Shown here one piece after another: positions 1 through 64,000 of a stretch of 64,000 bases of DNA; within the stretch, counting starts at the first letter, position 1; each line of letters begins with the position of its first letter. Origin of the DNA: Mahella sp. (lineage in GTDB: Bacteria; Bacillota; Clostridia; Mahellales; Mahellaceae); assembly GCF_020054945.1 (NCBI RefSeq), contig NZ_JAIHAU010000004.1:8903-72902 (forward strand), given 5' to 3'. Made by a program: the position numbers and the translations under genes. Below the pieces are notes generated by a model. The model did no database searches. It had not been told where the DNA came from and was given only the letters and a program-made list of their open reading frames with translations.

Positions 1-1
1 G

Positions 2-190
2 ACTGTGCCAGCGTGGCAGTACAACGTGCCGCTGCTCAACGTAATACTCATCGTAAAAGAAGCTCTGCTTGACACCATAAACTGGGGGCATTTCGCTATA
101 ACCATGTTATGGCTGATAGCCCTGACCATCGTATTCCTCACCATGGTGGTGCATATGTTCAATAACGAGTCGGTGGTATTCAGAAGCTAA
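2..190 (+). CDS. C-terminal fragment of ABC-2 type permease (NatB-like), runs off the window start
   Basis: Hydrophobic helices, 'VPLLN..L..KE.L' and terminal 'FNNESVVFRS' typical of NatB-like permeases. Confidence 0.6.
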   Translation, partial: TVPAWQYNVPLLNVILIVKEALLDTINWGHFAITMLWLIALTIVFLTMVVHMFNNESVVFRS

Positions 191-1428
191 TCATAATCCT
201 GTTGAAATATAATCCGGGCGGCAGGGAATGGCTCTAAAGCGCGCGGCAATATGCCGTTTACATAAGCTATCAACACGCCATAGTTCACCATGGGTACGCC
301 CTGCTGCCTTGCTTTCTCCATGCGGTAAAGCATTTCTCGACGATTCAGCATGCACGCGCCGCAGTGAACTATCAGCTTAAATCTGCTTAAATCCTCCGGC
401 ATGGTAAGCCCGCTCGACCACTGAAAATCCAAGTCGCCGCCTACCGTTTGCCTCAACCATCTTGGTATCTTCACAGTACCTATATCATCGGACTGCCGGT
501 GATGCGTGCAGCCCTCGGCTATAAGCACGCGGTCTCCGGGTTTCAGATCAGATATGGCTTTAGCACCCTTGGCCAATTCTATAAGGTCACCTTTATAGCG
601 GGCCATCAATATAGAAAATGACGTAAGAGGTATATCACGAGGCGTATCGGCAGCCACCTTTTGAAATACCTGCGAATCGGTGATAACCATGCGCGGTTTT
701 TTAACGAGGTCAGTCAGCGTTTCCTTTAATCTATCCTCCTTGACGACCACAGCCACGCCATCATGATCCAGCACATCGCGTATAGCCTGCTGCTGCGGCA
801 GTATAATGCGGCCTTTCGGGGCTGCTTTATCAATAGGAACAACCATCACCACAAGATCGCCCGGATCTATCAAGTCTCCTACCAATGTAAGTTTTTCATC
901 GTCATAAGGGGCATGGCGCACTATGGCCATCTTCAGCTCGTCGACGCCCTGCCCGGTAGCCGCCGATACTTCCACAAGCTCGAGTTTGAGTTTTTTCTCC
1001 CATTCTATCAGTTGTTCCCGAGTATAAACAGCTTTATCGGCTTTATTGACCGCCCCTACCACAGGTATATTTTTCTCGCGTATACGCCGCAATATATTCT
1101 CCTCGAAATCGGTCAGCCCAACCTCACCGTCTATAACCAGCACAGCAAGGTCGGTACGGTTCAATACATCATATGTGCGCTGTATGCGCATCTCTCCCAA
1201 CGGACCTATGTCGTCCAATCCCGCCGTATCTATGATCACCACCGGCCCTATAGGTAAAAGCTCCATGGCTTTTGATACTGGGTCAGTGGTAGTGCCGGCC
1301 ACATCGGATACCAAGGCTGCCTTTTGATTGGTTACAGCATTTATAATGCTGGATTTGCCGGCATTGCGCCTGCCGAACATAGCTATATGCAAGCGTGACG
1401 ATGTCGGCGTAGCATTCATGTCATCCAT
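187..1428 (-). CDS. hydF: [FeFe]-hydrogenase maturation GTPase HydF
   Basis: GRRNAGKSS P-loop, DTAG, NKAD, KGRIILPQ, and CxH...HCGAC Fe-S ligands; start set at ATG 1428. Confidence 0.95.
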   Translation of the reverse strand: MDDMNATPTSSRLHIAMFGRRNAGKSSIINAVTNQKAALVSDVAGTTTDPVSKAMELLPIGPVVIIDTAGLDDIGPLGEMRIQRTYDVLNRTDLAVLVIDGEVGLTDFEENILRRIREKNIPVVGAVNKADKAVYTREQLIEWEKKLKLELVEVSAATGQGVDELKMAIVRHAPYDDEKLTLVGDLIDPGDLVVMVVPIDKAAPKGRIILPQQQAIRDVLDHDGVAVVVKEDRLKETLTDLVKKPRMVITDSQVFQKVAADTPRDIPLTSFSILMARYKGDLIELAKGAKAISDLKPGDRVLIAEGCTHHRQSDDIGTVKIPRWLRQTVGGDLDFQWSSGLTMPEDLSRFKLIVHCGACMLNRREMLYRMEKARQQGVPMVNYGVLIAYVNGILPRALEPFPAARIIFQQDYD

Positions 1429-1764
1429 TATCCTTGTTATTTCTCCCTTCATCGGCTGCTCATTCAAGCAGTATAAAAAATAGATATAACTTTTAGTTAT
1501 AATTATATCACATACAGAGCATTGAAGATATGCTTTCTGGCCGCCGTCTATATCCGCTGTACCAGCGTTTGTTCAGAAGTTATCATAAATAAGCTGCAAT
1601 CGCACCATGCGAATGAGGTAAAGCCTGCACATACTCGCGAAATATTGCCGGCATATTTGCAACAAACGCGATTGCGATATTGCTTATACCCTCTCGCTAT
1701 TATATAATAAGTTAAAGCGGCGAATTCACTTTGAACAAGCTATTAGAAAACATGGAGGAAAAAG

Positions 1765-2580
1765 GTGCAATATAAACTAATAGTGGCCGATATGGACGGC
1801 ACGTTGCTAAACGATAAAAAAGAGATATCACCCAAAAACCGCGAATACATAGATAAATACAGGAAAGCCGGAGGCTTATTCACCGTAGCTACAGGGAGAG
1901 GCCTTTCTACGGTAGAAAATATAGCAAAGGAAATACTAATAGATATACCGGTGATACTTTATAACGGTGCTCAGGTCTACGATTTTAATAATAAAAAGAT
2001 CATATATGAAAAATTTCTCAGTGAAGATGCTTATAAGAAAGCTTTAACGCTACTGGACAATCTGAATATCACCTTCTTGGCATATCAAGGACCGCATATG
2101 TGGGTGAAAGAGCTTTCAGTCGCGGTAGCCGAACATTTGAGAAAGGAAACTGTAAATATAGAAAATGTAACTGCAGCATCTATAAATGAATTCCCGATCA
2201 AGGGCATAAATAAGATACTTACTATAACAGATCGAAACACTTTCGAAAAGTTTCGGGAGGCTTCCTCTCAAATAGGGTTAACAGGCGTACGTTTCGTACA
2301 GTCCGAGGTAAACTATTTCGAGATACTGCCCGAAGGCGTATCCAAAGGGCACGCATTGGAAGAATTGGCCGTATATCTTGACATACCGCTGTCACAGACA
2401 GCGGCCATAGGCGATCATATGAACGATATAGAGATGGTGCGCGCAGCCGGCCTTGGCGTTGCCATGGCCAACGCGCGCGACGAAGTCAAAAGATATGCCC
2501 ACTTTATAACCAAATCCAACAACGATGATGGCGTAGCATATTTTATAGAACTATTGCTCAAAAATCAAATTTCCAGTTAA
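1765..2580 (+). CDS. Cof-type HAD-IIB hydrolase
   Basis: DMDGTLL, ATGR, SKG, GDHMND motifs; GGAGG RBS before the GTG start. Confidence 0.92.
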   Translation: MQYKLIVADMDGTLLNDKKEISPKNREYIDKYRKAGGLFTVATGRGLSTVENIAKEILIDIPVILYNGAQVYDFNNKKIIYEKFLSEDAYKKALTLLDNLNITFLAYQGPHMWVKELSVAVAEHLRKETVNIENVTAASINEFPIKGINKILTITDRNTFEKFREASSQIGLTGVRFVQSEVNYFEILPEGVSKGHALEELAVYLDIPLSQTAAIGDHMNDIEMVRAAGLGVAMANARDEVKRYAHFITKSNNDDGVAYFIELLLKNQISS

Positions 2581-2658
2581 AAGCTTTGCCTTCCATCTTC
2601 TTCACCTTATTTGCAAAATCTTCTATTTATATCGGCGGATAGAAAGCTTCAAAGCTCA

Positions 2659-2922
2659 TTATAAAATATTTTCTTGACCGCCTTTTTCGACACCCATTAT
2701 CTCCCTACTCGAGTATTTAGTGGAACGAAATGTATAAAAGATAACCGAATCTTCATCTTTGTTTATGATTTTGCCCAATTCATATTTCAGCTTTTTATAA
2801 CCAGCTTCTGTAAGCTCGCCCTCCAAAACTGAATTTTGCACCCAGTAAAGGTATCTTCGACACAACTTCAGTACCTTTGCCACACGGCTTTGGTTTACAT
2901 CGTAGACCAATATCACAAACAT
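2659..2922 (-). CDS. cas2: CRISPR-associated endoribonuclease Cas2
   Basis: MFVILVYDV...VQNSVLEGEL, 87 aa, follows cas1. Confidence 0.96.
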   Translation of the reverse strand: MFVILVYDVNQSRVAKVLKLCRRYLYWVQNSVLEGELTEAGYKKLKYELGKIINKDEDSVIFYTFRSTKYSSREIMGVEKGGQENIL

Positions 2923-2925
2923 AAT

Positions 2926-3921
2926 TCACCAACGCGATACAAACGGGCTATATTCTTTCTCACCCACAAAATGTTTTTCTAATTTATATAATTCCATGCG
3001 TATAATGCTTCTGTAGGATACCTGCCGATGTAAATCCCTGTGATTTATAGTAGTGGCAAAGCGTTTATCCAGTTCGGTTACAAAAGCCTTCTGAGCCTTT
3101 TCCTTCAATATAATGCCATCGGCATAAGATTGAAAATCATTGGCCGCAATCATATTCTTGCCAAGTAATGTAAATATAGTTCTATCCACCAATATGGGCT
3201 TGAAAATTTCCGCCACATCGAGATTTAATGTAAAACGCCGAAAGTTTGTGGTGTGCAAATAACCTATCCTGGGATCCAGATGGGTTTTATATATTTCGCT
3301 CAGTACCAGCGTATATATAATAGAATTACCAAAACTTATGAGCGTATTTATTCTATTCTGAGGCGGCCTGCGGGTACGCTGTTCGAAAGTAAATGCCGGC
3401 TTATCAATTATAGTATCAAAGCCTTTATAATATTGATCCCGTATATTGCCCTCTATAGCCATCAATTCTTCTACACCAGTACATTCATATGTGGTAGCAT
3501 AGAGTTTATCTATTTCATCCGATATCGCCTGCAGAGAATCTTTACCTCTATTTATATAATATTTCAGAACATGCTGTATATTTTCAGCGGCGCCCTGCAC
3601 AAAATGCCTGGCCAGGCATAGCCTTTTATCGGCATCCATATAATACTCGGCCTGTTTTAAGATCATATACCCCGAATTCAGGTGTTCTCTTGGATAAAAG
3701 CTGCCGGCGTAATATCCATAGTGGTTAAAGAAATGCAAAAGTACCTCTTTTTGCGATAAGAATTCGATAAAGCGTTTATTGAAATTCACCTCTCCAAATA
3801 TCATTATCTCGCTTATATCTTCGATGGGTATATACTTTGAACCGGTTTCTGATTTGAAATAAACGGTGTTGTCTTTGCGCTCAAATTCGCCACTTGAAAA
3901 GATATAAAATGACTTTTTCAC
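2926..3921 (-). CDS. cas1: Cas1 integrase, type I-B
   Basis: FYPRE, IEG, RRPPQNRINTLISFGN, GYLH, DVAEIFKP; likely GTG start at 3921. Confidence 0.96.
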   Translation of the reverse strand: MKKSFYIFSSGEFERKDNTVYFKSETGSKYIPIEDISEIMIFGEVNFNKRFIEFLSQKEVLLHFFNHYGYYAGSFYPREHLNSGYMILKQAEYYMDADKRLCLARHFVQGAAENIQHVLKYYINRGKDSLQAISDEIDKLYATTYECTGVEELMAIEGNIRDQYYKGFDTIIDKPAFTFEQRTRRPPQNRINTLISFGNSIIYTLVLSEIYKTHLDPRIGYLHTTNFRRFTLNLDVAEIFKPILVDRTIFTLLGKNMIAANDFQSYADGIILKEKAQKAFVTELDKRFATTINHRDLHRQVSYRSIIRMELYKLEKHFVGEKEYSPFVSRW

Positions 3922-3935
3922 ACTATCCACTCTCC

Positions 3936-4436
3936 TTATGCCCAGCACATTTCAGCATATGCGCAGTTAGTACACCAATGAATTCTAGCCGGTTGCGGCG
4001 GCAATTCAGCGCCAACAATATCGGCTATTGCCACACACGCCCTATCCAACTCGGCCTGCGCTTCCTGGTCCAGGTGTACATCTATGATTTTCTTTTCCTC
4101 AGGAAACATCAATTGGCCTTCTGCTTTGATGCCAAGTTTCGATAATTCTGATAAGTAAAATAAAAGCTGCATTCTGGCGCTTTGGAGATATTTTGAACTT
4201 TTCTTCACCTCCCCTATCACAAGTCCGCCATCATCTTTCTTCAAAAGGTCTATCTTTATATTACCCACCGCTATTTCTTTTTTATCGCGTTCATAGCTGT
4301 GTTCATGCAAAAAGCGGCCCCACTCTATATTCTCATCGTGTTCATCAGGCGTAAGGTGCCGCGCCATAAGCCACGTTTCTCTAGGACATATGTAATAATA
4401 CCATATTAATGTACCGTTTATTTTAACGTCTTCCAT
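3936..4436 (-). CDS. cas4: Cas4 RecB-like nuclease
   Basis: YYYICPR, KIDL, EVKKS, QLLFYL and C-terminal CxxCAYxxxC. Confidence 0.95.
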   Translation of the reverse strand: MEDVKINGTLIWYYYICPRETWLMARHLTPDEHDENIEWGRFLHEHSYERDKKEIAVGNIKIDLLKKDDGGLVIGEVKKSSKYLQSARMQLLFYLSELSKLGIKAEGQLMFPEEKKIIDVHLDQEAQAELDRACVAIADIVGAELPPQPARIHWCTNCAYAEMCWA

Positions 4437-4458
4437 ATGCAGCCATCTCCTTATTAAT

Positions 4459-4488
4459 GCTTGAATTCCTCATAGGTAAGCTAAAAAC
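4459..4488 (-). repeat. Degenerate terminal CRISPR repeat of array A
   Basis: GCTTGAATTCCTCATAGGTAAGCTAAAAAC (+ strand), 3 mismatches to the 30-nt array A consensus. Confidence 0.92.
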
Positions 4489-4771
4489 TATTTACTATTT
4501 CATCAAGATACCACCACCAATTAGACTTAGGCTTATCCTTTTGTTTTGCTTCCAAAAAACCTTTCAAAGCCTTATAAAACAGTGGGGCCCTTTCAATAAG
4601 AATTTTATCAAGCTTTTCAATTTCCTCTTTTTCCGCTTCATTGAAGCTGTTAATATGTTCTTGGATAATATCTCTGCATTCTAACTCATATATATGTTCA
4701 AATGGGCTAAGATCCCATTCGCCATTGACAAAAGCATCATAGCCTTTAATTAAACGTTTATTGTCCATCAA
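4481..4771 (-). CDS. Hypothetical protein (95-96 aa) embedded in the CRISPR array; resembles phage toxin-immunity-type small proteins
   Basis: AAGGAG RBS then TTG/ATG; acidic helical protein with SPFE and PxSxWWWYLD motifs; stop TAG lies inside the degenerate repeat. Confidence 0.7.
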   Translation of the reverse strand: MMDNKRLIKGYDAFVNGEWDLSPFEHIYELECRDIIQEHINSFNEAEKEEIEKLDKILIERAPLFYKALKGFLEAKQKDKPKSNWWWYLDEIVNSF

Positions 4772-4888
4772 CTCTCAACTCCTTTACAGTGCTCAAAAGT
4801 TGCATACCGTTTTTCTTTATATATTCTTCATAACTTATTCTATCAAATTTAAATGCCATATCGATAACCTTATTCTGCCCAATTTTTG

Positions 4889-7800
4889 GTTTCAATTCCT
4901 CATAGGTAGGCTAAAAACGCGGCACAGGCATTTGTATCTCAATATTGTTGAGAAGTTTCAATTCCTCATAGGTAGGCTAAAAACTATTTTCCTCCTGTTG
5001 GAGCGTCCGAACTTCTTTGCGTTTCAATTCCTCATAGGTAGGCTAAAAACGGATATCCTGCCATACGTTATCACTTATTTGAGACAGTTTCAATTCCTCA
5101 TAGGTAGGCTAAAAACGCGAAAGCGTCTTGTGCCATCCGCACGTTTCCATCGTTTCAATTCCTCATAGGTAGGCTAAAAACAGTAACGGGTACCTCGACT
5201 ACTGCGACCGCAAATATGTTTCAATTCTAGCGGGCGAGCGTTTCAATTCCTCATAGGTAGGCTAAAAACCATTGACCTGCTTGCTGAGCTCGTCAATCCT
5301 GCCCTCGTTTCAATTCCTCATAGGTAGGCTAAAAACGATACTTAAAGAGAGCCTATATATTGCCTCTTTAGGTGTTTCAATTCCTCATAGGTAGGCTAAA
5401 AACGCGCTGCGTATGTTTTACCGCTCCCGGTCTGCCCTAGTTTCAATTCCTCATAGGTAGGCTAAAAACCCGACAACTATAATCTGATCACATTTAATGT
5501 TGCCGGGTTTCAATTCCTCATAGGTAGGCTAAAAACCAAAGCAGGAAGAGTTAAAGCAACAAACAATTGAGGGGTTTCAATTCCTCATAGGTAGGCTAAA
5601 AACTCAGCAGGAATAAGAGGCATAGTAGGATCCTTTATACGTTTCAATTCCTCATAGGTAGGCTAAAAACGCACAAGAAATAACGATGTTGCCATCAGCT
5701 GCGCGCGTTTCAATTCCTCATAGGTAGGCTAAAAACTTAACTTGGGATGGAGCTAATTTGTGGGTAGCTGGGAAGTTTCAATTCCTCATAGGTAGGCTAA
5801 AAACGGACGGGGACTTTGTGGCAGAAGCCATCGAGGTGAGAGTTTCAATTCCTCATAGGTAGGCTAAAAACGTAATTTATAGGCCGGAGGGCGCAGAGTT
5901 GGCAGACTGTTTCAATTCCTCATAGGTAGGCTAAAAACCCAGCACTAGTAAGAAAAAGTATACCATCCTCAAGGTTTCAATTCCTCATAGGTAGGCTAAA
6001 AACCAAGTTCGACCAGCAGTCACGGAAAAACCATTGTCAGTTTCAATTCCTCATAGGTAGGCTAAAAACAGAGGAAATGAGATGGGCGAAAGCCCATCCT
6101 CATCCCTGTTTCAATTCCTCATAGGTAGGCTAAAAACTTGATTTGGTACTTTGAAAAATCTTTACGGAGTGTTAGTTTCAATTCCTCATAGGTAGGCTAA
6201 AAACTGCGTTGGATTTATCCCCTTCCGGCTTTTCTTTTGGGGGTTTCAATTCCTCATAGGTAGGCTAAAAACTGCAGCCGGAAGAATATACACCGGACGC
6301 AATCCGCAAGTTTCAATTCCTCATAGGTAGGCTAAAAACCAGTGGCGTCGCTAAGACAACCACTTCAGATGCGCCGTTTCAATTCCTCATAGGTAGGCTA
6401 AAAACGCGGTGGCGGCCACGGGATTGCTGTTAACATTTTTGGTTTCAATTCCTCATAGGTAGGCTAAAAACTGGTTGGGCTACCTTGGGCAATAGCGCTT
6501 GTCCATAGTTTCAATTCCTCATAGGTAGGCTAAAAACTTCTTCGTTTACCAGTCCGTCGTTGTGCTCGACGAGAGTTTCAATTCCTCATAGGTAGGCTAA
6601 AAACAATAACAGAAAACGATAGACAACCTTCTTTCACCCGGTTTCAATTCCTCATAGGTAGGCTAAAAACACTCATATGTGCGATATACGGCGCAAATAC
6701 ATCGGGGGTTTCAATTCCTCATAGGTAGGCTAAAAACCTATGCTCCCATTCATCGCGCGGGAACCATTCGCCCGTTTCAATTCCTCATAGGTAGGCTAAA
6801 AACATCGCGGCGTGGTGGTTGCCCACCCTGGGGAACGACGTTTCAATTCCTCATAGGTAGGCTAAAAACTTTCATATACTCAGGCGCAAGCTTTTCCTCT
6901 TGCTATGTTTCAATTCCTCATAGGTAGGCTAAAAACATGTCAACACTTTTTTAAAAAAATTTTTTCATAGCAAGTTTCAATTCCTCATAGGTAGGCTAAA
7001 AACCAGCCCTGCTGGGGAGGCGTTATATCCCCAGCCCAGTTTCAATTCCTCATAGGTAGGCTAAAAACCCGAATTGGGCGGAGCGCTGGAAGAATTGCGG
7101 CACAGGTTTCAATTCCTCATAGGTAGGCTAAAAACGAGATGCGCCAATAGTTGAACAGTATAAAAAAGAGAAGTTTCAATTCCTCATAGGTAGGCTAAAA
7201 ACTCCAGCAGCATATATGGACACATATTTTCCTCATCCCAGTTTCAATTCCTCATAGGTAGGCTAAAAACGTCATAGGTAGGCTAAAAACGTGCCTCGGC
7301 TGGAGCACAACCGTCACACAGTCGAATAGTTTCAATTCCTCATAGGTAGGCTAAAAACGAAGTTACTATTCCTGATGAGTTGGTGCCTGAGGTTGCGTTT
7401 CAATTCCTCATAGGTAGGCTAAAAACCAACAATACGGTTGCGGCATGGCGATTTTGTGTTTTTGGTTTCAATTCCTCATAGGTAGGCTAAAAACGAAGGA
7501 CGTTGTCACTGTCCTCACCGTCCAGCCAAGAAGTTTCAATTCCTCATAGGTAGGCTAAAAACACGCTGCGCAGGATAGTGGCGTGCCAAGAGTATTTTGT
7601 TTCAATTCCTCATAGGTAGGCTAAAAACGAGAAAATCGCTGATACATTAGCGCATGTTATATCGTTTCAATTCCTCATAGGTAGGCTAAAAACTCCAGCA
7701 GCATATATGGACACATATTTTCCTCATCCCAGTTTCAATTCCTCATAGGTAGGCTAAAAACGCTCATAGGTAGGCTAAAAACTATTAACGGCGTCGCGTT

Positions 7801-9854
7801 GCCATACGTGACGGAATATGTTTCAATTCCTCATAGGTAGGCTAAAAACTTTTTGACGGGGCTTTGGAACGGCATCGTGACCGTTGGTTTCAATTCCTCA
7901 TAGGTAGGCTAAAAACGTAACGACAAACATTTTAGAACAAGTTGAAGAACGTTAGTTTCAATTCCTCATAGGTAGGCTAAAAACACATGCATCAACATTA
8001 AGACACTCGTATATCAAAAGTTTCAATTCCTCATAGGTAGGCTAAAAACCAGAATATGAGCGAAGGGAGGAGGCCAAGAATGACGAGTTTCAATTCCTCA
8101 TAGGTAGGCTAAAAACCATATGGGTTGAAGTATTCTTTTAATGTTTCGGTATGTTTCAATTCCTCATAGGTAGGCTAAAAACATATTCGCCGCGGCTTTT
8201 CCCATTTTAGCGGCTCCTGGTTTCAATTCCTCATAGGTAGGCTAAAAACTTAGGCACAACCGATACAACCCTGTACACAGTACCAGGTTTCAATTCCTCA
8301 TAGGTAGGCTAAAAACGGGGAGGTTATCCACTGCGTTCGGTGTTTCTTCTCCGCGTTTCAATTCCTCATAGGTAGGCTAAAAACGCTGGAGCATATAGGA
8401 TTATGGGGCACAGAACCAACGTGTTTCAATTCCTCATAGGTAGGCTAAAAACCTACCGGCTTTCTTCAGCTTGGCTCACGGTTATCCTAGTTTCAATTCC
8501 TCATAGGTAGGCTAAAAACCTCTGGAACTTCGACAGTCTCGCCTCTCTTTATCAGAGTTTCAATTCCTCATAGGTAGGCTAAAAACTATCCTCCGTAGCG
8601 GAAAAAAGCAGCTCTTCTACATGTTTCAATTCCTCATAGGTAGGCTAAAAACACAATAAACAATATTACTGACGCGCCGGCATATGAGAGTTTCAATTCC
8701 TCATAGGTAGGCTAAAAACTGTTGCTTTTTCTCAACCGACATATTTAATACCCCCAGTTTCAATTCCTCATAGGTAGGCTAAAAACAAGATGACAGATGC
8801 AGAATTGGCAGTGCTTAAAGAGGTTTCAATTCCTCATAGGTAGGCTAAAAACGCCCATCTGCTTGCGTTAGGTCGTTCATAATACGCTCGTTTCAATTCC
8901 TCATAGGTAGGCTAAAAACCTGAGCAACAAGAAAAATTGGAGAAATTATGTGATGGGTTTCAATTCCTCATAGGTAGGCTAAAAACGCTAAACCATATCG
9001 AGTAATCACGGCCGGAGGTGACGTTTCAATTCCTCATAGGTAGGCTAAAAACTGCGAGCGGCTTCAGAAGCACAATGAGCTTGGAGCTAGTTTCAATTCC
9101 TCATAGGTAGGCTAAAAACTGGAATAGCATAAAAGAGATTATTTTTAGCCGTCTAAGTTTCAATTCCTCATAGGTAGGCTAAAAACCGTCAACCAAAGCG
9201 CGTTTTTTGGCCATTTTAAGAAGTTTCAATTCCTCATAGGTAGGCTAAAAACGAGGTCAACGGTAAATCATATATAGCCATTGACCCGGTTTCAATTCCT
9301 CATAGGTAGGCTAAAAACCGCAGCGGATAAACGATAAGCAGAGAACGATACAGAGTTTCAATTCCTCATAGGTAGGCTAAAAACTTTTTTGGCAGCTATA
9401 TACTGCCTCAACGCCTCGGCGAGTTTCAATTCCTCATAGGTAGGCTAAAAACGGTTCATCCGACTAGTTTTAGAAGATGGCCGCGTTATGGTTTCAATTC
9501 CTCATAGGTAGGCTAAAAACAGTAATCGTACAATGCATCAATTGCATCTTTTTTTGGTTTCAATTCCTCATAGGTAGGCTAAAAACCTTCATGATTATAT
9601 TATAGCCATGCTATGGCCATAGTGGTTTCAATTCCTCATAGGTAGGCTAAAAACTCGTTCAACTCGATATATTCATCAGTACTACGGGTGTTTCAATTCC
9701 TCATAGGTAGGCTAAAAACTTTTATCATTCAAAATTCCCCCCTATGCTCGATATAGGTTTCAATTCCTCATAGGTAGGCTAAAAACAAAGTCGATCAGTC
9801 CGCTGAACACCTGAGTTAATGAGTGTTTCAATTCCTCATAGGTAGGCTAAAAAC
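4889..9854 (-). CRISPR. CRISPR array A: 74 full 30-nt repeats GTTTTTAGCCTACCTATGAGGAATTGAAAC (transcribed sense), spacers about 35-38 nt, plus 3 partial repeats; extends to 4459 if the 400-bp insert is counted
   Basis: Repeats read directly; orientation from the ATTGAAAC 3' end, the leader on the high-coordinate side and the degenerate repeat on the low side. Confidence 0.99.
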
Positions 9855-10082
9855 TAATTTGAGTGGCTTCAAATGGGCATTTGCTTCTTATTTGCGATGT
9901 TTATAAAACTGGTGTCTCCGCTTGCGCCAAAGCCATAGCAAATAGCTATACTAAGGCCTCTCTAAGCCATAACAGTAATGTCGTCGATCTCCATACTTTT
10001 TTGCACTATTATCGGTCGACGACATTATTATATCATAATCTGCTCTGTATTGCACAATTATTTTCGGCATAAATTCATGCCA
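9855..10082 (-). promoter_or_regulatory. CRISPR leader A with extended -10 (TGATATAAT) and 12-bp inverted repeat
   Basis: AT-rich, colinear and similar to 22628-22853; TAATGTCGTCGA (9976-9987) / TCGACGACATTA (10016-10027). Confidence 0.88.
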
Positions 10083-10398
10083 TTCACCCCCCGTACTCAC
10101 TTCGCCAATATTATGCCGGGTTTGTCGCCAGCAATGCTTTTCCCACCCATCAGAAATGTTCGCTCACTGGCCGCAGTGTCTGAAGCGTGTGGAGTTCTCC
10201 AGAACGCCTATTTGGTTAATGAAGGCGTTTCGACATAGCATAGCTCGTTCGCATATGGGGGCCTACGAGCTAATGCTAAGCAACCGAGCTTGGGAACAAC
10301 GGCAGCCAATCTCAATCCTTGAATTGTTACTTTTCTCGTTTCTCTGCCTTTTTAAACGCTTCAGCCATAGCAGTATTGGAGGTATTGCTGACTTTGCT

Positions 10399-12363
10399 TT
10401 ATATATCATTCCCGCGGTTCCTTTTGCGCTCCTGATTTGATGCGTTCACGCGATTTCCCTTTTTATTGGAATTCATATCATGCTTTTCTATGTCAAAGGG
10501 GCCTGGCAAAACCTTTCTGTCCTTAAACTTATCTATGCTCATATATGACGTTTTGTCTTTATCAGGTCCATGCCATTCCAATATTTTTAAAAGCATTTTT
10601 ATGCGCTCCAATTGCTCGAAATCACGGGCTTTATTGGCGTCTTCAGCGCTTATATTATCCATGATATATTTCTTAAAAGCTTCTATATACTTTTTAGGTT
10701 CGTCTTTGCATATCGGTTGCAGCCATGTATCGCCATCGAAAAGCCCTTCATATCTCTTTTTTATATCTTGTATATAAAGCGTCGGCTCAAGCTTAACTGC
10801 TCCCATGCCATATGGTTTACCCATGCCTATTTCATGCCTATAGCTATCCGGCAGCATAAGCACCCATAAGAGACCGCCAATTTCCTCTTCTCTGAGATTT
10901 TCAAAGTATATGCGCGAGCGAAATTTTACACCGCTTCTTACGGGTTTTATACGCGTATACTGCGTCTTTTTATCTTTTACATCATTATCGTCTGCTTTTA
11001 TATAGGTTAAATCGACATTGCCTTTATGCCAGTAGAGTTTATGTCCGCGTATAGCAGCGGCAATCTCGTTACCATCTTTGCTATCATAATGATTCAATAT
11101 TTTCCTATTGGTCTTTTTATCGTTCGGTTTGTCTTGTATCAAATAATGCTGAAAGGCTGATGGTTTAGGGGATGCCAATATATGAGGTGAAAAAATACCA
11201 TTCAGCCATATATCACCCTGCCCCGGCAGCAACACGCCATCGGTGAAAGATACACGCCCCGCATATCCCTTTTCGTCTTTTCCTAAAGCATAGCCGAATA
11301 TCGCATCGGCCAAATCTATGACATCGTTATCCTTTACTTCTGGCGGTATATGATCGAAAGGTGTACTCTCATATACCAATCTAAACATCAGAGTATGCCC
11401 AAACATAACGACATCACCATTACCATCCTGTATATAGAATACAGGATAACCGTCTACCAATACCCCATCCCTGCCAATATAATCTTTTTGCCAATCAGTC
11501 ATCTGAGCTTTATAGGCATCTATCACGCTATCCTGTATTTTTATTGGCTCGGCTTCTTTATCTGGTAAACCTATAACACAATGGTTCTTTTTACCGTTAA
11601 TATAACCGGTAACAATCAGCATCGCTTGTCTATATCCTTTTTCTTTTATTGCTGACATTTCTGTAATTCTATTATTCCCCTCAGCGGCAACATTACCAAC
11701 ATATATATAGCAAACCCCACAAAATTTCTTTTTCCCATCACTGGTCGTATATTCCTTTTTGCCCCCAAACTTCCAATTCAATTTGCTTACAATATTATTT
11801 ATATCCTTTGCCCTAACTGTACAAAAATCACGATTCGCAAGCTTTTGAGCCGGTCTTATATACCAGCCGTCGGCTTTCTTCTCCATATAGCCGGCTTTTT
11901 GGTTTTTTACCTTTTCCATATAATAGGACCCGATACTGCTTTTATCTACCACAGCTCTATAAGCAATTTTATCGTTTGTAACCCAGCTAACCTTACCATA
12001 TGATGCTATCTCCAGCAAAGTCCTTGTCATGCCCCTTATGCTGCTTGCCGGTATGACCGGACTATTTTCATCCTTAGTAAAGAAAAAACTGGCCATTTGC
12101 TTTTGCTGATCTTCGCTAAGTTCGTCAAACGATTTATAACCATTCTCTCTATAAAACTCGGGTGTCATACCGCACCTTATGTAAGTGGGCGATTCTGTGG
12201 TTATAATACAATCTATGTAGCCTGTGCAAAGTTTATCGTCATATTTATCGTGTCCCGGCAAACACTGTCTCGCTTTGACAATTTTATGAGGAAGTTGTAC
12301 GAAATTATAAGGGGCTTCAGCCCTAGGCTCTTCTTCTGTAAGGCTTCTATGTTCTATCTTCAT
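10399..12363 (-). CDS. Type III-D Cas7 with large insertion (TIGR03986-like RAMP)
   Basis: APYNFV N-terminus, IPASSIRGM, GRVSF, RGHKLYWH, IGMGKPYGMG G-rich loop; follows csx19; start set at MKIEH (12363). Confidence 0.88.
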   Translation of the reverse strand: MKIEHRSLTEEEPRAEAPYNFVQLPHKIVKARQCLPGHDKYDDKLCTGYIDCIITTESPTYIRCGMTPEFYRENGYKSFDELSEDQQKQMASFFFTKDENSPVIPASSIRGMTRTLLEIASYGKVSWVTNDKIAYRAVVDKSSIGSYYMEKVKNQKAGYMEKKADGWYIRPAQKLANRDFCTVRAKDINNIVSKLNWKFGGKKEYTTSDGKKKFCGVCYIYVGNVAAEGNNRITEMSAIKEKGYRQAMLIVTGYINGKKNHCVIGLPDKEAEPIKIQDSVIDAYKAQMTDWQKDYIGRDGVLVDGYPVFYIQDGNGDVVMFGHTLMFRLVYESTPFDHIPPEVKDNDVIDLADAIFGYALGKDEKGYAGRVSFTDGVLLPGQGDIWLNGIFSPHILASPKPSAFQHYLIQDKPNDKKTNRKILNHYDSKDGNEIAAAIRGHKLYWHKGNVDLTYIKADDNDVKDKKTQYTRIKPVRSGVKFRSRIYFENLREEEIGGLLWVLMLPDSYRHEIGMGKPYGMGAVKLEPTLYIQDIKKRYEGLFDGDTWLQPICKDEPKKYIEAFKKYIMDNISAEDANKARDFEQLERIKMLLKILEWHGPDKDKTSYMSIDKFKDRKVLPGPFDIEKHDMNSNKKGNRVNASNQERKRNRGNDI

Positions 12364-12935
12364 GGTTGTACCTCGTTTCCATTCAATTTTATACCGCACA
12401 TCCTGCTCGCACTAATATATGCCTGTCCATATTCGTCATAATCTATATAATGTTTCACGGTTAACGTGCATAGAAATCTATTAGGTTTTTCACCGTTCAT
12501 ATTATCGGAGATACTAAAAGGGAGAGCATGCCTCAAACCCTGTTCGCCAACTGCCAGCAGCGTAAAACCTTCTTTAACGTCTTCAATTTTATTACCGAGC
12601 AAGATATAATCCTCGATAAGCTCATTCTCTTCGTTTCCGTCCTCTAAAAGGCAACCCTTAAAAGACAAAGCATCGCGCCAAACATGTATCTCCATATCCC
12701 TATTGAAGATCCTAACTTGTTGCAACGTGCAAAGCCTAAACTGTGGCGAAATATTCGGGAATATGCTGCTGGATAATTTAAAACAGCCATCTTTCACGAC
12801 ACCCCAAATAACCCCATCGTCAGCATATGCCAATATCCAACCGACATCTACACCACATCCGGCCAGCCATGTATTGATATTATTTTCAAATCCGCTCATG
12901 TCAATGCTCTTGATTAGATAAGTTTTATTGTCCAT
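12360..12935 (-). CDS. csx19: Csx19 (TIGR03984-like)
   Basis: LAYADDGVIWG, LQQVRIF..E.HVW, C-terminal YIDYDE.GQAY...SR; position in a III-D operon. Confidence 0.85.
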   Translation of the reverse strand: MDNKTYLIKSIDMSGFENNINTWLAGCGVDVGWILAYADDGVIWGVVKDGCFKLSSSIFPNISPQFRLCTLQQVRIFNRDMEIHVWRDALSFKGCLLEDGNEENELIEDYILLGNKIEDVKEGFTLLAVGEQGLRHALPFSISDNMNGEKPNRFLCTLTVKHYIDYDEYGQAYISASRMCGIKLNGNEVQP

Positions 12936-14286
12936 TATTCTCTCTCCTCCATAAAGCCTGTACAAACGATTCCAGTCGCTTCACACTACCTCGCACATTA
13001 ATTTTCTCCCCTCTCTGTTCGATCCGCCAGTAATCCCCATTATAATCCAGTTCTGCTTTTAAGCCCTTAAATCTGCCGCGTCCTATAGCTGTTCCTCTTC
13101 CTATAGGTAAATTCGATGTCCATAAATCCTTAAGCAGCAAAAGCAGCAATCCAATCTCTCTTTCTTGTGCTCCATCTAACGCTAATTTCACTTCAACTTT
13201 TCCAGCAAATATCGGTTGCTCATTGAAGAGCGCTCCCGAATATGCTCCTCCCGTAAATCTGTCAATTTTTATACGGTTTTGGACGAGTTGTTTTGAATCA
13301 TCTATAGTAGTTTCATAAACCCACAGCCTACTAGCCCTACGATCCTTTTTCTCCTCACGAGGCGTACCGAATATTTCGTTCACTATAGCCACATCAGCAC
13401 CTATAGTATTGATTATTTTGTATGCCCTTGATCTAAGGCTACCAGCTAAACTCGTACCGCTCAAAATAGGAGTATTACTCCCATCCCTAAATGAGTGAAT
13501 ATGCACGATATCCGGATCATTGCCGTTAACAGCCTGACTTCCTATTAGGATTGAACCATCAATTTCAAAGGAGGCTTTCATTACAAACTTATCTTTATCC
13601 CCGCCAATATTTTTAATAGGTAGGTCGTCTATGCCTTTAACATTATGTTCATTTTTATCTTTTTCCAGCCAACCTATAAGACCTTCGGGCTTACTCATGT
13701 TGTAACGGTATACCTTAAAATTCTTCGCATGGCATCGGCCCAGGCCTCTTCTTTTTCTCCTGCCAATCGGTATTTCGCCCTCCTCCAAAGCCTTAAGCGT
13801 CGATACAAAATAGCCAAGCGTATCAGCATAACAGTCATTTTCCAGAACCATAAACTCAAATGAAAGGGGAAATACTGTGCCCTCCGGCAAAAGCTCCATA
13901 TCAAACTTCGCTGTATCAATTGCCGTACCGGTATTCAAAGATATTGCCACGCCATCGCGCACCTCAACTTGGACACCATCGGGCAGTCTTCCAAAGCTAT
14001 CTTCAACAAAAACAATGCTCGGACAACTTTTGCTCTTATCCATGTTTCCAAATATTTTAGAAGCCTCTTCCTTGAAGCCCGCGCGTTCCAGATATGCTCT
14101 CAATGCTCCTGCAATCGAACTTCCCATCAACAAAGGCAGATTATCTATCTCATACAGTAACAATTGCATATCAGCCAGATCTTTCCCTTCGCTACATCCT
14201 ATATGAGTCGGCGTATCAAGTACTAAATCTGCATTTATTAGTATCCTTTCTTTAACGCCGTGACCGTTCTCCCATTGTGGTCTCAT
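12925..14286 (-). CDS. Tandem Cas7-Cas7 (Csm3-group) RAMP fusion
   Basis: Two RAMP units: GSSIAGALR...IGRRKRRGLG and SGTSLAGSLR...IGRGTAIGRG. Confidence 0.88.
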   Translation of the reverse strand: MRPQWENGHGVKERILINADLVLDTPTHIGCSEGKDLADMQLLLYEIDNLPLLMGSSIAGALRAYLERAGFKEEASKIFGNMDKSKSCPSIVFVEDSFGRLPDGVQVEVRDGVAISLNTGTAIDTAKFDMELLPEGTVFPLSFEFMVLENDCYADTLGYFVSTLKALEEGEIPIGRRKRRGLGRCHAKNFKVYRYNMSKPEGLIGWLEKDKNEHNVKGIDDLPIKNIGGDKDKFVMKASFEIDGSILIGSQAVNGNDPDIVHIHSFRDGSNTPILSGTSLAGSLRSRAYKIINTIGADVAIVNEIFGTPREEKKDRRASRLWVYETTIDDSKQLVQNRIKIDRFTGGAYSGALFNEQPIFAGKVEVKLALDGAQEREIGLLLLLLKDLWTSNLPIGRGTAIGRGRFKGLKAELDYNGDYWRIEQRGEKINVRGSVKRLESFVQALWRRENNGQ

Positions 14287-15803
14287 TTATTCTCACCAGC
14301 TTTCAAGGCTTTTTTCAATAATCCGTCAAGCAATCGAGCGCTATATTCTATCTTTAATCCTTGGACAACTTGTTCAGGCAATTTTATGTCCCCAAGTTTC
14401 GGCTCCGGCTCCGGCCTAAGCCATGCATTCCATACTTTATCGCAAAAATCTTCTCTTATCCAATCATATAAGGATGTGGAATCTAATTTGACTTTTTCCA
14501 ATTGTGATTTAGCAGTATTTTTTAATCCATCGGCATATCTCAAAAGCATATCTTTATCGCCGCTAAAGCACATTCCATGCGCAACATTCCGCAAGCGCGC
14601 CATTTGTGTTCTAGTAGCATCAGTACCTTTTATCTGAAGTTTTTGTAGCGTATCTGCTAATTTATCATCCAACATATCTCTCCATAATCTTTCGATCAAT
14701 CTCTTGGCCATTGAAATGCTGCGTTCGCTCAACTCTGTTTTCTTAACATTCTGTTTTTGTTCGTCCAATCTCATTCCTTTTATAGATGCTCGTCCATGCC
14801 AATTCACGGCTATTCGGCCAAAACCTTCGGCACGGCGTTGGCCAATGCCAAACATGCATGCCTGTTTTAATACGGCCTTATCAATATTTGACTCACTATA
14901 TACGAACACACTGCCAGCTCTAAATCCGTACATTTGCGGTAGCGGCAATCCCCATTTTCTATTAAATCCAGATATAACCTTTGGCTCATAATAAGCACAT
15001 TCAGGTTCCACATCAAATAAATCGCGAGCATTCACCGTATTCTGACCATACTTGTTAAAAATTATTGTATCGCTCAAAAGTGTAATAATTATTTTATTGC
15101 CACGTGCAAAATACTCGCCTGGCTCATATTCTTTCCAGTCTTCCTCAACATGCGTTTCTATATACACTAAACCGTATCCTGCAGTGCGCGACGCACCCAT
15201 TTTAAAATATTTTTTGTTCAGCAAATCGTTTATAATTTCTAAATCCGTTTCGCCCTTGCATACAACGGCACCTGAAAATACCTGATCGGCAGCAAGCGAT
15301 TCATATCTATATACGGTACTTTTACCCTCGCTTTTCTCTCTGCGATCCCAGCTGCTATTGTGAACTGCCATATCATACTGAGGCGACGCCATATAAACGC
15401 CATCTTCTTCATCAGCGCAATAAGCCAAGTTTGGATGACTAGCACTCTCAAGTTCTTCACTTTTTTCAACGGCAAAATCATATATTTTAGTTTTATTTTT
15501 ATCCATAGCTACATCGTCTTTAGACGTAAACCACGACAACGGCTTCGGTAAGAAGCGCATGTTGTTCGCTTTGATATAGGCATTCAAAAAACATGTGCTG
15601 CCTTCAAAAAATAACCTTCTACACACAGCATCTTCGCTTGCATCCTCGATATTATTGTCTTTTATATAAGCGTTCGCCGCAATGCCCAGTATAGTACTGC
15701 CCGGTATGTAGTCCTGACTTATGGCGCTATTCTCCTCACCTGCTCCAGGTGTAGACAATATTAAAGGCTCCAATAAATGTATATCAACCTTCAAAGCTTT
15801 CAT
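14283..15803 (-). CDS. csx10: Csx10-like Cas5-group RAMP with helical C-terminal extension (putative Cas11 fusion)
   Basis: YIPGSTILG, MGASRTAGYG, GFNRKWGLP, GIGQRRAEGFG; about 130-aa helical tail with 'TRTQMARLR'. Confidence 0.8.
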   Translation of the reverse strand: MKALKVDIHLLEPLILSTPGAGEENSAISQDYIPGSTILGIAANAYIKDNNIEDASEDAVCRRLFFEGSTCFLNAYIKANNMRFLPKPLSWFTSKDDVAMDKNKTKIYDFAVEKSEELESASHPNLAYCADEEDGVYMASPQYDMAVHNSSWDRREKSEGKSTVYRYESLAADQVFSGAVVCKGETDLEIINDLLNKKYFKMGASRTAGYGLVYIETHVEEDWKEYEPGEYFARGNKIIITLLSDTIIFNKYGQNTVNARDLFDVEPECAYYEPKVISGFNRKWGLPLPQMYGFRAGSVFVYSESNIDKAVLKQACMFGIGQRRAEGFGRIAVNWHGRASIKGMRLDEQKQNVKKTELSERSISMAKRLIERLWRDMLDDKLADTLQKLQIKGTDATRTQMARLRNVAHGMCFSGDKDMLLRYADGLKNTAKSQLEKVKLDSTSLYDWIREDFCDKVWNAWLRPEPEPKLGDIKLPEQVVQGLKIEYSARLLDGLLKKALKAGENK

Positions 15804-16483
15804 GCCAGTATCGCCTCCTTAAAAAGGTTAAAATGATCATTTAATATTGATTTTTGGTCATCATCTAGCAAATCAGCCTTTACCCTCCCTCTTCCTCTGC
15901 TCACACCACTCCCAGCTCTGTAAAATGCTTTTATACACGCCGATAAAAGCTGTAAATCTTCGCTTAGGGGTTTTTCAGAAAATGCTAGTAACGCCTCAAA
16001 GTATATACCTTTTAATATAATTCTTTCAGATCTGAGAGTATTAGCTTCTGCCACCTGCTTAACATCGTCTACGGCAGTTTGATATCGTACCGATGTCATC
16101 GTGTTTAATATCTTTGACGGTGAATTTCCATCAGCTGTTACCCACTCACGTATTATTGCCCGTCTCAAATCGTCAGGAAGTTTAGCATGACCTATATGCA
16201 AAATAGACTCTTCAGAGGCAGTACTCCCCGCCTTACCAAACAACCTTGCAGCAGACTTCTGCCATGGTACTTCTTTCCCCATCATCTTTAGCGATTCCAT
16301 AATATCGGCACAAGCTTCCACAAGTAGACCTTTTAGAGTTCTCCCCGATATATATGGAAATCCGTAGTTATCATGCTGTACCTCCTGATTCAGTATGCTA
16401 GCCACCCCATCGCCCCTACTAAATGTCGCATCGGTCTCCAATTCGATTGCTAAATAATACCTATTCACATTATCCCTCCTCAT
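15800..16483 (-). CDS. Cas7/Csm3-group RAMP
   Basis: GFPYISGRTLKGLL, LFG, QTAVD, GSGVSRGRG. Confidence 0.88.
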   Translation of the reverse strand: MRRDNVNRYYLAIELETDATFSRGDGVASILNQEVQHDNYGFPYISGRTLKGLLVEACADIMESLKMMGKEVPWQKSAARLFGKAGSTASEESILHIGHAKLPDDLRRAIIREWVTADGNSPSKILNTMTSVRYQTAVDDVKQVAEANTLRSERIILKGIYFEALLAFSEKPLSEDLQLLSACIKAFYRAGSGVSRGRGRVKADLLDDDQKSILNDHFNLFKEAILA

Positions 16484-18039
16484 TATAGATCAATCAGAAA
16501 ATCCATGGCCTCTATGGCATCGAAATAGCCGCAACGCCCGCCTTGCCAGCCGTTCTTACTCATCGTATTGTAATTTTCTATCATCGGTAGCTCCTTTATA
16601 CCATTTAAAGCCATAAAATTGGCCACGCTATTTTCTCCCTTTCTAAGTGCCCTTTGCAAAGCAATAATCTTGCTTCTTTTATCCCGCCATTCATCGCTTT
16701 TAAATTCATCAACGATATTTTTGAAGACATTCCAAGTTCGCCAGTCGTCATCGTCCATTACTGAAATAGGCCTCATATATAACTTTTTATTCCCTTCTAT
16801 ACTATATTCTTTTTCCCTTATAGCATTTATGCTATTATATACCGTACCATTTACAGCAAAATGCCAATCCATCGCGCTTATATCAGGACAATTAGCGCTT
16901 TTTTTGTCTAATATGAATTGCTTGGCAGAAGCGCATAACCCTTCGGCCAGATCATATGCCCTTGCAAATGGATAATGGGATTTTACAATAGCTATACCAG
17001 CTCTACCGTAGAAAGGCTTTCCATCGCTCAAAGTTTGGTTTTGTAAGCTAAAAAGATAATTATGGGCTAGCGACAACGCTATGCTACCATGGCATACAAA
17101 GGTAACATCGTCACCGTTAAAGACTATCGGCCTGAAAGGAAGCATATTTCCAGTAATCTTAATCTCGCCTTTTATAAGATTATCGTTTATAGCTGCTACC
17201 AGTTTGTCGACGGTACTTTGCAACGATTTTTTTACGGCATGCTGTATGCTGCTAGAAAATTCCCTCATGTCTTTTATGAAGTTTCTATTCCCGGAAGGAT
17301 CTGTATGACGTTGCCGTATCGCATCTATACGCTTTGACATCCCATTGCCATCCGTATGTACTATGCCTATGTAACTTGAACCTTCTATGCCAGACGCTAT
17401 ATCATTAAACTCACGCGCAAAAGTATATCCTTTAGTTTCGAAAGCTCCCTTCAAGCTTTCCCATGCTTCATCTTTTTCAATACAATATTTCGAATGCGCT
17501 TGCGATGACAAAAAGCAACCATCGGATTCGTCAAAGTGAGTAGCGGGCAAACCGGAAAATATACACTCTGCGGTAACGCCGGCTCCTAACATCGGCGTTG
17601 AGAAATTCCTATTCAGTTTTTTGGCAGCACCTTCCTTTTGAAGAAATGTTAACATATCGGAAAGAGAATCATTACACCAGTCAAACTCTTTATACACCAC
17701 AGTCACATCAAGCCCCGGCGCTTTTTGGATAATGTAACTTGTATATTTTCGAGTAAATGAATTAGCAATACTTTTATTTTTAAATATAATTACAGCATTG
17801 CCACCGCCACAGTATATGACTTCGGCATCAATATCCCCATCTTCTATTTTTTCATTATTGTAGCTACCCTCTGTTATATCTATAACATTATTAGGTTTTG
17901 GCAGCATATCAGCTACCCACTCTCTGGTCGTACACCCCACTAAATATGATGCTCCTGCATTCTGGCGCAGATTATTGGTCGCAAAGACATATTTCTGTAT
18001 ATTACGTGTATCTATAACCATCAATGCCAACTTATCCAA
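16483..18039 (-). CDS. cas10: Cas10 (type III-D, no HD domain, NGDD palm motif)
   Basis: IQKYVF..N.L..NAGAS start, YCGGGNA, HTDGNGM, RPIVFNGDDVTFVC, AGIAIVKSHYPFARAY.LAE.LC.SAK. Confidence 0.93.
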   Translation of the reverse strand: MDKLALMVIDTRNIQKYVFATNNLRQNAGASYLVGCTTREWVADMLPKPNNVIDITEGSYNNEKIEDGDIDAEVIYCGGGNAVIIFKNKSIANSFTRKYTSYIIQKAPGLDVTVVYKEFDWCNDSLSDMLTFLQKEGAAKKLNRNFSTPMLGAGVTAECIFSGLPATHFDESDGCFLSSQAHSKYCIEKDEAWESLKGAFETKGYTFAREFNDIASGIEGSSYIGIVHTDGNGMSKRIDAIRQRHTDPSGNRNFIKDMREFSSSIQHAVKKSLQSTVDKLVAAINDNLIKGEIKITGNMLPFRPIVFNGDDVTFVCHGSIALSLAHNYLFSLQNQTLSDGKPFYGRAGIAIVKSHYPFARAYDLAEGLCASAKQFILDKKSANCPDISAMDWHFAVNGTVYNSINAIREKEYSIEGNKKLYMRPISVMDDDDWRTWNVFKNIVDEFKSDEWRDKRSKIIALQRALRKGENSVANFMALNGIKELPMIENYNTMSKNGWQGGRCGYFDAIEAMDFLIDL

Positions 18040-18040
18040 T

Positions 18041-19252
18041 TCATTTCCCTCCCACTGTCGATATCCATTCTTTAAGTTCCTCTTCTAGCTCGGGCACGTC
18101 GTCTTTACCAAAAACTTCGATTCTACCCTTCTCAAATATTTCATTTTCAATTTCTTTTTTAAGATCGTCGGGGTTATTATAATAACAGACACAGGCAATA
18201 CGCGCTTCATCACCACCCATTTGTTGGGCGCGTATATATGCTTCAAAAATCTTTTTTTTACACATTTCTTCTCTGCGCGACGTAGTGCATGAAATGCCGA
18301 ATAACTGATATCCCATCATGAAAGCAACATCAAATTCAAAATCTCGTGGGTTCTTAACATCAATATTCATACCATAATCCGTAATATTATATTCTTTTGC
18401 TATGGAAATAACACAGCCTAATGTATAGTCTTCTAACCAGCCACCGCTTAACCATTTTGCTAAATTGGCAATTTCCTCGCCGGATAGCAATGTGTTAACA
18501 TCCTCCAACGTTTTTATATCATCTCTATTTGTCAAATAAATGAAAGGATTTTTGAGGCTGTATTCGGGTATCAAGACATCTTTTAGCTGATCTTCTTCCT
18601 TACCTTCGTCCCCATTTTTTAGGTTCTTTCTACACCATTCACTCCATTTGTTCAAGTGATTAACACTTTTCATGAATTCCATCATTTTCTTAGAAGCCTC
18701 AAAATATTTTGGCTTTGATTTCATATGTTTCTCAACCTTTTCCGGGTCGAAGCCATGTAACGCCAAAAGCTCTGGAATTTTTATCTTTACCAATTCCAAT
18801 ACCTTTTGTGATTTTAATGAATCATTATTTTTATGCATAAGCATATTAAATTTTCTGGAATCGAGATAAGAAAAAACAGCATATGGTATGTTGCCCTTCA
18901 CCCAATCATATGTATGCACAGCCATCGTTTTCGTTCCGCCTGTATAATTTAAACCTATCAATTTGTTGTTAGTTCTTCCTATTTGGGGTAGCAGCCCACT
19001 ATTCAACGAATTGTATATTTTATCTTTATCAGACGGATCAACCTCTATGTAGTTAAATGTTAACCCTTGCTTATGATCTTTTAATACATTTTTGATATTT
19101 TCAGCATAATCAAATGTCTTTGATGTATGTACCAAATCAACAGTTCCCCCATCCCTGACCAAAAGAAATGCCGCTACATAATTTGGCAAAGGGTTGCTAC
19201 CTACTAGGACGATAAGCTCGTCCACTGCTTCATAGCCACAAATTAAACTCAT
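18041..19252 (-). CDS. can2: CARF-nuclease ancillary effector of the Can2/Card1 (DUF1887) family
   Basis: LVGSNPLPNY and NYTGGTK.M CARF motifs, YLDS, GGWLE, EFDV...SCTTS nuclease motif, MGGDEAR. Confidence 0.85.
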   Translation of the reverse strand: MSLICGYEAVDELIVLVGSNPLPNYVAAFLLVRDGGTVDLVHTSKTFDYAENIKNVLKDHKQGLTFNYIEVDPSDKDKIYNSLNSGLLPQIGRTNNKLIGLNYTGGTKTMAVHTYDWVKGNIPYAVFSYLDSRKFNMLMHKNNDSLKSQKVLELVKIKIPELLALHGFDPEKVEKHMKSKPKYFEASKKMMEFMKSVNHLNKWSEWCRKNLKNGDEGKEEDQLKDVLIPEYSLKNPFIYLTNRDDIKTLEDVNTLLSGEEIANLAKWLSGGWLEDYTLGCVISIAKEYNITDYGMNIDVKNPRDFEFDVAFMMGYQLFGISCTTSRREEMCKKKIFEAYIRAQQMGGDEARIACVCYYNNPDDLKKEIENEIFEKGRIEVFGKDDVPELEEELKEWISTVGGK

Positions 19253-19287
19253 AAAGTCCGCTCCTTCCTTTCATTTGCTATTTCCCA

Positions 19288-22200
19288 GTTTCAATCCCTC
19301 ATAGGTAGGCTAAAAACATGTTAGCTGGTACAGCTGGCGGCGCAAAAAGTGGGTGTTTCAATTCCTCATAGGTAGGCTAAAAACATAGGTCGTTTATAAA
19401 GTCTCGGGTGGATAATAGTGAGTTTCAATCCCTCATAGGTAGGCTAAAAACTAATAAGCTTGATACTGCCTTAGACATTTCAGATGGTTTCAATCCCTCA
19501 TAGGTAGGCTAAAAACAGCTGAAGGCGATCTTTGGGTAGACACGAGCATCAGCCGTTTCAATCCCTCATAGGTAGGCTAAAAACGGCCAATCATACATAA
19601 GCCCATTTGTTTCCGCTGTGGTTTCAATCCCTCATAGGTAGGCTAAAAACCCACTAGGAGACAAGTGGCCATTGCACAGATGATGCAGGTTTCAATCCCT
19701 CATAGGTAGGCTAAAAACAATAGTGCGGCCAAACGAGGAGGTATATCATGAATAGTTTCAATCCCTCATAGGTAGGCTAAAAACTTGAAAGCCCTTATCC
19801 TCCTACGATTGCCGATATTCGGTTTCAATCCCTCATAGGTAGGCTAAAAACTCGTCCTCAGAAACTTTTACATATTGCTTAGCAATATGGTTTCAATCCC
19901 TCATAGGTAGGCTAAAAACAAACATAGAAAATATCTGGATACCTGAACAGGCGGCGTTTCAATCCCTCATAGGTAGGCTAAAAACGGGTTGATGATAGCC
20001 GGTACTGGTGGGCTGCATAGCTCTGTTTCAATCCCTCATAGGTAGGCTAAAAACGTTTATCTATATGAATGCCGCGCAGATTCGCCTTGCAGTTTCAATC
20101 CCTCATAGGTAGGCTAAAAACCTATTTAGAGATAGGCAAGCAGCATCTTGGAGATTTGTTTCAATCCCTCATAGGTAGGCTAAAAACTGATGTGCCGGAC
20201 GAATTTATATATCGTGTGTTTAGTTTCAATCCCTCATAGGTAGGCTAAAAACGCTGCTCATGCTATAACTGCTGATGAATTGTCGGTATGTTTCAATCCC
20301 TCATAGGTAGGCTAAAAACAATATTCCAAGGGCTATTTCAAGGCATTGCTGGATGGTTTCAATCCCTCATAGGTAGGCTAAAAACTGGGGTTCAGCTTCG
20401 AAGAAAGCGCCGCTCTCATGGGGTTTCAATCCCTCATAGGTAGGCTAAAAACCGTCAAGCCGGCTAAAAAGGCAAGCAAGCCAAAAAAGTTTCAATCCCT
20501 CATAGGTAGGCTAAAAACTGGGTGGCAAGCATGAAAGAAATATTAATGGTTTTTGGTTTCAATCCCTCATAGGTAGGCTAAAAACCGAAAGCGCAGCAGA
20601 AATAATTCAAGATTTTTATATAGAAGTTTCAATCCCTCATAGGTAGGCTAAAAACAATATCGCTCGCGCTTGCCATTGAACTGGTCGACCAGGGTTTCAA
20701 TCCCTCATAGGTAGGCTAAAAACATTTATGCTGGTAATTATATCGTTAAATTTGGTTTCTTGTTTCAATCCCTCATAGGTAGGCTAAAAACTGTCTGAAG
20801 AGACTGGGTTTCAATCCCTCATAGGTAGGCTAAAAACCATGGGGCTTTGAGGAAGTCTTCAGGGAAGTTCGCATGTTTCAATCCCTCATAGGTAGGCTAA
20901 AAACAAGCAATTTTATCAAGCACAATGCTGTACATATGCGGTTTCAATCCCTCATAGGTAGGCTAAAAACGTCTGGAATTAACGAAGGGTATATGTTTGT
21001 GGCCGGTTTCAATCCCTCATAGGTAGGCTAAAAACGTATTCACGGATTACGATATTATAACAATATTTTGGTTTCAATCCCTCATAGGTAGGCTAAAAAC
21101 AAAAGCGCCAGCCGTGCTTGTGGAAGTTGCCTTTCATGAGTTTCAATCCCTCATAGGTAGGCTAAAAACAAAGCGGCGACATAGAAGCCGCAGCCGACAA
21201 AGTAAGTTTCAATCCCTCATAGGTAGGCTAAAAACTTTTGCCCTTGGAGTACGACACCTATTGCCAGTATAGTTTCAATCCCTCATAGGTAGGCTAAAAA
21301 CATTTATGCTGGTAATTATATCGTTAAATTTGGTTTCTTGTTTCAATCCCTCATAGGTAGGCTAAAAACTTGAAGCTTTAGGGGATAACAAACGTTTCAA
21401 TCCCTCATAGGTAGGCTAAAAACTATAACGGCAAATGGCTTTTTGGATGTCGATAACATGGTTTCAATCCCTCATAGGTAGGCTAAAAACATGATATTGA
21501 AATAGTGAAGATATATCCTGATGAGGCGTTTCAATCCCTCATAGGTAGGCTAAAAACCGTAGCATAAAGCTACCGCATGGCACAATCCGGCTGCGGTTTC
21601 AATCCCTCATAGGTAGGCTAAAAACCCATAACAACAGGCAGCAAATACAAACTAAATTCAGGGTTTCAATCCCTCATAGGTAGGCTAAAAACGAAGCAGG
21701 ATAGCGTTCGTGTACCTGTGCTGGGGTGTTTCAATCCCTCATAGGTAGGCTAAAAACGATGGATGCAAGTAAATTATTCGAGAGGTATTTAGCGTTTCAA
21801 TCCCTCATAGGTAGGCTAAAAACTCATCTAAATAACTTTCCAATTTGGCAGTAACGCTTGAGTTTCAATCCCTCATAGGTAGGCTAAAAACGTATCTCTG
21901 CTGCGGTAAATGCCGTATACCAATAAGGTTTCAATCCCTCATAGGTAGGCTAAAAACTAGGTTCTATATTGTGGGGGAAGGAGGAGAAAAATGAGTTTCA
22001 ATCCCTCATAGGTAGGCTAAAAACTGTGCACGGGAAAAATGCTTATAAACAGCGGTATATGTTTCAATCCCTCATAGGTAGGCTAAAAACACAAATAGGA
22101 ATCACGATGGATTTATATTCGCATGTGCGTTTCAATCCCTCATAGGTAGGCTAAAAACATGGAAGATGTGGAGATATACGTGAAGCATATCGCTGGTTTC

Positions 22201-22627
22201 AATCCCTCATAGGTAGGCTAAAAACCGTAACCGTATATGAAGACAAGATCGACATGGATATTTGTTTCAATCCCTCATAGGTAGGCTAAAAACATAGGTG
22301 TGATGACCATGCCCACGACCCCGCGCAGGGTTTCAATCCCTCATAGGTAGGCTAAAAACTCATAACAAATCGAGGAAAATAATATGGGAGAAACTTGGTT
22401 TCAATCCCTCATAGGTAGGCTAAAAACCAGATGCTTCCCCGCGTGGTCTTGCGTGGGACGGTAGTTTCAATCCCTCATAGGTAGGCTAAAAACCTTGGAG
22501 TCGCTTACGCCTACGGCCGATAGGGATATGTTTCAATCCCTCATAGGTAGGCTAAAAACATACGAGTGCTGGTATCTGTCTTTGGCTCTTTGAATATGTT
22601 TCAATCCCTCATAGGTAGGCTAAAAAC
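19288..22627 (-). CRISPR. CRISPR array B: 51 repeats GTTTTTAGCCTACCTATGAGGGATTGAAAC, 50 spacers (mostly 35-40 nt)
   Basis: Repeats read directly; one nucleotide differs from array A; leader at 22628+. Confidence 0.99.
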
Positions 22628-22853
22628 AAATTTGAGCAGCTATAAATGGGCATTTACATATTATTTACATTGTTTGTTTTAACTAATCATAAGTAGGGTA
22701 AAAATCATAGCAAACAGCGATATTAAGCCCCTATATAGCATAACAGTAATGTCGTCGATCTCCAGGCTTTTATGCACTATTACCGGTCGACGACATTATT
22801 ATATCATAATCTGCTCTGTGTTGTACAATTATTTTTGGCATAAATTTATGCCA
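22628..22853 (-). promoter_or_regulatory. CRISPR leader B
   Basis: Paralogue of leader A; inverted repeat 22747-22758 / 22787-22798; TGATATAAT extended -10; palindrome 22836-22853. Confidence 0.88.
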
Positions 22854-25293
22854 TCCAAACCTCCGTATCCAGTGAACGTTTGAAACCGGTTTCGATATCA
22901 TAGAATAGGTCCAGGCCTTCTAATGGCAACTGCCAGAATGTCTTATCTTTGGATACTGCCATATTAGGTTGTAACCCCATGGCCAGTTTATCGGGTACTG
23001 ATATTATGTAGGCATCAAGTTTGCCCTTGAATCTTAATCGTGCTTCTCTTCTTTTCGCTTCATCCTTTTGGGCTAAAACGTTCTCCGCATATGCTTCCCA
23101 AATGTCTCTGGCTTCATCATCTATCTCGACAAACACATCGGCATAATTCGGCCTATTGTCTATAAGAGAAAACGAAGATACCGTCACTATATCGTTTTCG
23201 TATTTAGAAAATCTTAAATGCTCAAATGCCTCCCATATATCCTCCGATGCCTGTTGGCTTTCGGAAAACGTCAATTCGTTGAAATATTCATTGATCATGT
23301 CATAAAATGCATGTTCGGATACGTTGCCGTGCTCGAGCATTTTTAAAGCCAGCATGCAATGGATAGAACCGTATATTCTCTTGGCCAGCAACGTTCCTTC
23401 CCCATCTTCATCTTTTTTATCTACCAGTTTATATACATAAACCTTGCCATCGTCATCCATGCTATTGCGCTTACACCGGCCGGCAACTTGAATTATGGAG
23501 TCCACAGGGCCTATGTCGCGCATTACCACATCCATATCTATATCCACACCGGCTTCAACCACCTGCGTAGATATCACCACGACTGGATCGTGTCTATCGG
23601 TATGGCCTTTTATTTCTTTGATGCGCTGGGCCCGATGTTTCGGTATTATATTCGTCGATAAATAAAAAATCGGAACGTCTATTCTCTCTTTTATCAGATT
23701 ATATAGTTCAATAGAAGATTTTATGGTATTCATAACCACCAGATAGGAATGCTCGCCATCATATATATCCATGAATTTATCGGCCATTTCATCTACTGTC
23801 ATAATGGCGGGAATCGGCAAAAGCGATACGCGATTCAATTTTTTAAAATGCCTCTCGGGGTCCTCAACCAGCTCCATGCTGCTGCCATCTTCGAATATCA
23901 GCGGCTTTGTGGCAGTCATGAGTATGACACGACAACCCATTTGGCTGGCCATTATATTCATGACCTTATTAATAAGCGGCCAGTATTCCACGCCAACATT
24001 CTGGATCTCATCCAATACTATTATTGAGCCTATTATATTGTGGTATTTTTTCAGAAATTTGTTCCTATATCCTATTAAAGTATAAAATAATTGTATGAAG
24101 GTAGTAACCACTATCTCGGCCTGCCAGCTTTCTATAAGCATAAGCGCTTTATCCAGAGGCTCTTCTTCTCCTTGCCGCGTATAGGACAGTTCGCTTAAAT
24201 GATGATGTTTTATGAGGTACAAGCTTTCGTTGCCATTGAAATCGTCCAACTGGCTCAGCACATCTTTTATAACACCATAGTTTTGATCTATTATGCTGGT
24301 AAACGGCAATGAATAGATGATTCTCGGGCTATAACCAAGCTCCTGCTCCACACGCGCCCTTAATTTTAGGGCGGCAGACAGGCCGGTAAGCGTTTTCCCC
24401 GACCCGGTCGGTGCTGTTATTGTGAAAAGATGCTGCGATAGCGGCACATTCTCAACGCTCGACATTACAGATTGGTATATGCTGTTGCGCATCTCATCCA
24501 GCGGTTTTGCAGGCCCTTTGAACTTTTTTATTCTGTATGTGTCTATGATATCCGCAGGCAAGGCTTTACGTTGAGATATCTCCACCTGAGCAGCATCCAT
24601 TTTGTCGTTGTCTATGAGCGCGGAATACAGCATAAGCCCCAGCATAACCACTCTTATGCGCACATCAGCGCTTTCTTTATTAATCAGTTTATAGCGCTGC
24701 GAATCCAGCTTTTGGAGTATATCCTCCCAATTCGCTATAAATTCATCAATGCTTACATCCGCTCCCAAATTGCGATAACGCTGTTCTATATCATGGACGT
24801 GGAGTTTTACATCTTCCAGTTGGGTTTTAAATATATTGATTTTATCTGACCAACGTTTATCAGCAGCATATGCACCACCTTTAAGCAGGCTTTTGGTCAC
24901 AACATCGTCTTCAAGGTCCCCGAGGTTACCGTGGTGATGCAGCACGAAAAAATAGGATATGAGAGGCATATATGTCTCATGCGGTTTGTCGCTATGCCAG
25001 AGCTTCTGCATTACATATCCGGCAAATACCGCCGATATAAAGCCGTGAAAATGGAGTGAACCATCTTTTGAGCCATATAATAAATATTTCTGAAAATACG
25101 TCGTAAATTTGCCAAAGTCATGGCTTATACCGATAAGATACGCGGCTTTTGCCATGTCATCAGCAGCATCTATGGGCATATCACCTATAGAGCGTTTCAT
25201 CTGTGTCGCCACTTCTCGCAAGTGATCTTCCAGTGGCTTTTTCCTGCTTATATTGCCTTGCTCATCTCTGGTTACATGTGAATAAAACTCCAT
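22846..25293 (-). CDS. cas3: Cas3 HD nuclease-helicase
   Basis: LEDHL, HDFGK, HHH, APTGSGKT, DEIQ, MTAT, STQVVEAGVDID, QVAGR. Confidence 0.97.
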   Translation of the reverse strand: MEFYSHVTRDEQGNISRKKPLEDHLREVATQMKRSIGDMPIDAADDMAKAAYLIGISHDFGKFTTYFQKYLLYGSKDGSLHFHGFISAVFAGYVMQKLWHSDKPHETYMPLISYFFVLHHHGNLGDLEDDVVTKSLLKGGAYAADKRWSDKINIFKTQLEDVKLHVHDIEQRYRNLGADVSIDEFIANWEDILQKLDSQRYKLINKESADVRIRVVMLGLMLYSALIDNDKMDAAQVEISQRKALPADIIDTYRIKKFKGPAKPLDEMRNSIYQSVMSSVENVPLSQHLFTITAPTGSGKTLTGLSAALKLRARVEQELGYSPRIIYSLPFTSIIDQNYGVIKDVLSQLDDFNGNESLYLIKHHHLSELSYTRQGEEEPLDKALMLIESWQAEIVVTTFIQLFYTLIGYRNKFLKKYHNIIGSIIVLDEIQNVGVEYWPLINKVMNIMASQMGCRVILMTATKPLIFEDGSSMELVEDPERHFKKLNRVSLLPIPAIMTVDEMADKFMDIYDGEHSYLVVMNTIKSSIELYNLIKERIDVPIFYLSTNIIPKHRAQRIKEIKGHTDRHDPVVVISTQVVEAGVDIDMDVVMRDIGPVDSIIQVAGRCKRNSMDDDGKVYVYKLVDKKDEDGEGTLLAKRIYGSIHCMLALKMLEHGNVSEHAFYDMINEYFNELTFSESQQASEDIWEAFEHLRFSKYENDIVTVSSFSLIDNRPNYADVFVEIDDEARDIWEAYAENVLAQKDEAKRREARLRFKGKLDAYIISVPDKLAMGLQPNMAVSKDKTFWQLPLEGLDLFYDIETGFKRSLDTEVWMA

Positions 25294-25313
25294 TGCCTCT
25301 CATACCTTTCTTC

Positions 25314-26081
25314 TTACATAAACATTATATTCTCATACTGTCCGTCATAATTGATGCGGTAACAAGGAATTTTTAATTTGGCCCGTATGATGCGGCGATT
25401 TTTTTCAAACAGAAAAGAACCGAAGGATTTAAGCTGGCGGTTACTGCCGAAGCTTATAGGCATTCTTTCTTTTATGTATTGCATAACTTGCCCGTCGGGG
25501 CTCTCGAATGCCAACCCTCCATCGGCTATGCTTTCAACATTGCACACCGTAGCCAAATCTATCTCCTCATCGGGTTCTATTTCGCTTATATCGCTGCTCG
25601 GCACGTATGCCACCGGCTGCGAAAATGCTATAAATTCGCTTATACCCATATACAGCGGGTAATCGGTACGCTCGTCCCAAATCAGCTCCCTCAACTCGTT
25701 CATCACTGCCGGATCGTCGTGCCAGAAATATACACGGTACACAAGCTCGGATTCGTTTACAGCCGGCAGGATAATATCCAGCGGCACTTGCGTCGGTCCG
25801 AAACTACCGTTTAGCTCCCTCACAGCCTTGGTACGCACATAGTTTACCGTTTGCGTCATATGCCTTATACCGCTTCTAACCGATATACCTATGCCGCATC
25901 TTGCCGTGTCAAACAGTTCATAATACGAATCGCGCTCATAGCCGAGCACTGCCGCTATCATTCCCACAGCCGTGGTACGCGGCGGGAAGGCATAGCTCAG
26001 CGATGATGAGTTTGTATAATACTTTCTAAAATGAGCCATATGGCCTTTGATGTCAAATACCAGCAAACCATCTTCTGTCAC
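25314..26081 (-). CDS. cas5: Cas5, type I-B
   Basis: AHFRKYYTNSSSLSYAFPPRTT..GMIAA.LG, YPLYMG. Confidence 0.94.
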   Translation of the reverse strand: MTEDGLLVFDIKGHMAHFRKYYTNSSSLSYAFPPRTTAVGMIAAVLGYERDSYYELFDTARCGIGISVRSGIRHMTQTVNYVRTKAVRELNGSFGPTQVPLDIILPAVNESELVYRVYFWHDDPAVMNELRELIWDERTDYPLYMGISEFIAFSQPVAYVPSSDISEIEPDEEIDLATVCNVESIADGGLAFESPDGQVMQYIKERMPISFGSNRQLKSFGSFLFEKNRRIIRAKLKIPCYRINYDGQYENIMFM

Positions 26082-26125
26082 TGCGGCACCGCCTCCTTTC
26101 TAACATATTACATGCAGGCATAGTG

Positions 26126-27076
26126 CTACAGCTTTACCAGCTTATCTTTGATACCCTCTCCAAAAAGACCGCTTATCGTACCATCAGGGCTATCCGATAT
26201 TGTAAGCTCCTCATCCTGCCACCAGTATATCCGCGCGACACGCGAAGCGTTTGCAGATAACTTACGAGCCAAAGCAGATGCCTTCAGCCGGGCCTCCGTA
26301 GTATCCCTCAGGCCATCCAGCGTTTCGAGCGATACCATGTCCCTGAAATCGCCTAAAAAAGTCTGACCATCGGTGTATTCCACCCTTAAGTACAGTCGCG
26401 GATACTGCCCTATCTTGCTCCTGGTCGCCTGAAGCGGTATGGCCCTGAGCATAGCCTCATCCAATAACGCTATGTCTTCATCTTTAAGGCCTGTCCGTAC
26501 TGCGCGCTTTGCGCTTATAATCCCCTGAAAGGCCAATAGCGAATAGTATACGCGATAATCCTTGCCCATAGCGCCCTGCTGATTCTCTGTCCTCGAGCTA
26601 AAATGCGACGTTATGCCATTGGAATCGACAAGATTGACCTTGTTCAGCGAATACCCCCATGTAAATTGAACAGGTCCTGTCAACGCTATTGACGAACCGC
26701 CTCTACCTCCTTCTTCGGCTTTTATGGGCATGGTGGCGCCGAACATACGGACGTCTATAAGCTTATCCAAAATTATAGGCAAATCTTCTCTAGTGACCTT
26801 GTTCTTGCCCACCACGCTTTTTAAGCGGGCATTGGCATCCACCACTTTATCATCTTGGCGGGCATCGGCATCCTTCACCTTATCATCTTGCTTGGATACG
26901 AATATATCGTAACCCTTATCTTTCAGGTAATCCCGTATATAGCGTTTGAGCCTTACATCGCTTACAAGGTTGCGCTGGCGCTCATAATCCATGCGCGGAC
27001 GGTTTTCATCGTCAGGATCACCATTCGGATTGCACATCTTGGCATCGTATAAAAACAACAATTCACTATTATTCAT
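26126..27076 (-). CDS. cas7: Cas7b/Csh2
   Basis: NPNGDPDDENRPR, VSDVRLKR.IRD, DVRMFGA, TGPVQF, TRSKIGQ.PR. Confidence 0.95.
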   Translation of the reverse strand: MNNSELLFLYDAKMCNPNGDPDDENRPRMDYERQRNLVSDVRLKRYIRDYLKDKGYDIFVSKQDDKVKDADARQDDKVVDANARLKSVVGKNKVTREDLPIILDKLIDVRMFGATMPIKAEEGGRGGSSIALTGPVQFTWGYSLNKVNLVDSNGITSHFSSRTENQQGAMGKDYRVYYSLLAFQGIISAKRAVRTGLKDEDIALLDEAMLRAIPLQATRSKIGQYPRLYLRVEYTDGQTFLGDFRDMVSLETLDGLRDTTEARLKASALARKLSANASRVARIYWWQDEELTISDSPDGTISGLFGEGIKDKLVKL

Positions 27077-27503
27077 TTACAACAACCCCCTCATTATTGT
27101 TATTGCGTTCTTTCGCAGCTTTAATGGCTGCCAGTGTGTTATATGCATAGCCTGAAAGTATATAAAATACATTTTCCTGATCTGTGAGCGGCCAATTGGA
27201 TATATATTTTTCCATGAGCATCCGATGCTGAGCAAATATACCCTCATTGTAGGCAAACCTCTTATACTGCCGCAGTTTCTCAAACACCTCGTCGCTTAAG
27301 CGCCATACACGTAATTTGGTCATGCCCTGATAGTTCAGTTTGTCCAGTACCGGCTTGTTATCCATACCGCTGCTACGTTGCCCGTCAGCTACCTGTCCTA
27401 TGAGATAGCCTAGAAGAAACAGCGCCGTTTTGGGCTCGTCATAGCCCATTTCTTCTATATATCCTTTTATATCATCTTTCAAAATCAGTTTATCGCTATC
27501 CAT
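27069..27503 (-). CDS. cas11: Putative Cas11b small subunit translated from an internal in-frame start in cas8b1
   Basis: GAAAGGGGTG-tttcc-ATG inside cas8b1 (ERGVS-M-DSDK); 144-aa helical C-terminal domain. Confidence 0.7.
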   Translation of the reverse strand: MDSDKLILKDDIKGYIEEMGYDEPKTALFLLGYLIGQVADGQRSSGMDNKPVLDKLNYQGMTKLRVWRLSDEVFEKLRQYKRFAYNEGIFAQHRMLMEKYISNWPLTDQENVFYILSGYAYNTLAAIKAAKERNNNNEGVVVNE

Positions 27504-29033
27504 GGAAACACCCCTTTCCAATAATTTTAATTGCCTAAGATATTCCATAAACAGATTGGCTTGCACCATGGCGTATACCATAGCTATATCGGCATCGCCG
27601 GATATGCGGATATTGACATTTACAGAGTTCCCGAGGCGGTATATGCGCGCCAGTTTGACGAATGAATCGACTAAGAATTCATATGATACCGGCTTACCGC
27701 TGAATATGTCGTCATAAATATCCAATAGCTTTCTGTATTCTACAGAGTCTTTAGAGTCTTTATCAACGTTTATGGGTATAAGGTAATATATCTTGTTCAA
27801 GTCTATTTCCCACATCGGCGATGGGCCGAATAGAACATCGCCCAAACGCCCTGTAACTCCGGACGCTGCACGAAGCTGCGTAAATCTTGATGGCGGCACA
27901 TCTTTTATAAGCTTCAAGACCTTTAATTCGGCCTGATTGCGTTGGTAGAACATAAGATTGAGTATATAGTTGTTCTTCTCATCCTCGTATGCCATATAAT
28001 CGTCTATAATACTTTTTTCAAAATCTTTTATAGCGGAAGCGGTTTTGGCACTATTAAAAGAATCGTTTATATATTTGGTCCATTCATCCAGTTGATCGGC
28101 AGTAAAGGAAACATCGAATATAAAACTCGGTATCAGATAAAGGTTTAAGCCTCCCAATCTGGTATTAAAGCGATTCTTTATATAGGCCTCGCCCTCCAGC
28201 AGTGCCATATAGCAATCCCTGCACAGGACAAAGTTTTTATCGAAGCGCCCGCTTACATATGAGGAGAATCCTTTTTTATCGGTATTGTAATACTTGAATG
28301 TAAGCTTTGTCGTCTTATCGGTCACCTTGCCGGACTTGCCGCAGGCTGAGCACACGCCGTCTATGGCATTTTGAAATATGACGTCTATTTTTTCCCTTCC
28401 CACGGCCTGACGGTAAGCTCTGTCATCGACTACCAGCTTTCCGTCTATCTGCAGCGTCCACAAAGCTATCTCGTCGCTTTTTATAGCACCTGCATTCTTG
28501 ATTTTGATATAATCGAGCACAGCGCTGGCCACGCGTTCAGGCATTTTCTTTATGTCGTTGATTCCATTTTGTATATACGCCGTATCATAGCCCAAGGCCT
28601 CCGCCATACCCATCTTGCCCAAATCCCATACATATCTGTACCGGTTTTTAGCTCCGTTTTGAGGCCCCAAATCATAATACATATTATCCAGCATATCTTG
28701 TAATGTGACCTTCAGAGATGTATTGTCCGGTAGTTTTTTTATGAGATTTGGGATAGCCTGTCCCACGATAAATTTTAGATTGTTAGTGGTAGCATACCAC
28801 TGTGGAGTGTTTGAACCATCGGCATTGCCTACCCAGATATAGCGCTGAGCAGTATAATCGTCTATCTTGACCGGTTGAAAGGCAACTGAGGCATTTTGCG
28901 TATCTATTTTTATTATGACGAGGTATTGGTCTTTATCACCTCTTTTGGCTTCCAGCGGCAAAGCCAATGCTTCAAGAAAATTTTGTCCACTGGACATGGC
29001 CACATCGCCCAGCTTTTTTATAGCTTCAAGCAT
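27069..29033 (-). CDS. cas8b1: Cas8b1/Csh1 large subunit
   Basis: CSAC...CRDC zinc motif, FKYYNTDK.GF, DVPPSR, KPVLDKLNYQGM, FYILSGY. Confidence 0.92.
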   Translation of the reverse strand: MLEAIKKLGDVAMSSGQNFLEALALPLEAKRGDKDQYLVIIKIDTQNASVAFQPVKIDDYTAQRYIWVGNADGSNTPQWYATTNNLKFIVGQAIPNLIKKLPDNTSLKVTLQDMLDNMYYDLGPQNGAKNRYRYVWDLGKMGMAEALGYDTAYIQNGINDIKKMPERVASAVLDYIKIKNAGAIKSDEIALWTLQIDGKLVVDDRAYRQAVGREKIDVIFQNAIDGVCSACGKSGKVTDKTTKLTFKYYNTDKKGFSSYVSGRFDKNFVLCRDCYMALLEGEAYIKNRFNTRLGGLNLYLIPSFIFDVSFTADQLDEWTKYINDSFNSAKTASAIKDFEKSIIDDYMAYEDEKNNYILNLMFYQRNQAELKVLKLIKDVPPSRFTQLRAASGVTGRLGDVLFGPSPMWEIDLNKIYYLIPINVDKDSKDSVEYRKLLDIYDDIFSGKPVSYEFLVDSFVKLARIYRLGNSVNVNIRISGDADIAMVYAMVQANLFMEYLRQLKLLERGVSMDSDKLILKDDIKGYIEEMGYDEPKTALFLLGYLIGQVADGQRSSGMDNKPVLDKLNYQGMTKLRVWRLSDEVFEKLRQYKRFAYNEGIFAQHRMLMEKYISNWPLTDQENVFYILSGYAYNTLAAIKAAKERNNNNEGVVVNE

Positions 29034-29038
29034 CCCTT

Positions 29039-29803
29039 TCACCCCCTCTCTGCAGATAAAATATCAAAACAGCCAAACCCCATAGAGGTTTTGCTGCCGA
29101 TTCCGGAATCATATGCAACTTTGATAAGCTCGGGACTGCCGTCCAGCCAGTATATGCCCATCCACCCCTTAATTACCGTCCCTTTGTATTCGATTACCTT
29201 CATATATCTGTCGTCAATACGGCCTATCGGTTTTATAGTGAGTTTCGGCTCGGGCAAGCGCCTATTATATATGAGCTGGTATTTCCTATGCAAACCTTGC
29301 TCTATTATCTTGGAAAAATTCTCTTCAGCCGGTGAATAGTAGTATGTAATGGTCCTTTCGGTGTTCTTAGCGGTGCTGTACGCCACCACCGGCGAAAGCA
29401 TTTTTATCTTGGTCCTTCCTTCGATATGCGGCGGCGGTATAACCTTTATGCTGCTCAGCGATAACGGCTGCCCGGCCAGATTCAAGCGATCGCTTTTCAT
29501 AAATGCCTCGGACAGGTTTTCTATGAATACTTCCATAGCCGATGATAGCGTCAGCTTAAGCGGCGGCTTGAATTCTATTATACCCTTATCCCTGTTCATG
29601 TTAAAGGTACCCTCTAGTCTGGAGAAAGTAAACATCTTATAGCGCCTGTTGTTTATATCGAAGCCTTCTTCGTGCAAAAAGTGCTTCAGCGCTGCGTCTG
29701 ATATATGATCGTATATCAGCCCCTGCAAAATGTGGTTATACTGTATTGGCAACTTAACCGGTTTATCGCTTTCAAACTCATAGCATACGCGCATTTGACT
29801 CAT
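29039..29803 (-). CDS. cas6: Cas6 crRNA-processing endoribonuclease
   Basis: YNHILQG.IY, LH.EG, FTFSRL, GIGSKTSMGFG. Confidence 0.96.
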   Translation of the reverse strand: MSQMRVCYEFESDKPVKLPIQYNHILQGLIYDHISDAALKHFLHEEGFDINNRRYKMFTFSRLEGTFNMNRDKGIIEFKPPLKLTLSSAMEVFIENLSEAFMKSDRLNLAGQPLSLSSIKVIPPPHIEGRTKIKMLSPVVAYSTAKNTERTITYYYSPAEENFSKIIEQGLHRKYQLIYNRRLPEPKLTIKPIGRIDDRYMKVIEYKGTVIKGWMGIYWLDGSPELIKVAYDSGIGSKTSMGFGCFDILSAERG

Positions 29804-29821
29804 CTCCCGTAATTTATATTT

Positions 29822-29848
29822 TAATTATATCACTTAAGGATGATATAA
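29822..29848 (-). promoter_or_regulatory. cas6 promoter (extended -10) overlapped by an 8-bp inverted repeat
   Basis: TTATATCA-N8-TGATATAA at 29825-29848; TGATATAAT on the minus strand. Confidence 0.5.
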
Positions 29849-29869
29849 CGGTTGCAATACTTAAATTTT

Positions 29870-31723
29870 TTATGCCTCCGGCTTTTCGTATATATAGCCT
29901 AATACGCTGTTGCGGCCGGTTATCCTGCCCTGCTGCGCCAGCCTGTCCAGCAGGTCTTTTAACTGATCGACGGTAAAGGTGTATCTGCCTTCGCTGTCGT
30001 GCTCTATCTCGGCGGCCTTTTGCACCATGTCAGCGTCATATATAGGCAGCTTGTCCTCTATGTAACGCAGCAGCTCCTGTTCTTGCCTGTCGAAATTATC
30101 CTTCAGCTCATCAAACGGGTTCTCATTATGTGGGCTGGCCGTTCTTGCCATGCGCACGCGTATGGGCACCGTACGGCCGATGATGGCCGATGATACGAAG
30201 GCATCGCCCGATGGCAGATACGGCAGACGGCGTGCCTCTTCCGGGGTTATATCGGTTTCTTCTTTTATGGTCGCTATGTCTATGCTTCTTACTGTGCGAA
30301 ATACCAGCTTGGTATTGAGCTGTGCCGTTATGTTCTCATCCAACGATGTGGGCCGTTGGGTGGCCAATATGAGGAAAGTGCCATATTTGCGCCCTTCCTG
30401 TGCTATCTCTTTTAAGACGGTCTTGGCCGGCGTGTCATAACCCTTCGGGGCAAAGTTGTGGGCCTCATCGGCCACCACTATGAAAGGCGGGAAATAGTCG
30501 GCGCCCGTTCCTCTGGCCTGAGCATCTTTATAATCTCGTCGTTTATGGTAAAGATTGTTTAACAGATATGTGCCGAAAACGTTTATCATCTGGCTTGAAC
30601 CCTGTATTACCATGAGCTTGCCCTGTCTCAAGCCTTCCTCCACCGGCTGTATGTCATGGCTGAACAGACCGTCGTTAAATAAACGGCGCAGACGCCATGA
30701 TATGGCGCGTACCGACGCCAGCGGCAGATCCCTGTAAGTACGTCTCAATTCTATGCACTGCTCATAACGCTGGCGCTGATACTGATTGTCTGCGCTTTCC
30801 AGCTTGGCCCGCAGCCCTGCCTCAGTATCCTCCAACGCTTCGTCCAGCATATCCAGCCTATCGCTGAATGTCTGGTAGCTGTCGCTGCGTTTGTGCAGTG
30901 TTTCGACTGCATTGGCCATCGACTCGCTCAATGGGCTGGACGCGCCCAAAAGATTTTTCAAGTCGGCATTGGACAGCTTGTCAAAAGCTACGCCTATATC
31001 CTGCCCTATATTCAAGCGACGGAAGTTGGCGCTGTAATCGACCTCCCATCCATCGGGTAAACCGCTGGCACGCGTCGAAAAATCCATCTCCAGATGTGGA
31101 TCCAGCACCAATACCGGTATGCGCAACTTCATCAATTCCTCCAACATAACGCGCATGCCGAAGGATTTACCCGAGCCAGAGCCTCCAAATACGCCTATAT
31201 GCGGATATTGTTGCATGGCTTTTATATCGAATATAAACGGAACGCCGTTTTGGGGTCTGGCTTCACCGCCTTCATACAGGAGGGCTATATCCTTCAGTTG
31301 CTGCGGCATATCTTCAGCCACCTCGTCGCTGCTCTTTATAACTCCCAATATCAGCCCTTCCTTAGGCGACACCGTTACCATGAGGTCACTGACCTCCTCG
31401 AACCTCGGCGTGCGCGCCGTACTTCCGGTTTGTATGGGATACTGGGCTTCGGTTACAAGGCGCACTTTGGCCAAATGTATGGTATCCTGCCCTATATTGT
31501 ATCCGAGCTGCTTAAGCGACTCCAGTATGGAGGCATCCACCATGCCGCCCCCGTTTATATTGAGCGGTATAAAGCGGTTATAGGAATTGGTTTCCACCAC
31601 CTCGCCGCGCTGCGGCCCTTGAAATTGGTCTTCTATTATAAGCATCTGATTTATCCTGAATGGTTTGTCCTTAGCTGCCACCCATACTTCATGCTGGGTG
31701 GTAAGCCCTACTACTTGGATCAT
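29870..31723 (-). CDS. herA: HerA-like ATPase/helicase (DUF87)
   Basis: N-terminal barrel-like domain, HIGVFGGSGSGKS, LDPH.E, VADEAH.FAP, EGRKYG, ATQRP. Confidence 0.9.
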   Translation of the reverse strand: MIQVVGLTTQHEVWVAAKDKPFRINQMLIIEDQFQGPQRGEVVETNSYNRFIPLNINGGGMVDASILESLKQLGYNIGQDTIHLAKVRLVTEAQYPIQTGSTARTPRFEEVSDLMVTVSPKEGLILGVIKSSDEVAEDMPQQLKDIALLYEGGEARPQNGVPFIFDIKAMQQYPHIGVFGGSGSGKSFGMRVMLEELMKLRIPVLVLDPHLEMDFSTRASGLPDGWEVDYSANFRRLNIGQDIGVAFDKLSNADLKNLLGASSPLSESMANAVETLHKRSDSYQTFSDRLDMLDEALEDTEAGLRAKLESADNQYQRQRYEQCIELRRTYRDLPLASVRAISWRLRRLFNDGLFSHDIQPVEEGLRQGKLMVIQGSSQMINVFGTYLLNNLYHKRRDYKDAQARGTGADYFPPFIVVADEAHNFAPKGYDTPAKTVLKEIAQEGRKYGTFLILATQRPTSLDENITAQLNTKLVFRTVRSIDIATIKEETDITPEEARRLPYLPSGDAFVSSAIIGRTVPIRVRMARTASPHNENPFDELKDNFDRQEQELLRYIEDKLPIYDADMVQKAAEIEHDSEGRYTFTVDQLKDLLDRLAQQGRITGRNSVLGYIYEKPEA

Positions 31724-31735
31724 AAAAGCCTCACC

Positions 31736-32734
31736 TCATATATCCCTATTTTGCCGCTTGGCCACCAGCAAACGGTGGCGCAGATCGGCATCTATATATT
31801 CGTCTATCAACGCTTCCATCATCTGATTGGTTATACGGACCTGATTATCCACCATATCCAACCATAGCGGTATGCCTCGGCCGTCTTGCGGCGCCAGCGC
31901 ATAAACCAGCGCGGCCATATCCTCCATATGGTCGGATTGCTCGGCGGGCATATCCATGGCTATCGGATGCGGGTCCATAGACGTGCGCATGAAACAGGCC
32001 GCAAGGCCTAGTTTACCTTGCCCCAAACAATCCTCATTTATAGCCAGCATTTGACCCGGCGATAATATACCGAACATCAGCTCGCGGTCGTACATATCTT
32101 TCATGTCATCGGGCAGATAGTCCTTAAGCGCCTGCTTTATTATAGCGGTCTTTATCTCCTCCACCACCCCTATAAGCAGCACATGGCGTTCCAGCGCCAA
32201 ATGGTACAATTTATCCCATGTATCGCGGCATTTTATCCTGAATTGCGCGAGCGACCCGTCCATCATGAGCACCGATGGCGCCATGCATTCTATCGCCTCT
32301 ATAGCCGCCTCCACTTCCAAGCATGCCATATGCGCCGAGCGCCTGTTCTCGTCTTGAACAGCCGCCGGTACGGCATCGGCTACGGCATTTATATTTGCAT
32401 CTTTATCCTCAAACAAAGGGGAGTATATCTCATATTTATATATGGGATCATAGCAGGCAAACGTGCTCTGCGCCATGGAGCGCATGACAGCCACATAATG
32501 CGGATAGGACGAACCGGCGGTATTTATGGACCCGTCTACAGCCACAATCCCTTCAGGCGCCATAGCGGCTACCTGCTGCGGAGCAAGCTTGGGCATCTCT
32601 GTCAGCCGGCCTACGTGTCGCTCGAGGAGATTGAGCAGGGTTATATTGAAACCGCTGCCGTTTTTGTATCGTTTCTTCAATGTATCGTTGAACCTGAGCA
32701 ATTTATCTTTTAATTCTTTTTCTATATCCAACAT
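31736..32734 (-). CDS. nurA: NurA-family 5'-3' nuclease
   Basis: AVDGS, E..AA, MMDGSL, GVVE, G.P.WL..VD; directly upstream of herA. Confidence 0.88.
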   Translation of the reverse strand: MLDIEKELKDKLLRFNDTLKKRYKNGSGFNITLLNLLERHVGRLTEMPKLAPQQVAAMAPEGIVAVDGSINTAGSSYPHYVAVMRSMAQSTFACYDPIYKYEIYSPLFEDKDANINAVADAVPAAVQDENRRSAHMACLEVEAAIEAIECMAPSVLMMDGSLAQFRIKCRDTWDKLYHLALERHVLLIGVVEEIKTAIIKQALKDYLPDDMKDMYDRELMFGILSPGQMLAINEDCLGQGKLGLAACFMRTSMDPHPIAMDMPAEQSDHMEDMAALVYALAPQDGRGIPLWLDMVDNQVRITNQMMEALIDEYIDADLRHRLLVAKRQNRDI

Positions 32735-33031
32735 CTTCTAAACACCTCGGCTATATATTACCATTATATCATATCTCAGTTATCATGGAATAAAAAGATA
32801 TGGAATTTTGATGGTTAATAATGTTATGGTTTGCGAATCCTACAAAACCATATATTGATTTTATTAGCGCTATATGTTATACTTTAGTTATCATCTTTGG
32901 TACATACATCTATCAGTTGAAGAATAAAGAAAAATTTATGTTTTTTTTCTGCAAACATATTGACTTTTAATGTCACGTTTGATAAGATAGAAACGTAAAT
33001 TTTGTCGAAATATGTTGAAGGAGGAGATATC

Positions 33032-33310
33032 ATGAAATCTACGGGAATCGTAAGGAAAGTCGACGAGCTGGGTAGGGTAGTAATACCTATAGAGCTGAGG
33101 AGAACGCTCAACATATCCCAGAGGGATGCACTGGAGATTTATGTGGATGGCGAGCACATCATATTGAAAAAGTATGAACCCGCCTGCATATTCTGCGGTG
33201 ATGCCGACGGCGTACAACTTTACAAAGGCAAAAATATATGCAAAAACTGTTTAGCTGAAATAGCCGATGAATTCGGTGATAAAAAAGAGGCTGCCGACGA
33301 GAGCAAATAA
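33032..33310 (+). CDS. abrB: AbrB transition-state regulator
   Basis: MKSTGIVRKVDELGRVVIPIELRRTL; C-terminal CxxC...CxxC; GGAGG RBS. Confidence 0.96.
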   Translation: MKSTGIVRKVDELGRVVIPIELRRTLNISQRDALEIYVDGEHIILKKYEPACIFCGDADGVQLYKGKNICKNCLAEIADEFGDKKEAADESK

Positions 33311-33320
33311 TAGTTTTTCA

Positions 33321-33349
33321 CCCTGCGCCTAAGGGCGCAGGGCTTTTTT
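33321..33349 (+). terminator. Intrinsic terminator after abrB (possibly bidirectional)
   Basis: CCCTGCGCC-TAAG-GGCGCAGGG followed by a T tract. Confidence 0.8.
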
Positions 33350-34183
33350 ATATACCTCGTTTTTAGGCAGGCCGGTATCGGCAGCCACCTGTTTGATCGC
33401 ATCCTTCTTGCTCATGCCACGCTGCATATAATCTGATATGCGCTGCTCCACAGTAATACCATCATCGGCATCTTGCACCGCAGCCCCTTCATAACCCTTC
33501 AGCACCAACACGAACTCGCCCCGAGGCTGTGCGTCCTCGAAATGCGCTATCATCTCGCCTATTGTCCCCCTGATCACTTGTTCATGTATTTTGGTAATCT
33601 CCCTGGCCACCGCCATGGGCCTGTCGCCAAGCCATGCCAAAAGGTCGCCCAGCGTTGTCAGCAAACGATGCGGCGCCTCATACAGCACCACTGTCCGACG
33701 TTCGTATCTCAGCGCCTCCAAATGCGACCGCCGCTCTTTTTTACCCCGAGGCAAAAACCCCTCGAATACATACCTGTCTCCGCTGAACCCCGATACGGCC
33801 AGAGCGGCCGATACCGCCGTAGGCCCCGGCACGACGCTTACAGGCAATCCCGCTTCATGCACCGCTTCGACCACGACGCTGCCCGGATCCGATGTAACCG
33901 GCATGCCGGCATCGGTAACCAGAGCAACGCTGCATCCTTTGCTTATCAAATCCACTATCTCGCCGGCCCGCTGTCTTTCATTGTGCTCATGACAGCTTAT
34001 AAGCGTCTTATGAATGTCATAATGATTTAGCAGCTTCAATGTCTGGCGCGTGTCCTCGGCAGCTATGTAATCGACATTTTGCAGCACCTTCAGCGCTCTG
34101 AGCGTTATATCCTCGAGATTACCTATAGGCGTACCGCATATATATAAGCAGCCGGGCTTTGCATCTTTTTGCTCATCCGCCAT
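33329..34183 (-). CDS. rsmI: 16S rRNA C1402 2'-O-methyltransferase RsmI
   Basis: TPIGNLEDIT.RA, AAEDTR, DAGMP..SDPG, YEAPHR, REITK.HE. Confidence 0.96.
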   Translation of the reverse strand: MADEQKDAKPGCLYICGTPIGNLEDITLRALKVLQNVDYIAAEDTRQTLKLLNHYDIHKTLISCHEHNERQRAGEIVDLISKGCSVALVTDAGMPVTSDPGSVVVEAVHEAGLPVSVVPGPTAVSAALAVSGFSGDRYVFEGFLPRGKKERRSHLEALRYERRTVVLYEAPHRLLTTLGDLLAWLGDRPMAVAREITKIHEQVIRGTIGEMIAHFEDAQPRGEFVLVLKGYEGAAVQDADDGITVEQRISDYMQRGMSKKDAIKQVAADTGLPKNEVYKKALRP

Positions 34184-34931
34184 GTTCTGGCACCTCCATG
34201 CCATATATTCCGTATATCTCGTCCGTATACATCCCTTCAGCACCGTATATGATCAAAGCCGGCATAATGTCCATATGGGGCTGTGCACCTTTAATGCCTT
34301 CAATCAGAAACATAACGGGCTTTTTATCAGCAAAAGGCTGTACCATGCGCAACCTTTTGGGTTCTATGCCAGCCTTGCGCATACCGCATATGGCATCAGC
34401 CAAGCGGGCCGGGCGATGTATCATATAAAAACGGCCTTTATTTTTCAAAAGCGCCGATGCAGCGTTTACAACATCATCCAGCGTGCATTTGAGCTCATAT
34501 GTAGCTATAGCCCTTGCGTCCGACGGGCTTACATGGCCGCTGCCTGCTTTGCGGTAAGGTGGATTGGATATTACAGCATCGGCTAAGCTTATACCCAATA
34601 TGCCGTCGGCCTTTCTTATATCCCCTTCTATTATATCCACGCGCCCTTCAAGGTCATTCAGCATAACACTGCGTCGGGCCATATCGGCCATTTCACGCTG
34701 TATCTCCAAGCCGTATATCTTGCTTGCCGCCGTCTTACACGCCAAAAGCAGCGGTATAACACCGCTGCCCGTGCCAAGATCCACGACTGTATCACCCGGC
34801 TTTATGCGAGCAAAGTTTGCAAGCAACACCGCATCTATGCCAAAGCTGAAAAGCCGTGGACTTTGGATGATCTTAAGCCCGCCACACTGAAGATCATCCA
34901 ATCTCTCTTCTTCTTTTAATTCAACATCCAT
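34173..34931 (-). CDS. tRNA1(Val) adenine-N6 methyltransferase (YabB-like)
   Basis: FSFGIDAVLL, DLGTGSG, NPPY, HRP.RL; conserved position upstream of rsmI. Confidence 0.9.
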   Translation of the reverse strand: MDVELKEEERLDDLQCGGLKIIQSPRLFSFGIDAVLLANFARIKPGDTVVDLGTGSGVIPLLLACKTAASKIYGLEIQREMADMARRSVMLNDLEGRVDIIEGDIRKADGILGISLADAVISNPPYRKAGSGHVSPSDARAIATYELKCTLDDVVNAASALLKNKGRFYMIHRPARLADAICGMRKAGIEPKRLRMVQPFADKKPVMFLIEGIKGAQPHMDIMPALIIYGAEGMYTDEIYGIYGMEVPEHGG

Positions 34932-34935
34932 GTCA

Positions 34936-36336
34936 TCAATCGGCCTCAAGCTTGCCGGCTATGAGATCCTCGAGATCCTGCAGCATCTTATCGACCTGCT
35001 GTTTAGATAGAACAAATTCTGCCTTGCCTCCGCGGAACACCGCATAAAAGTCCCGGTTGTACGGCACATAGTTTACATGTACCTCGCGCTCGCTCCCCTT
35101 ATTCAGGAAAAAGGTGGTTTTAACCTCGGGCACTTCTTCCAATTGTTCATCGATTTCGGCATCGACCGTCATGCCTATAAGGCTTTGGTAATATTGCTTA
35201 AACGGATCTTCTTCGACGACCTTACCATCCACTTTATAGGTGGTGATCACCTCATCCTCTTCGCCCTCTTCTTCGGCCTTCTTGGTCGTCCGGCTCAGCG
35301 TTATATCGTGCGTCTTGCCATTAGCCTCTACTATAATCCTGTCGACATCATCTATATTTACTATATACGCGAATTTCTCCATTATATCATAAGGCTCGGT
35401 ATCCATAAACGTCAGTTTATCCTTGCTCATGACATACACTGAAGGCGAATCGGCCGTCTTAAAGTAAACCTGTGTATCATCTTTATCGTCACCGATGAGT
35501 AGATGAAGCGTATTTTGCTTATCTTTGACAATCAGCTCGCCTTTGGGCTTATCCAAGCCGTATTGCGCCAGATCCTTCGGATTATCCTCCACAAACCCGT
35601 CTATAGCGATATTGGGCAGGGCATCAAGCACCGGCTGAAAATATTGCGTATCCACACCGACGGGCTCGCTATAAGGCTGCGTCATTTGCCACAACCCCAG
35701 TCCGAATTGAGCTTGATCCTCGGTCTGACTTTCGTTGGTCTTAATCTCTATGGTACGGCCACCCTCTTTCCACATCTTCAAATACGTGAGTTCTTGTGTA
35801 TTTATTTGAGGCAGCGTTGTATCCCGCACATCGTTTAGGGTATAGCTCAAATGCTCACCATGATTCATCCATACCTCATATACTTTCGGATCACCCTCTG
35901 CCATAAGGTAATAGGTACCGGTAGGCGTCTTATTGCCCAAATAGAGCGTCTTGACCGTATTATCTTTGAGCGTGGCCATCGCCGTAACCACAGGCTCCTT
36001 AAGGCCATACTGGGCCAAATCTTGCGGATCCTCTTCGACCACCTGCTCGGCATACAGGCTGGCAAAGGTATAGGCTAAGTCATCAACCGCAGTTTGATTC
36101 AATGCTATGGATTCGTTGCCCTCAGCCACCCATTTGTCGTCTTTTTTGACAAAGGTTAAGCTCCCATCTTTACGTTCAAGCGTCATTTTGACTATATCGT
36201 CTTTATTGAGCTTGGAAATCTCCACGCTCTCGCTATCCTGTTCGGCTTGCTGGGGACGTCTTGTGAGATACGCGTATGTTCCGGCAAGCAATGCCAACAC
36301 TACAACCAGTATAATGACATTGCGCGTTCTTCTCAT
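34936..36336 (-). CDS. DUF4340 membrane-anchored protein
   Basis: N-terminal TM helix; two 'DLAQYGL..P' repeats; follows a GldG-like gene. Confidence 0.8.
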   Translation of the reverse strand: MRRTRNVIILVVVLALLAGTYAYLTRRPQQAEQDSESVEISKLNKDDIVKMTLERKDGSLTFVKKDDKWVAEGNESIALNQTAVDDLAYTFASLYAEQVVEEDPQDLAQYGLKEPVVTAMATLKDNTVKTLYLGNKTPTGTYYLMAEGDPKVYEVWMNHGEHLSYTLNDVRDTTLPQINTQELTYLKMWKEGGRTIEIKTNESQTEDQAQFGLGLWQMTQPYSEPVGVDTQYFQPVLDALPNIAIDGFVEDNPKDLAQYGLDKPKGELIVKDKQNTLHLLIGDDKDDTQVYFKTADSPSVYVMSKDKLTFMDTEPYDIMEKFAYIVNIDDVDRIIVEANGKTHDITLSRTTKKAEEEGEEDEVITTYKVDGKVVEEDPFKQYYQSLIGMTVDAEIDEQLEEVPEVKTTFFLNKGSEREVHVNYVPYNRDFYAVFRGGKAEFVLSKQQVDKMLQDLEDLIAGKLEAD

Positions 36337-37763
36337 AGGTGCCTCCTTACCAGCCATACCCTAAGGCCCATACCCAATATTACAAGCGGTATTATTATAA
36401 CCACTATAGCTGCCAGTATAATGACCTGTAAAGATGTCATATTAAGGTAATCCGGGGTTAAGCTCTTAGGGGTTATGGATATACTCTCGGTTTGATCCCG
36501 CAACCAATTTATGCTGTTTATCACCACGTCTATATTAGCCGGAAATTGTGTCGTAATCTGCGAATCCACTATAGCCGAAGAACCCATCACTATTATTTTG
36601 GTGTCTTTTACATCAACATCGGAAGATTTATCGGTTATAGCAACGGCCACATCAAACGGTCCTTCCAAATCGCCGGTTTCTTTTTCCGGTGTCGTAGATT
36701 CCAAGTTAACCTTGCCCCATGAATCGGAAGACGTCGTGAGGAGTGGCTGTATCTCTATCGATCTCTTCTTTATCTCCGCTTCTTTTATAGGCTGCGCTAC
36801 CGGCATAATAACTGTAAGTTTATTGGATTTAAGCGGGCTGACTATATCGTGATCGCCGAAAGAGGGTATCAGCAACACCGGATCACCGGCGTTATGGCTG
36901 CGATCACCGTCCATTACCACCGCGCGTTCAAGTTCTACGCCATAGCTGTTGAATAATGCCTGGAAGTTTGGCAATTCACTGTTTAATAAATCCATCATAA
37001 ATATCGCTCGGCCGCCTTTGGACAGATAATCCCGCAGTTTTTCATCTTCCTCGGCGGATATATCCATCTTGGGCGACAAGATCAATACCGCCTCAGCATC
37101 ATCGGGCACTTTATCCGACGTAACCAAATTCAGCTCTTTTAACTCGAAGTTCTGATTTTCAAGCTGTTTGGAAAGGTCCGGCGGGACGGCTTCCTCGTTA
37201 TGCCCCTGCAGAGCATACAGCACGCTGCTTTTCTCCGATGTCACGTATATAAGCGCGCCGGTGACCTGTTGTTCTATGGCCAGCGAATCGGCTTGCTGTT
37301 GGCCGGTATATTGATCATAGCTATAATTTACTAGGTCATATGAGTCTATGACCTTATATTTATCTCCGGCGTCGACTATCAGCGAGCCTTCGCTCAAGTT
37401 TGTGCCGTCTTGGCTGTACTTTTGCGCAAAAGTCGGATTCTTGACCGGATCGATGAATTTTATATTTATTTTATCGGAGTAATTAGCATATTGATCGAGT
37501 ATCTCCTTTACGGTTATATTTTCTTGTCCGGTTTTGTATAAACCGTATATAGTTATATCTTTTTTTATGGTATCCATGGTCTTATAGCTCTGATCCGACA
37601 ATGAGAAATACCTGTTCTTAGTCAAATCTACTTTCCATGGTATCTGATCCACAACGAGATTTACTGCTATCAATATGGCTATGACCACTACTGTGATCAA
37701 AGCCGAATAACCGCCATATCGGAATTTTTTATTGCGGAAAGAGGCTGCTATATTAAGCTTCAT
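36333..37763 (-). CDS. GldG-family ABC auxiliary component
   Basis: DLT....SLS, IDP..NP, GHNE, N- and C-terminal TM helices. Confidence 0.85.
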   Translation of the reverse strand: MKLNIAASFRNKKFRYGGYSALITVVVIAILIAVNLVVDQIPWKVDLTKNRYFSLSDQSYKTMDTIKKDITIYGLYKTGQENITVKEILDQYANYSDKINIKFIDPVKNPTFAQKYSQDGTNLSEGSLIVDAGDKYKVIDSYDLVNYSYDQYTGQQQADSLAIEQQVTGALIYVTSEKSSVLYALQGHNEEAVPPDLSKQLENQNFELKELNLVTSDKVPDDAEAVLILSPKMDISAEEDEKLRDYLSKGGRAIFMMDLLNSELPNFQALFNSYGVELERAVVMDGDRSHNAGDPVLLIPSFGDHDIVSPLKSNKLTVIMPVAQPIKEAEIKKRSIEIQPLLTTSSDSWGKVNLESTTPEKETGDLEGPFDVAVAITDKSSDVDVKDTKIIVMGSSAIVDSQITTQFPANIDVVINSINWLRDQTESISITPKSLTPDYLNMTSLQVIILAAIVVIIIPLVILGMGLRVWLVRRHL

Positions 37764-37778
37764 TATAATACTTTCCCC

Positions 37779-38642
37779 CTAACTCCATCTTTTCTTCTCT
37801 ATGTTTCTTATAGTCAGAAACACAAATGCCGCCGAAAACGTAATATAATATACAATAGGGCTCAGGCTTAAAATACCCAGGCTGAATTCATTATACCTGT
37901 TCAACAACGAGAACCAAGCCAATACCTTACCTATGAAACCCGTATAAATGTCCTTATTGGCTATATACAACCCGGCTATCACCGCGCCACCGGCTATAGC
38001 TGCAACGAGGCTGACATATATATTCCGCGCCGCTGAATAAAGCCATATGGCGACAGCAGCTACCAGAGCTGATGCAAATACTACGCCGGATACTATATCC
38101 GTAGGCACCACGCTCTGCAACGCGTCCATAACCCATAAAAGCAACAGCACGCTAAATGTTACCACGGCCGCTATAACCTGATTATCGGTAAGCGATGATA
38201 TGAACAACCCAATCGCTATAAATGTGGAACCCAGCAAGAAGAATCCCACATAGCCGCCTATGATCTCCCATACCGCTATGTCGCCGAAAAAGCTCATCAT
38301 GACCGGATACATGCATGTTATAAGGAGCGTTATAAGAAATACCGTTACAGCCGCAAAGTATTTGCCTATTATCATCTCGCCAACGCTCAAAGGCGACGTT
38401 AAAAGAAGAACATCGGTCTTTTGGCGCATCTCTTCAGCCAACAGCCTCATAGTCAATATAGGCACCACTATAAGGAATATAAATGTCAAATTGCCCAACA
38501 TGCCGTTGTAATTAGCCACCATAGGAAATAGGTTGGATATAGCGAAGAAAAATCCGGCTATCAATAAGAAGAAACCCATGAAGACATAACCGGTAGGGGT
38601 TGAAAAATATGCTTTTAACTCTTTTTTATATACACCGATCAT
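37779..38642 (-). CDS. ABC-2 permease (GldF-like)
   Basis: KKEL..YF.TP.GY, TMRLLAEE....T..LLLTSP, SSLT.NQ. Confidence 0.88.
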   Translation of the reverse strand: MIGVYKKELKAYFSTPTGYVFMGFFLLIAGFFFAISNLFPMVANYNGMLGNLTFIFLIVVPILTMRLLAEEMRQKTDVLLLTSPLSVGEMIIGKYFAAVTVFLITLLITCMYPVMMSFFGDIAVWEIIGGYVGFFLLGSTFIAIGLFISSLTDNQVIAAVVTFSVLLLLWVMDALQSVVPTDIVSGVVFASALVAAVAIWLYSAARNIYVSLVAAIAGGAVIAGLYIANKDIYTGFIGKVLAWFSLLNRYNEFSLGILSLSPIVYYITFSAAFVFLTIRNIEKKRWS

Positions 38643-38648
38643 CGTATA

Positions 38649-39593
38649 TTATGAAACCTCGCTTTCCTGTGTCGTAACCTGCATAAAGATCTCCTCCAGG
38701 CTGAGATCCAAAGGCCGCATCATAAGAATTGGGCAATCAGCGCGGCTCAATGCATTGAATACAGGACGGCGAATATCCACCTCTTGGTCTGGGTCTACCA
38801 CGACGTCTACAGTGCCCGGTTCAAAAGTACCCCTCGGCTCTACTCTGGCAATCCCAGGCACCTGTTCCAGCGCCGCCACGACCTGTTTCTCCGGCGCCGC
38901 TACCCTGAGCGACAAACGCCCTCCGCCCAAATGCTTGGATAAGTTATCAGGCGTGCCGGCTGCCACGATCTTGCCTTTATTTATGATGATTATACGATCG
39001 CATACGGCGCTGACCTCAGGCAATATATGTGAGCTCAGTATTATAGTATGGGATTTGCCCAGCCTTTTTATAAGATCGCGCATCTCTATGATCTGTCTCG
39101 GATCCAAGCCTACGGTCGGCTCGTCCAGCACAAGTACCTGCGGATTTCCTATCATGGCCTGTGCCACGCCGACGCGCTGCTTATAGCCCTTTGAAAGGTT
39201 TTTTATCAAGCGGCCTTTTACATCGTCTATCTTAACGATATCCATTATCCTCTCCAGGCTTTGCTTGCGTTCGGCGCTCGACACCTTTCTTATATCACAT
39301 ACAAAGTCAAGGTACTCCGCTACTGTCATATCCATATACAGCGGCGGAAACTCCGGTAAATAACCTATCCTCTTTTTTGCTTCTTCCGGTTGATCCAGAA
39401 TATCTATGCCGTCTATCTTCACCGTGCCTTCAGTGGCCGATATATACCCGGTTATGATATTCATAGTGGTAGACTTGCCGGCGCCGTTCGGGCCAAGAAA
39501 GCCCAGGATCTCGCCATCGTTTACTGTAAAGCTTACATGATCTACAGCAACATGCTGACCATAGCGCTTGGTAACATTTTGGACTTCGATCAA
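38649..39593 (-). CDS. ABC transporter ATP-binding protein (GldA-like)
   Basis: GPNGAGKST, LSKGYKQR, LDEP, SSH. Confidence 0.93.
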   Translation of the reverse strand: MIEVQNVTKRYGQHVAVDHVSFTVNDGEILGFLGPNGAGKSTTMNIITGYISATEGTVKIDGIDILDQPEEAKKRIGYLPEFPPLYMDMTVAEYLDFVCDIRKVSSAERKQSLERIMDIVKIDDVKGRLIKNLSKGYKQRVGVAQAMIGNPQVLVLDEPTVGLDPRQIIEMRDLIKRLGKSHTIILSSHILPEVSAVCDRIIIINKGKIVAAGTPDNLSKHLGGGRLSLRVAAPEKQVVAALEQVPGIARVEPRGTFEPGTVDVVVDPDQEVDIRRPVFNALSRADCPILMMRPLDLSLEEIFMQVTTQESEVS

Positions 39594-39841
39594 GTAACAC
39601 CCTCCTCAAATACATATTTGCATGATAATAATATCAAAACATTTTAAACAAACGGTCAACAAATTATAAATTTACCATTCAGCCACCGTGCCGTCGCTGT
39701 TTCTCCATACGGGATTTTTCCATTCATAACCCTCGGCATCGGCTGCCATAACCCTCTATCGAAAGGCGTTTATAAAAATAAAAACGGCTTTAATTTGTTT
39801 GAGCTGGCAAATGAATCGTTGTATTTTAAATCGGCTCACTG

Positions 39842-40972
39842 TCATTTTTCCATCTTGTTTGACACTACCTCATTATATTTATATATCCTCGGCACCGTAT
39901 CGTCGAGATATACGGGATCTATAGCCACCAATACCTCGTCGCCCGGGTGGGCGTCAACGTCGCTTAAATCCACGACTGCCAACTGCAAGCCTATCCTGCC
40001 AAGGATACGCAAAGGCCTGCCGTCTTTGAATACGATTGGTACCGGCCTAAGATAATCCATAATATCGTGATACAATATTCTTAATAAATCCAAAAAGCGA
40101 AATGCATAGTTGCGGCGCTGTACCTTCAGCCCCTCGAAATAGCCAAAGGGTATTACGCCTATGCGCATAGGCTTCGGCGTACGATATGTGCAGCCATAAC
40201 CTATATATGCACCTTTGGGCATATCCCTCACATCTATTAATATTGCTTTTAACAAAGCTGCTTTTTTAAGCTTAACCGATTTATTTTTAAACATAGCAGT
40301 ACCAAAAAGCGCCCCTCCCACACGCACCATATCCAACCGTGCCTGCGGAAAATCCATGGCCGCAACCGAATTGGCCGCATGGCGTATCTGCACTTTTATC
40401 CCGCCTGCTCCCAGCTTGTCCAAACATTTATTAAAACGCTCCAACTGCGACAGCGTATAATCCGGCTTTTGGGCAAACGCCGCCGCGAAATGAGTAAACG
40501 CCCCTTCGTACTCCAAATGTTCAAATGCCTTTAACCTGTCAATGACTCCATCCAATTCATCGTATGTAAAACCGAAACGTCCCATACCCGTATCGAATTT
40601 CAAATGCACCTTAAACATAATATCCTCTTGAGCAGCTATGTCGTTGAGCATAGCCGCGGCATTGAGATTATATATGGCAGGCGTTATATCATATTTTATG
40701 AATTTTCGGCAGTCATCTCTATCCACCGGACCGGTAAAACACAATATCCTTACTTCTATACCGCTTTCTCTAATCTGCACACCCTCATCCAAAAATTCCA
40801 CTCCAAACCACTCTACACCGGCATCGGCCAATGCTGTCGATACCTCTACGGCGCCATGCCCATAAGCATTGCCTTTCACCACCGCCATGACGGGCACATC
40901 TACCTCCTTTTGTATAGCTTCCAGATTATTGATAATAGCCCTTTTATCTACCTCCAAATACCTTGCAAGCAC
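39842..40972 (-). CDS. alr: Alanine racemase family protein
   Basis: AVVKGNAYGHG (PLP Lys), DTGMGRFG, THF, HAANS, IGYG. Confidence 0.88.
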   Translation of the reverse strand: MLARYLEVDKRAIINNLEAIQKEVDVPVMAVVKGNAYGHGAVEVSTALADAGVEWFGVEFLDEGVQIRESGIEVRILCFTGPVDRDDCRKFIKYDITPAIYNLNAAAMLNDIAAQEDIMFKVHLKFDTGMGRFGFTYDELDGVIDRLKAFEHLEYEGAFTHFAAAFAQKPDYTLSQLERFNKCLDKLGAGGIKVQIRHAANSVAAMDFPQARLDMVRVGGALFGTAMFKNKSVKLKKAALLKAILIDVRDMPKGAYIGYGCTYRTPKPMRIGVIPFGYFEGLKVQRRNYAFRFLDLLRILYHDIMDYLRPVPIVFKDGRPLRILGRIGLQLAVVDLSDVDAHPGDEVLVAIDPVYLDDTVPRIYKYNEVVSNKMEK

Positions 40973-42079
40973 CTATTCCATTCCTCCTACCGCATCATGT
41001 TCGTGCTTCTCCATATCCTCCTTTGAGCGTTTCAACATAAGCGTCACCTTGCGGCGCGCCTTTCGGAATGCAGGTACAGCCTTTTGCCATATGGAATACC
41101 ACATAGAGCTCAATACCATATCGAATTCGCCTATAAACTCAGTAAATTCTCCATTAAAGCCTTTCTTAAATCTATAAAGGCCGTACAAAGGGTTGTCTGG
41201 ATTTATATCGCCGGAAACGCCACGAAAATCATACATTGTACAACCCCGCTCTTTGGCGCGCTTTATCATCTCCCATTGCAGGAGATAATTCGGCATGACA
41301 TTCCTGTGCTCATTGCTGCTGGCCCCGTATAGATACCAGCATTTATCACCGCAAAAAAGACAAATAATACCCGAAACAATTTGGCCTTGATACTCTGCCA
41401 AAGCCAACTCCATATATCCTTTATCGTACAGGCAGTCATACATTTTCTCAAAATATGAAAGCGGCCGGACCACAAAATTATCCCTTAAACCTGTGACCTC
41501 CATAATCTGATGAAATGCTGGCAAATCTTGGCGTGTACCCATGCGAACCGTTACGCCCTTTCTTTCGGCCAGTCGTATATTATAGCGCGTCTTACTGTGG
41601 AAATTGGCCATAAGCTCATCTAAATCAGGCCTTATATCAAGGCGAAATACAAAGCGCGGCTGTATACCCTCGAAATTTAAGGCCTCTTCATTTCTCATAA
41701 AGCCTAAATCTTCAAGGTTTTTGATAACCTCGCTGTCATCGGCTTTTATATCCGGATCTATCTTGAGCATAATGGCGTTGTACTGTTTGGCCAGCTTTTT
41801 CACCTCAGTAATAAGGAATGTCAACACCGTTTTATCGTGCATATCGCATACAGGGCCTCTCGGCGAATATATCATATTCTTACCTATTATCGGCAGCTTT
41901 CTTATGAGCAGCAGCATAGATGCCTTGATATTCCCCTGGTCTTCCAACATCACATATACGTGTTCCCAATTATCGTCTTTAACCGCAGCCCATTCCAGTG
42001 TTTGAAGTATGTGCCCCTTAGGATGATTTTCCACAAACTTTGTGTATAAATCCTTATCTCCGTTTATTATTACTCTCAT
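40973..42079 (-). CDS. FemAB/FemX-family lipid II aminoacyltransferase
   Basis: Y.PRGP, KTRYNIR.A..KG, YLYGAS, LLQW, YDFRG, GLYRFKKGF. Confidence 0.92.
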   Translation of the reverse strand: MRVIINGDKDLYTKFVENHPKGHILQTLEWAAVKDDNWEHVYVMLEDQGNIKASMLLLIRKLPIIGKNMIYSPRGPVCDMHDKTVLTFLITEVKKLAKQYNAIMLKIDPDIKADDSEVIKNLEDLGFMRNEEALNFEGIQPRFVFRLDIRPDLDELMANFHSKTRYNIRLAERKGVTVRMGTRQDLPAFHQIMEVTGLRDNFVVRPLSYFEKMYDCLYDKGYMELALAEYQGQIVSGIICLFCGDKCWYLYGASSNEHRNVMPNYLLQWEMIKRAKERGCTMYDFRGVSGDINPDNPLYGLYRFKKGFNGEFTEFIGEFDMVLSSMWYSIWQKAVPAFRKARRKVTLMLKRSKEDMEKHEHDAVGGME

Positions 42080-42239
42080 CGAAACGCGTTTCTCCTTTTG
42101 TTAGTGAACCATATATATTATCCCTCATAGTCAGTACACCGTCAATATATAAAAAAAATTAACATCAGTTTAACGCAAAGAAATGAAATATGCAGTATAA
42201 TATAGTTAGACGAAGTAGCTTTTGTAAAGGAGGCTTGCA

Positions 42240-42764
42240 ATGCAACATTGCACAAATATAGCAAAAAACATAGAGGCCATGACCTTCTATTTTATAAACC
42301 ATAAACTAAAATGCCGGACGCTGGACGCAGCGATGCCGCGTATAACGCATATGGGAAATGCTTTTTTCACTATAGGATTAGCGCTTGCTATAATACTTTT
42401 CGGAAAAAGCGATACTAAAATCGTCGGCTGGCAGGCTTTAGCGGCTTTAGTATCGAGCCACTGTCTGGTGCAATTGCTTAAGCTGTTGCTGCGCAGGATG
42501 AGGCCTTTTGTCACGCTTAAAGACGTAAACATACTGGGTAAGCTACCAAAGGACCCCTCTTTCCCATCCGGTCATTCCACAGCAAGCTTTGCCCTTGCTA
42601 CATCATTGACTTTATACTGGCCGGCTATCGCCGCCATAAGTATGTCAGCCGCAGTCTTGGTGGCCCTATCGCGCGTGTACCTCGGTTATCATTATCCATC
42701 TGATATAATGGCCGGCACGCTTCTTGGCATCATATCTGCACTAGGCATAGGCTGGATAATATAA
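42240..42764 (+). CDS. PAP2-family phosphatase (possible undecaprenyl-PP phosphatase)
   Basis: K....R.RP, SFPSGH, SRVYLG.HYPSD. Confidence 0.9.
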   Translation: MQHCTNIAKNIEAMTFYFINHKLKCRTLDAAMPRITHMGNAFFTIGLALAIILFGKSDTKIVGWQALAALVSSHCLVQLLKLLLRRMRPFVTLKDVNILGKLPKDPSFPSGHSTASFALATSLTLYWPAIAAISMSAAVLVALSRVYLGYHYPSDIMAGTLLGIISALGIGWII

Positions 42765-42784
42765 GAAATCGGGTGCGCCCCCCA

Positions 42785-43642
42785 TTATTTTACCGAGCGC
42801 ATATACCGCTCAAGATTGCTTCTGCCCACGCTTATGCCCAATATCGCATCCTCCATCCCCTCAAATTCTATAGATATAACACCGTCATAACCGTATGTCT
42901 TGAGCATTTTAAGGCACTGTATAACGGGCACATCGCCATGACCTATAATAGCCCCTCTGAGATAATTTCCGGCACGCGATTTAAACCATCCGTCGCCCGG
43001 ATCGGGCAGCATGCCGCTTTTTACATGAAAATCCTTAACGTGCACGTGAAACACATACGGTAACAGTTTGCCCACCGCAATGGCCGGGTCCTCATCAGCA
43101 CAGAGAAAGTTGCCTATATCCAGCAGAAGCCCAAAATTCGTGTGATTTACACCGTTTATCAGTTTCTCTACCCTGTCGCTGTCCTGACAAAAGAATCCAT
43201 GATTTTCTACCATGGTCTTTATGCCTAGTCCCTCAGCATATTCGGTCACAGCTCGGTAACCCTTCACCAAAACCGGCAGCGCATCATCAAATCCTCTCGG
43301 TCCATGATAATCCGGCGAAAAGCCATAAGTAGCATCGTGGCGCATGAAGGACGCCCCTAACTCAAAGGCTATCTTCACTTCTTGTTTCAGGCGTTCTATT
43401 TCGTTATCCAGACCATTGTTTATAAAATCGGCACCTACAGCGTAATTTACCACTTCGATGCCGGCCTCGTCACATGCCTGTTTCACTTCCGCAGCATAAA
43501 CCAATGGATCCATGTCGTCGGGCATTAGCGGCAAACCGGAGAATTCGATGTGCTTAAAACCCATTTCGGCCGCCTTATGTACTATCTGTAAGGCATCCAT
43601 TCGGCATTTGCTATAACTATACGAGCTAACGCCTATCCCCAT
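42785..43642 (-). CDS. Sugar phosphate isomerase/epimerase (xylose isomerase-like TIM barrel)
   Basis: ENHG, DIGN, HVHVKD, SIEFEG. Confidence 0.88.
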   Translation of the reverse strand: MGIGVSSYSYSKCRMDALQIVHKAAEMGFKHIEFSGLPLMPDDMDPLVYAAEVKQACDEAGIEVVNYAVGADFINNGLDNEIERLKQEVKIAFELGASFMRHDATYGFSPDYHGPRGFDDALPVLVKGYRAVTEYAEGLGIKTMVENHGFFCQDSDRVEKLINGVNHTNFGLLLDIGNFLCADEDPAIAVGKLLPYVFHVHVKDFHVKSGMLPDPGDGWFKSRAGNYLRGAIIGHGDVPVIQCLKMLKTYGYDGVISIEFEGMEDAILGISVGRSNLERYMRSVK

Positions 43643-44000
43643 AAATATAACCCCCTATACGTAATCTTTCTTTCATTATACATTTCCCGCAATGCGTTTG
43701 CAAGCCTATCGATTCCTTCAATGCTCTTGTTTTTACCCTATAAAAGCAGCAAAGCCTTCTTCACCAGCCCGCGTCAGATCGTTTGTTTGTTCTTGGTTAA
43801 TATAAGGGCAAACTGCTGCCATACTTTGGGCCAAAATATTATTGCCAACAACCTTGATATTGTGATATACTCCCATTAAACGGTTCCTCTTCATTTAATT
43901 TTCTCATAGGTATGAACTGCTACTCCAAATTCCACAGATTTTGGGACATCTTCGATTTGCAATATGCTTTATCTTAAGGATAATTGGGAAGGTTGATGCT

Positions 44001-44930
44001 ATGACACACAAAGGTACAGTTACGCTTGAAACAGAGAGGCTTATACTTCGGCGGTTCACGATGGACGATGCAGAACCAATGTTCCGCAATTGGGCGAGCG
44101 ACCCGGAAGTGACAAAATACTTAACATGGCCTACGCACAAAAATGTTGATATTTCGCGTGAGGTCATAAAGAATTGGCTCTCCGCCTACGAGTCTGAAAG
44201 AAAATACGAGTGGGCGATCGAGCTTAAAAGTCTTCATGAGCCGATTGGCAGCATTTCAGCAGTAAAAGTAGAAGACAACACGAATTTAGTACATATCGGT
44301 TATTGTATCGGCAGACCTTGGTGGCATAAAGGCTATACAAGTGAAGCGCTGACCCGTCTTGTCCGATTTTTCTTTGAAGAAGTCGGTGCAAATAGGATTG
44401 AAGCGTGCTTTGACCCGCGAAACCGTAATTCCGGTAAGGTTATGGCAAAAGCAGGTCTTAAATACGAAGGAACCATGCGACAAGCCAACCGAAACAATCA
44501 AGGGATATGCGATGCAGCATATTACGCAATCCTCGCTGATGATTATTTCGGAAAAGGGCAAAAAAGAGGTATCTCCATCGGCGACATTTCCATCGACTGC
44601 GCCGACCCCGCTCGAACACGCGATTTTTACGCCGCTTTAACCGGCTGGGAAAAGCGCGAGGCTTATGGCTGTCCTGCCCTTGTTGGAGATAATGGTTTAT
44701 TGATTCTCTTTACAGTGCCCGAAGTAAAGCATGTCCCTCCTGTCTGGCCGGAGGAAGCTGGCAAGCAACAGAAACAAATGCACTTCAACTTTCAAGTTGA
44801 CGATTTGCCCGCCGTTGCTAATGAAGCCATCCGACTCGGTGCAACCAAAGCCGCAAAGCAATTTGGCGGCGAACATTTCGTGACGATGCTCGACCCAGAG
44901 GGACATCCGTTTTGTCTGTGCGCCAAGTGA
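44001..44930 (+). CDS. RimJ/RimL-type GNAT acetyltransferase fused to a C-terminal VOC/glyoxalase domain
   Basis: ETERLILR, IGY.I...WW.KGY..EA, N..SG.VM.KAG..YEG; then IDCADP...FY, QMH, DPEGHPFC. Confidence 0.88.
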   Translation: MTHKGTVTLETERLILRRFTMDDAEPMFRNWASDPEVTKYLTWPTHKNVDISREVIKNWLSAYESERKYEWAIELKSLHEPIGSISAVKVEDNTNLVHIGYCIGRPWWHKGYTSEALTRLVRFFFEEVGANRIEACFDPRNRNSGKVMAKAGLKYEGTMRQANRNNQGICDAAYYAILADDYFGKGQKRGISIGDISIDCADPARTRDFYAALTGWEKREAYGCPALVGDNGLLILFTVPEVKHVPPVWPEEAGKQQKQMHFNFQVDDLPAVANEAIRLGATKAAKQFGGEHFVTMLDPEGHPFCLCAK

Positions 44931-44967
44931 GAAACGCCATGCAGATACCCGAAGAAATAATAAAACC

Positions 44968-44992
44968 TAAGGAGTGCCTTTGGCACTCCTTA
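44968..44992. terminator. Hairpin between convergent genes
   Basis: TAAGGAGTGCC-TTT-GGCACTCCTTA perfect 11-bp stem. Confidence 0.7.
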
Positions 44993-44997
44993 TTATG

Positions 44998-45909
44998 TTA
45001 TCTTGCAAAGGCCAATTCTCTGTCCACCGCTACCGGAGATTTCCTCTTTATAGAATCCAGTATCGCGAATATCGTTATAGCATCCCCGTACTCCATTTCC
45101 GGCGTCGTATACAGAGGCTCTTGTCCCATAACAGCATTGTAGAAATTGGCCAGCTCGTTATAGTAACCGCGCCCCGGCGTATATGGTATCTGCCGGCTAG
45201 TACCGTCGTTATACGCAATGTTTATCGTGCCGCACGAGCGCTCTTCCAAATACACTTCACCTTTTGTGCCAAATATGCGCAGTCCTATAAGCGGCCGCTG
45301 CATCTCCATGCCTTCATCGAAGAAACTAAACTGGCCCAATACGCCGCTCTTAAACTGCATGTTGGCCTGAATTACAGAATAAGGGGAGAATTCATCTTCC
45401 TCCATATCCCTTTGCTTACGGCCGAAAGCATGCACGCTGTCTATGGCACCGAATATATGGCGTAAACCCGCTATATCATGGACACAGTAATCCATGAATA
45501 TGCCGCCGGGAAATTCCGGATGCTGGCGCCATTCGCGTGCCGCAAAATCATCTTTGAGCATTTCGTCCGGAAAGTTCGCGACACGGTTTTCTATAAAATA
45601 ATAAACCTCACCTATATCCTGTGTGCGGATAAGGTCCCTGATTATATTATTCTCTTCATTATACCGGTAATTTTCAGCTATCATTATCGGTATATTATAC
45701 CGCTTTGGCAGCTCCCTTGCGGCCTCGGCTTCCTGGCGTGTGGGTGCCAGCGGTTTCTCGCATATTATAGGCTTACCGGCCTTGGCGACATCTTCAGTAA
45801 CCTGAAAGTTAAGCTCTATAGGCACCATTATATCGAAAACATCTATATCGGTGCGCTTTATAATATCCCTATGGTGGATAATGGAGCTTTTCAAACGCCA
45901 TACCCACAC
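44998..45909 (-). pseudogene. 5'-truncated Gfo/Idh/MocA oxidoreductase
   Basis: CEKP, AENYRY, GG...D..VH present; N-terminal Rossmann GxG strand-helix absent and no room for it upstream. Confidence 0.65.
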
Positions 45910-46029
45910 CTATAATGCCTACTCGCAGCTTTTTCATAATATTTCCTCCTGCATAACAATTTTAAATTATAAACATATAATATTCTTTGTAGTATTCTTA
46001 ATTATTATGCCGCTGCGCTATATTTTAAT

Positions 46030-46518
46030 TTACATAAATCTCTCAAATTTTTCTTTTTTTGCTTTACATATAGGGCATGCTTCGGGCGGTTGTTGACGAG
46101 CGCACAGATATCCGCAAACCTTGCATCGCCATACCGGCAACGGAAGTGAACCGCTGAAGGAAGAATCCACACCCTCGTGTTGCTCATTTTTTCCCCTTCT
46201 CTCCGGAATAGGCTGTATTTGCACATCGCCGTTCGCAATCTCTTGCGATACATATAAACCGCAATAGCAAGAACCATACTGCGCTACATCAGCATCCCTG
46301 TAATCGCATGGGCATATGATGTCGCGATCGTCTTCAATCCGGCCCGATGCCAGTCTGCATGGACAAGATTGATAACCATACCGTTTTTCATTTATAAGCA
46401 GGCCTTCCATCAAGCCAAGCGTAAAATCCGCATCCGGATTCAACCTATAGCCTGAGCTTTCGGCTTCGGCTTTTTTCTCTTTATACAACCTATCTATATC
46501 CTCTTTATTTATCTCCAT
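46030..46518 (-). CDS. Ferredoxin:thioredoxin reductase catalytic-type subunit with C-terminal rubredoxin-like domain
   Basis: CPCR, CPC, CYC motifs then WRCKVCGY...CPIC. Confidence 0.92.
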   Translation of the reverse strand: MEINKEDIDRLYKEKKAEAESSGYRLNPDADFTLGLMEGLLINEKRYGYQSCPCRLASGRIEDDRDIICPCDYRDADVAQYGSCYCGLYVSQEIANGDVQIQPIPERRGKNEQHEGVDSSFSGSLPLPVWRCKVCGYLCARQQPPEACPICKAKKEKFERFM

Positions 46519-46795
46519 ATCCGAGCGCCTCCTTAAGCTCTTGTTCCCTATAACCGATAATCACTTTGTCATCATCTATAATAATAGTAGGAAATGAAAG
46601 CATAGGATTCCACCTGCCCATCTCGTCCCTCACCTTATCGACATCATCCCCGGTGACCAGATCGACATCGATGTAATAATAATCCACACCCAATCTGTTC
46701 AAAAGCGCTTTGGTCTTTCTGCACCAAATGCATGTGCTCAAAGCAAAGAAATTGATCTTGCCTCTATTTTCCCCATCGACGTGTTTCCATTCCAT
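46505..46795 (-). CDS. Glutaredoxin/NrdH-like redoxin
   Basis: STCIWC, SFPT, IIGY; coupled to the FTR gene. Confidence 0.88.
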   Translation of the reverse strand: MEWKHVDGENRGKINFFALSTCIWCRKTKALLNRLGVDYYYIDVDLVTGDDVDKVRDEMGRWNPMLSFPTIIIDDDKVIIGYREQELKEALGYGDK

Positions 46796-46923
46796 AAATA
46801 TCGCCCTTTCTTCAGCAAATACTGTGGAAATCTTTCCGTCATTATTATACCATGCAAAAAGTTGTTATGATATACTTATAATATCCGATATAAAATATAT
46901 AGCGTCTATTATAGGAGGACTAG

Positions 46924-48360
46924 ATGAAACATCGTTTCATATGGATAATAATAATATTATTGCTAACAGTATCAGGCTGTGCTATGTTGTTGCCGGCACG
47001 CCCATCGCCCACGCCACCTGCGTCGCAAACCAGCGACGCGGTGCAGCAGCAGGAACCGGCAGATGATACAGTACCCGAACTAAATCGGCCGCGATATGAA
47101 ATGAGCCTTGTATTGAATACTGAAAAGAATACCATATCCGGCCATGAAATCATATTCTTTAAAAATACAGGCGATGAACCTCTAAATGATATATATTTAC
47201 AGCTTTATCAGAATACCGATGAACGCCTTACTGATATACAAAAAATCATGCTGGACGAGGCGGAGGTTGAGTTCGAATATTCCGCCAATACGGTGGTAAT
47301 ACGGCCTCCTAAACCCATATATCCGTGGAAAAAGGTAAAGCTCGACGTCTTCTTTACCGGCGATATACCGGTCGTTACTGATAAGCTCGGCGACTATGGA
47401 TACAAAAACGGCATTTATGCATTGTCGCGCTTTTATCCGTCATTAGCCGCGCGTAGCGACAGTGGTTGGATAATCTCTCCATATTATTACAACGGCGATC
47501 CGTACATAAGCGATGCTGCCGATTACGACATAAAGCTATCCATGCCGGCTAATCAGAAAGCGGTGTTCGGCGGCCACGTGGAATACGATACGGTAGAAGG
47601 CAATCGCCGCCTAGTCCACGTCACAGCATCCCCAGCCCGTACCTTTTGTTTCGCTTCATCGGCAAACTATAAAACGATCAGCAAAAAGGCGGGAGGTATC
47701 ACCGTTACTGCAGCATATGCCAGTGGATCTCCTGATGTGGCGCAGTCTATGCTAGACTACGCCGAACACGCTTTATCGATCTTCCAACAGCGATTTGGGC
47801 CATACCCGTACGACTATATGGTATTGGCTGAGGCCCCTCTGCGCTCCGGCGGCATGGAATACTCCGGCATAGCATTATATACACCGGCTGTATTCAAAGG
47901 TAAAGATGTTGAACGCGAGGTAGTGCATGAGGTAGCTCACCAATGGTGGTTCAATATGGTGGGCAATGATGAATTCCGCGAGCCATGGCTGGACGAAGGG
48001 TTAACGCGCTACTCCGAAGTGATATACTATGAATCGCGTTATGGGATACAACGCAAGCAACAGGCCCTCGATAAAATAAGCCAGCGTCTCAAAACAACCT
48101 CGGACGGTGTATTATACAGCCCTATATCAGGTTTTTCTAAGTCACAATATTATATAGTAGTATACGACAAAGGGGCACTGTTCCACGATGCCCTGAGGCA
48201 GCAAATGGGCGATGACAGTTACTTTAAGCTGCTGCAGGAATATCTGCTCCGATACAAGTGGAAAATAGCCACCACCCAAGACTTTCAGACGTTAGCAGCC
48301 GAGATATATGGCGATGCCGATGCTATAGACAAATTGTTCGAGCAATGGATATACCGATAA
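46924..48360 (+). CDS. M1-family zinc aminopeptidase, lipoprotein
   Basis: VSGC lipobox, GGMEY, HEVAHQW...WLDEG, Y.KG. Confidence 0.92.
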   Translation: MKHRFIWIIIILLLTVSGCAMLLPARPSPTPPASQTSDAVQQQEPADDTVPELNRPRYEMSLVLNTEKNTISGHEIIFFKNTGDEPLNDIYLQLYQNTDERLTDIQKIMLDEAEVEFEYSANTVVIRPPKPIYPWKKVKLDVFFTGDIPVVTDKLGDYGYKNGIYALSRFYPSLAARSDSGWIISPYYYNGDPYISDAADYDIKLSMPANQKAVFGGHVEYDTVEGNRRLVHVTASPARTFCFASSANYKTISKKAGGITVTAAYASGSPDVAQSMLDYAEHALSIFQQRFGPYPYDYMVLAEAPLRSGGMEYSGIALYTPAVFKGKDVEREVVHEVAHQWWFNMVGNDEFREPWLDEGLTRYSEVIYYESRYGIQRKQQALDKISQRLKTTSDGVLYSPISGFSKSQYYIVVYDKGALFHDALRQQMGDDSYFKLLQEYLLRYKWKIATTQDFQTLAAEIYGDADAIDKLFEQWIYR

Positions 48361-50115
48361 TTAAGCCATCTTTACTGTGTCCTCAGTATTGAACTGCATT
48401 GAACACAAATAGCTGTATAGGCCGCCGCGTTTTATCAGCTCCTCATGGGTACCCTGCTCGGCTATGCGGCCCTCATCGAGCACGATGATATTATCAGCCT
48501 TTTTTACGGTAGATAGCCTATGGGCTATTATAAGTATGGTACGGCTATTGGCCAGATTATTTATTGCATTCTGTATCTGGCGCTCGGTCTCGGCATCCAC
48601 AGATGAAGTGGCCTCATCCAGTATCAGTATAGGCGTATCGCGCAGCACGGCACGGGCTATGGCTAACCGCTGTTTTTGCCCGCCGGATAAATTTACGCCG
48701 CGTTCTCCTATATAGGTATCGTAACCATCCGGAAAAGTCATTATAAAGTCGTGAGCACATGCTATTTTAGCAGCATTTATTATATCGTCCATAGTTGCAT
48801 TTTCAGTGCCGTACGCTATATTTTCAGCCACGGTACCGTTGAAAAGAAACACATCCTGCAGCACCATGCTTATATTATCCCTCAACGAGCGCAGCGTTAC
48901 ATCGCGTATATCGACGCCGTCTATCTTTATGCGCCCTGACACAGGATCATAAAAGCGGGCCAACAGGCTCATTATAGTAGTTTTGCCCACACCGGTTGGG
49001 CCCACAAAGGCCACCATCTGCCCGGGTTTTATCTCAAAAGATATATCCTTCAAAACATATACATCTGGTCTGTAATAGAAAGTTACATCCTCAAATGTTA
49101 TCTCACTTTTTACATCCTTCAGCTCGATAGCATTTTCTTTTTCCTTAACGTCGGGCTCGGTATCCAACACCTCAAATACACGCTCGGCCCCTGCCAAGGC
49201 CTGTTGCAGGTTTTCCATCACCTGTCCCAGCGCTCCTATAGGCTGGTAAAACATACCAAGGTACAGAACGAAGCCGACTATATCTTCCACAGGGAGATTG
49301 CCGGCCATGGCCATAAGGCCTCCTATCGCCACTACGATAACCGTGCCCAGCGAACTGAAAAATTCCACTATGGGATGGAATATACCGCTTAGTTTAAGTG
49401 CTCGTAATATCGCATCGGCATGAGCATAAGAACGCTGCCTGAGTTTTATCGTTTCATATTCCTGCCTATTAAATATCTGTATTTCGCGTATACCCGACAG
49501 ATTATCCTGTAAATCAGCGTTGAAATCGGCCAGCGCCCTCTGGGCATATCTGAAATTGGGCTGTATCTTTTTGACGAATACAAAGCCGGCATAAGCCAAA
49601 AAAGGTATGGGTATAAGCGTCAGCGCCGCCAAAGCAGCGTTTTTGGAAAATAGGACGACAGCTACGCCTATGAGTATGAGCACATTGGTGACCAGATCGG
49701 GCACAGCATGGGCTATCAGCATTTCAAAAGTAGCCGTATCGTTGGTGACCCTGGACATAAGCTGGCCTGTCTGCTTATCATGATAGTATCTGAGCGATAG
49801 CTGCTGGAGCTTATCATACACTATAACGCGCATATCCGCTACAAGGCGCCATGCCGCATAGTGCGCCAAGTAGCGGTATAAGAAGGCGAACAATGTCCTG
49901 CCAGCGTAAGATATAAGAAGTATGAGGGCCAAATTCAATATAACGCTCCGAGCATCGGGGTATTGGTCGAGATTGGTCACTACTTCAACCAACCGGCTGA
50001 TAAGATTAGGCCCTATGAGGTTTAGTCCCGTCACTGCCAGCATGCTAAGAGCAGCAGCTATAAGGTACTTCCAATAAGGTCTGGCCTGCTTTACCAAACG
50101 CAACAGATACTGCAT
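48361..50115 (-). CDS. ABC exporter, fused permease and ATPase
   Basis: N-terminal TM domain, GPTGVGKT, LSGGQKQR, LDEATS, IAHRLST. Confidence 0.95.
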   Translation of the reverse strand: MQYLLRLVKQARPYWKYLIAAALSMLAVTGLNLIGPNLISRLVEVVTNLDQYPDARSVILNLALILLISYAGRTLFAFLYRYLAHYAAWRLVADMRVIVYDKLQQLSLRYYHDKQTGQLMSRVTNDTATFEMLIAHAVPDLVTNVLILIGVAVVLFSKNAALAALTLIPIPFLAYAGFVFVKKIQPNFRYAQRALADFNADLQDNLSGIREIQIFNRQEYETIKLRQRSYAHADAILRALKLSGIFHPIVEFFSSLGTVIVVAIGGLMAMAGNLPVEDIVGFVLYLGMFYQPIGALGQVMENLQQALAGAERVFEVLDTEPDVKEKENAIELKDVKSEITFEDVTFYYRPDVYVLKDISFEIKPGQMVAFVGPTGVGKTTIMSLLARFYDPVSGRIKIDGVDIRDVTLRSLRDNISMVLQDVFLFNGTVAENIAYGTENATMDDIINAAKIACAHDFIMTFPDGYDTYIGERGVNLSGGQKQRLAIARAVLRDTPILILDEATSSVDAETERQIQNAINNLANSRTILIIAHRLSTVKKADNIIVLDEGRIAEQGTHEELIKRGGLYSYLCSMQFNTEDTVKMA

Positions 50116-50205
50116 ATGTACTCTCCTCGTCGATCGCTTTTAACTAATTATATACCCTATATGACGTATGCGCAAATACTGTAGATCTTCATACATACAA
50201 TGCTC

Positions 50206-50943
50206 TCAAATATCATACCCTTCCAGAGCTTGTTCCCCTATCTTTATGCATTCCTGCGCCCTCTCGAACTGATTAGGCTTTATACCCGATACGTCAGGGC
50301 GTATTATATAATCCGCATCTATTACCTTATACTTATAAAGTTGCTTTTGCAGTGTATCTATTGAAAGCATGAGCAGTTCAGCGGCATTGGACGGATTAAT
50401 CGAAGTCGATGAAAATCCTACATCTACAGCTATTACAACATCAGCCCCCATTTCCTTAACCAAATCCGCTGGAATAAGATCTACAAATCCGCCGTCCACC
50501 AATATGCGATCATCAAGGTAGACTGGTTCAAATATCGCCGGTATAGCCGTACTGGCTCTGACCGCGGTGGCTATACTACCGCTTTTGAATATATACGGTT
50601 CGCCAGCCATAACATCGGTGGCCACGGCCCAAAACGGTATGCTGAGGTCTTCCATTTTGCGGTTGCCCGTCAGCGTGGCGATGACCGATTCAAGTTTCTT
50701 GCCCTGAAGTAAGCCTGTACGCGATAATGAAATATCCAACCAATATTTTGGCGTAATAGTAACCGCCAATTCTTCCAACATGTCCATAGATATGCCCGTA
50801 CAATAGATGGCTCCTATGAGGGCTCCCATACTGCAGCCCGCCACATAATCAGGGTGTATACCCCGGCTCTCCAGCGCCTTCAATACCCCTATATGCGCGT
50901 ATCCTCTCGCCGCTCCTCCGCCCAAGGCAAGCCCTACCTTCAT
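50206..50943 (-). CDS. Patatin-like phospholipase
   Basis: LGGGAARG, GCSMG, DGG; start at 50943 behind an AGGAGG RBS. Confidence 0.92.
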   Translation of the reverse strand: MKVGLALGGGAARGYAHIGVLKALESRGIHPDYVAGCSMGALIGAIYCTGISMDMLEELAVTITPKYWLDISLSRTGLLQGKKLESVIATLTGNRKMEDLSIPFWAVATDVMAGEPYIFKSGSIATAVRASTAIPAIFEPVYLDDRILVDGGFVDLIPADLVKEMGADVVIAVDVGFSSTSINPSNAAELLMLSIDTLQKQLYKYKVIDADYIIRPDVSGIKPNQFERAQECIKIGEQALEGYDI

Positions 50944-51360
50944 ATAAATCCTCCTATGATAAAATATTTGCTCGATAATCCTTTTAGCTCCATGATTTCG
51001 AATTCCATTTTTGAAAACATGGACGTATCGAAGCTGAGATGGACAGCTTGGATGTGCCCATGTGCTGCTTGCGATACATTGCTTTATTGTATTATACACC
51101 AAAAGCAAGCCCTTGTTAAACCTTCTCCAGCTGCAATTCGTAATGGCTCGGTGCTGGCGTAGGCTTTATATCATTGCAAGCGTTGAATTTGCCATACTAT
51201 AAATTAACATTGGCATTAAAGTTGCTATTGAAATCACTTTGGAAAAGTATTATCATTAGTATAAAATGGCTAAGGAAAAGAGGCGATACATACGAATGAT
51301 ACAAGGAAAATACGCCGCAAAACCGCCGATGCAACAATAATTGTCACTGTACTGGCCGCA

Positions 51361-51699
51361 TTGATAATATATATTTTAAATCGCGATATATATATACCGC
51401 TGGGCATAGCCATAGGCACCGCCCTCGCGATATGGCGTTTCGGCGCATTCTTGTCGCTCATAAGCGGGTACATAAAACCCACATCTACGGCAAATATAAT
51501 ATCTAAGGCTATGGTATACCCGCTATGGAATATATTACTTTTAATCGTGGCTACCGGTATAATTTATCTTTTAAAGCCCGCCGCTACCTTTGGTTTTATA
51601 ATAGGCCTTGGCGTGTATGGTATCGTCATGCCTGTTACAGTAATAATGCATATGCGAAGGGAGGTGACAAAACCAGATGGACATCGAGATAACGGCTAA
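51361..51699 (+). CDS. atpI: ATP synthase accessory protein AtpI-like (true start possibly about 51286)
   Basis: Small hydrophobic ORF directly before atpB; frame open from 51274. Confidence 0.6.
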   Translation: MIIYILNRDIYIPLGIAIGTALAIWRFGAFLSLISGYIKPTSTANIISKAMVYPLWNILLLIVATGIIYLLKPAATFGFIIGLGVYGIVMPVTVIMHMRREVTKPDGHRDNG

Positions 51700-52345
51700 A
51701 ACCGTCTTTACCATACCGATATTGGGCGGTATACCGGTCACCCAGACGGTGGTAAATATGTGGATAGTAATGGCCATACTGATAAGCGCGGCAATTATCA
51801 TACGTTTGACATTGAAGTGGGAAACCGTGCCGCATGGCTTGCAAAATGCCGTAGAGGCCTTGTGGGATATGATATCATCCTTTATAAAGCAAAACCTCGG
51901 CGATAAAGCCGATCCGTTCATCCCTTATCTGACCACTGTAGCGCTGTTTCTGGCCGTGGCCAATATGCTGGGCATACTCGGCCTGCGCCCTCCTACAAGC
52001 GACATAATGCTGACGGCGACACTCGCCATAATGACCATGGTAATGATTATATTCGGTTCAATAAAATACAAGGGTGTGGGTGGCTGGCTGCATAGCATAG
52101 CCGAACCGATAGCAATAATGGTGCCCTTTAATCTTATGGATTATTTTATACGGCCGTTATCGCTGGCTGCTCGGTTATTCGGTAATATACTGGCATCCAT
52201 GATAATAATGGATCTGGTATTTTCGTTTATACCCATAGGGGTGCCACCGATACTGAGCCTGTATTTCGATTTGTTCGACGGCCTCATTCAAACAGTGATA
52301 TTCCTATTTTTGAGCATGATATATCTAAGAGAAGCACTGGAATAG
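51677..52345 (+). CDS. atpB: F0 subunit a
   Basis: PT.D, RPLSLAARLFGN, IQ..IF..L...Y. Confidence 0.96.
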   Translation: MDIEITAKTVFTIPILGGIPVTQTVVNMWIVMAILISAAIIIRLTLKWETVPHGLQNAVEALWDMISSFIKQNLGDKADPFIPYLTTVALFLAVANMLGILGLRPPTSDIMLTATLAIMTMVMIIFGSIKYKGVGGWLHSIAEPIAIMVPFNLMDYFIRPLSLAARLFGNILASMIIMDLVFSFIPIGVPPILSLYFDLFDGLIQTVIFLFLSMIYLREALE

Positions 52346-52360
52346 AAGGGAGATAATATT

Positions 52361-52573
52361 ATGACAGCAATAGCAGCTGCAATAGCAGCATTAACGGGCA
52401 TAGGAGCAGGTATAGGCATAAGCATGGCCACAGGCAAAGCCGTAGACGCCGTAGCGCGTCAACCGGAAGCGGCCGACGCTATATTCCGCAACCTTCTCAT
52501 AGGCGCGGCGTTGTCCGAAGCCACCGCCATATACGGCCTGCTGACCGCCATACTTATACTGGTACTCGCATAA
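52361..52573 (+). CDS. atpE: F0 subunit c
   Basis: GIGAGIG, ARQPE, conserved E in EATAIY. Confidence 0.97.
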
Positions 52574-52597
52574 TATAGCACGAAAGGAAATGATGCT

Positions 52598-53080
52598 ATG
52601 TGGGATATATTGGCCACACCTATATTCGTGGTCATAAACCTGTTTATACTCTATTATATATTGAAAAAGCTGCTCTATAAGCCTCTTATGAATTTCATGG
52701 AAAACCGCAGCAAAAATATACAGAGCCAGCTGGAGCAGGCCAAAACGCGTCAACAGCAGGCCGAAGAGCTGTATGCACAGTATGTACAGCAATTAAACGA
52801 TATAAAGCAGCGCTCCGATCAGTTGTTAAAGGAGACAAGGGACAAAGCCGAGCAACAGATGAATGCCATCTTAAACGATGCTAAAGCTCAGGCCGAAACT
52901 ATACTCACCAAAGCCCAAATTGAGGCACAAAGGCAAAAAGAACTGACCATAGAGCATGCCAAGGATCAGATAGCCGCGCTTGCCATGGCAGCGGTATCTG
53001 AAATACTGCAGCGCGAGCTGGATGCTGAAACCGACGAACAGCTTGTAAAGTCCATTATAGAACAAGGCATAAGGGGGTAG
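52598..53080 (+). CDS. atpF: F0 subunit b
   Basis: N-terminal TM helix, KP....E.R, coiled coil. Confidence 0.93.
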   Translation: MWDILATPIFVVINLFILYYILKKLLYKPLMNFMENRSKNIQSQLEQAKTRQQQAEELYAQYVQQLNDIKQRSDQLLKETRDKAEQQMNAILNDAKAQAETILTKAQIEAQRQKELTIEHAKDQIAALAMAAVSEILQRELDAETDEQLVKSIIEQGIRG

Positions 53081-53084
53081 GAAT

Positions 53085-53639
53085 ATGCCCGATTCAGTCG
53101 CTGAAAACTACGCCGCTGCATTATTCGAAACCGCTGTGGATAAAAACCGCATAGAGGCATATATGCAGCAATTGCAAACCGTCATGGAAACTGTAAGCGC
53201 CAGCTCCGATCTCTTTAAGGCATTGATGAATCCCATAATATCCATGGATGAAAAAGCGCGTGCCGTAAGAAGGATATTTTCCGATACATGCGATGAGGAG
53301 ATAATAAGGTTCATCGGCATAATAATAAAAAACCGCCGTCTTAGTCGGCTGGGCGATATAGTAAAGCAATATGCCCATTTATATCGCCGCCATGCAGGTA
53401 TACTCGAGGTACGGGCCGTCGCTGCTCGCCCGCTGAATCCTGATATAATGGCTATGCTGAAGGGTCAACTGGAAAAAACGTATGGCAAATCGGTATATAT
53501 CGAAAATATCGTAGACCCATCCATAATAGGAGGCTTGAGATTGGAGATAGGCGGCCGTACGATAGATCGCTCCATCGCTTCGCGCTTAAGTGCCATAAAA
53601 TCAGCTGCCAGAAGGCTTGCAGCCAATATTTCCGTTTAG
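53085..53639 (+). CDS. atpH: F1 delta
   Basis: YA.ALF, NP, DPSIIGG...ID.S. Confidence 0.93.
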   Translation: MPDSVAENYAAALFETAVDKNRIEAYMQQLQTVMETVSASSDLFKALMNPIISMDEKARAVRRIFSDTCDEEIIRFIGIIIKNRRLSRLGDIVKQYAHLYRRHAGILEVRAVAARPLNPDIMAMLKGQLEKTYGKSVYIENIVDPSIIGGLRLEIGGRTIDRSIASRLSAIKSAARRLAANISV

Positions 53640-53655
53640 AAAGCGAGGTGTTTAA

Positions 53656-55177
53656 ATGCCCGTAAAAATAAATGAAATAGCCTCTATCCTTCGTCAGGAG
53701 ATAGAGGGCTTTGATCAAAAGGCCCATGTTGAAGATACCGGCTATGTTACCCGGTACAACGACGGCATAGCCATAATATATGGCTTGGAGCATTGCATGA
53801 GCAATGAAATGCTGGATTTCGGTAACGATGTATATGGTCTGGCTATGAATCTGAACGAGGACAGCGTAGGAGCCGTGCTTTTGGACATGTCATCGGATAT
53901 AAAGGAAGGAACGCAGGTAAAGCGCACCGGCCGCGTTATATCGGTACCTGTGGGCGATGCTTTGATAGGCCGCGCAGTGGATGCGCTATGCCGCCCCATA
54001 GACGGCAAAGGCCCGATACCGTCCGATAAGAGCAGGCCCATAGAAAATCCCGCGCCGCCAATTATAGATCGACAACCGGTAACGGTACCATTGCAGACCG
54101 GCATCGTATCCATAGACTCGATGATACCTATAGGCCGCGGCCAACGCGAACTCATCATAGGTGACCGGCAAACCGGCAAAACTGCCATAGCATTGGATAC
54201 CATATTGAACCAAAAAGACCAGGACGTCATATGCGTATATGTGGGTATAGGCCAGAAGGCGTCATCTATGGCGCAATTAGCACATACGCTTGATGAATTT
54301 GGCGCTATGGATTATACCGTCATGGTACTGGCGTCGGCAAGCGAACCTGCGGCGCTGCAATATGTATGCCCATATGCGGCCTGCGCCATAGCTGAAGAAT
54401 TCATGTATAGCGGTAAGGATGTGCTTATAATATACGACGACCTATCCAAGCACGCCGTAGCCTACCGTACCCTTTCCTTGCTGCTGCGCCGTCCGCCGGG
54501 CCGTGAGGCATTCCCTGGAGATGTATTTTACCTGCATTCACGCCTGCTGGAAAGGTCGGCGCGTTTGGATGAAAGATTAGGCGGCGGATCTATGACCGCT
54601 TTGCCTATTATAGAAACGCTGGCCGGCGACATATCGGCTTATATACCGACCAACGTTATATCCATAACTGACGGTCAGATATATCTTGAAAACGAATTAT
54701 TCCTGGCCGGCGTCAAACCGGCTGTAAATGTTGGCTTGTCGGTGTCCAGGGTAGGAGGCGCCGCTCAGACCAAAGCGATGAAAAAAATCGCCGGCACACT
54801 TCGTCTGGAGCTGGCGCAATACCGCGAGCTGGCCGCCTTTGCCCAATTTGGAGCCGAACTGGACGATAACACACGCCGGCGCCTGGCACGCGGTGAAAGA
54901 ATTACCGAAATGTTAAAGCAGGAACAATATAAACCGCTGCCGGTAAGCCATCAGGTTGTGCTGCTCTATGCGGCCATAAACAACTATCTTGAAGGTATAC
55001 CTGTGGAAGCCATAAACGACTTGAAACCGTCATTAATCGAATATATGGAGCTCCATGCGGCACAAGCCATGCAGTTCATACAACAAACAGGCACAATGGA
55101 TGATGATACCGAAGCAAGCATAAAACAGGCATTGCATGCTTTCATAGAAGAATATAAGCAAAGGCCGGGTGACAAAA

Positions 55178-55194
<17 letters not shown>
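53656..55194 (+). CDS. atpA: F1 alpha
   Basis: [29 protein letters not shown]. Confidence 0.98.
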
Positions 55195-57474
<2,280 letters not shown>

Positions 57475-57475
57475 T

Positions 57476-57895
57476 ATGCCGACCTTTCATTTGGACATAG
57501 TTTCGCCCGATCGCGAGTTCTTCGACGGCGACGTAGAGGAAATAATATTCCCTGTTTCCAACGGCTACACCAGCGATGGGTATATGGGCGTGCTGGCCGG
57601 CCATGAACCGATGGTATGCCCTATAGGCATCGGCGTGCTGCGCATAAAGCAAAACGGTCAATGGAGGGATGCTGCCATATCGGGAGGATTTATAGAGATA
57701 CGTCCCCAAACGGTAACGATACTATCCGACACAGTGGAGTGGCCGGAAGAGATCGACGCCCGACGCGCAGAAGCCGCGCGGCGCCGAGCTGAGGAGCGTT
57801 TGCGTCAGCGCCTGAGCCAGGAGGAATACCTCCGCTCGCAAGCGGCCCTTGCCCGGGCACTGACCCGTTTGCGCATATCAAATAGAAAGGTATAG
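57476..57895 (+). CDS. atpC: F1 epsilon
   Basis: IVSPD, GVLAGH.P, ISGGF, ID..RA..A..RA. Confidence 0.96.
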   Translation: MPTFHLDIVSPDREFFDGDVEEIIFPVSNGYTSDGYMGVLAGHEPMVCPIGIGVLRIKQNGQWRDAAISGGFIEIRPQTVTILSDTVEWPEEIDARRAEAARRRAEERLRQRLSQEEYLRSQAALARALTRLRISNRKV

Positions 57896-57925
57896 CATGG
57901 CAAACATATTCCCGCCGCATCACTA

Positions 57926-59314
57926 TCAATGCGGGCGGCTGGTACGTGCCAACAGATACGTTATAAATTGAGCGGCTGTGCGGCCCGAGCGACCGTTGTG
58001 CTTGGCCTGCCACTGCAGTGCCATGCTGTTCAGCTCGTCGATATTCATCTCAATACCTTGCTGGCGCGCCAAGCCATCCACTATCTCAAGATACTCCTCC
58101 TGATCCGGCTGTAGAAATGTCACTACTATGCCAAAACGGTCGGTCAAAGACAATTTCTCCTGCTTGGTATCGCCCTCATGCAGCTCGTCGTCACCCACTC
58201 TGTCGCTGAAGTATTCCTTTACCAGATGGCGGCGGTTGGACGTGGCAAATATTACAACATTATCCGGCCTTGGCTCTATGCCGCCTTCCAATACAGCTTT
58301 TAAGCCTGTATAAGCCGACTCATCAGCATCAAATGCCAAATCATCGACAAACAGTATAAAGCGTTGCTTGAACGGCCTGACAGTATCAAGTATATCATAA
58401 AAATCATTCAGATTATCGCGCGATACCTCTATAAGCCGTAAACCATCCTTGCCATAACGATGTATAAGCGCTTTCACAGTGGAAGACTTGCCCGTACCCC
58501 TATCGCCGTATAATAACATATTATTGGCAGCATAACCGCCCACAAAGCTTTCGGCATTATCTATGACCTGCTTGCGCTGTACATCATATCCTATGAGGTT
58601 ATCCAGCCGTATTGGGTCGGGATCGGCCACACCTGTCAAATAACCCGTGTATCCTGCACGACTTCCAACCCACCTGAATGTGAGATACTTGTTGAAAATA
58701 CCTATCCCTGTCTTTTTATAAAATTCAGCCAGAGCATCTATCATATCGGGCCAACAAGCGCTATCCGCTATACGCCGCTTTATCGATATGCGCTGGTTTT
58801 GCAGCCACAGTAAGCTGTCGTCTGCCTGATCCGACCGCTCATCTTTGCGTGAATAGCCCGAATTATATAGTATATCCCATCCAGGCCAATGCTGTGTCAC
58901 CATGCCCGTCCTCATGCCTATATTTTGCTTTAATATATCGCTGTCTATGCTGCATAATGTCTGCAAGTACTGCATATCGCTTTTAACCGCCTGCCGTATG
59001 GCATACGGTATATCGGCGTTATCCTCCATGCTCTGGCAATATTTGCTGAAAGCATTTTCGTCATTTAATACAAGATTCAGTATATGATCCTTCCACGGAT
59101 TGACGCCGTCGCCGCTTTGAATAGATAATAAGTCGTGGACCAGCCAATGATAAGCGTTGACCATATTATACGGCATAACCGACTCGTCATCTATCATCTC
59201 CAATAAATCGACAAAACTCCTGACCGTCTCATCTTCCGTTATGCTTTTATAGACCGTTAATCCCGCCGCTGCCAGCCTTGCATTGCGTATATCGTATATA
59301 TATTCGTTATTCAT
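57926..59314 (-). CDS. DUF815 AAA+ ATPase
   Basis: NMLLYGDRGTGKSS, FVDDL, ATSNRRHL, EKLSL.DRFG, RSGRTA.QF. Confidence 0.92.
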   Translation of the reverse strand: MNNEYIYDIRNARLAAAGLTVYKSITEDETVRSFVDLLEMIDDESVMPYNMVNAYHWLVHDLLSIQSGDGVNPWKDHILNLVLNDENAFSKYCQSMEDNADIPYAIRQAVKSDMQYLQTLCSIDSDILKQNIGMRTGMVTQHWPGWDILYNSGYSRKDERSDQADDSLLWLQNQRISIKRRIADSACWPDMIDALAEFYKKTGIGIFNKYLTFRWVGSRAGYTGYLTGVADPDPIRLDNLIGYDVQRKQVIDNAESFVGGYAANNMLLYGDRGTGKSSTVKALIHRYGKDGLRLIEVSRDNLNDFYDILDTVRPFKQRFILFVDDLAFDADESAYTGLKAVLEGGIEPRPDNVVIFATSNRRHLVKEYFSDRVGDDELHEGDTKQEKLSLTDRFGIVVTFLQPDQEEYLEIVDGLARQQGIEMNIDELNSMALQWQAKHNGRSGRTAAQFITYLLARTSRPH

Positions 59315-59323
59315 CGTTATCCA

Positions 59324-59497
59324 TCATCTGCCTTTTACTGCCTCAATTATCAACGGGAACGAACTGTCAGCGTCAAAGGGCTGTTTGGCGAAACTGCCGT
59401 AAAGGCTGGTATGGCTGAATCCTACAAGGGTTAATTGCTCTTGTCCCACCGGGAATATATAATCGTAGTATTTGCTTATGTCTTTATAAAAATCCAT
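59324..59497 (-). pseudogene. Class I SAM methyltransferase remnant with in-frame internal deletion
   Basis: N-terminus 'FY..ISKYYDYIFP' joined directly to C-terminus 'GF....LYGSF...PF....S..LIIEA'; SAM-binding core missing. Confidence 0.65.
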
Positions 59498-59738
59498 GGT
59501 TATCATCCTTTCGTATATATTTTACCACAACGTATTGAATTTTGGTATTAATCTTGATTCAACCCATTTGCGATCTACCGATGGGAAAGTCCACCCTTTT
59601 AAAGTTGGGATGAAAAGCGACTTGCCTTTTTCAGTTAAATTGTGCTATTATAACCATAGCAGGTGGCGGGGTTTGTTTGAAGATATTGGTCATGGATTTC
59701 ATAAGAAGATTTGCGATTAGCGGGGAGTGTATTTTGCA

Positions 59739-60320
59739 ATGAAGAAAGCATTGGTAATTATAGTATGCTTACTTTTTATAGCTTCAATTGGATTAAATAT
59801 ATATCAATATAGAAAAATTACTAATGAAAAAGAAATTAACATGAATATGGTGAAAGACTATATGAGTACATCAGAGGTAACATTCATAAACGCATTTGAA
59901 GTAGTTGATCAAGATATGATGGAGTATATTGCAGATCCGTCAAATCTAAGTAATTTTATCGAAAGCATTCAAGCAGCAGAATTATATTATCTTATAGCAT
60001 CACAACGTGTTGCTGCATTTCAACTTAATAATAAAGGCCCATCTTCCACTTACTTACAGTCGCGTTCTTTAATAGACGCTTACCTGCAAGAACTCCGATC
60101 GTATCGAAAATATCTAATGAGCAATGAAAATGGAGCTTATGCGTATACCGACCAGATTGCGATGGTTATAGCTGACCTAAAAACAATTGCCAACTGGTTG
60201 AGCGAAAGATATGAAAATAATAATTTCCAGGTTTATAACGATGATGATTTTTATAAAGAGGTATATGACAATCTTGCTAGTAATATTAAAGAGCATTATT
60301 TTATCGGCTTTTCTGGTTGA
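59739..60320 (+). CDS. Hypothetical exported or membrane-anchored protein
   Basis: MKK plus hydrophobic helix, 'S..LNIYQY'; AT-rich. Confidence 0.7.
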   Translation: MKKALVIIVCLLFIASIGLNIYQYRKITNEKEINMNMVKDYMSTSEVTFINAFEVVDQDMMEYIADPSNLSNFIESIQAAELYYLIASQRVAAFQLNNKGPSSTYLQSRSLIDAYLQELRSYRKYLMSNENGAYAYTDQIAMVIADLKTIANWLSERYENNNFQVYNDDDFYKEVYDNLASNIKEHYFIGFSG

Positions 60321-60481
60321 TAATATGGACTGCAATCGTCAATTATGGGACTTGAGCTATTAGCATTCAAGTTATATAATGATTTTACAATCACAAACAT
60401 GGATGGAAAATAGCATTTAGGTATTTGCGCAGCAAGTTATTACGCAGATCAAAAATTGATGTATTAAGGAGGTTACGATAT

Positions 60482-61105
60482 ATGAGGAATATGAAAAAAT
60501 TGGCCTGTTTGTGTACATTCTTTGCCTTATGAATTGTTTTAATCATTGGCGGTTGTACCTCCAATGGAGCTTCGACAGTTACAGTGAAAGATTTCGATCA
60601 ATTGTTAACAAGCCTTTATCAAGAGGGGAAATATATTTTTGAAGATTTGCCGTGGCTTATATCCAAAGAAGAGGTAATGGAAAGGAAACAATTGAATGAC
60701 AATAATTCGGTAAGAGAAGACTTATTGAAAATAGATGGGATCTTTCCTTTTAACGACTCATCGCTGGAACAAACGGTGTTATTTGTGTTTGAAGACGACA
60801 AATTTGTATCTGGTGAATATCTATTCTCAACTGCCGACCATGATGAATTTATCAAGTTTTGCGAGGAGCTTAAAACCCATTTGGAAAAATCGCTTCCAAA
60901 GCCGTTTGGGAATGATTTAAGCGTATTCGATAATGCAAAGAATGTAGATACTGATGGGCAAGGGGAAAGCGTGAGCTGGAAAGGCGAAGATGGCAGTTAT
61001 TTAATGGTTGACTTGCTTGCAGCCGCACAGGAGGATGATAAAAAGCAGTATATCATACAGATCCAAAGTACATCTCCTCTTCCTGAAAAAGAAGGATTGC
61101 AATAA
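60482..61105 (+). pseudogene. Lipoprotein gene with in-frame TGA in the signal peptide
   Basis: AAGGAGG RBS, MRNMKKLACLCTFFAL*IVLIIGGC (lipobox), in frame with ORF 60584-61105; TGA at 60530-60532. Confidence 0.75.
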
Positions 61106-61185
61106 TCATGTCCCGAACCTTGGGTGAAAATCACAATGGCCGTAGTTTCCGAAGAACCTGATGGCGACTTGCCATGTTTATGTTA

Positions 61186-61427
61186 TGAGCCCTATATATT
61201 AGGATGGTTGCCGTAGAGAAAATAGTGTATAATAAAAACACGACAAATCCTACGGAGATTTTATAATGTCTGACCATAGAAAGGTAAACGGGTATTATAC
61301 CCATGAATTTAAAGAGTTAGTCCTTAATATGAATATTCCGGCATCTGAGAGCCAGTTAATCCGATACAAAGAGCCGTCCATTCCGAACATGAGAGTCACA
61401 GATTCCAAAAATTCAGTCCGCTGTTGA
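61186..61427 (+). mobile_element. Possible IS3-family left-end remnant
   Basis: TGAGCCCTATATATTAGGA resembles an IS3 terminal repeat; 53-aa ORF 61266-61427 has 'YTHEFKE', like the OrfA Y.xEFK motif. Confidence 0.3.
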
Positions 61428-61570
61428 GGGCCACCAAAGGTATTACAATTATCCTACGAGTAATACCGCGGAGCTGTTCAGCGAACTTGACGCAACAACG
61501 GATACATAGGTGGCTCTATCTGAAGAGAATAGATGGCTCTGTCACCCCGGAATATTCAAAAACTTGTTTC

Positions 61571-63679
61571 TTAATACTTAGTTAAATCTACATTTATCAC
61601 ACCCGAATCTATAACTTTGCCGCTGCTATTTATGGCTTCTATTCTAAACCATGCATTTTCTTTCAAAAAAACTTGCCTCATATTTGTGTAAACATATCCA
61701 TCTTTAACGTAACCATAATTGCCAGAACTTGTATCAATACGTGTAATATAGAGATAATCATTGTAACGTAAACCCTCGTAATACAATTTATACGATACAG
61801 CTTTATCTAAATTTAACCATTTTAATTCAAATATAACATATCTAGAATCAGGAGGATACGGCTCTATTTCAGTCATAGTGATACTTTTCGCCCACTCTGA
61901 TTGAGGCGCTTGAGGCTTTGGTTGGTCTGTTCCGGGGTGCAGATAATTGCTTGTATCTACGCTTATTTCTGCGGTATCTATTACTTTGCCTTGGATATCT
62001 ACGACTTCTACCCTGAATTTGTGGTTGTCAGGATAGTAGCCAATACCTCCTGTACTATAATAGATGTCATTATTCCAGTTAATCTCGGCCATAGTTGCTA
62101 CAAATGAATAGTCACCATCTTCATAATGATATAGGTGATATTCTTTTGCTCCAGGTTTTTTTAACCACTTGATATCTATAAAGACAATTCCAGGATAATC
62201 TGGGCTTGTAGAAAATTTTTCAGCTGCAACACTTTTCGCCCATTCCGATTGAGGCGGTTGCTCTGATCCCGGGCGCAGATAATTGGCTGTGTCCATGCTT
62301 ATTTCTGCTGTATCTATTACCTTTCCTGCGCTATCTATTGCTTCTACTTTAAACTTATGTTTACCTGGAACATAACCAAAATAGTCTTTAAAAAAATCAA
62401 CTTCAAATACAGAAGCTTTTAACACATACTCATTGTTAGTGTTTTCATAATGATAAAGTTCGTATCTTTCTGCTCCGGGTTTTTTATCCCATTTAAAAGA
62501 TATAAAGACATATTCGGGAATAATTAAGCTTTCATATACTTTATCAACAGCAACACTTTTCGCCCACTCTGATTGAGGCGGTTGAGGTTCAGGATTAGGC
62601 GCTGGTTGTGGGTTTGGGTCCGGCTGTGGATCGGGTTTTCCCCCATTAAACAGCTTTCCAATCAACTTTCCGGGCACTGCGCCTTCTCCGCCCAGCACAA
62701 ACTGTTTAGTAAACTTATGATCTGCAATATATTTCACCGTATTGTCAAGCCCGTTTACATCATCCGCCAGCAATATAGGTGTCTTATTTTTTGCGGCTAG
62801 TACAGTGCCCGCCAGTGAATCGGGATAATCCTTTCCGGTAGCAATTGTTACACCCTGGAAATCACCTTTATCAAACTGCTTTGCTATGTTGAGCGATGTT
62901 TCATATCTATTGTTGCCGCTTATCCTTGTTACTTGCATACCAGTTGCTATGGTGTGCTCAATATCGCTTTGCAGTGACTGTGATATCGCTCCGGTGCCTC
63001 CGAGAATATATACTTTCTTAACACCCCAACGGGTTAGCGCCTGCCTGTTTATTTCGTCCAATGTAGGTTCCGTTGCCTTATTTGTAACAAACAATATAGG
63101 CACATTATTCAATGCGGAAAATGGTGCTGCAGACAAAGCATCTGGAAAATTATAGCCTGTCGCTATCATAACAGTATCAAAGGCAGCCTTTTCTCTAACC
63201 CTGTCACCTATCTTAATTGCCGTTTCACGCCTGTCCTGACCGTATATTCGATCCACAACTATGCCATCGTTTTTTAAAGTTTGTTTGATGCCATCTGATA
63301 CCACAGTAGGACCGCCTATTATAAAGGCTTTGCTCGGCTGCAGTTTTGCTATTGTATCTTTTATAGGCTTAGGTATGGTGTTTTGGTCTACCAGTAGTAT
63401 CGGAGCATCATACTGATAAGCTAATATTGTAGACGCCATAGCATCAGCAAACTTGTCCTCGCCCGTCCCCCTTACAACCACAATGGTATCGGCATGCTGC
63501 CATCCATTATCTACTATGGCAGCGTTTGTTTCAAACCTGTCTTTGCCACCTAAACGCGTAAAATCTTGACTGCTCCCAGCCGCAAAAGCCGGTTCTGATA
63601 TACCTTTAATAGGTATACTGCTACTTGCTATAAACAGCAATGCAAAAACCAATATTGCTATAACGCTTTTTTTATACAT
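61571..63679 (-). CDS. Surface protein: signal peptide, three cell-wall-binding-2 (CWB2) repeats, Pro-rich linker, three tandem beta-rich domains
   Basis: RLGGKDRFET / RIYGQDRRET / RISGNNRYET, FADA / FPDAL / YPDSL, PILL motifs; QSEWAKS three times. Confidence 0.92.
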   Translation of the reverse strand: MYKKSVIAILVFALLFIASSSIPIKGISEPAFAAGSSQDFTRLGGKDRFETNAAIVDNGWQHADTIVVVRGTGEDKFADAMASTILAYQYDAPILLVDQNTIPKPIKDTIAKLQPSKAFIIGGPTVVSDGIKQTLKNDGIVVDRIYGQDRRETAIKIGDRVREKAAFDTVMIATGYNFPDALSAAPFSALNNVPILFVTNKATEPTLDEINRQALTRWGVKKVYILGGTGAISQSLQSDIEHTIATGMQVTRISGNNRYETSLNIAKQFDKGDFQGVTIATGKDYPDSLAGTVLAAKNKTPILLADDVNGLDNTVKYIADHKFTKQFVLGGEGAVPGKLIGKLFNGGKPDPQPDPNPQPAPNPEPQPPQSEWAKSVAVDKVYESLIIPEYVFISFKWDKKPGAERYELYHYENTNNEYVLKASVFEVDFFKDYFGYVPGKHKFKVEAIDSAGKVIDTAEISMDTANYLRPGSEQPPQSEWAKSVAAEKFSTSPDYPGIVFIDIKWLKKPGAKEYHLYHYEDGDYSFVATMAEINWNNDIYYSTGGIGYYPDNHKFRVEVVDIQGKVIDTAEISVDTSNYLHPGTDQPKPQAPQSEWAKSITMTEIEPYPPDSRYVIFELKWLNLDKAVSYKLYYEGLRYNDYLYITRIDTSSGNYGYVKDGYVYTNMRQVFLKENAWFRIEAINSSGKVIDSGVINVDLTKY

Positions 63680-63835
63680 GATTCAGTTTATCTCCCTTCA
63701 AAATTTTCATATTTGTAGCCTTTTGTTCGTGAAGCCACTAAACACACCATGCCTGCCCAAAAGTATAAGCACAATTTATTATACACTATTTTCTTTACGA
63801 TAATTATCCTAACATATAGGGTTTGCAAAACGCTT

Positions 63836-63981
63836 ACCTCCCATACTCTTTCGAAAACCTGCGAGACCTCCCGGGTACGCCAGATATACCTTGCAAGCTC
63901 GCCACACTTTAAGGCCCCGGCCGAGCCTCCGCATTCTCTCCATGTCGTTTGCGGATTGCTGCCTGCTGCCACATGGGAGGG
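63836..63981 (-). ncRNA. Candidate structured RNA or leader upstream of the CWB2 gene
   Basis: GC-rich island closed by CCTCCCAT / ATGGGAGG pairing, with internal stem CCGCA...TGCGG; family not recognised. Confidence 0.3.
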
Positions 63982-64000
63982 CATCGGCTTCGACTTAATT

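Follow-up and report, generated by a model that had tools for sequence, protein, structure and literature searches.

The CRISPR array next to cas4 in Mahella sp. ends in a 400-bp unit that is almost certainly of phage origin and that carries the tail of a MuF gene followed by a predicted immunity gene. Our best explanation, which we hold with slightly better than even confidence, is that Cas1, Cas2 and Cas4 captured an oversized slice of a MuF locus, and that this slice was likely kept for its predicted immunity gene.

The window, by which we mean the whole stretch of 64,000 nucleotides analysed, contains a type I-B and III-D CRISPR locus with all its genes and arrays on the minus strand, in the order cas6-cas8b-cas7-cas5-cas3, array 2, a Card1-like gene, III-D genes, array 1 and cas4-cas1-cas2. 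Array 2 (51 repeats) and the type I-B genes cas3, cas5, cas7, cas8b and cas6 occupy positions 19288-29803, and the III-D effector genes together with the gene of the Card1-like CARF nuclease occupy 10399-19252. Array 1 (4889-9854) contains 74 perfect repeats, the last at 4889-4918, plus one trailer copy outside this range (4459-4488) with three mismatches. Directly downstream of the trailer repeat is the adaptation module (cas4, cas1 and cas2, assigned by Pfam, 2659-4436), and cas4 starts 22 nt behind the repeat. Because the leader of array 1, which resembles that of array 2, lies beyond 9854, the 400-bp unit (4489-4888, minus strand) is the trailer-most unit of the array, 4966 nt from the leader end. 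The first-pass annotation had placed exactly 400 bp between the perfect repeat and the degenerate trailer repeat, and the coordinates bear this out. The GC content of the unit is 32.5%, compared with 44.1% genome-wide, and nothing else in the same genome matches the insert. It is foreign DNA bounded exactly by two repeats, as a spacer is, at a length far outside the 35-40 bp of nearly all spacers in both arrays. Arrays 1 and 2 contain no second unit longer than 58 bp.

Read-level data on both junctions, which the annotation had proposed, agree with the assembly. Unitigs from four of four runs (all from one study, and one run may be the source) span 4200 to 4911 or 4917 with no differences, bridging the trailer junction in full and reaching 23-29 nt into the perfect repeat at the other junction. 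In run X6 from another study, different DNA follows the cas4 leader and trailer repeat (two contigs, depth 2), which suggests that the insert occupies a variable spacer slot; the two loose-end sequences of this run match none of the window spacers. A 155-nt piece from run X5, which is RNA only by our guess, ends 3 nt into the insert.

Comparison of the 400 bp with phage DNA, another check named in the annotation, found homology over the full length. The nearest DNA found, from genome G420 (locus L020), is 86.5% identical over 400 nt without gaps, and identity is 85% to G892, 74% to the provirus L018 and 72.5% to L015. The gene order in L018 is portal, MuF2 with C-terminal extension, homologue of the window reading frame, scaffold and capsid. 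The portal gene matches PF05133, and residues 6-290 of the 477-aa protein encoded behind it match PF06152 (Phage_min_cap2, MuF2) with an E value of 3.5e-36. The homologue overlaps the end of this Phage_min_cap2 gene, and a 42-codon fragment in the window corresponds to the end of its extension. L015 has the order extension end, homologue and scaffold, L028 has a MuF-type head gene and then a distant homologue, and protein P0087 is a MuF protein fused to the domain of the window reading frame. The source module is therefore a MuF gene with a C-terminal extension behind a portal gene, with a small reading frame directly downstream. An exact 22-nt scan of viral contigs did not find the source phage. 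In a large protein set, the window reading frame has 14 matches; identity is 63-85% for those of full length, and some are named from Carboxydocella, Carboxydothermus and Thermoanaerobacterium. Another 101 distant representatives were found, with no named family; Pfam, PHROGs, PADLOC and the ESM Atlas gave no name for the reading frame or for 28 of the 29 distant relatives scanned. Loci L001, L017, L046 and L047, which were weak or spurious, were left out.

The portal, MuF2 and scaffold context speaks clearly against the homologues being plain cas4-adjacent chromosomal genes, and no close homologue was found beside cas4 except inside an array. We consider it very improbable that the unit itself is an artefact of assembly, or an ordinary cas4-adjacent gene or CreTA-like module next to a sequence that resembles the repeat by chance. 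Such readings would fit the position between array and cas4 and the degenerate state of the trailer repeat, but this repeat still matches in 27 of 30 positions, the phage context is clear, and the sister genome G040 differs at this place; the agreeing unitigs, the MuF context of L018 and the variable slot in run X6 largely refute them. CreTA/CreR modules combine a repressed toxin with a short guide that matches a promoter of the same locus. We rejected this model for the window, as the insert lacks another match in the genome and the assembly, at 86% completeness, yielded no whole toxin gene.

On the minus strand, the unit begins with the headless end of a MuF2 C-terminal extension, 42 codons and a stop (4758-4888), equal to residues 325-366 of P0016. 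The predicted immunity protein of 95 aa (4481-4768) follows with an 11-nt overlap, which is the same in the window, L018, L026 and L015, and its ribosome-binding site (AAGGAG, 4779-4784) is spaced as in the homologues, a heritage of the phage gene pair. The protein consists of 93 phage codons plus S, F and a stop from the trailer repeat; the end reads AAT AGT TTT TAG, and the repeat begins after the first base of AGT. The headless frame and the repeat-supplied stop are thus as first described. The borrowed stop alone is unremarkable, because two of three frames stop inside the repeat. The annotation had further claimed a ribosome-binding site with a complete 96-aa reading frame. The binding site stands, whereas the start that matches all homologues (ATG at 4768) gives 95 aa, and completeness does not hold. 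Close homologues are mostly 99-101 aa long, and the window protein is without the last 7-8 residues of the family; a C-terminal G-x-L motif, kept in distant relatives, is replaced by the repeat-encoded S-F. Judged from its reading frame, the window gene is not fully intact. We rejected a natural end at 93 aa, for which P0005 and the L016 remnant were the only examples; the end of P0008 is doubtful in view of the 99 aa of its cluster mate P0118. The identical S-F end also closes a 53-aa partial protein recorded on a 10,195-nt contig. The window protein keeps all 31 columns that are invariant across nine homologues, and the pairwise dN/dS against G420 is 0.17, a value that includes time spent in the phage. 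Invariant columns are broken in 3 of 23 cases in the toxin fragment and in 2 of 48 in the reading frame, which is not a significant difference (Fisher p 0.32; p range 0.2-0.3). Whether this copy works today appears somewhat doubtful to us.

The C-terminal extension matched no Pfam family. Its single-sequence model (pLDDT 66) has CdiA, colicin D and other RNase toxins as top structural matches, with weak Z scores of 5.2-3.5, and the Atlas lead was Colicin_D (0.84). We predict from these models that the extension is a BECR-type RNase toxin. A predicted complex of P0016 residues 250-366 with the window protein scored 0.72, compared with 0.02 for the best of three controls, with contact agreement between runs of at least 93% and a partner pLDDT of at least 85; among reference pairs, 51 of 78 solved complexes and 2 of 108 mismatched pairs come up to the mark used for this score. 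The predicted interface consists of residues 1-34, 70 and 74, away from the clipped tail, and its core (L20-E24) is invariant in nine of nine homologues checked. The helical model of the window protein itself has no distinctive fold match (best Z 5.8). Structure prediction thus suggests that the product binds the toxin domain, and its family very probably has an immunity function. The early guess of a MuF toxin and immunity pair gains from both lines of evidence: the homologues sit directly behind a Phage_min_cap2 gene with an extension, and the product is predicted to bind that extension.

The borders of the unit suggest how it entered the array. Homology to the phage loci sets in with the base that directly follows the perfect repeat and ends at most 1 nt from the trailer repeat. 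Immediately before the 5′ junction, all four homologous DNAs, which are homologues and not the source phage, read TTG, and the background frequency of TTN is 7-9%. For this exact repeat, TTA is listed as the PAM (Vink supplement, PMC8482600); a related I-B system accepts TTN (PMC6926293), and TTG is inactive in a system with another repeat (PMC12044746). The spacers of this genome had no credible protospacer in the genome itself, the fetched loci or INPHARED phages, from which a PAM could have been derived. Entry by recombination between array and phage, through microhomology, spacer-guided exchange or a prophage remnant and without the Cas1-Cas2 integrase, is improbable in our view. In its favour, the 30 phage bases before the 5′ junction, compared in register, agree with the repeat at 15, 13 and 12 positions, which falls in the top 0.4% (G420, 15/30), 2.7% and 7% of the local background; remnants of the module also persist outside CRISPR arrays in G420, G892 and L016, a fresh duplication would not leave a degenerate trailer repeat, and for the pseudo-spacer SiL-E1, spacer-guided recombination is among the options raised by Jaubert et al. 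(PMC3718332). However, the upstream repeat has no mismatch up to and including its final base, the 3′ junction has no repeat likeness (10/30, 23% of background), and two parallel units in other genomes start exactly behind TTA. There is no TTN before the last 33-41 nt of the insert, which rules against a two-spacer exchange, and prophage integration into repeats, as described in 10.1101/2020.10.09.333658, uses an attachment site and not the middle of a head gene. The exact junctions, the PAM-like start and independent cases in other genomes all support the earlier claim that the array captured phage DNA, and we consider Cas-mediated capture of the unit quite probable.

A phylum-wide search identified a similar array end in G949, where an array of 61 repeats lies between cas3 and cas4 and its last units measure 232 bp and 1005 bp, with several reading frames stacked. 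The 1005-bp unit carries a gene of the same family as the window, together with its ribosome-binding site, and has a 1-nt frameshift, different junctions and 27 unrelated first bases; a degenerate repeat inside it is marginal (5% of shuffles). The 232-bp unit contains a whole 56-aa membrane reading frame, and the G892 homologue, outside any array, is preceded by TTA. We then surveyed 18 regions before cas4 in the gene order of G949, and arrays of this repeat family were present in nine; the other nine fetched regions had no such array. In G989, a 228-bp unit (L059:5362-5589) lies between IS-split repeats and aligns over 228 of 228 nt to two phages (99.1% and 94.7%), with TTA directly before it in both. 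It carries a ribosome-binding site and a 71-codon gene that ends with F and a stop supplied by the repeat, read in the frame that the window also uses, and the phage copy follows a portal gene and a head-morphogenesis gene whose 545-aa product has a long C-terminal extension. Two further cases have a repeat on one side only. In G912 (L057), a phrog_3711 gene follows a degenerate repeat; of six viral loci found with phrog_3711, four were examined, and the gene is directly behind MuF with its extension in three, while the fourth begins too close to tell. In G040, of the same genus as the window, the last repeat is followed by a MuF C-terminal fragment (57-62% aa identity), IS110 and a decayed downstream gene (53%) of the G989 family; the DNA behind this array differs from that of the window, and the junction is too diverged for a PAM call. 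G991, G679 and the G850/G958/G490 group have other sense reading frames at or between degenerate repeats, and repeats of this kind were absent from 200 shuffles of each of five segments. Among the fetched regions, the repeats of L051 encode a repetitive protein, and IS insertions account for most of the long gaps in L056, L057 and L066. L054 and L056 had no cassette reading frame of note, and a 59-aa reading frame in L049 had no phage match. Overall, a MuF-downstream gene is present in 5 of 12 arrays before cas4 (3 of 10 once the window and G949 are left out, to both of which the query itself had led), with repeats on both sides in three of the five. On the evidence of these genomes, the arrangement recurs across genera.

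These cases bear on whether the gene was kept for its function. A neutral relic, in which an oversized piece was captured by accident, survived as the last unit is rarely deleted, and does nothing, is an unlikely explanation that we nevertheless take seriously. Deletion is reported to be lowest at the last spacer, and more so beside a mutated repeat (PMC11472070, PMC8047081). Parallel copies do decay: the G949 gene is frameshifted, and the G040 gene is decayed and split by IS110. These two pseudogenes are compatible with neutral decay and with a one-time benefit. The toxin fragment and the reading frame do not differ significantly in decay, and such a unit has room for small genes only, to which MuF-downstream genes belong. 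On the other side, all cassette reading frames noted are in the sense orientation of the array, and the G989 unit, 99% identical to a phage, looks recent yet sits at the trailer. Among random 400-nt sense windows of a 16-kb provirus piece, 686 of 15,883 (4.3%) hold a ribosome-binding site and at least 92% of some gene, and 98 of these hold the immunity gene (0.6% of all windows, 14% of the gene-bearing ones). Compared with this 14%, a MuF-downstream gene is found in three of the six gene-bearing lineages not found via the query (binomial p ~0.04; a hand calculation with small n, in which relatives are not independent and the other three lineages have no assigned source). We regard it as moderately probable that selection has enriched such captures for toxin-immunity genes.

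Selective retention after Cas-mediated capture could have proceeded as follows. Capture would begin at a PAM (TTG in the homologues; TTA as listed), the far end of the piece would escape trimming to 37 bp, and the TAG of the repeat would close the clipped gene. The unit region is probably transcribed, because cas4 starts so close behind the trailer repeat and needs an upstream transcript. Against expression, seven terminator-like matches lie on the minus strand of array 1, and the leader is 5 kb away. A promoter scan gave 6 sites compared with 12.9 in shuffles, and we therefore take a promoter-like match at 4864-4837 as no evidence. Cas6 cuts 8 nt before the repeat end. Processing would release a 430-nt RNA (4896-4467) with an 8-nt 5′ handle from the repeat at 4889-4918, the ribosome-binding site at 113 and the start at 129; as a further point against expression, part of the binding site is paired in a stem in the predicted fold. 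The first 37 nt of this RNA could also guide Cascade to the toxin gene. A MuF toxin would enter with the phage DNA, and CRISPR destruction of that DNA would also remove the phage's immunity gene. A cell that clears the phage would then face the toxin unprotected unless it had its own immunity copy, and a captured copy would be advantageous.

The usual view of CRISPR arrays is that they hold nothing but short guides, and long units tend to be lost in array finders and amplicon assays. Giant spacers are already in print. The SiL-E1 pseudo-spacer of Sulfolobus islandicus LAL14/1 (PMC3718332) is, like the window unit, mobile-element DNA with reading frames exactly between repeats and with homology to both borders, for which faulty processing by Cas proteins was proposed. 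SiL-E1 is ~2 kb of a conjugative plasmid in the middle of an array of one strain, with no protective cargo proposed in the parts of that report considered here, whereas the window family has a predicted immunity gene as cargo and a pattern that recurs across genera. In the literature searched, from which subscription journals were mostly absent, SiL-E1 was the only giant or gene-bearing spacer found, and immunity genes captured in CRISPR arrays, recurrent or otherwise, were not found; the sections of PMC8860600 covered hold nothing on long spacers. Canonical I-B acquisition by Cas4-Cas1-Cas2 shares with the window unit the repeat bounds, the foreign origin and a probable PAM-side start, while the unit codes for protein and is about eleven times as long as a normal spacer. 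In vitro, Cas1-Cas2 of a type II-A system can integrate untrimmed substrates on its own, and the length changes treated in these reports are small, not hundreds of bases (10.1101/486738, PMC8034620).

The cargo has its own precedents. Jamet et al. (PMC5576092) report a small reading frame, taken as immunity, after 89.4% of MuF toxin genes, and they propose as a hypothesis that MuF toxins are delivered with phage DNA. The polymorphic toxin loci described there share with the source locus a MuF2 (PF06152) gene behind the portal, an extension, an overlapping small reading frame and an occurrence in Firmicutes prophages. The window differs from them: of such a locus it holds no more than the final 42 codons of the toxin plus the small reading frame, inside a CRISPR array, and neither its extension nor its reading frame has a Pfam family. 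The rAID-1 clusters of Bacteroidales (10.1101/471110) are comparable in part, as low-GC, co-oriented orphan immunity genes with repeated intergenic motifs and a seemingly one-by-one addition; the window has one such gene, and several reading frames are stacked in G949. In rAID-1, there is a XerD-like recombinase, the immunity genes are those of the T6SS, and protection was demonstrated by experiment. Here, no XerD-like recombinase heads the locus, and the insert is flanked by the array and cas4-cas1-cas2; the repeated elements are those of CRISPR, the integrase is likely Cas1-Cas2, the toxins are phage-borne, and protection is predicted only.

It is likely that such arrays store protective proteins as well as guide RNAs. 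More tentatively, and at somewhat less than even confidence, arrays of this I-B repeat family may form a second, protein-level memory, in which Cas1-Cas2-Cas4 captures whole phage immunity genes as cassettes bounded by repeats. These would gather on the trailer side next to cas4, would be expressed from the array transcript, possibly with a stop from the repeat, and would protect against toxins injected together with phage DNA when interference destroys that DNA. The G989 unit and its 99% phage match offer a clean test pair. If recurrent capture of immunity genes is true, it would become testable whether MuF toxins are delivered with phage DNA and punish cells that clear the phage (a hypothesis of PMC5576092). 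The array would then be an entry point for working defence genes, and such loci would amount to an integron-like system of acquired immunity built from CRISPR parts.

The cleanest test case is the 228-bp unit of genome G989 (L059, 5362-5589), which is 99% identical to the phage L075 and has TTA as its PAM. This unit carries a MuF-downstream gene, with the stop codon supplied by the repeat, and an IS element interrupts the repeat on either side of it. Repeated insertion of IS elements into arrays was observed in the loci L056, L057, L059, and L066.

Two giant units, 232 bp and 1005 bp in length, are stacked at the trailer of the G949 array (L042, 5252-6518). Besides a frameshifted homologue of the window's predicted immunity gene and a small gene that has decayed, they carry a membrane ORF of 56 aa and another ORF of 53 aa, and pieces of these units are found again before cas4 in G679, G958, G490, and G850. 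In G040, from the same genus as the window, the last repeat is followed in order by a MuF C-terminal fragment, an IS110 element with an internal stop, a decayed downstream gene, and cas4 (L013, 2337-4692). Further sense ORFs with an RBS lie before cas4, immediately after the last repeat or a degenerate one, in L048 (14084-14432), L049 (836-1015), L052 (13546-14292), L053, and L050, with sizes of 92, 59, and 248 aa in this set.

The predicted toxin-immunity module seen in the window also left remnants outside arrays: one adjoining tRNA-Arg (L016, 7999-8192), one with a MuF gene clipped at its 5' end (L026, 8390-9791), and one with a broken toxin end and an intact immunity gene (L041, 6504-7053).

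Irregular units occur in the window arrays: a unit of 58 bp that has a partial repeat end (5182-5239), two truncated repeat duplications (7261-7290 and 7753-7782), short spacers of 16 bp and 24 bp (20792-20807 and 21370-21393), and two duplicated spacers. A repeat-like sequence with 7 mismatches lies within the leader of array 2 (22676-22705), and a mini-array consisting of two repeats from the family used in the window arrays is located remote from cas genes (G000, contig C56, 35613-35709). Genes for a HerA-like ATPase and a NurA nuclease are immediately upstream of cas6 (29870-32734).

A gap of 22-36 nt separates the end of each array in the window from the cas gene that starts after it: a Card1-like gene (gap at 19252-19288) and cas4 (gap at 4436-4459). 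Therefore, both genes seem to rely on read-through of the array or on promoters within it.
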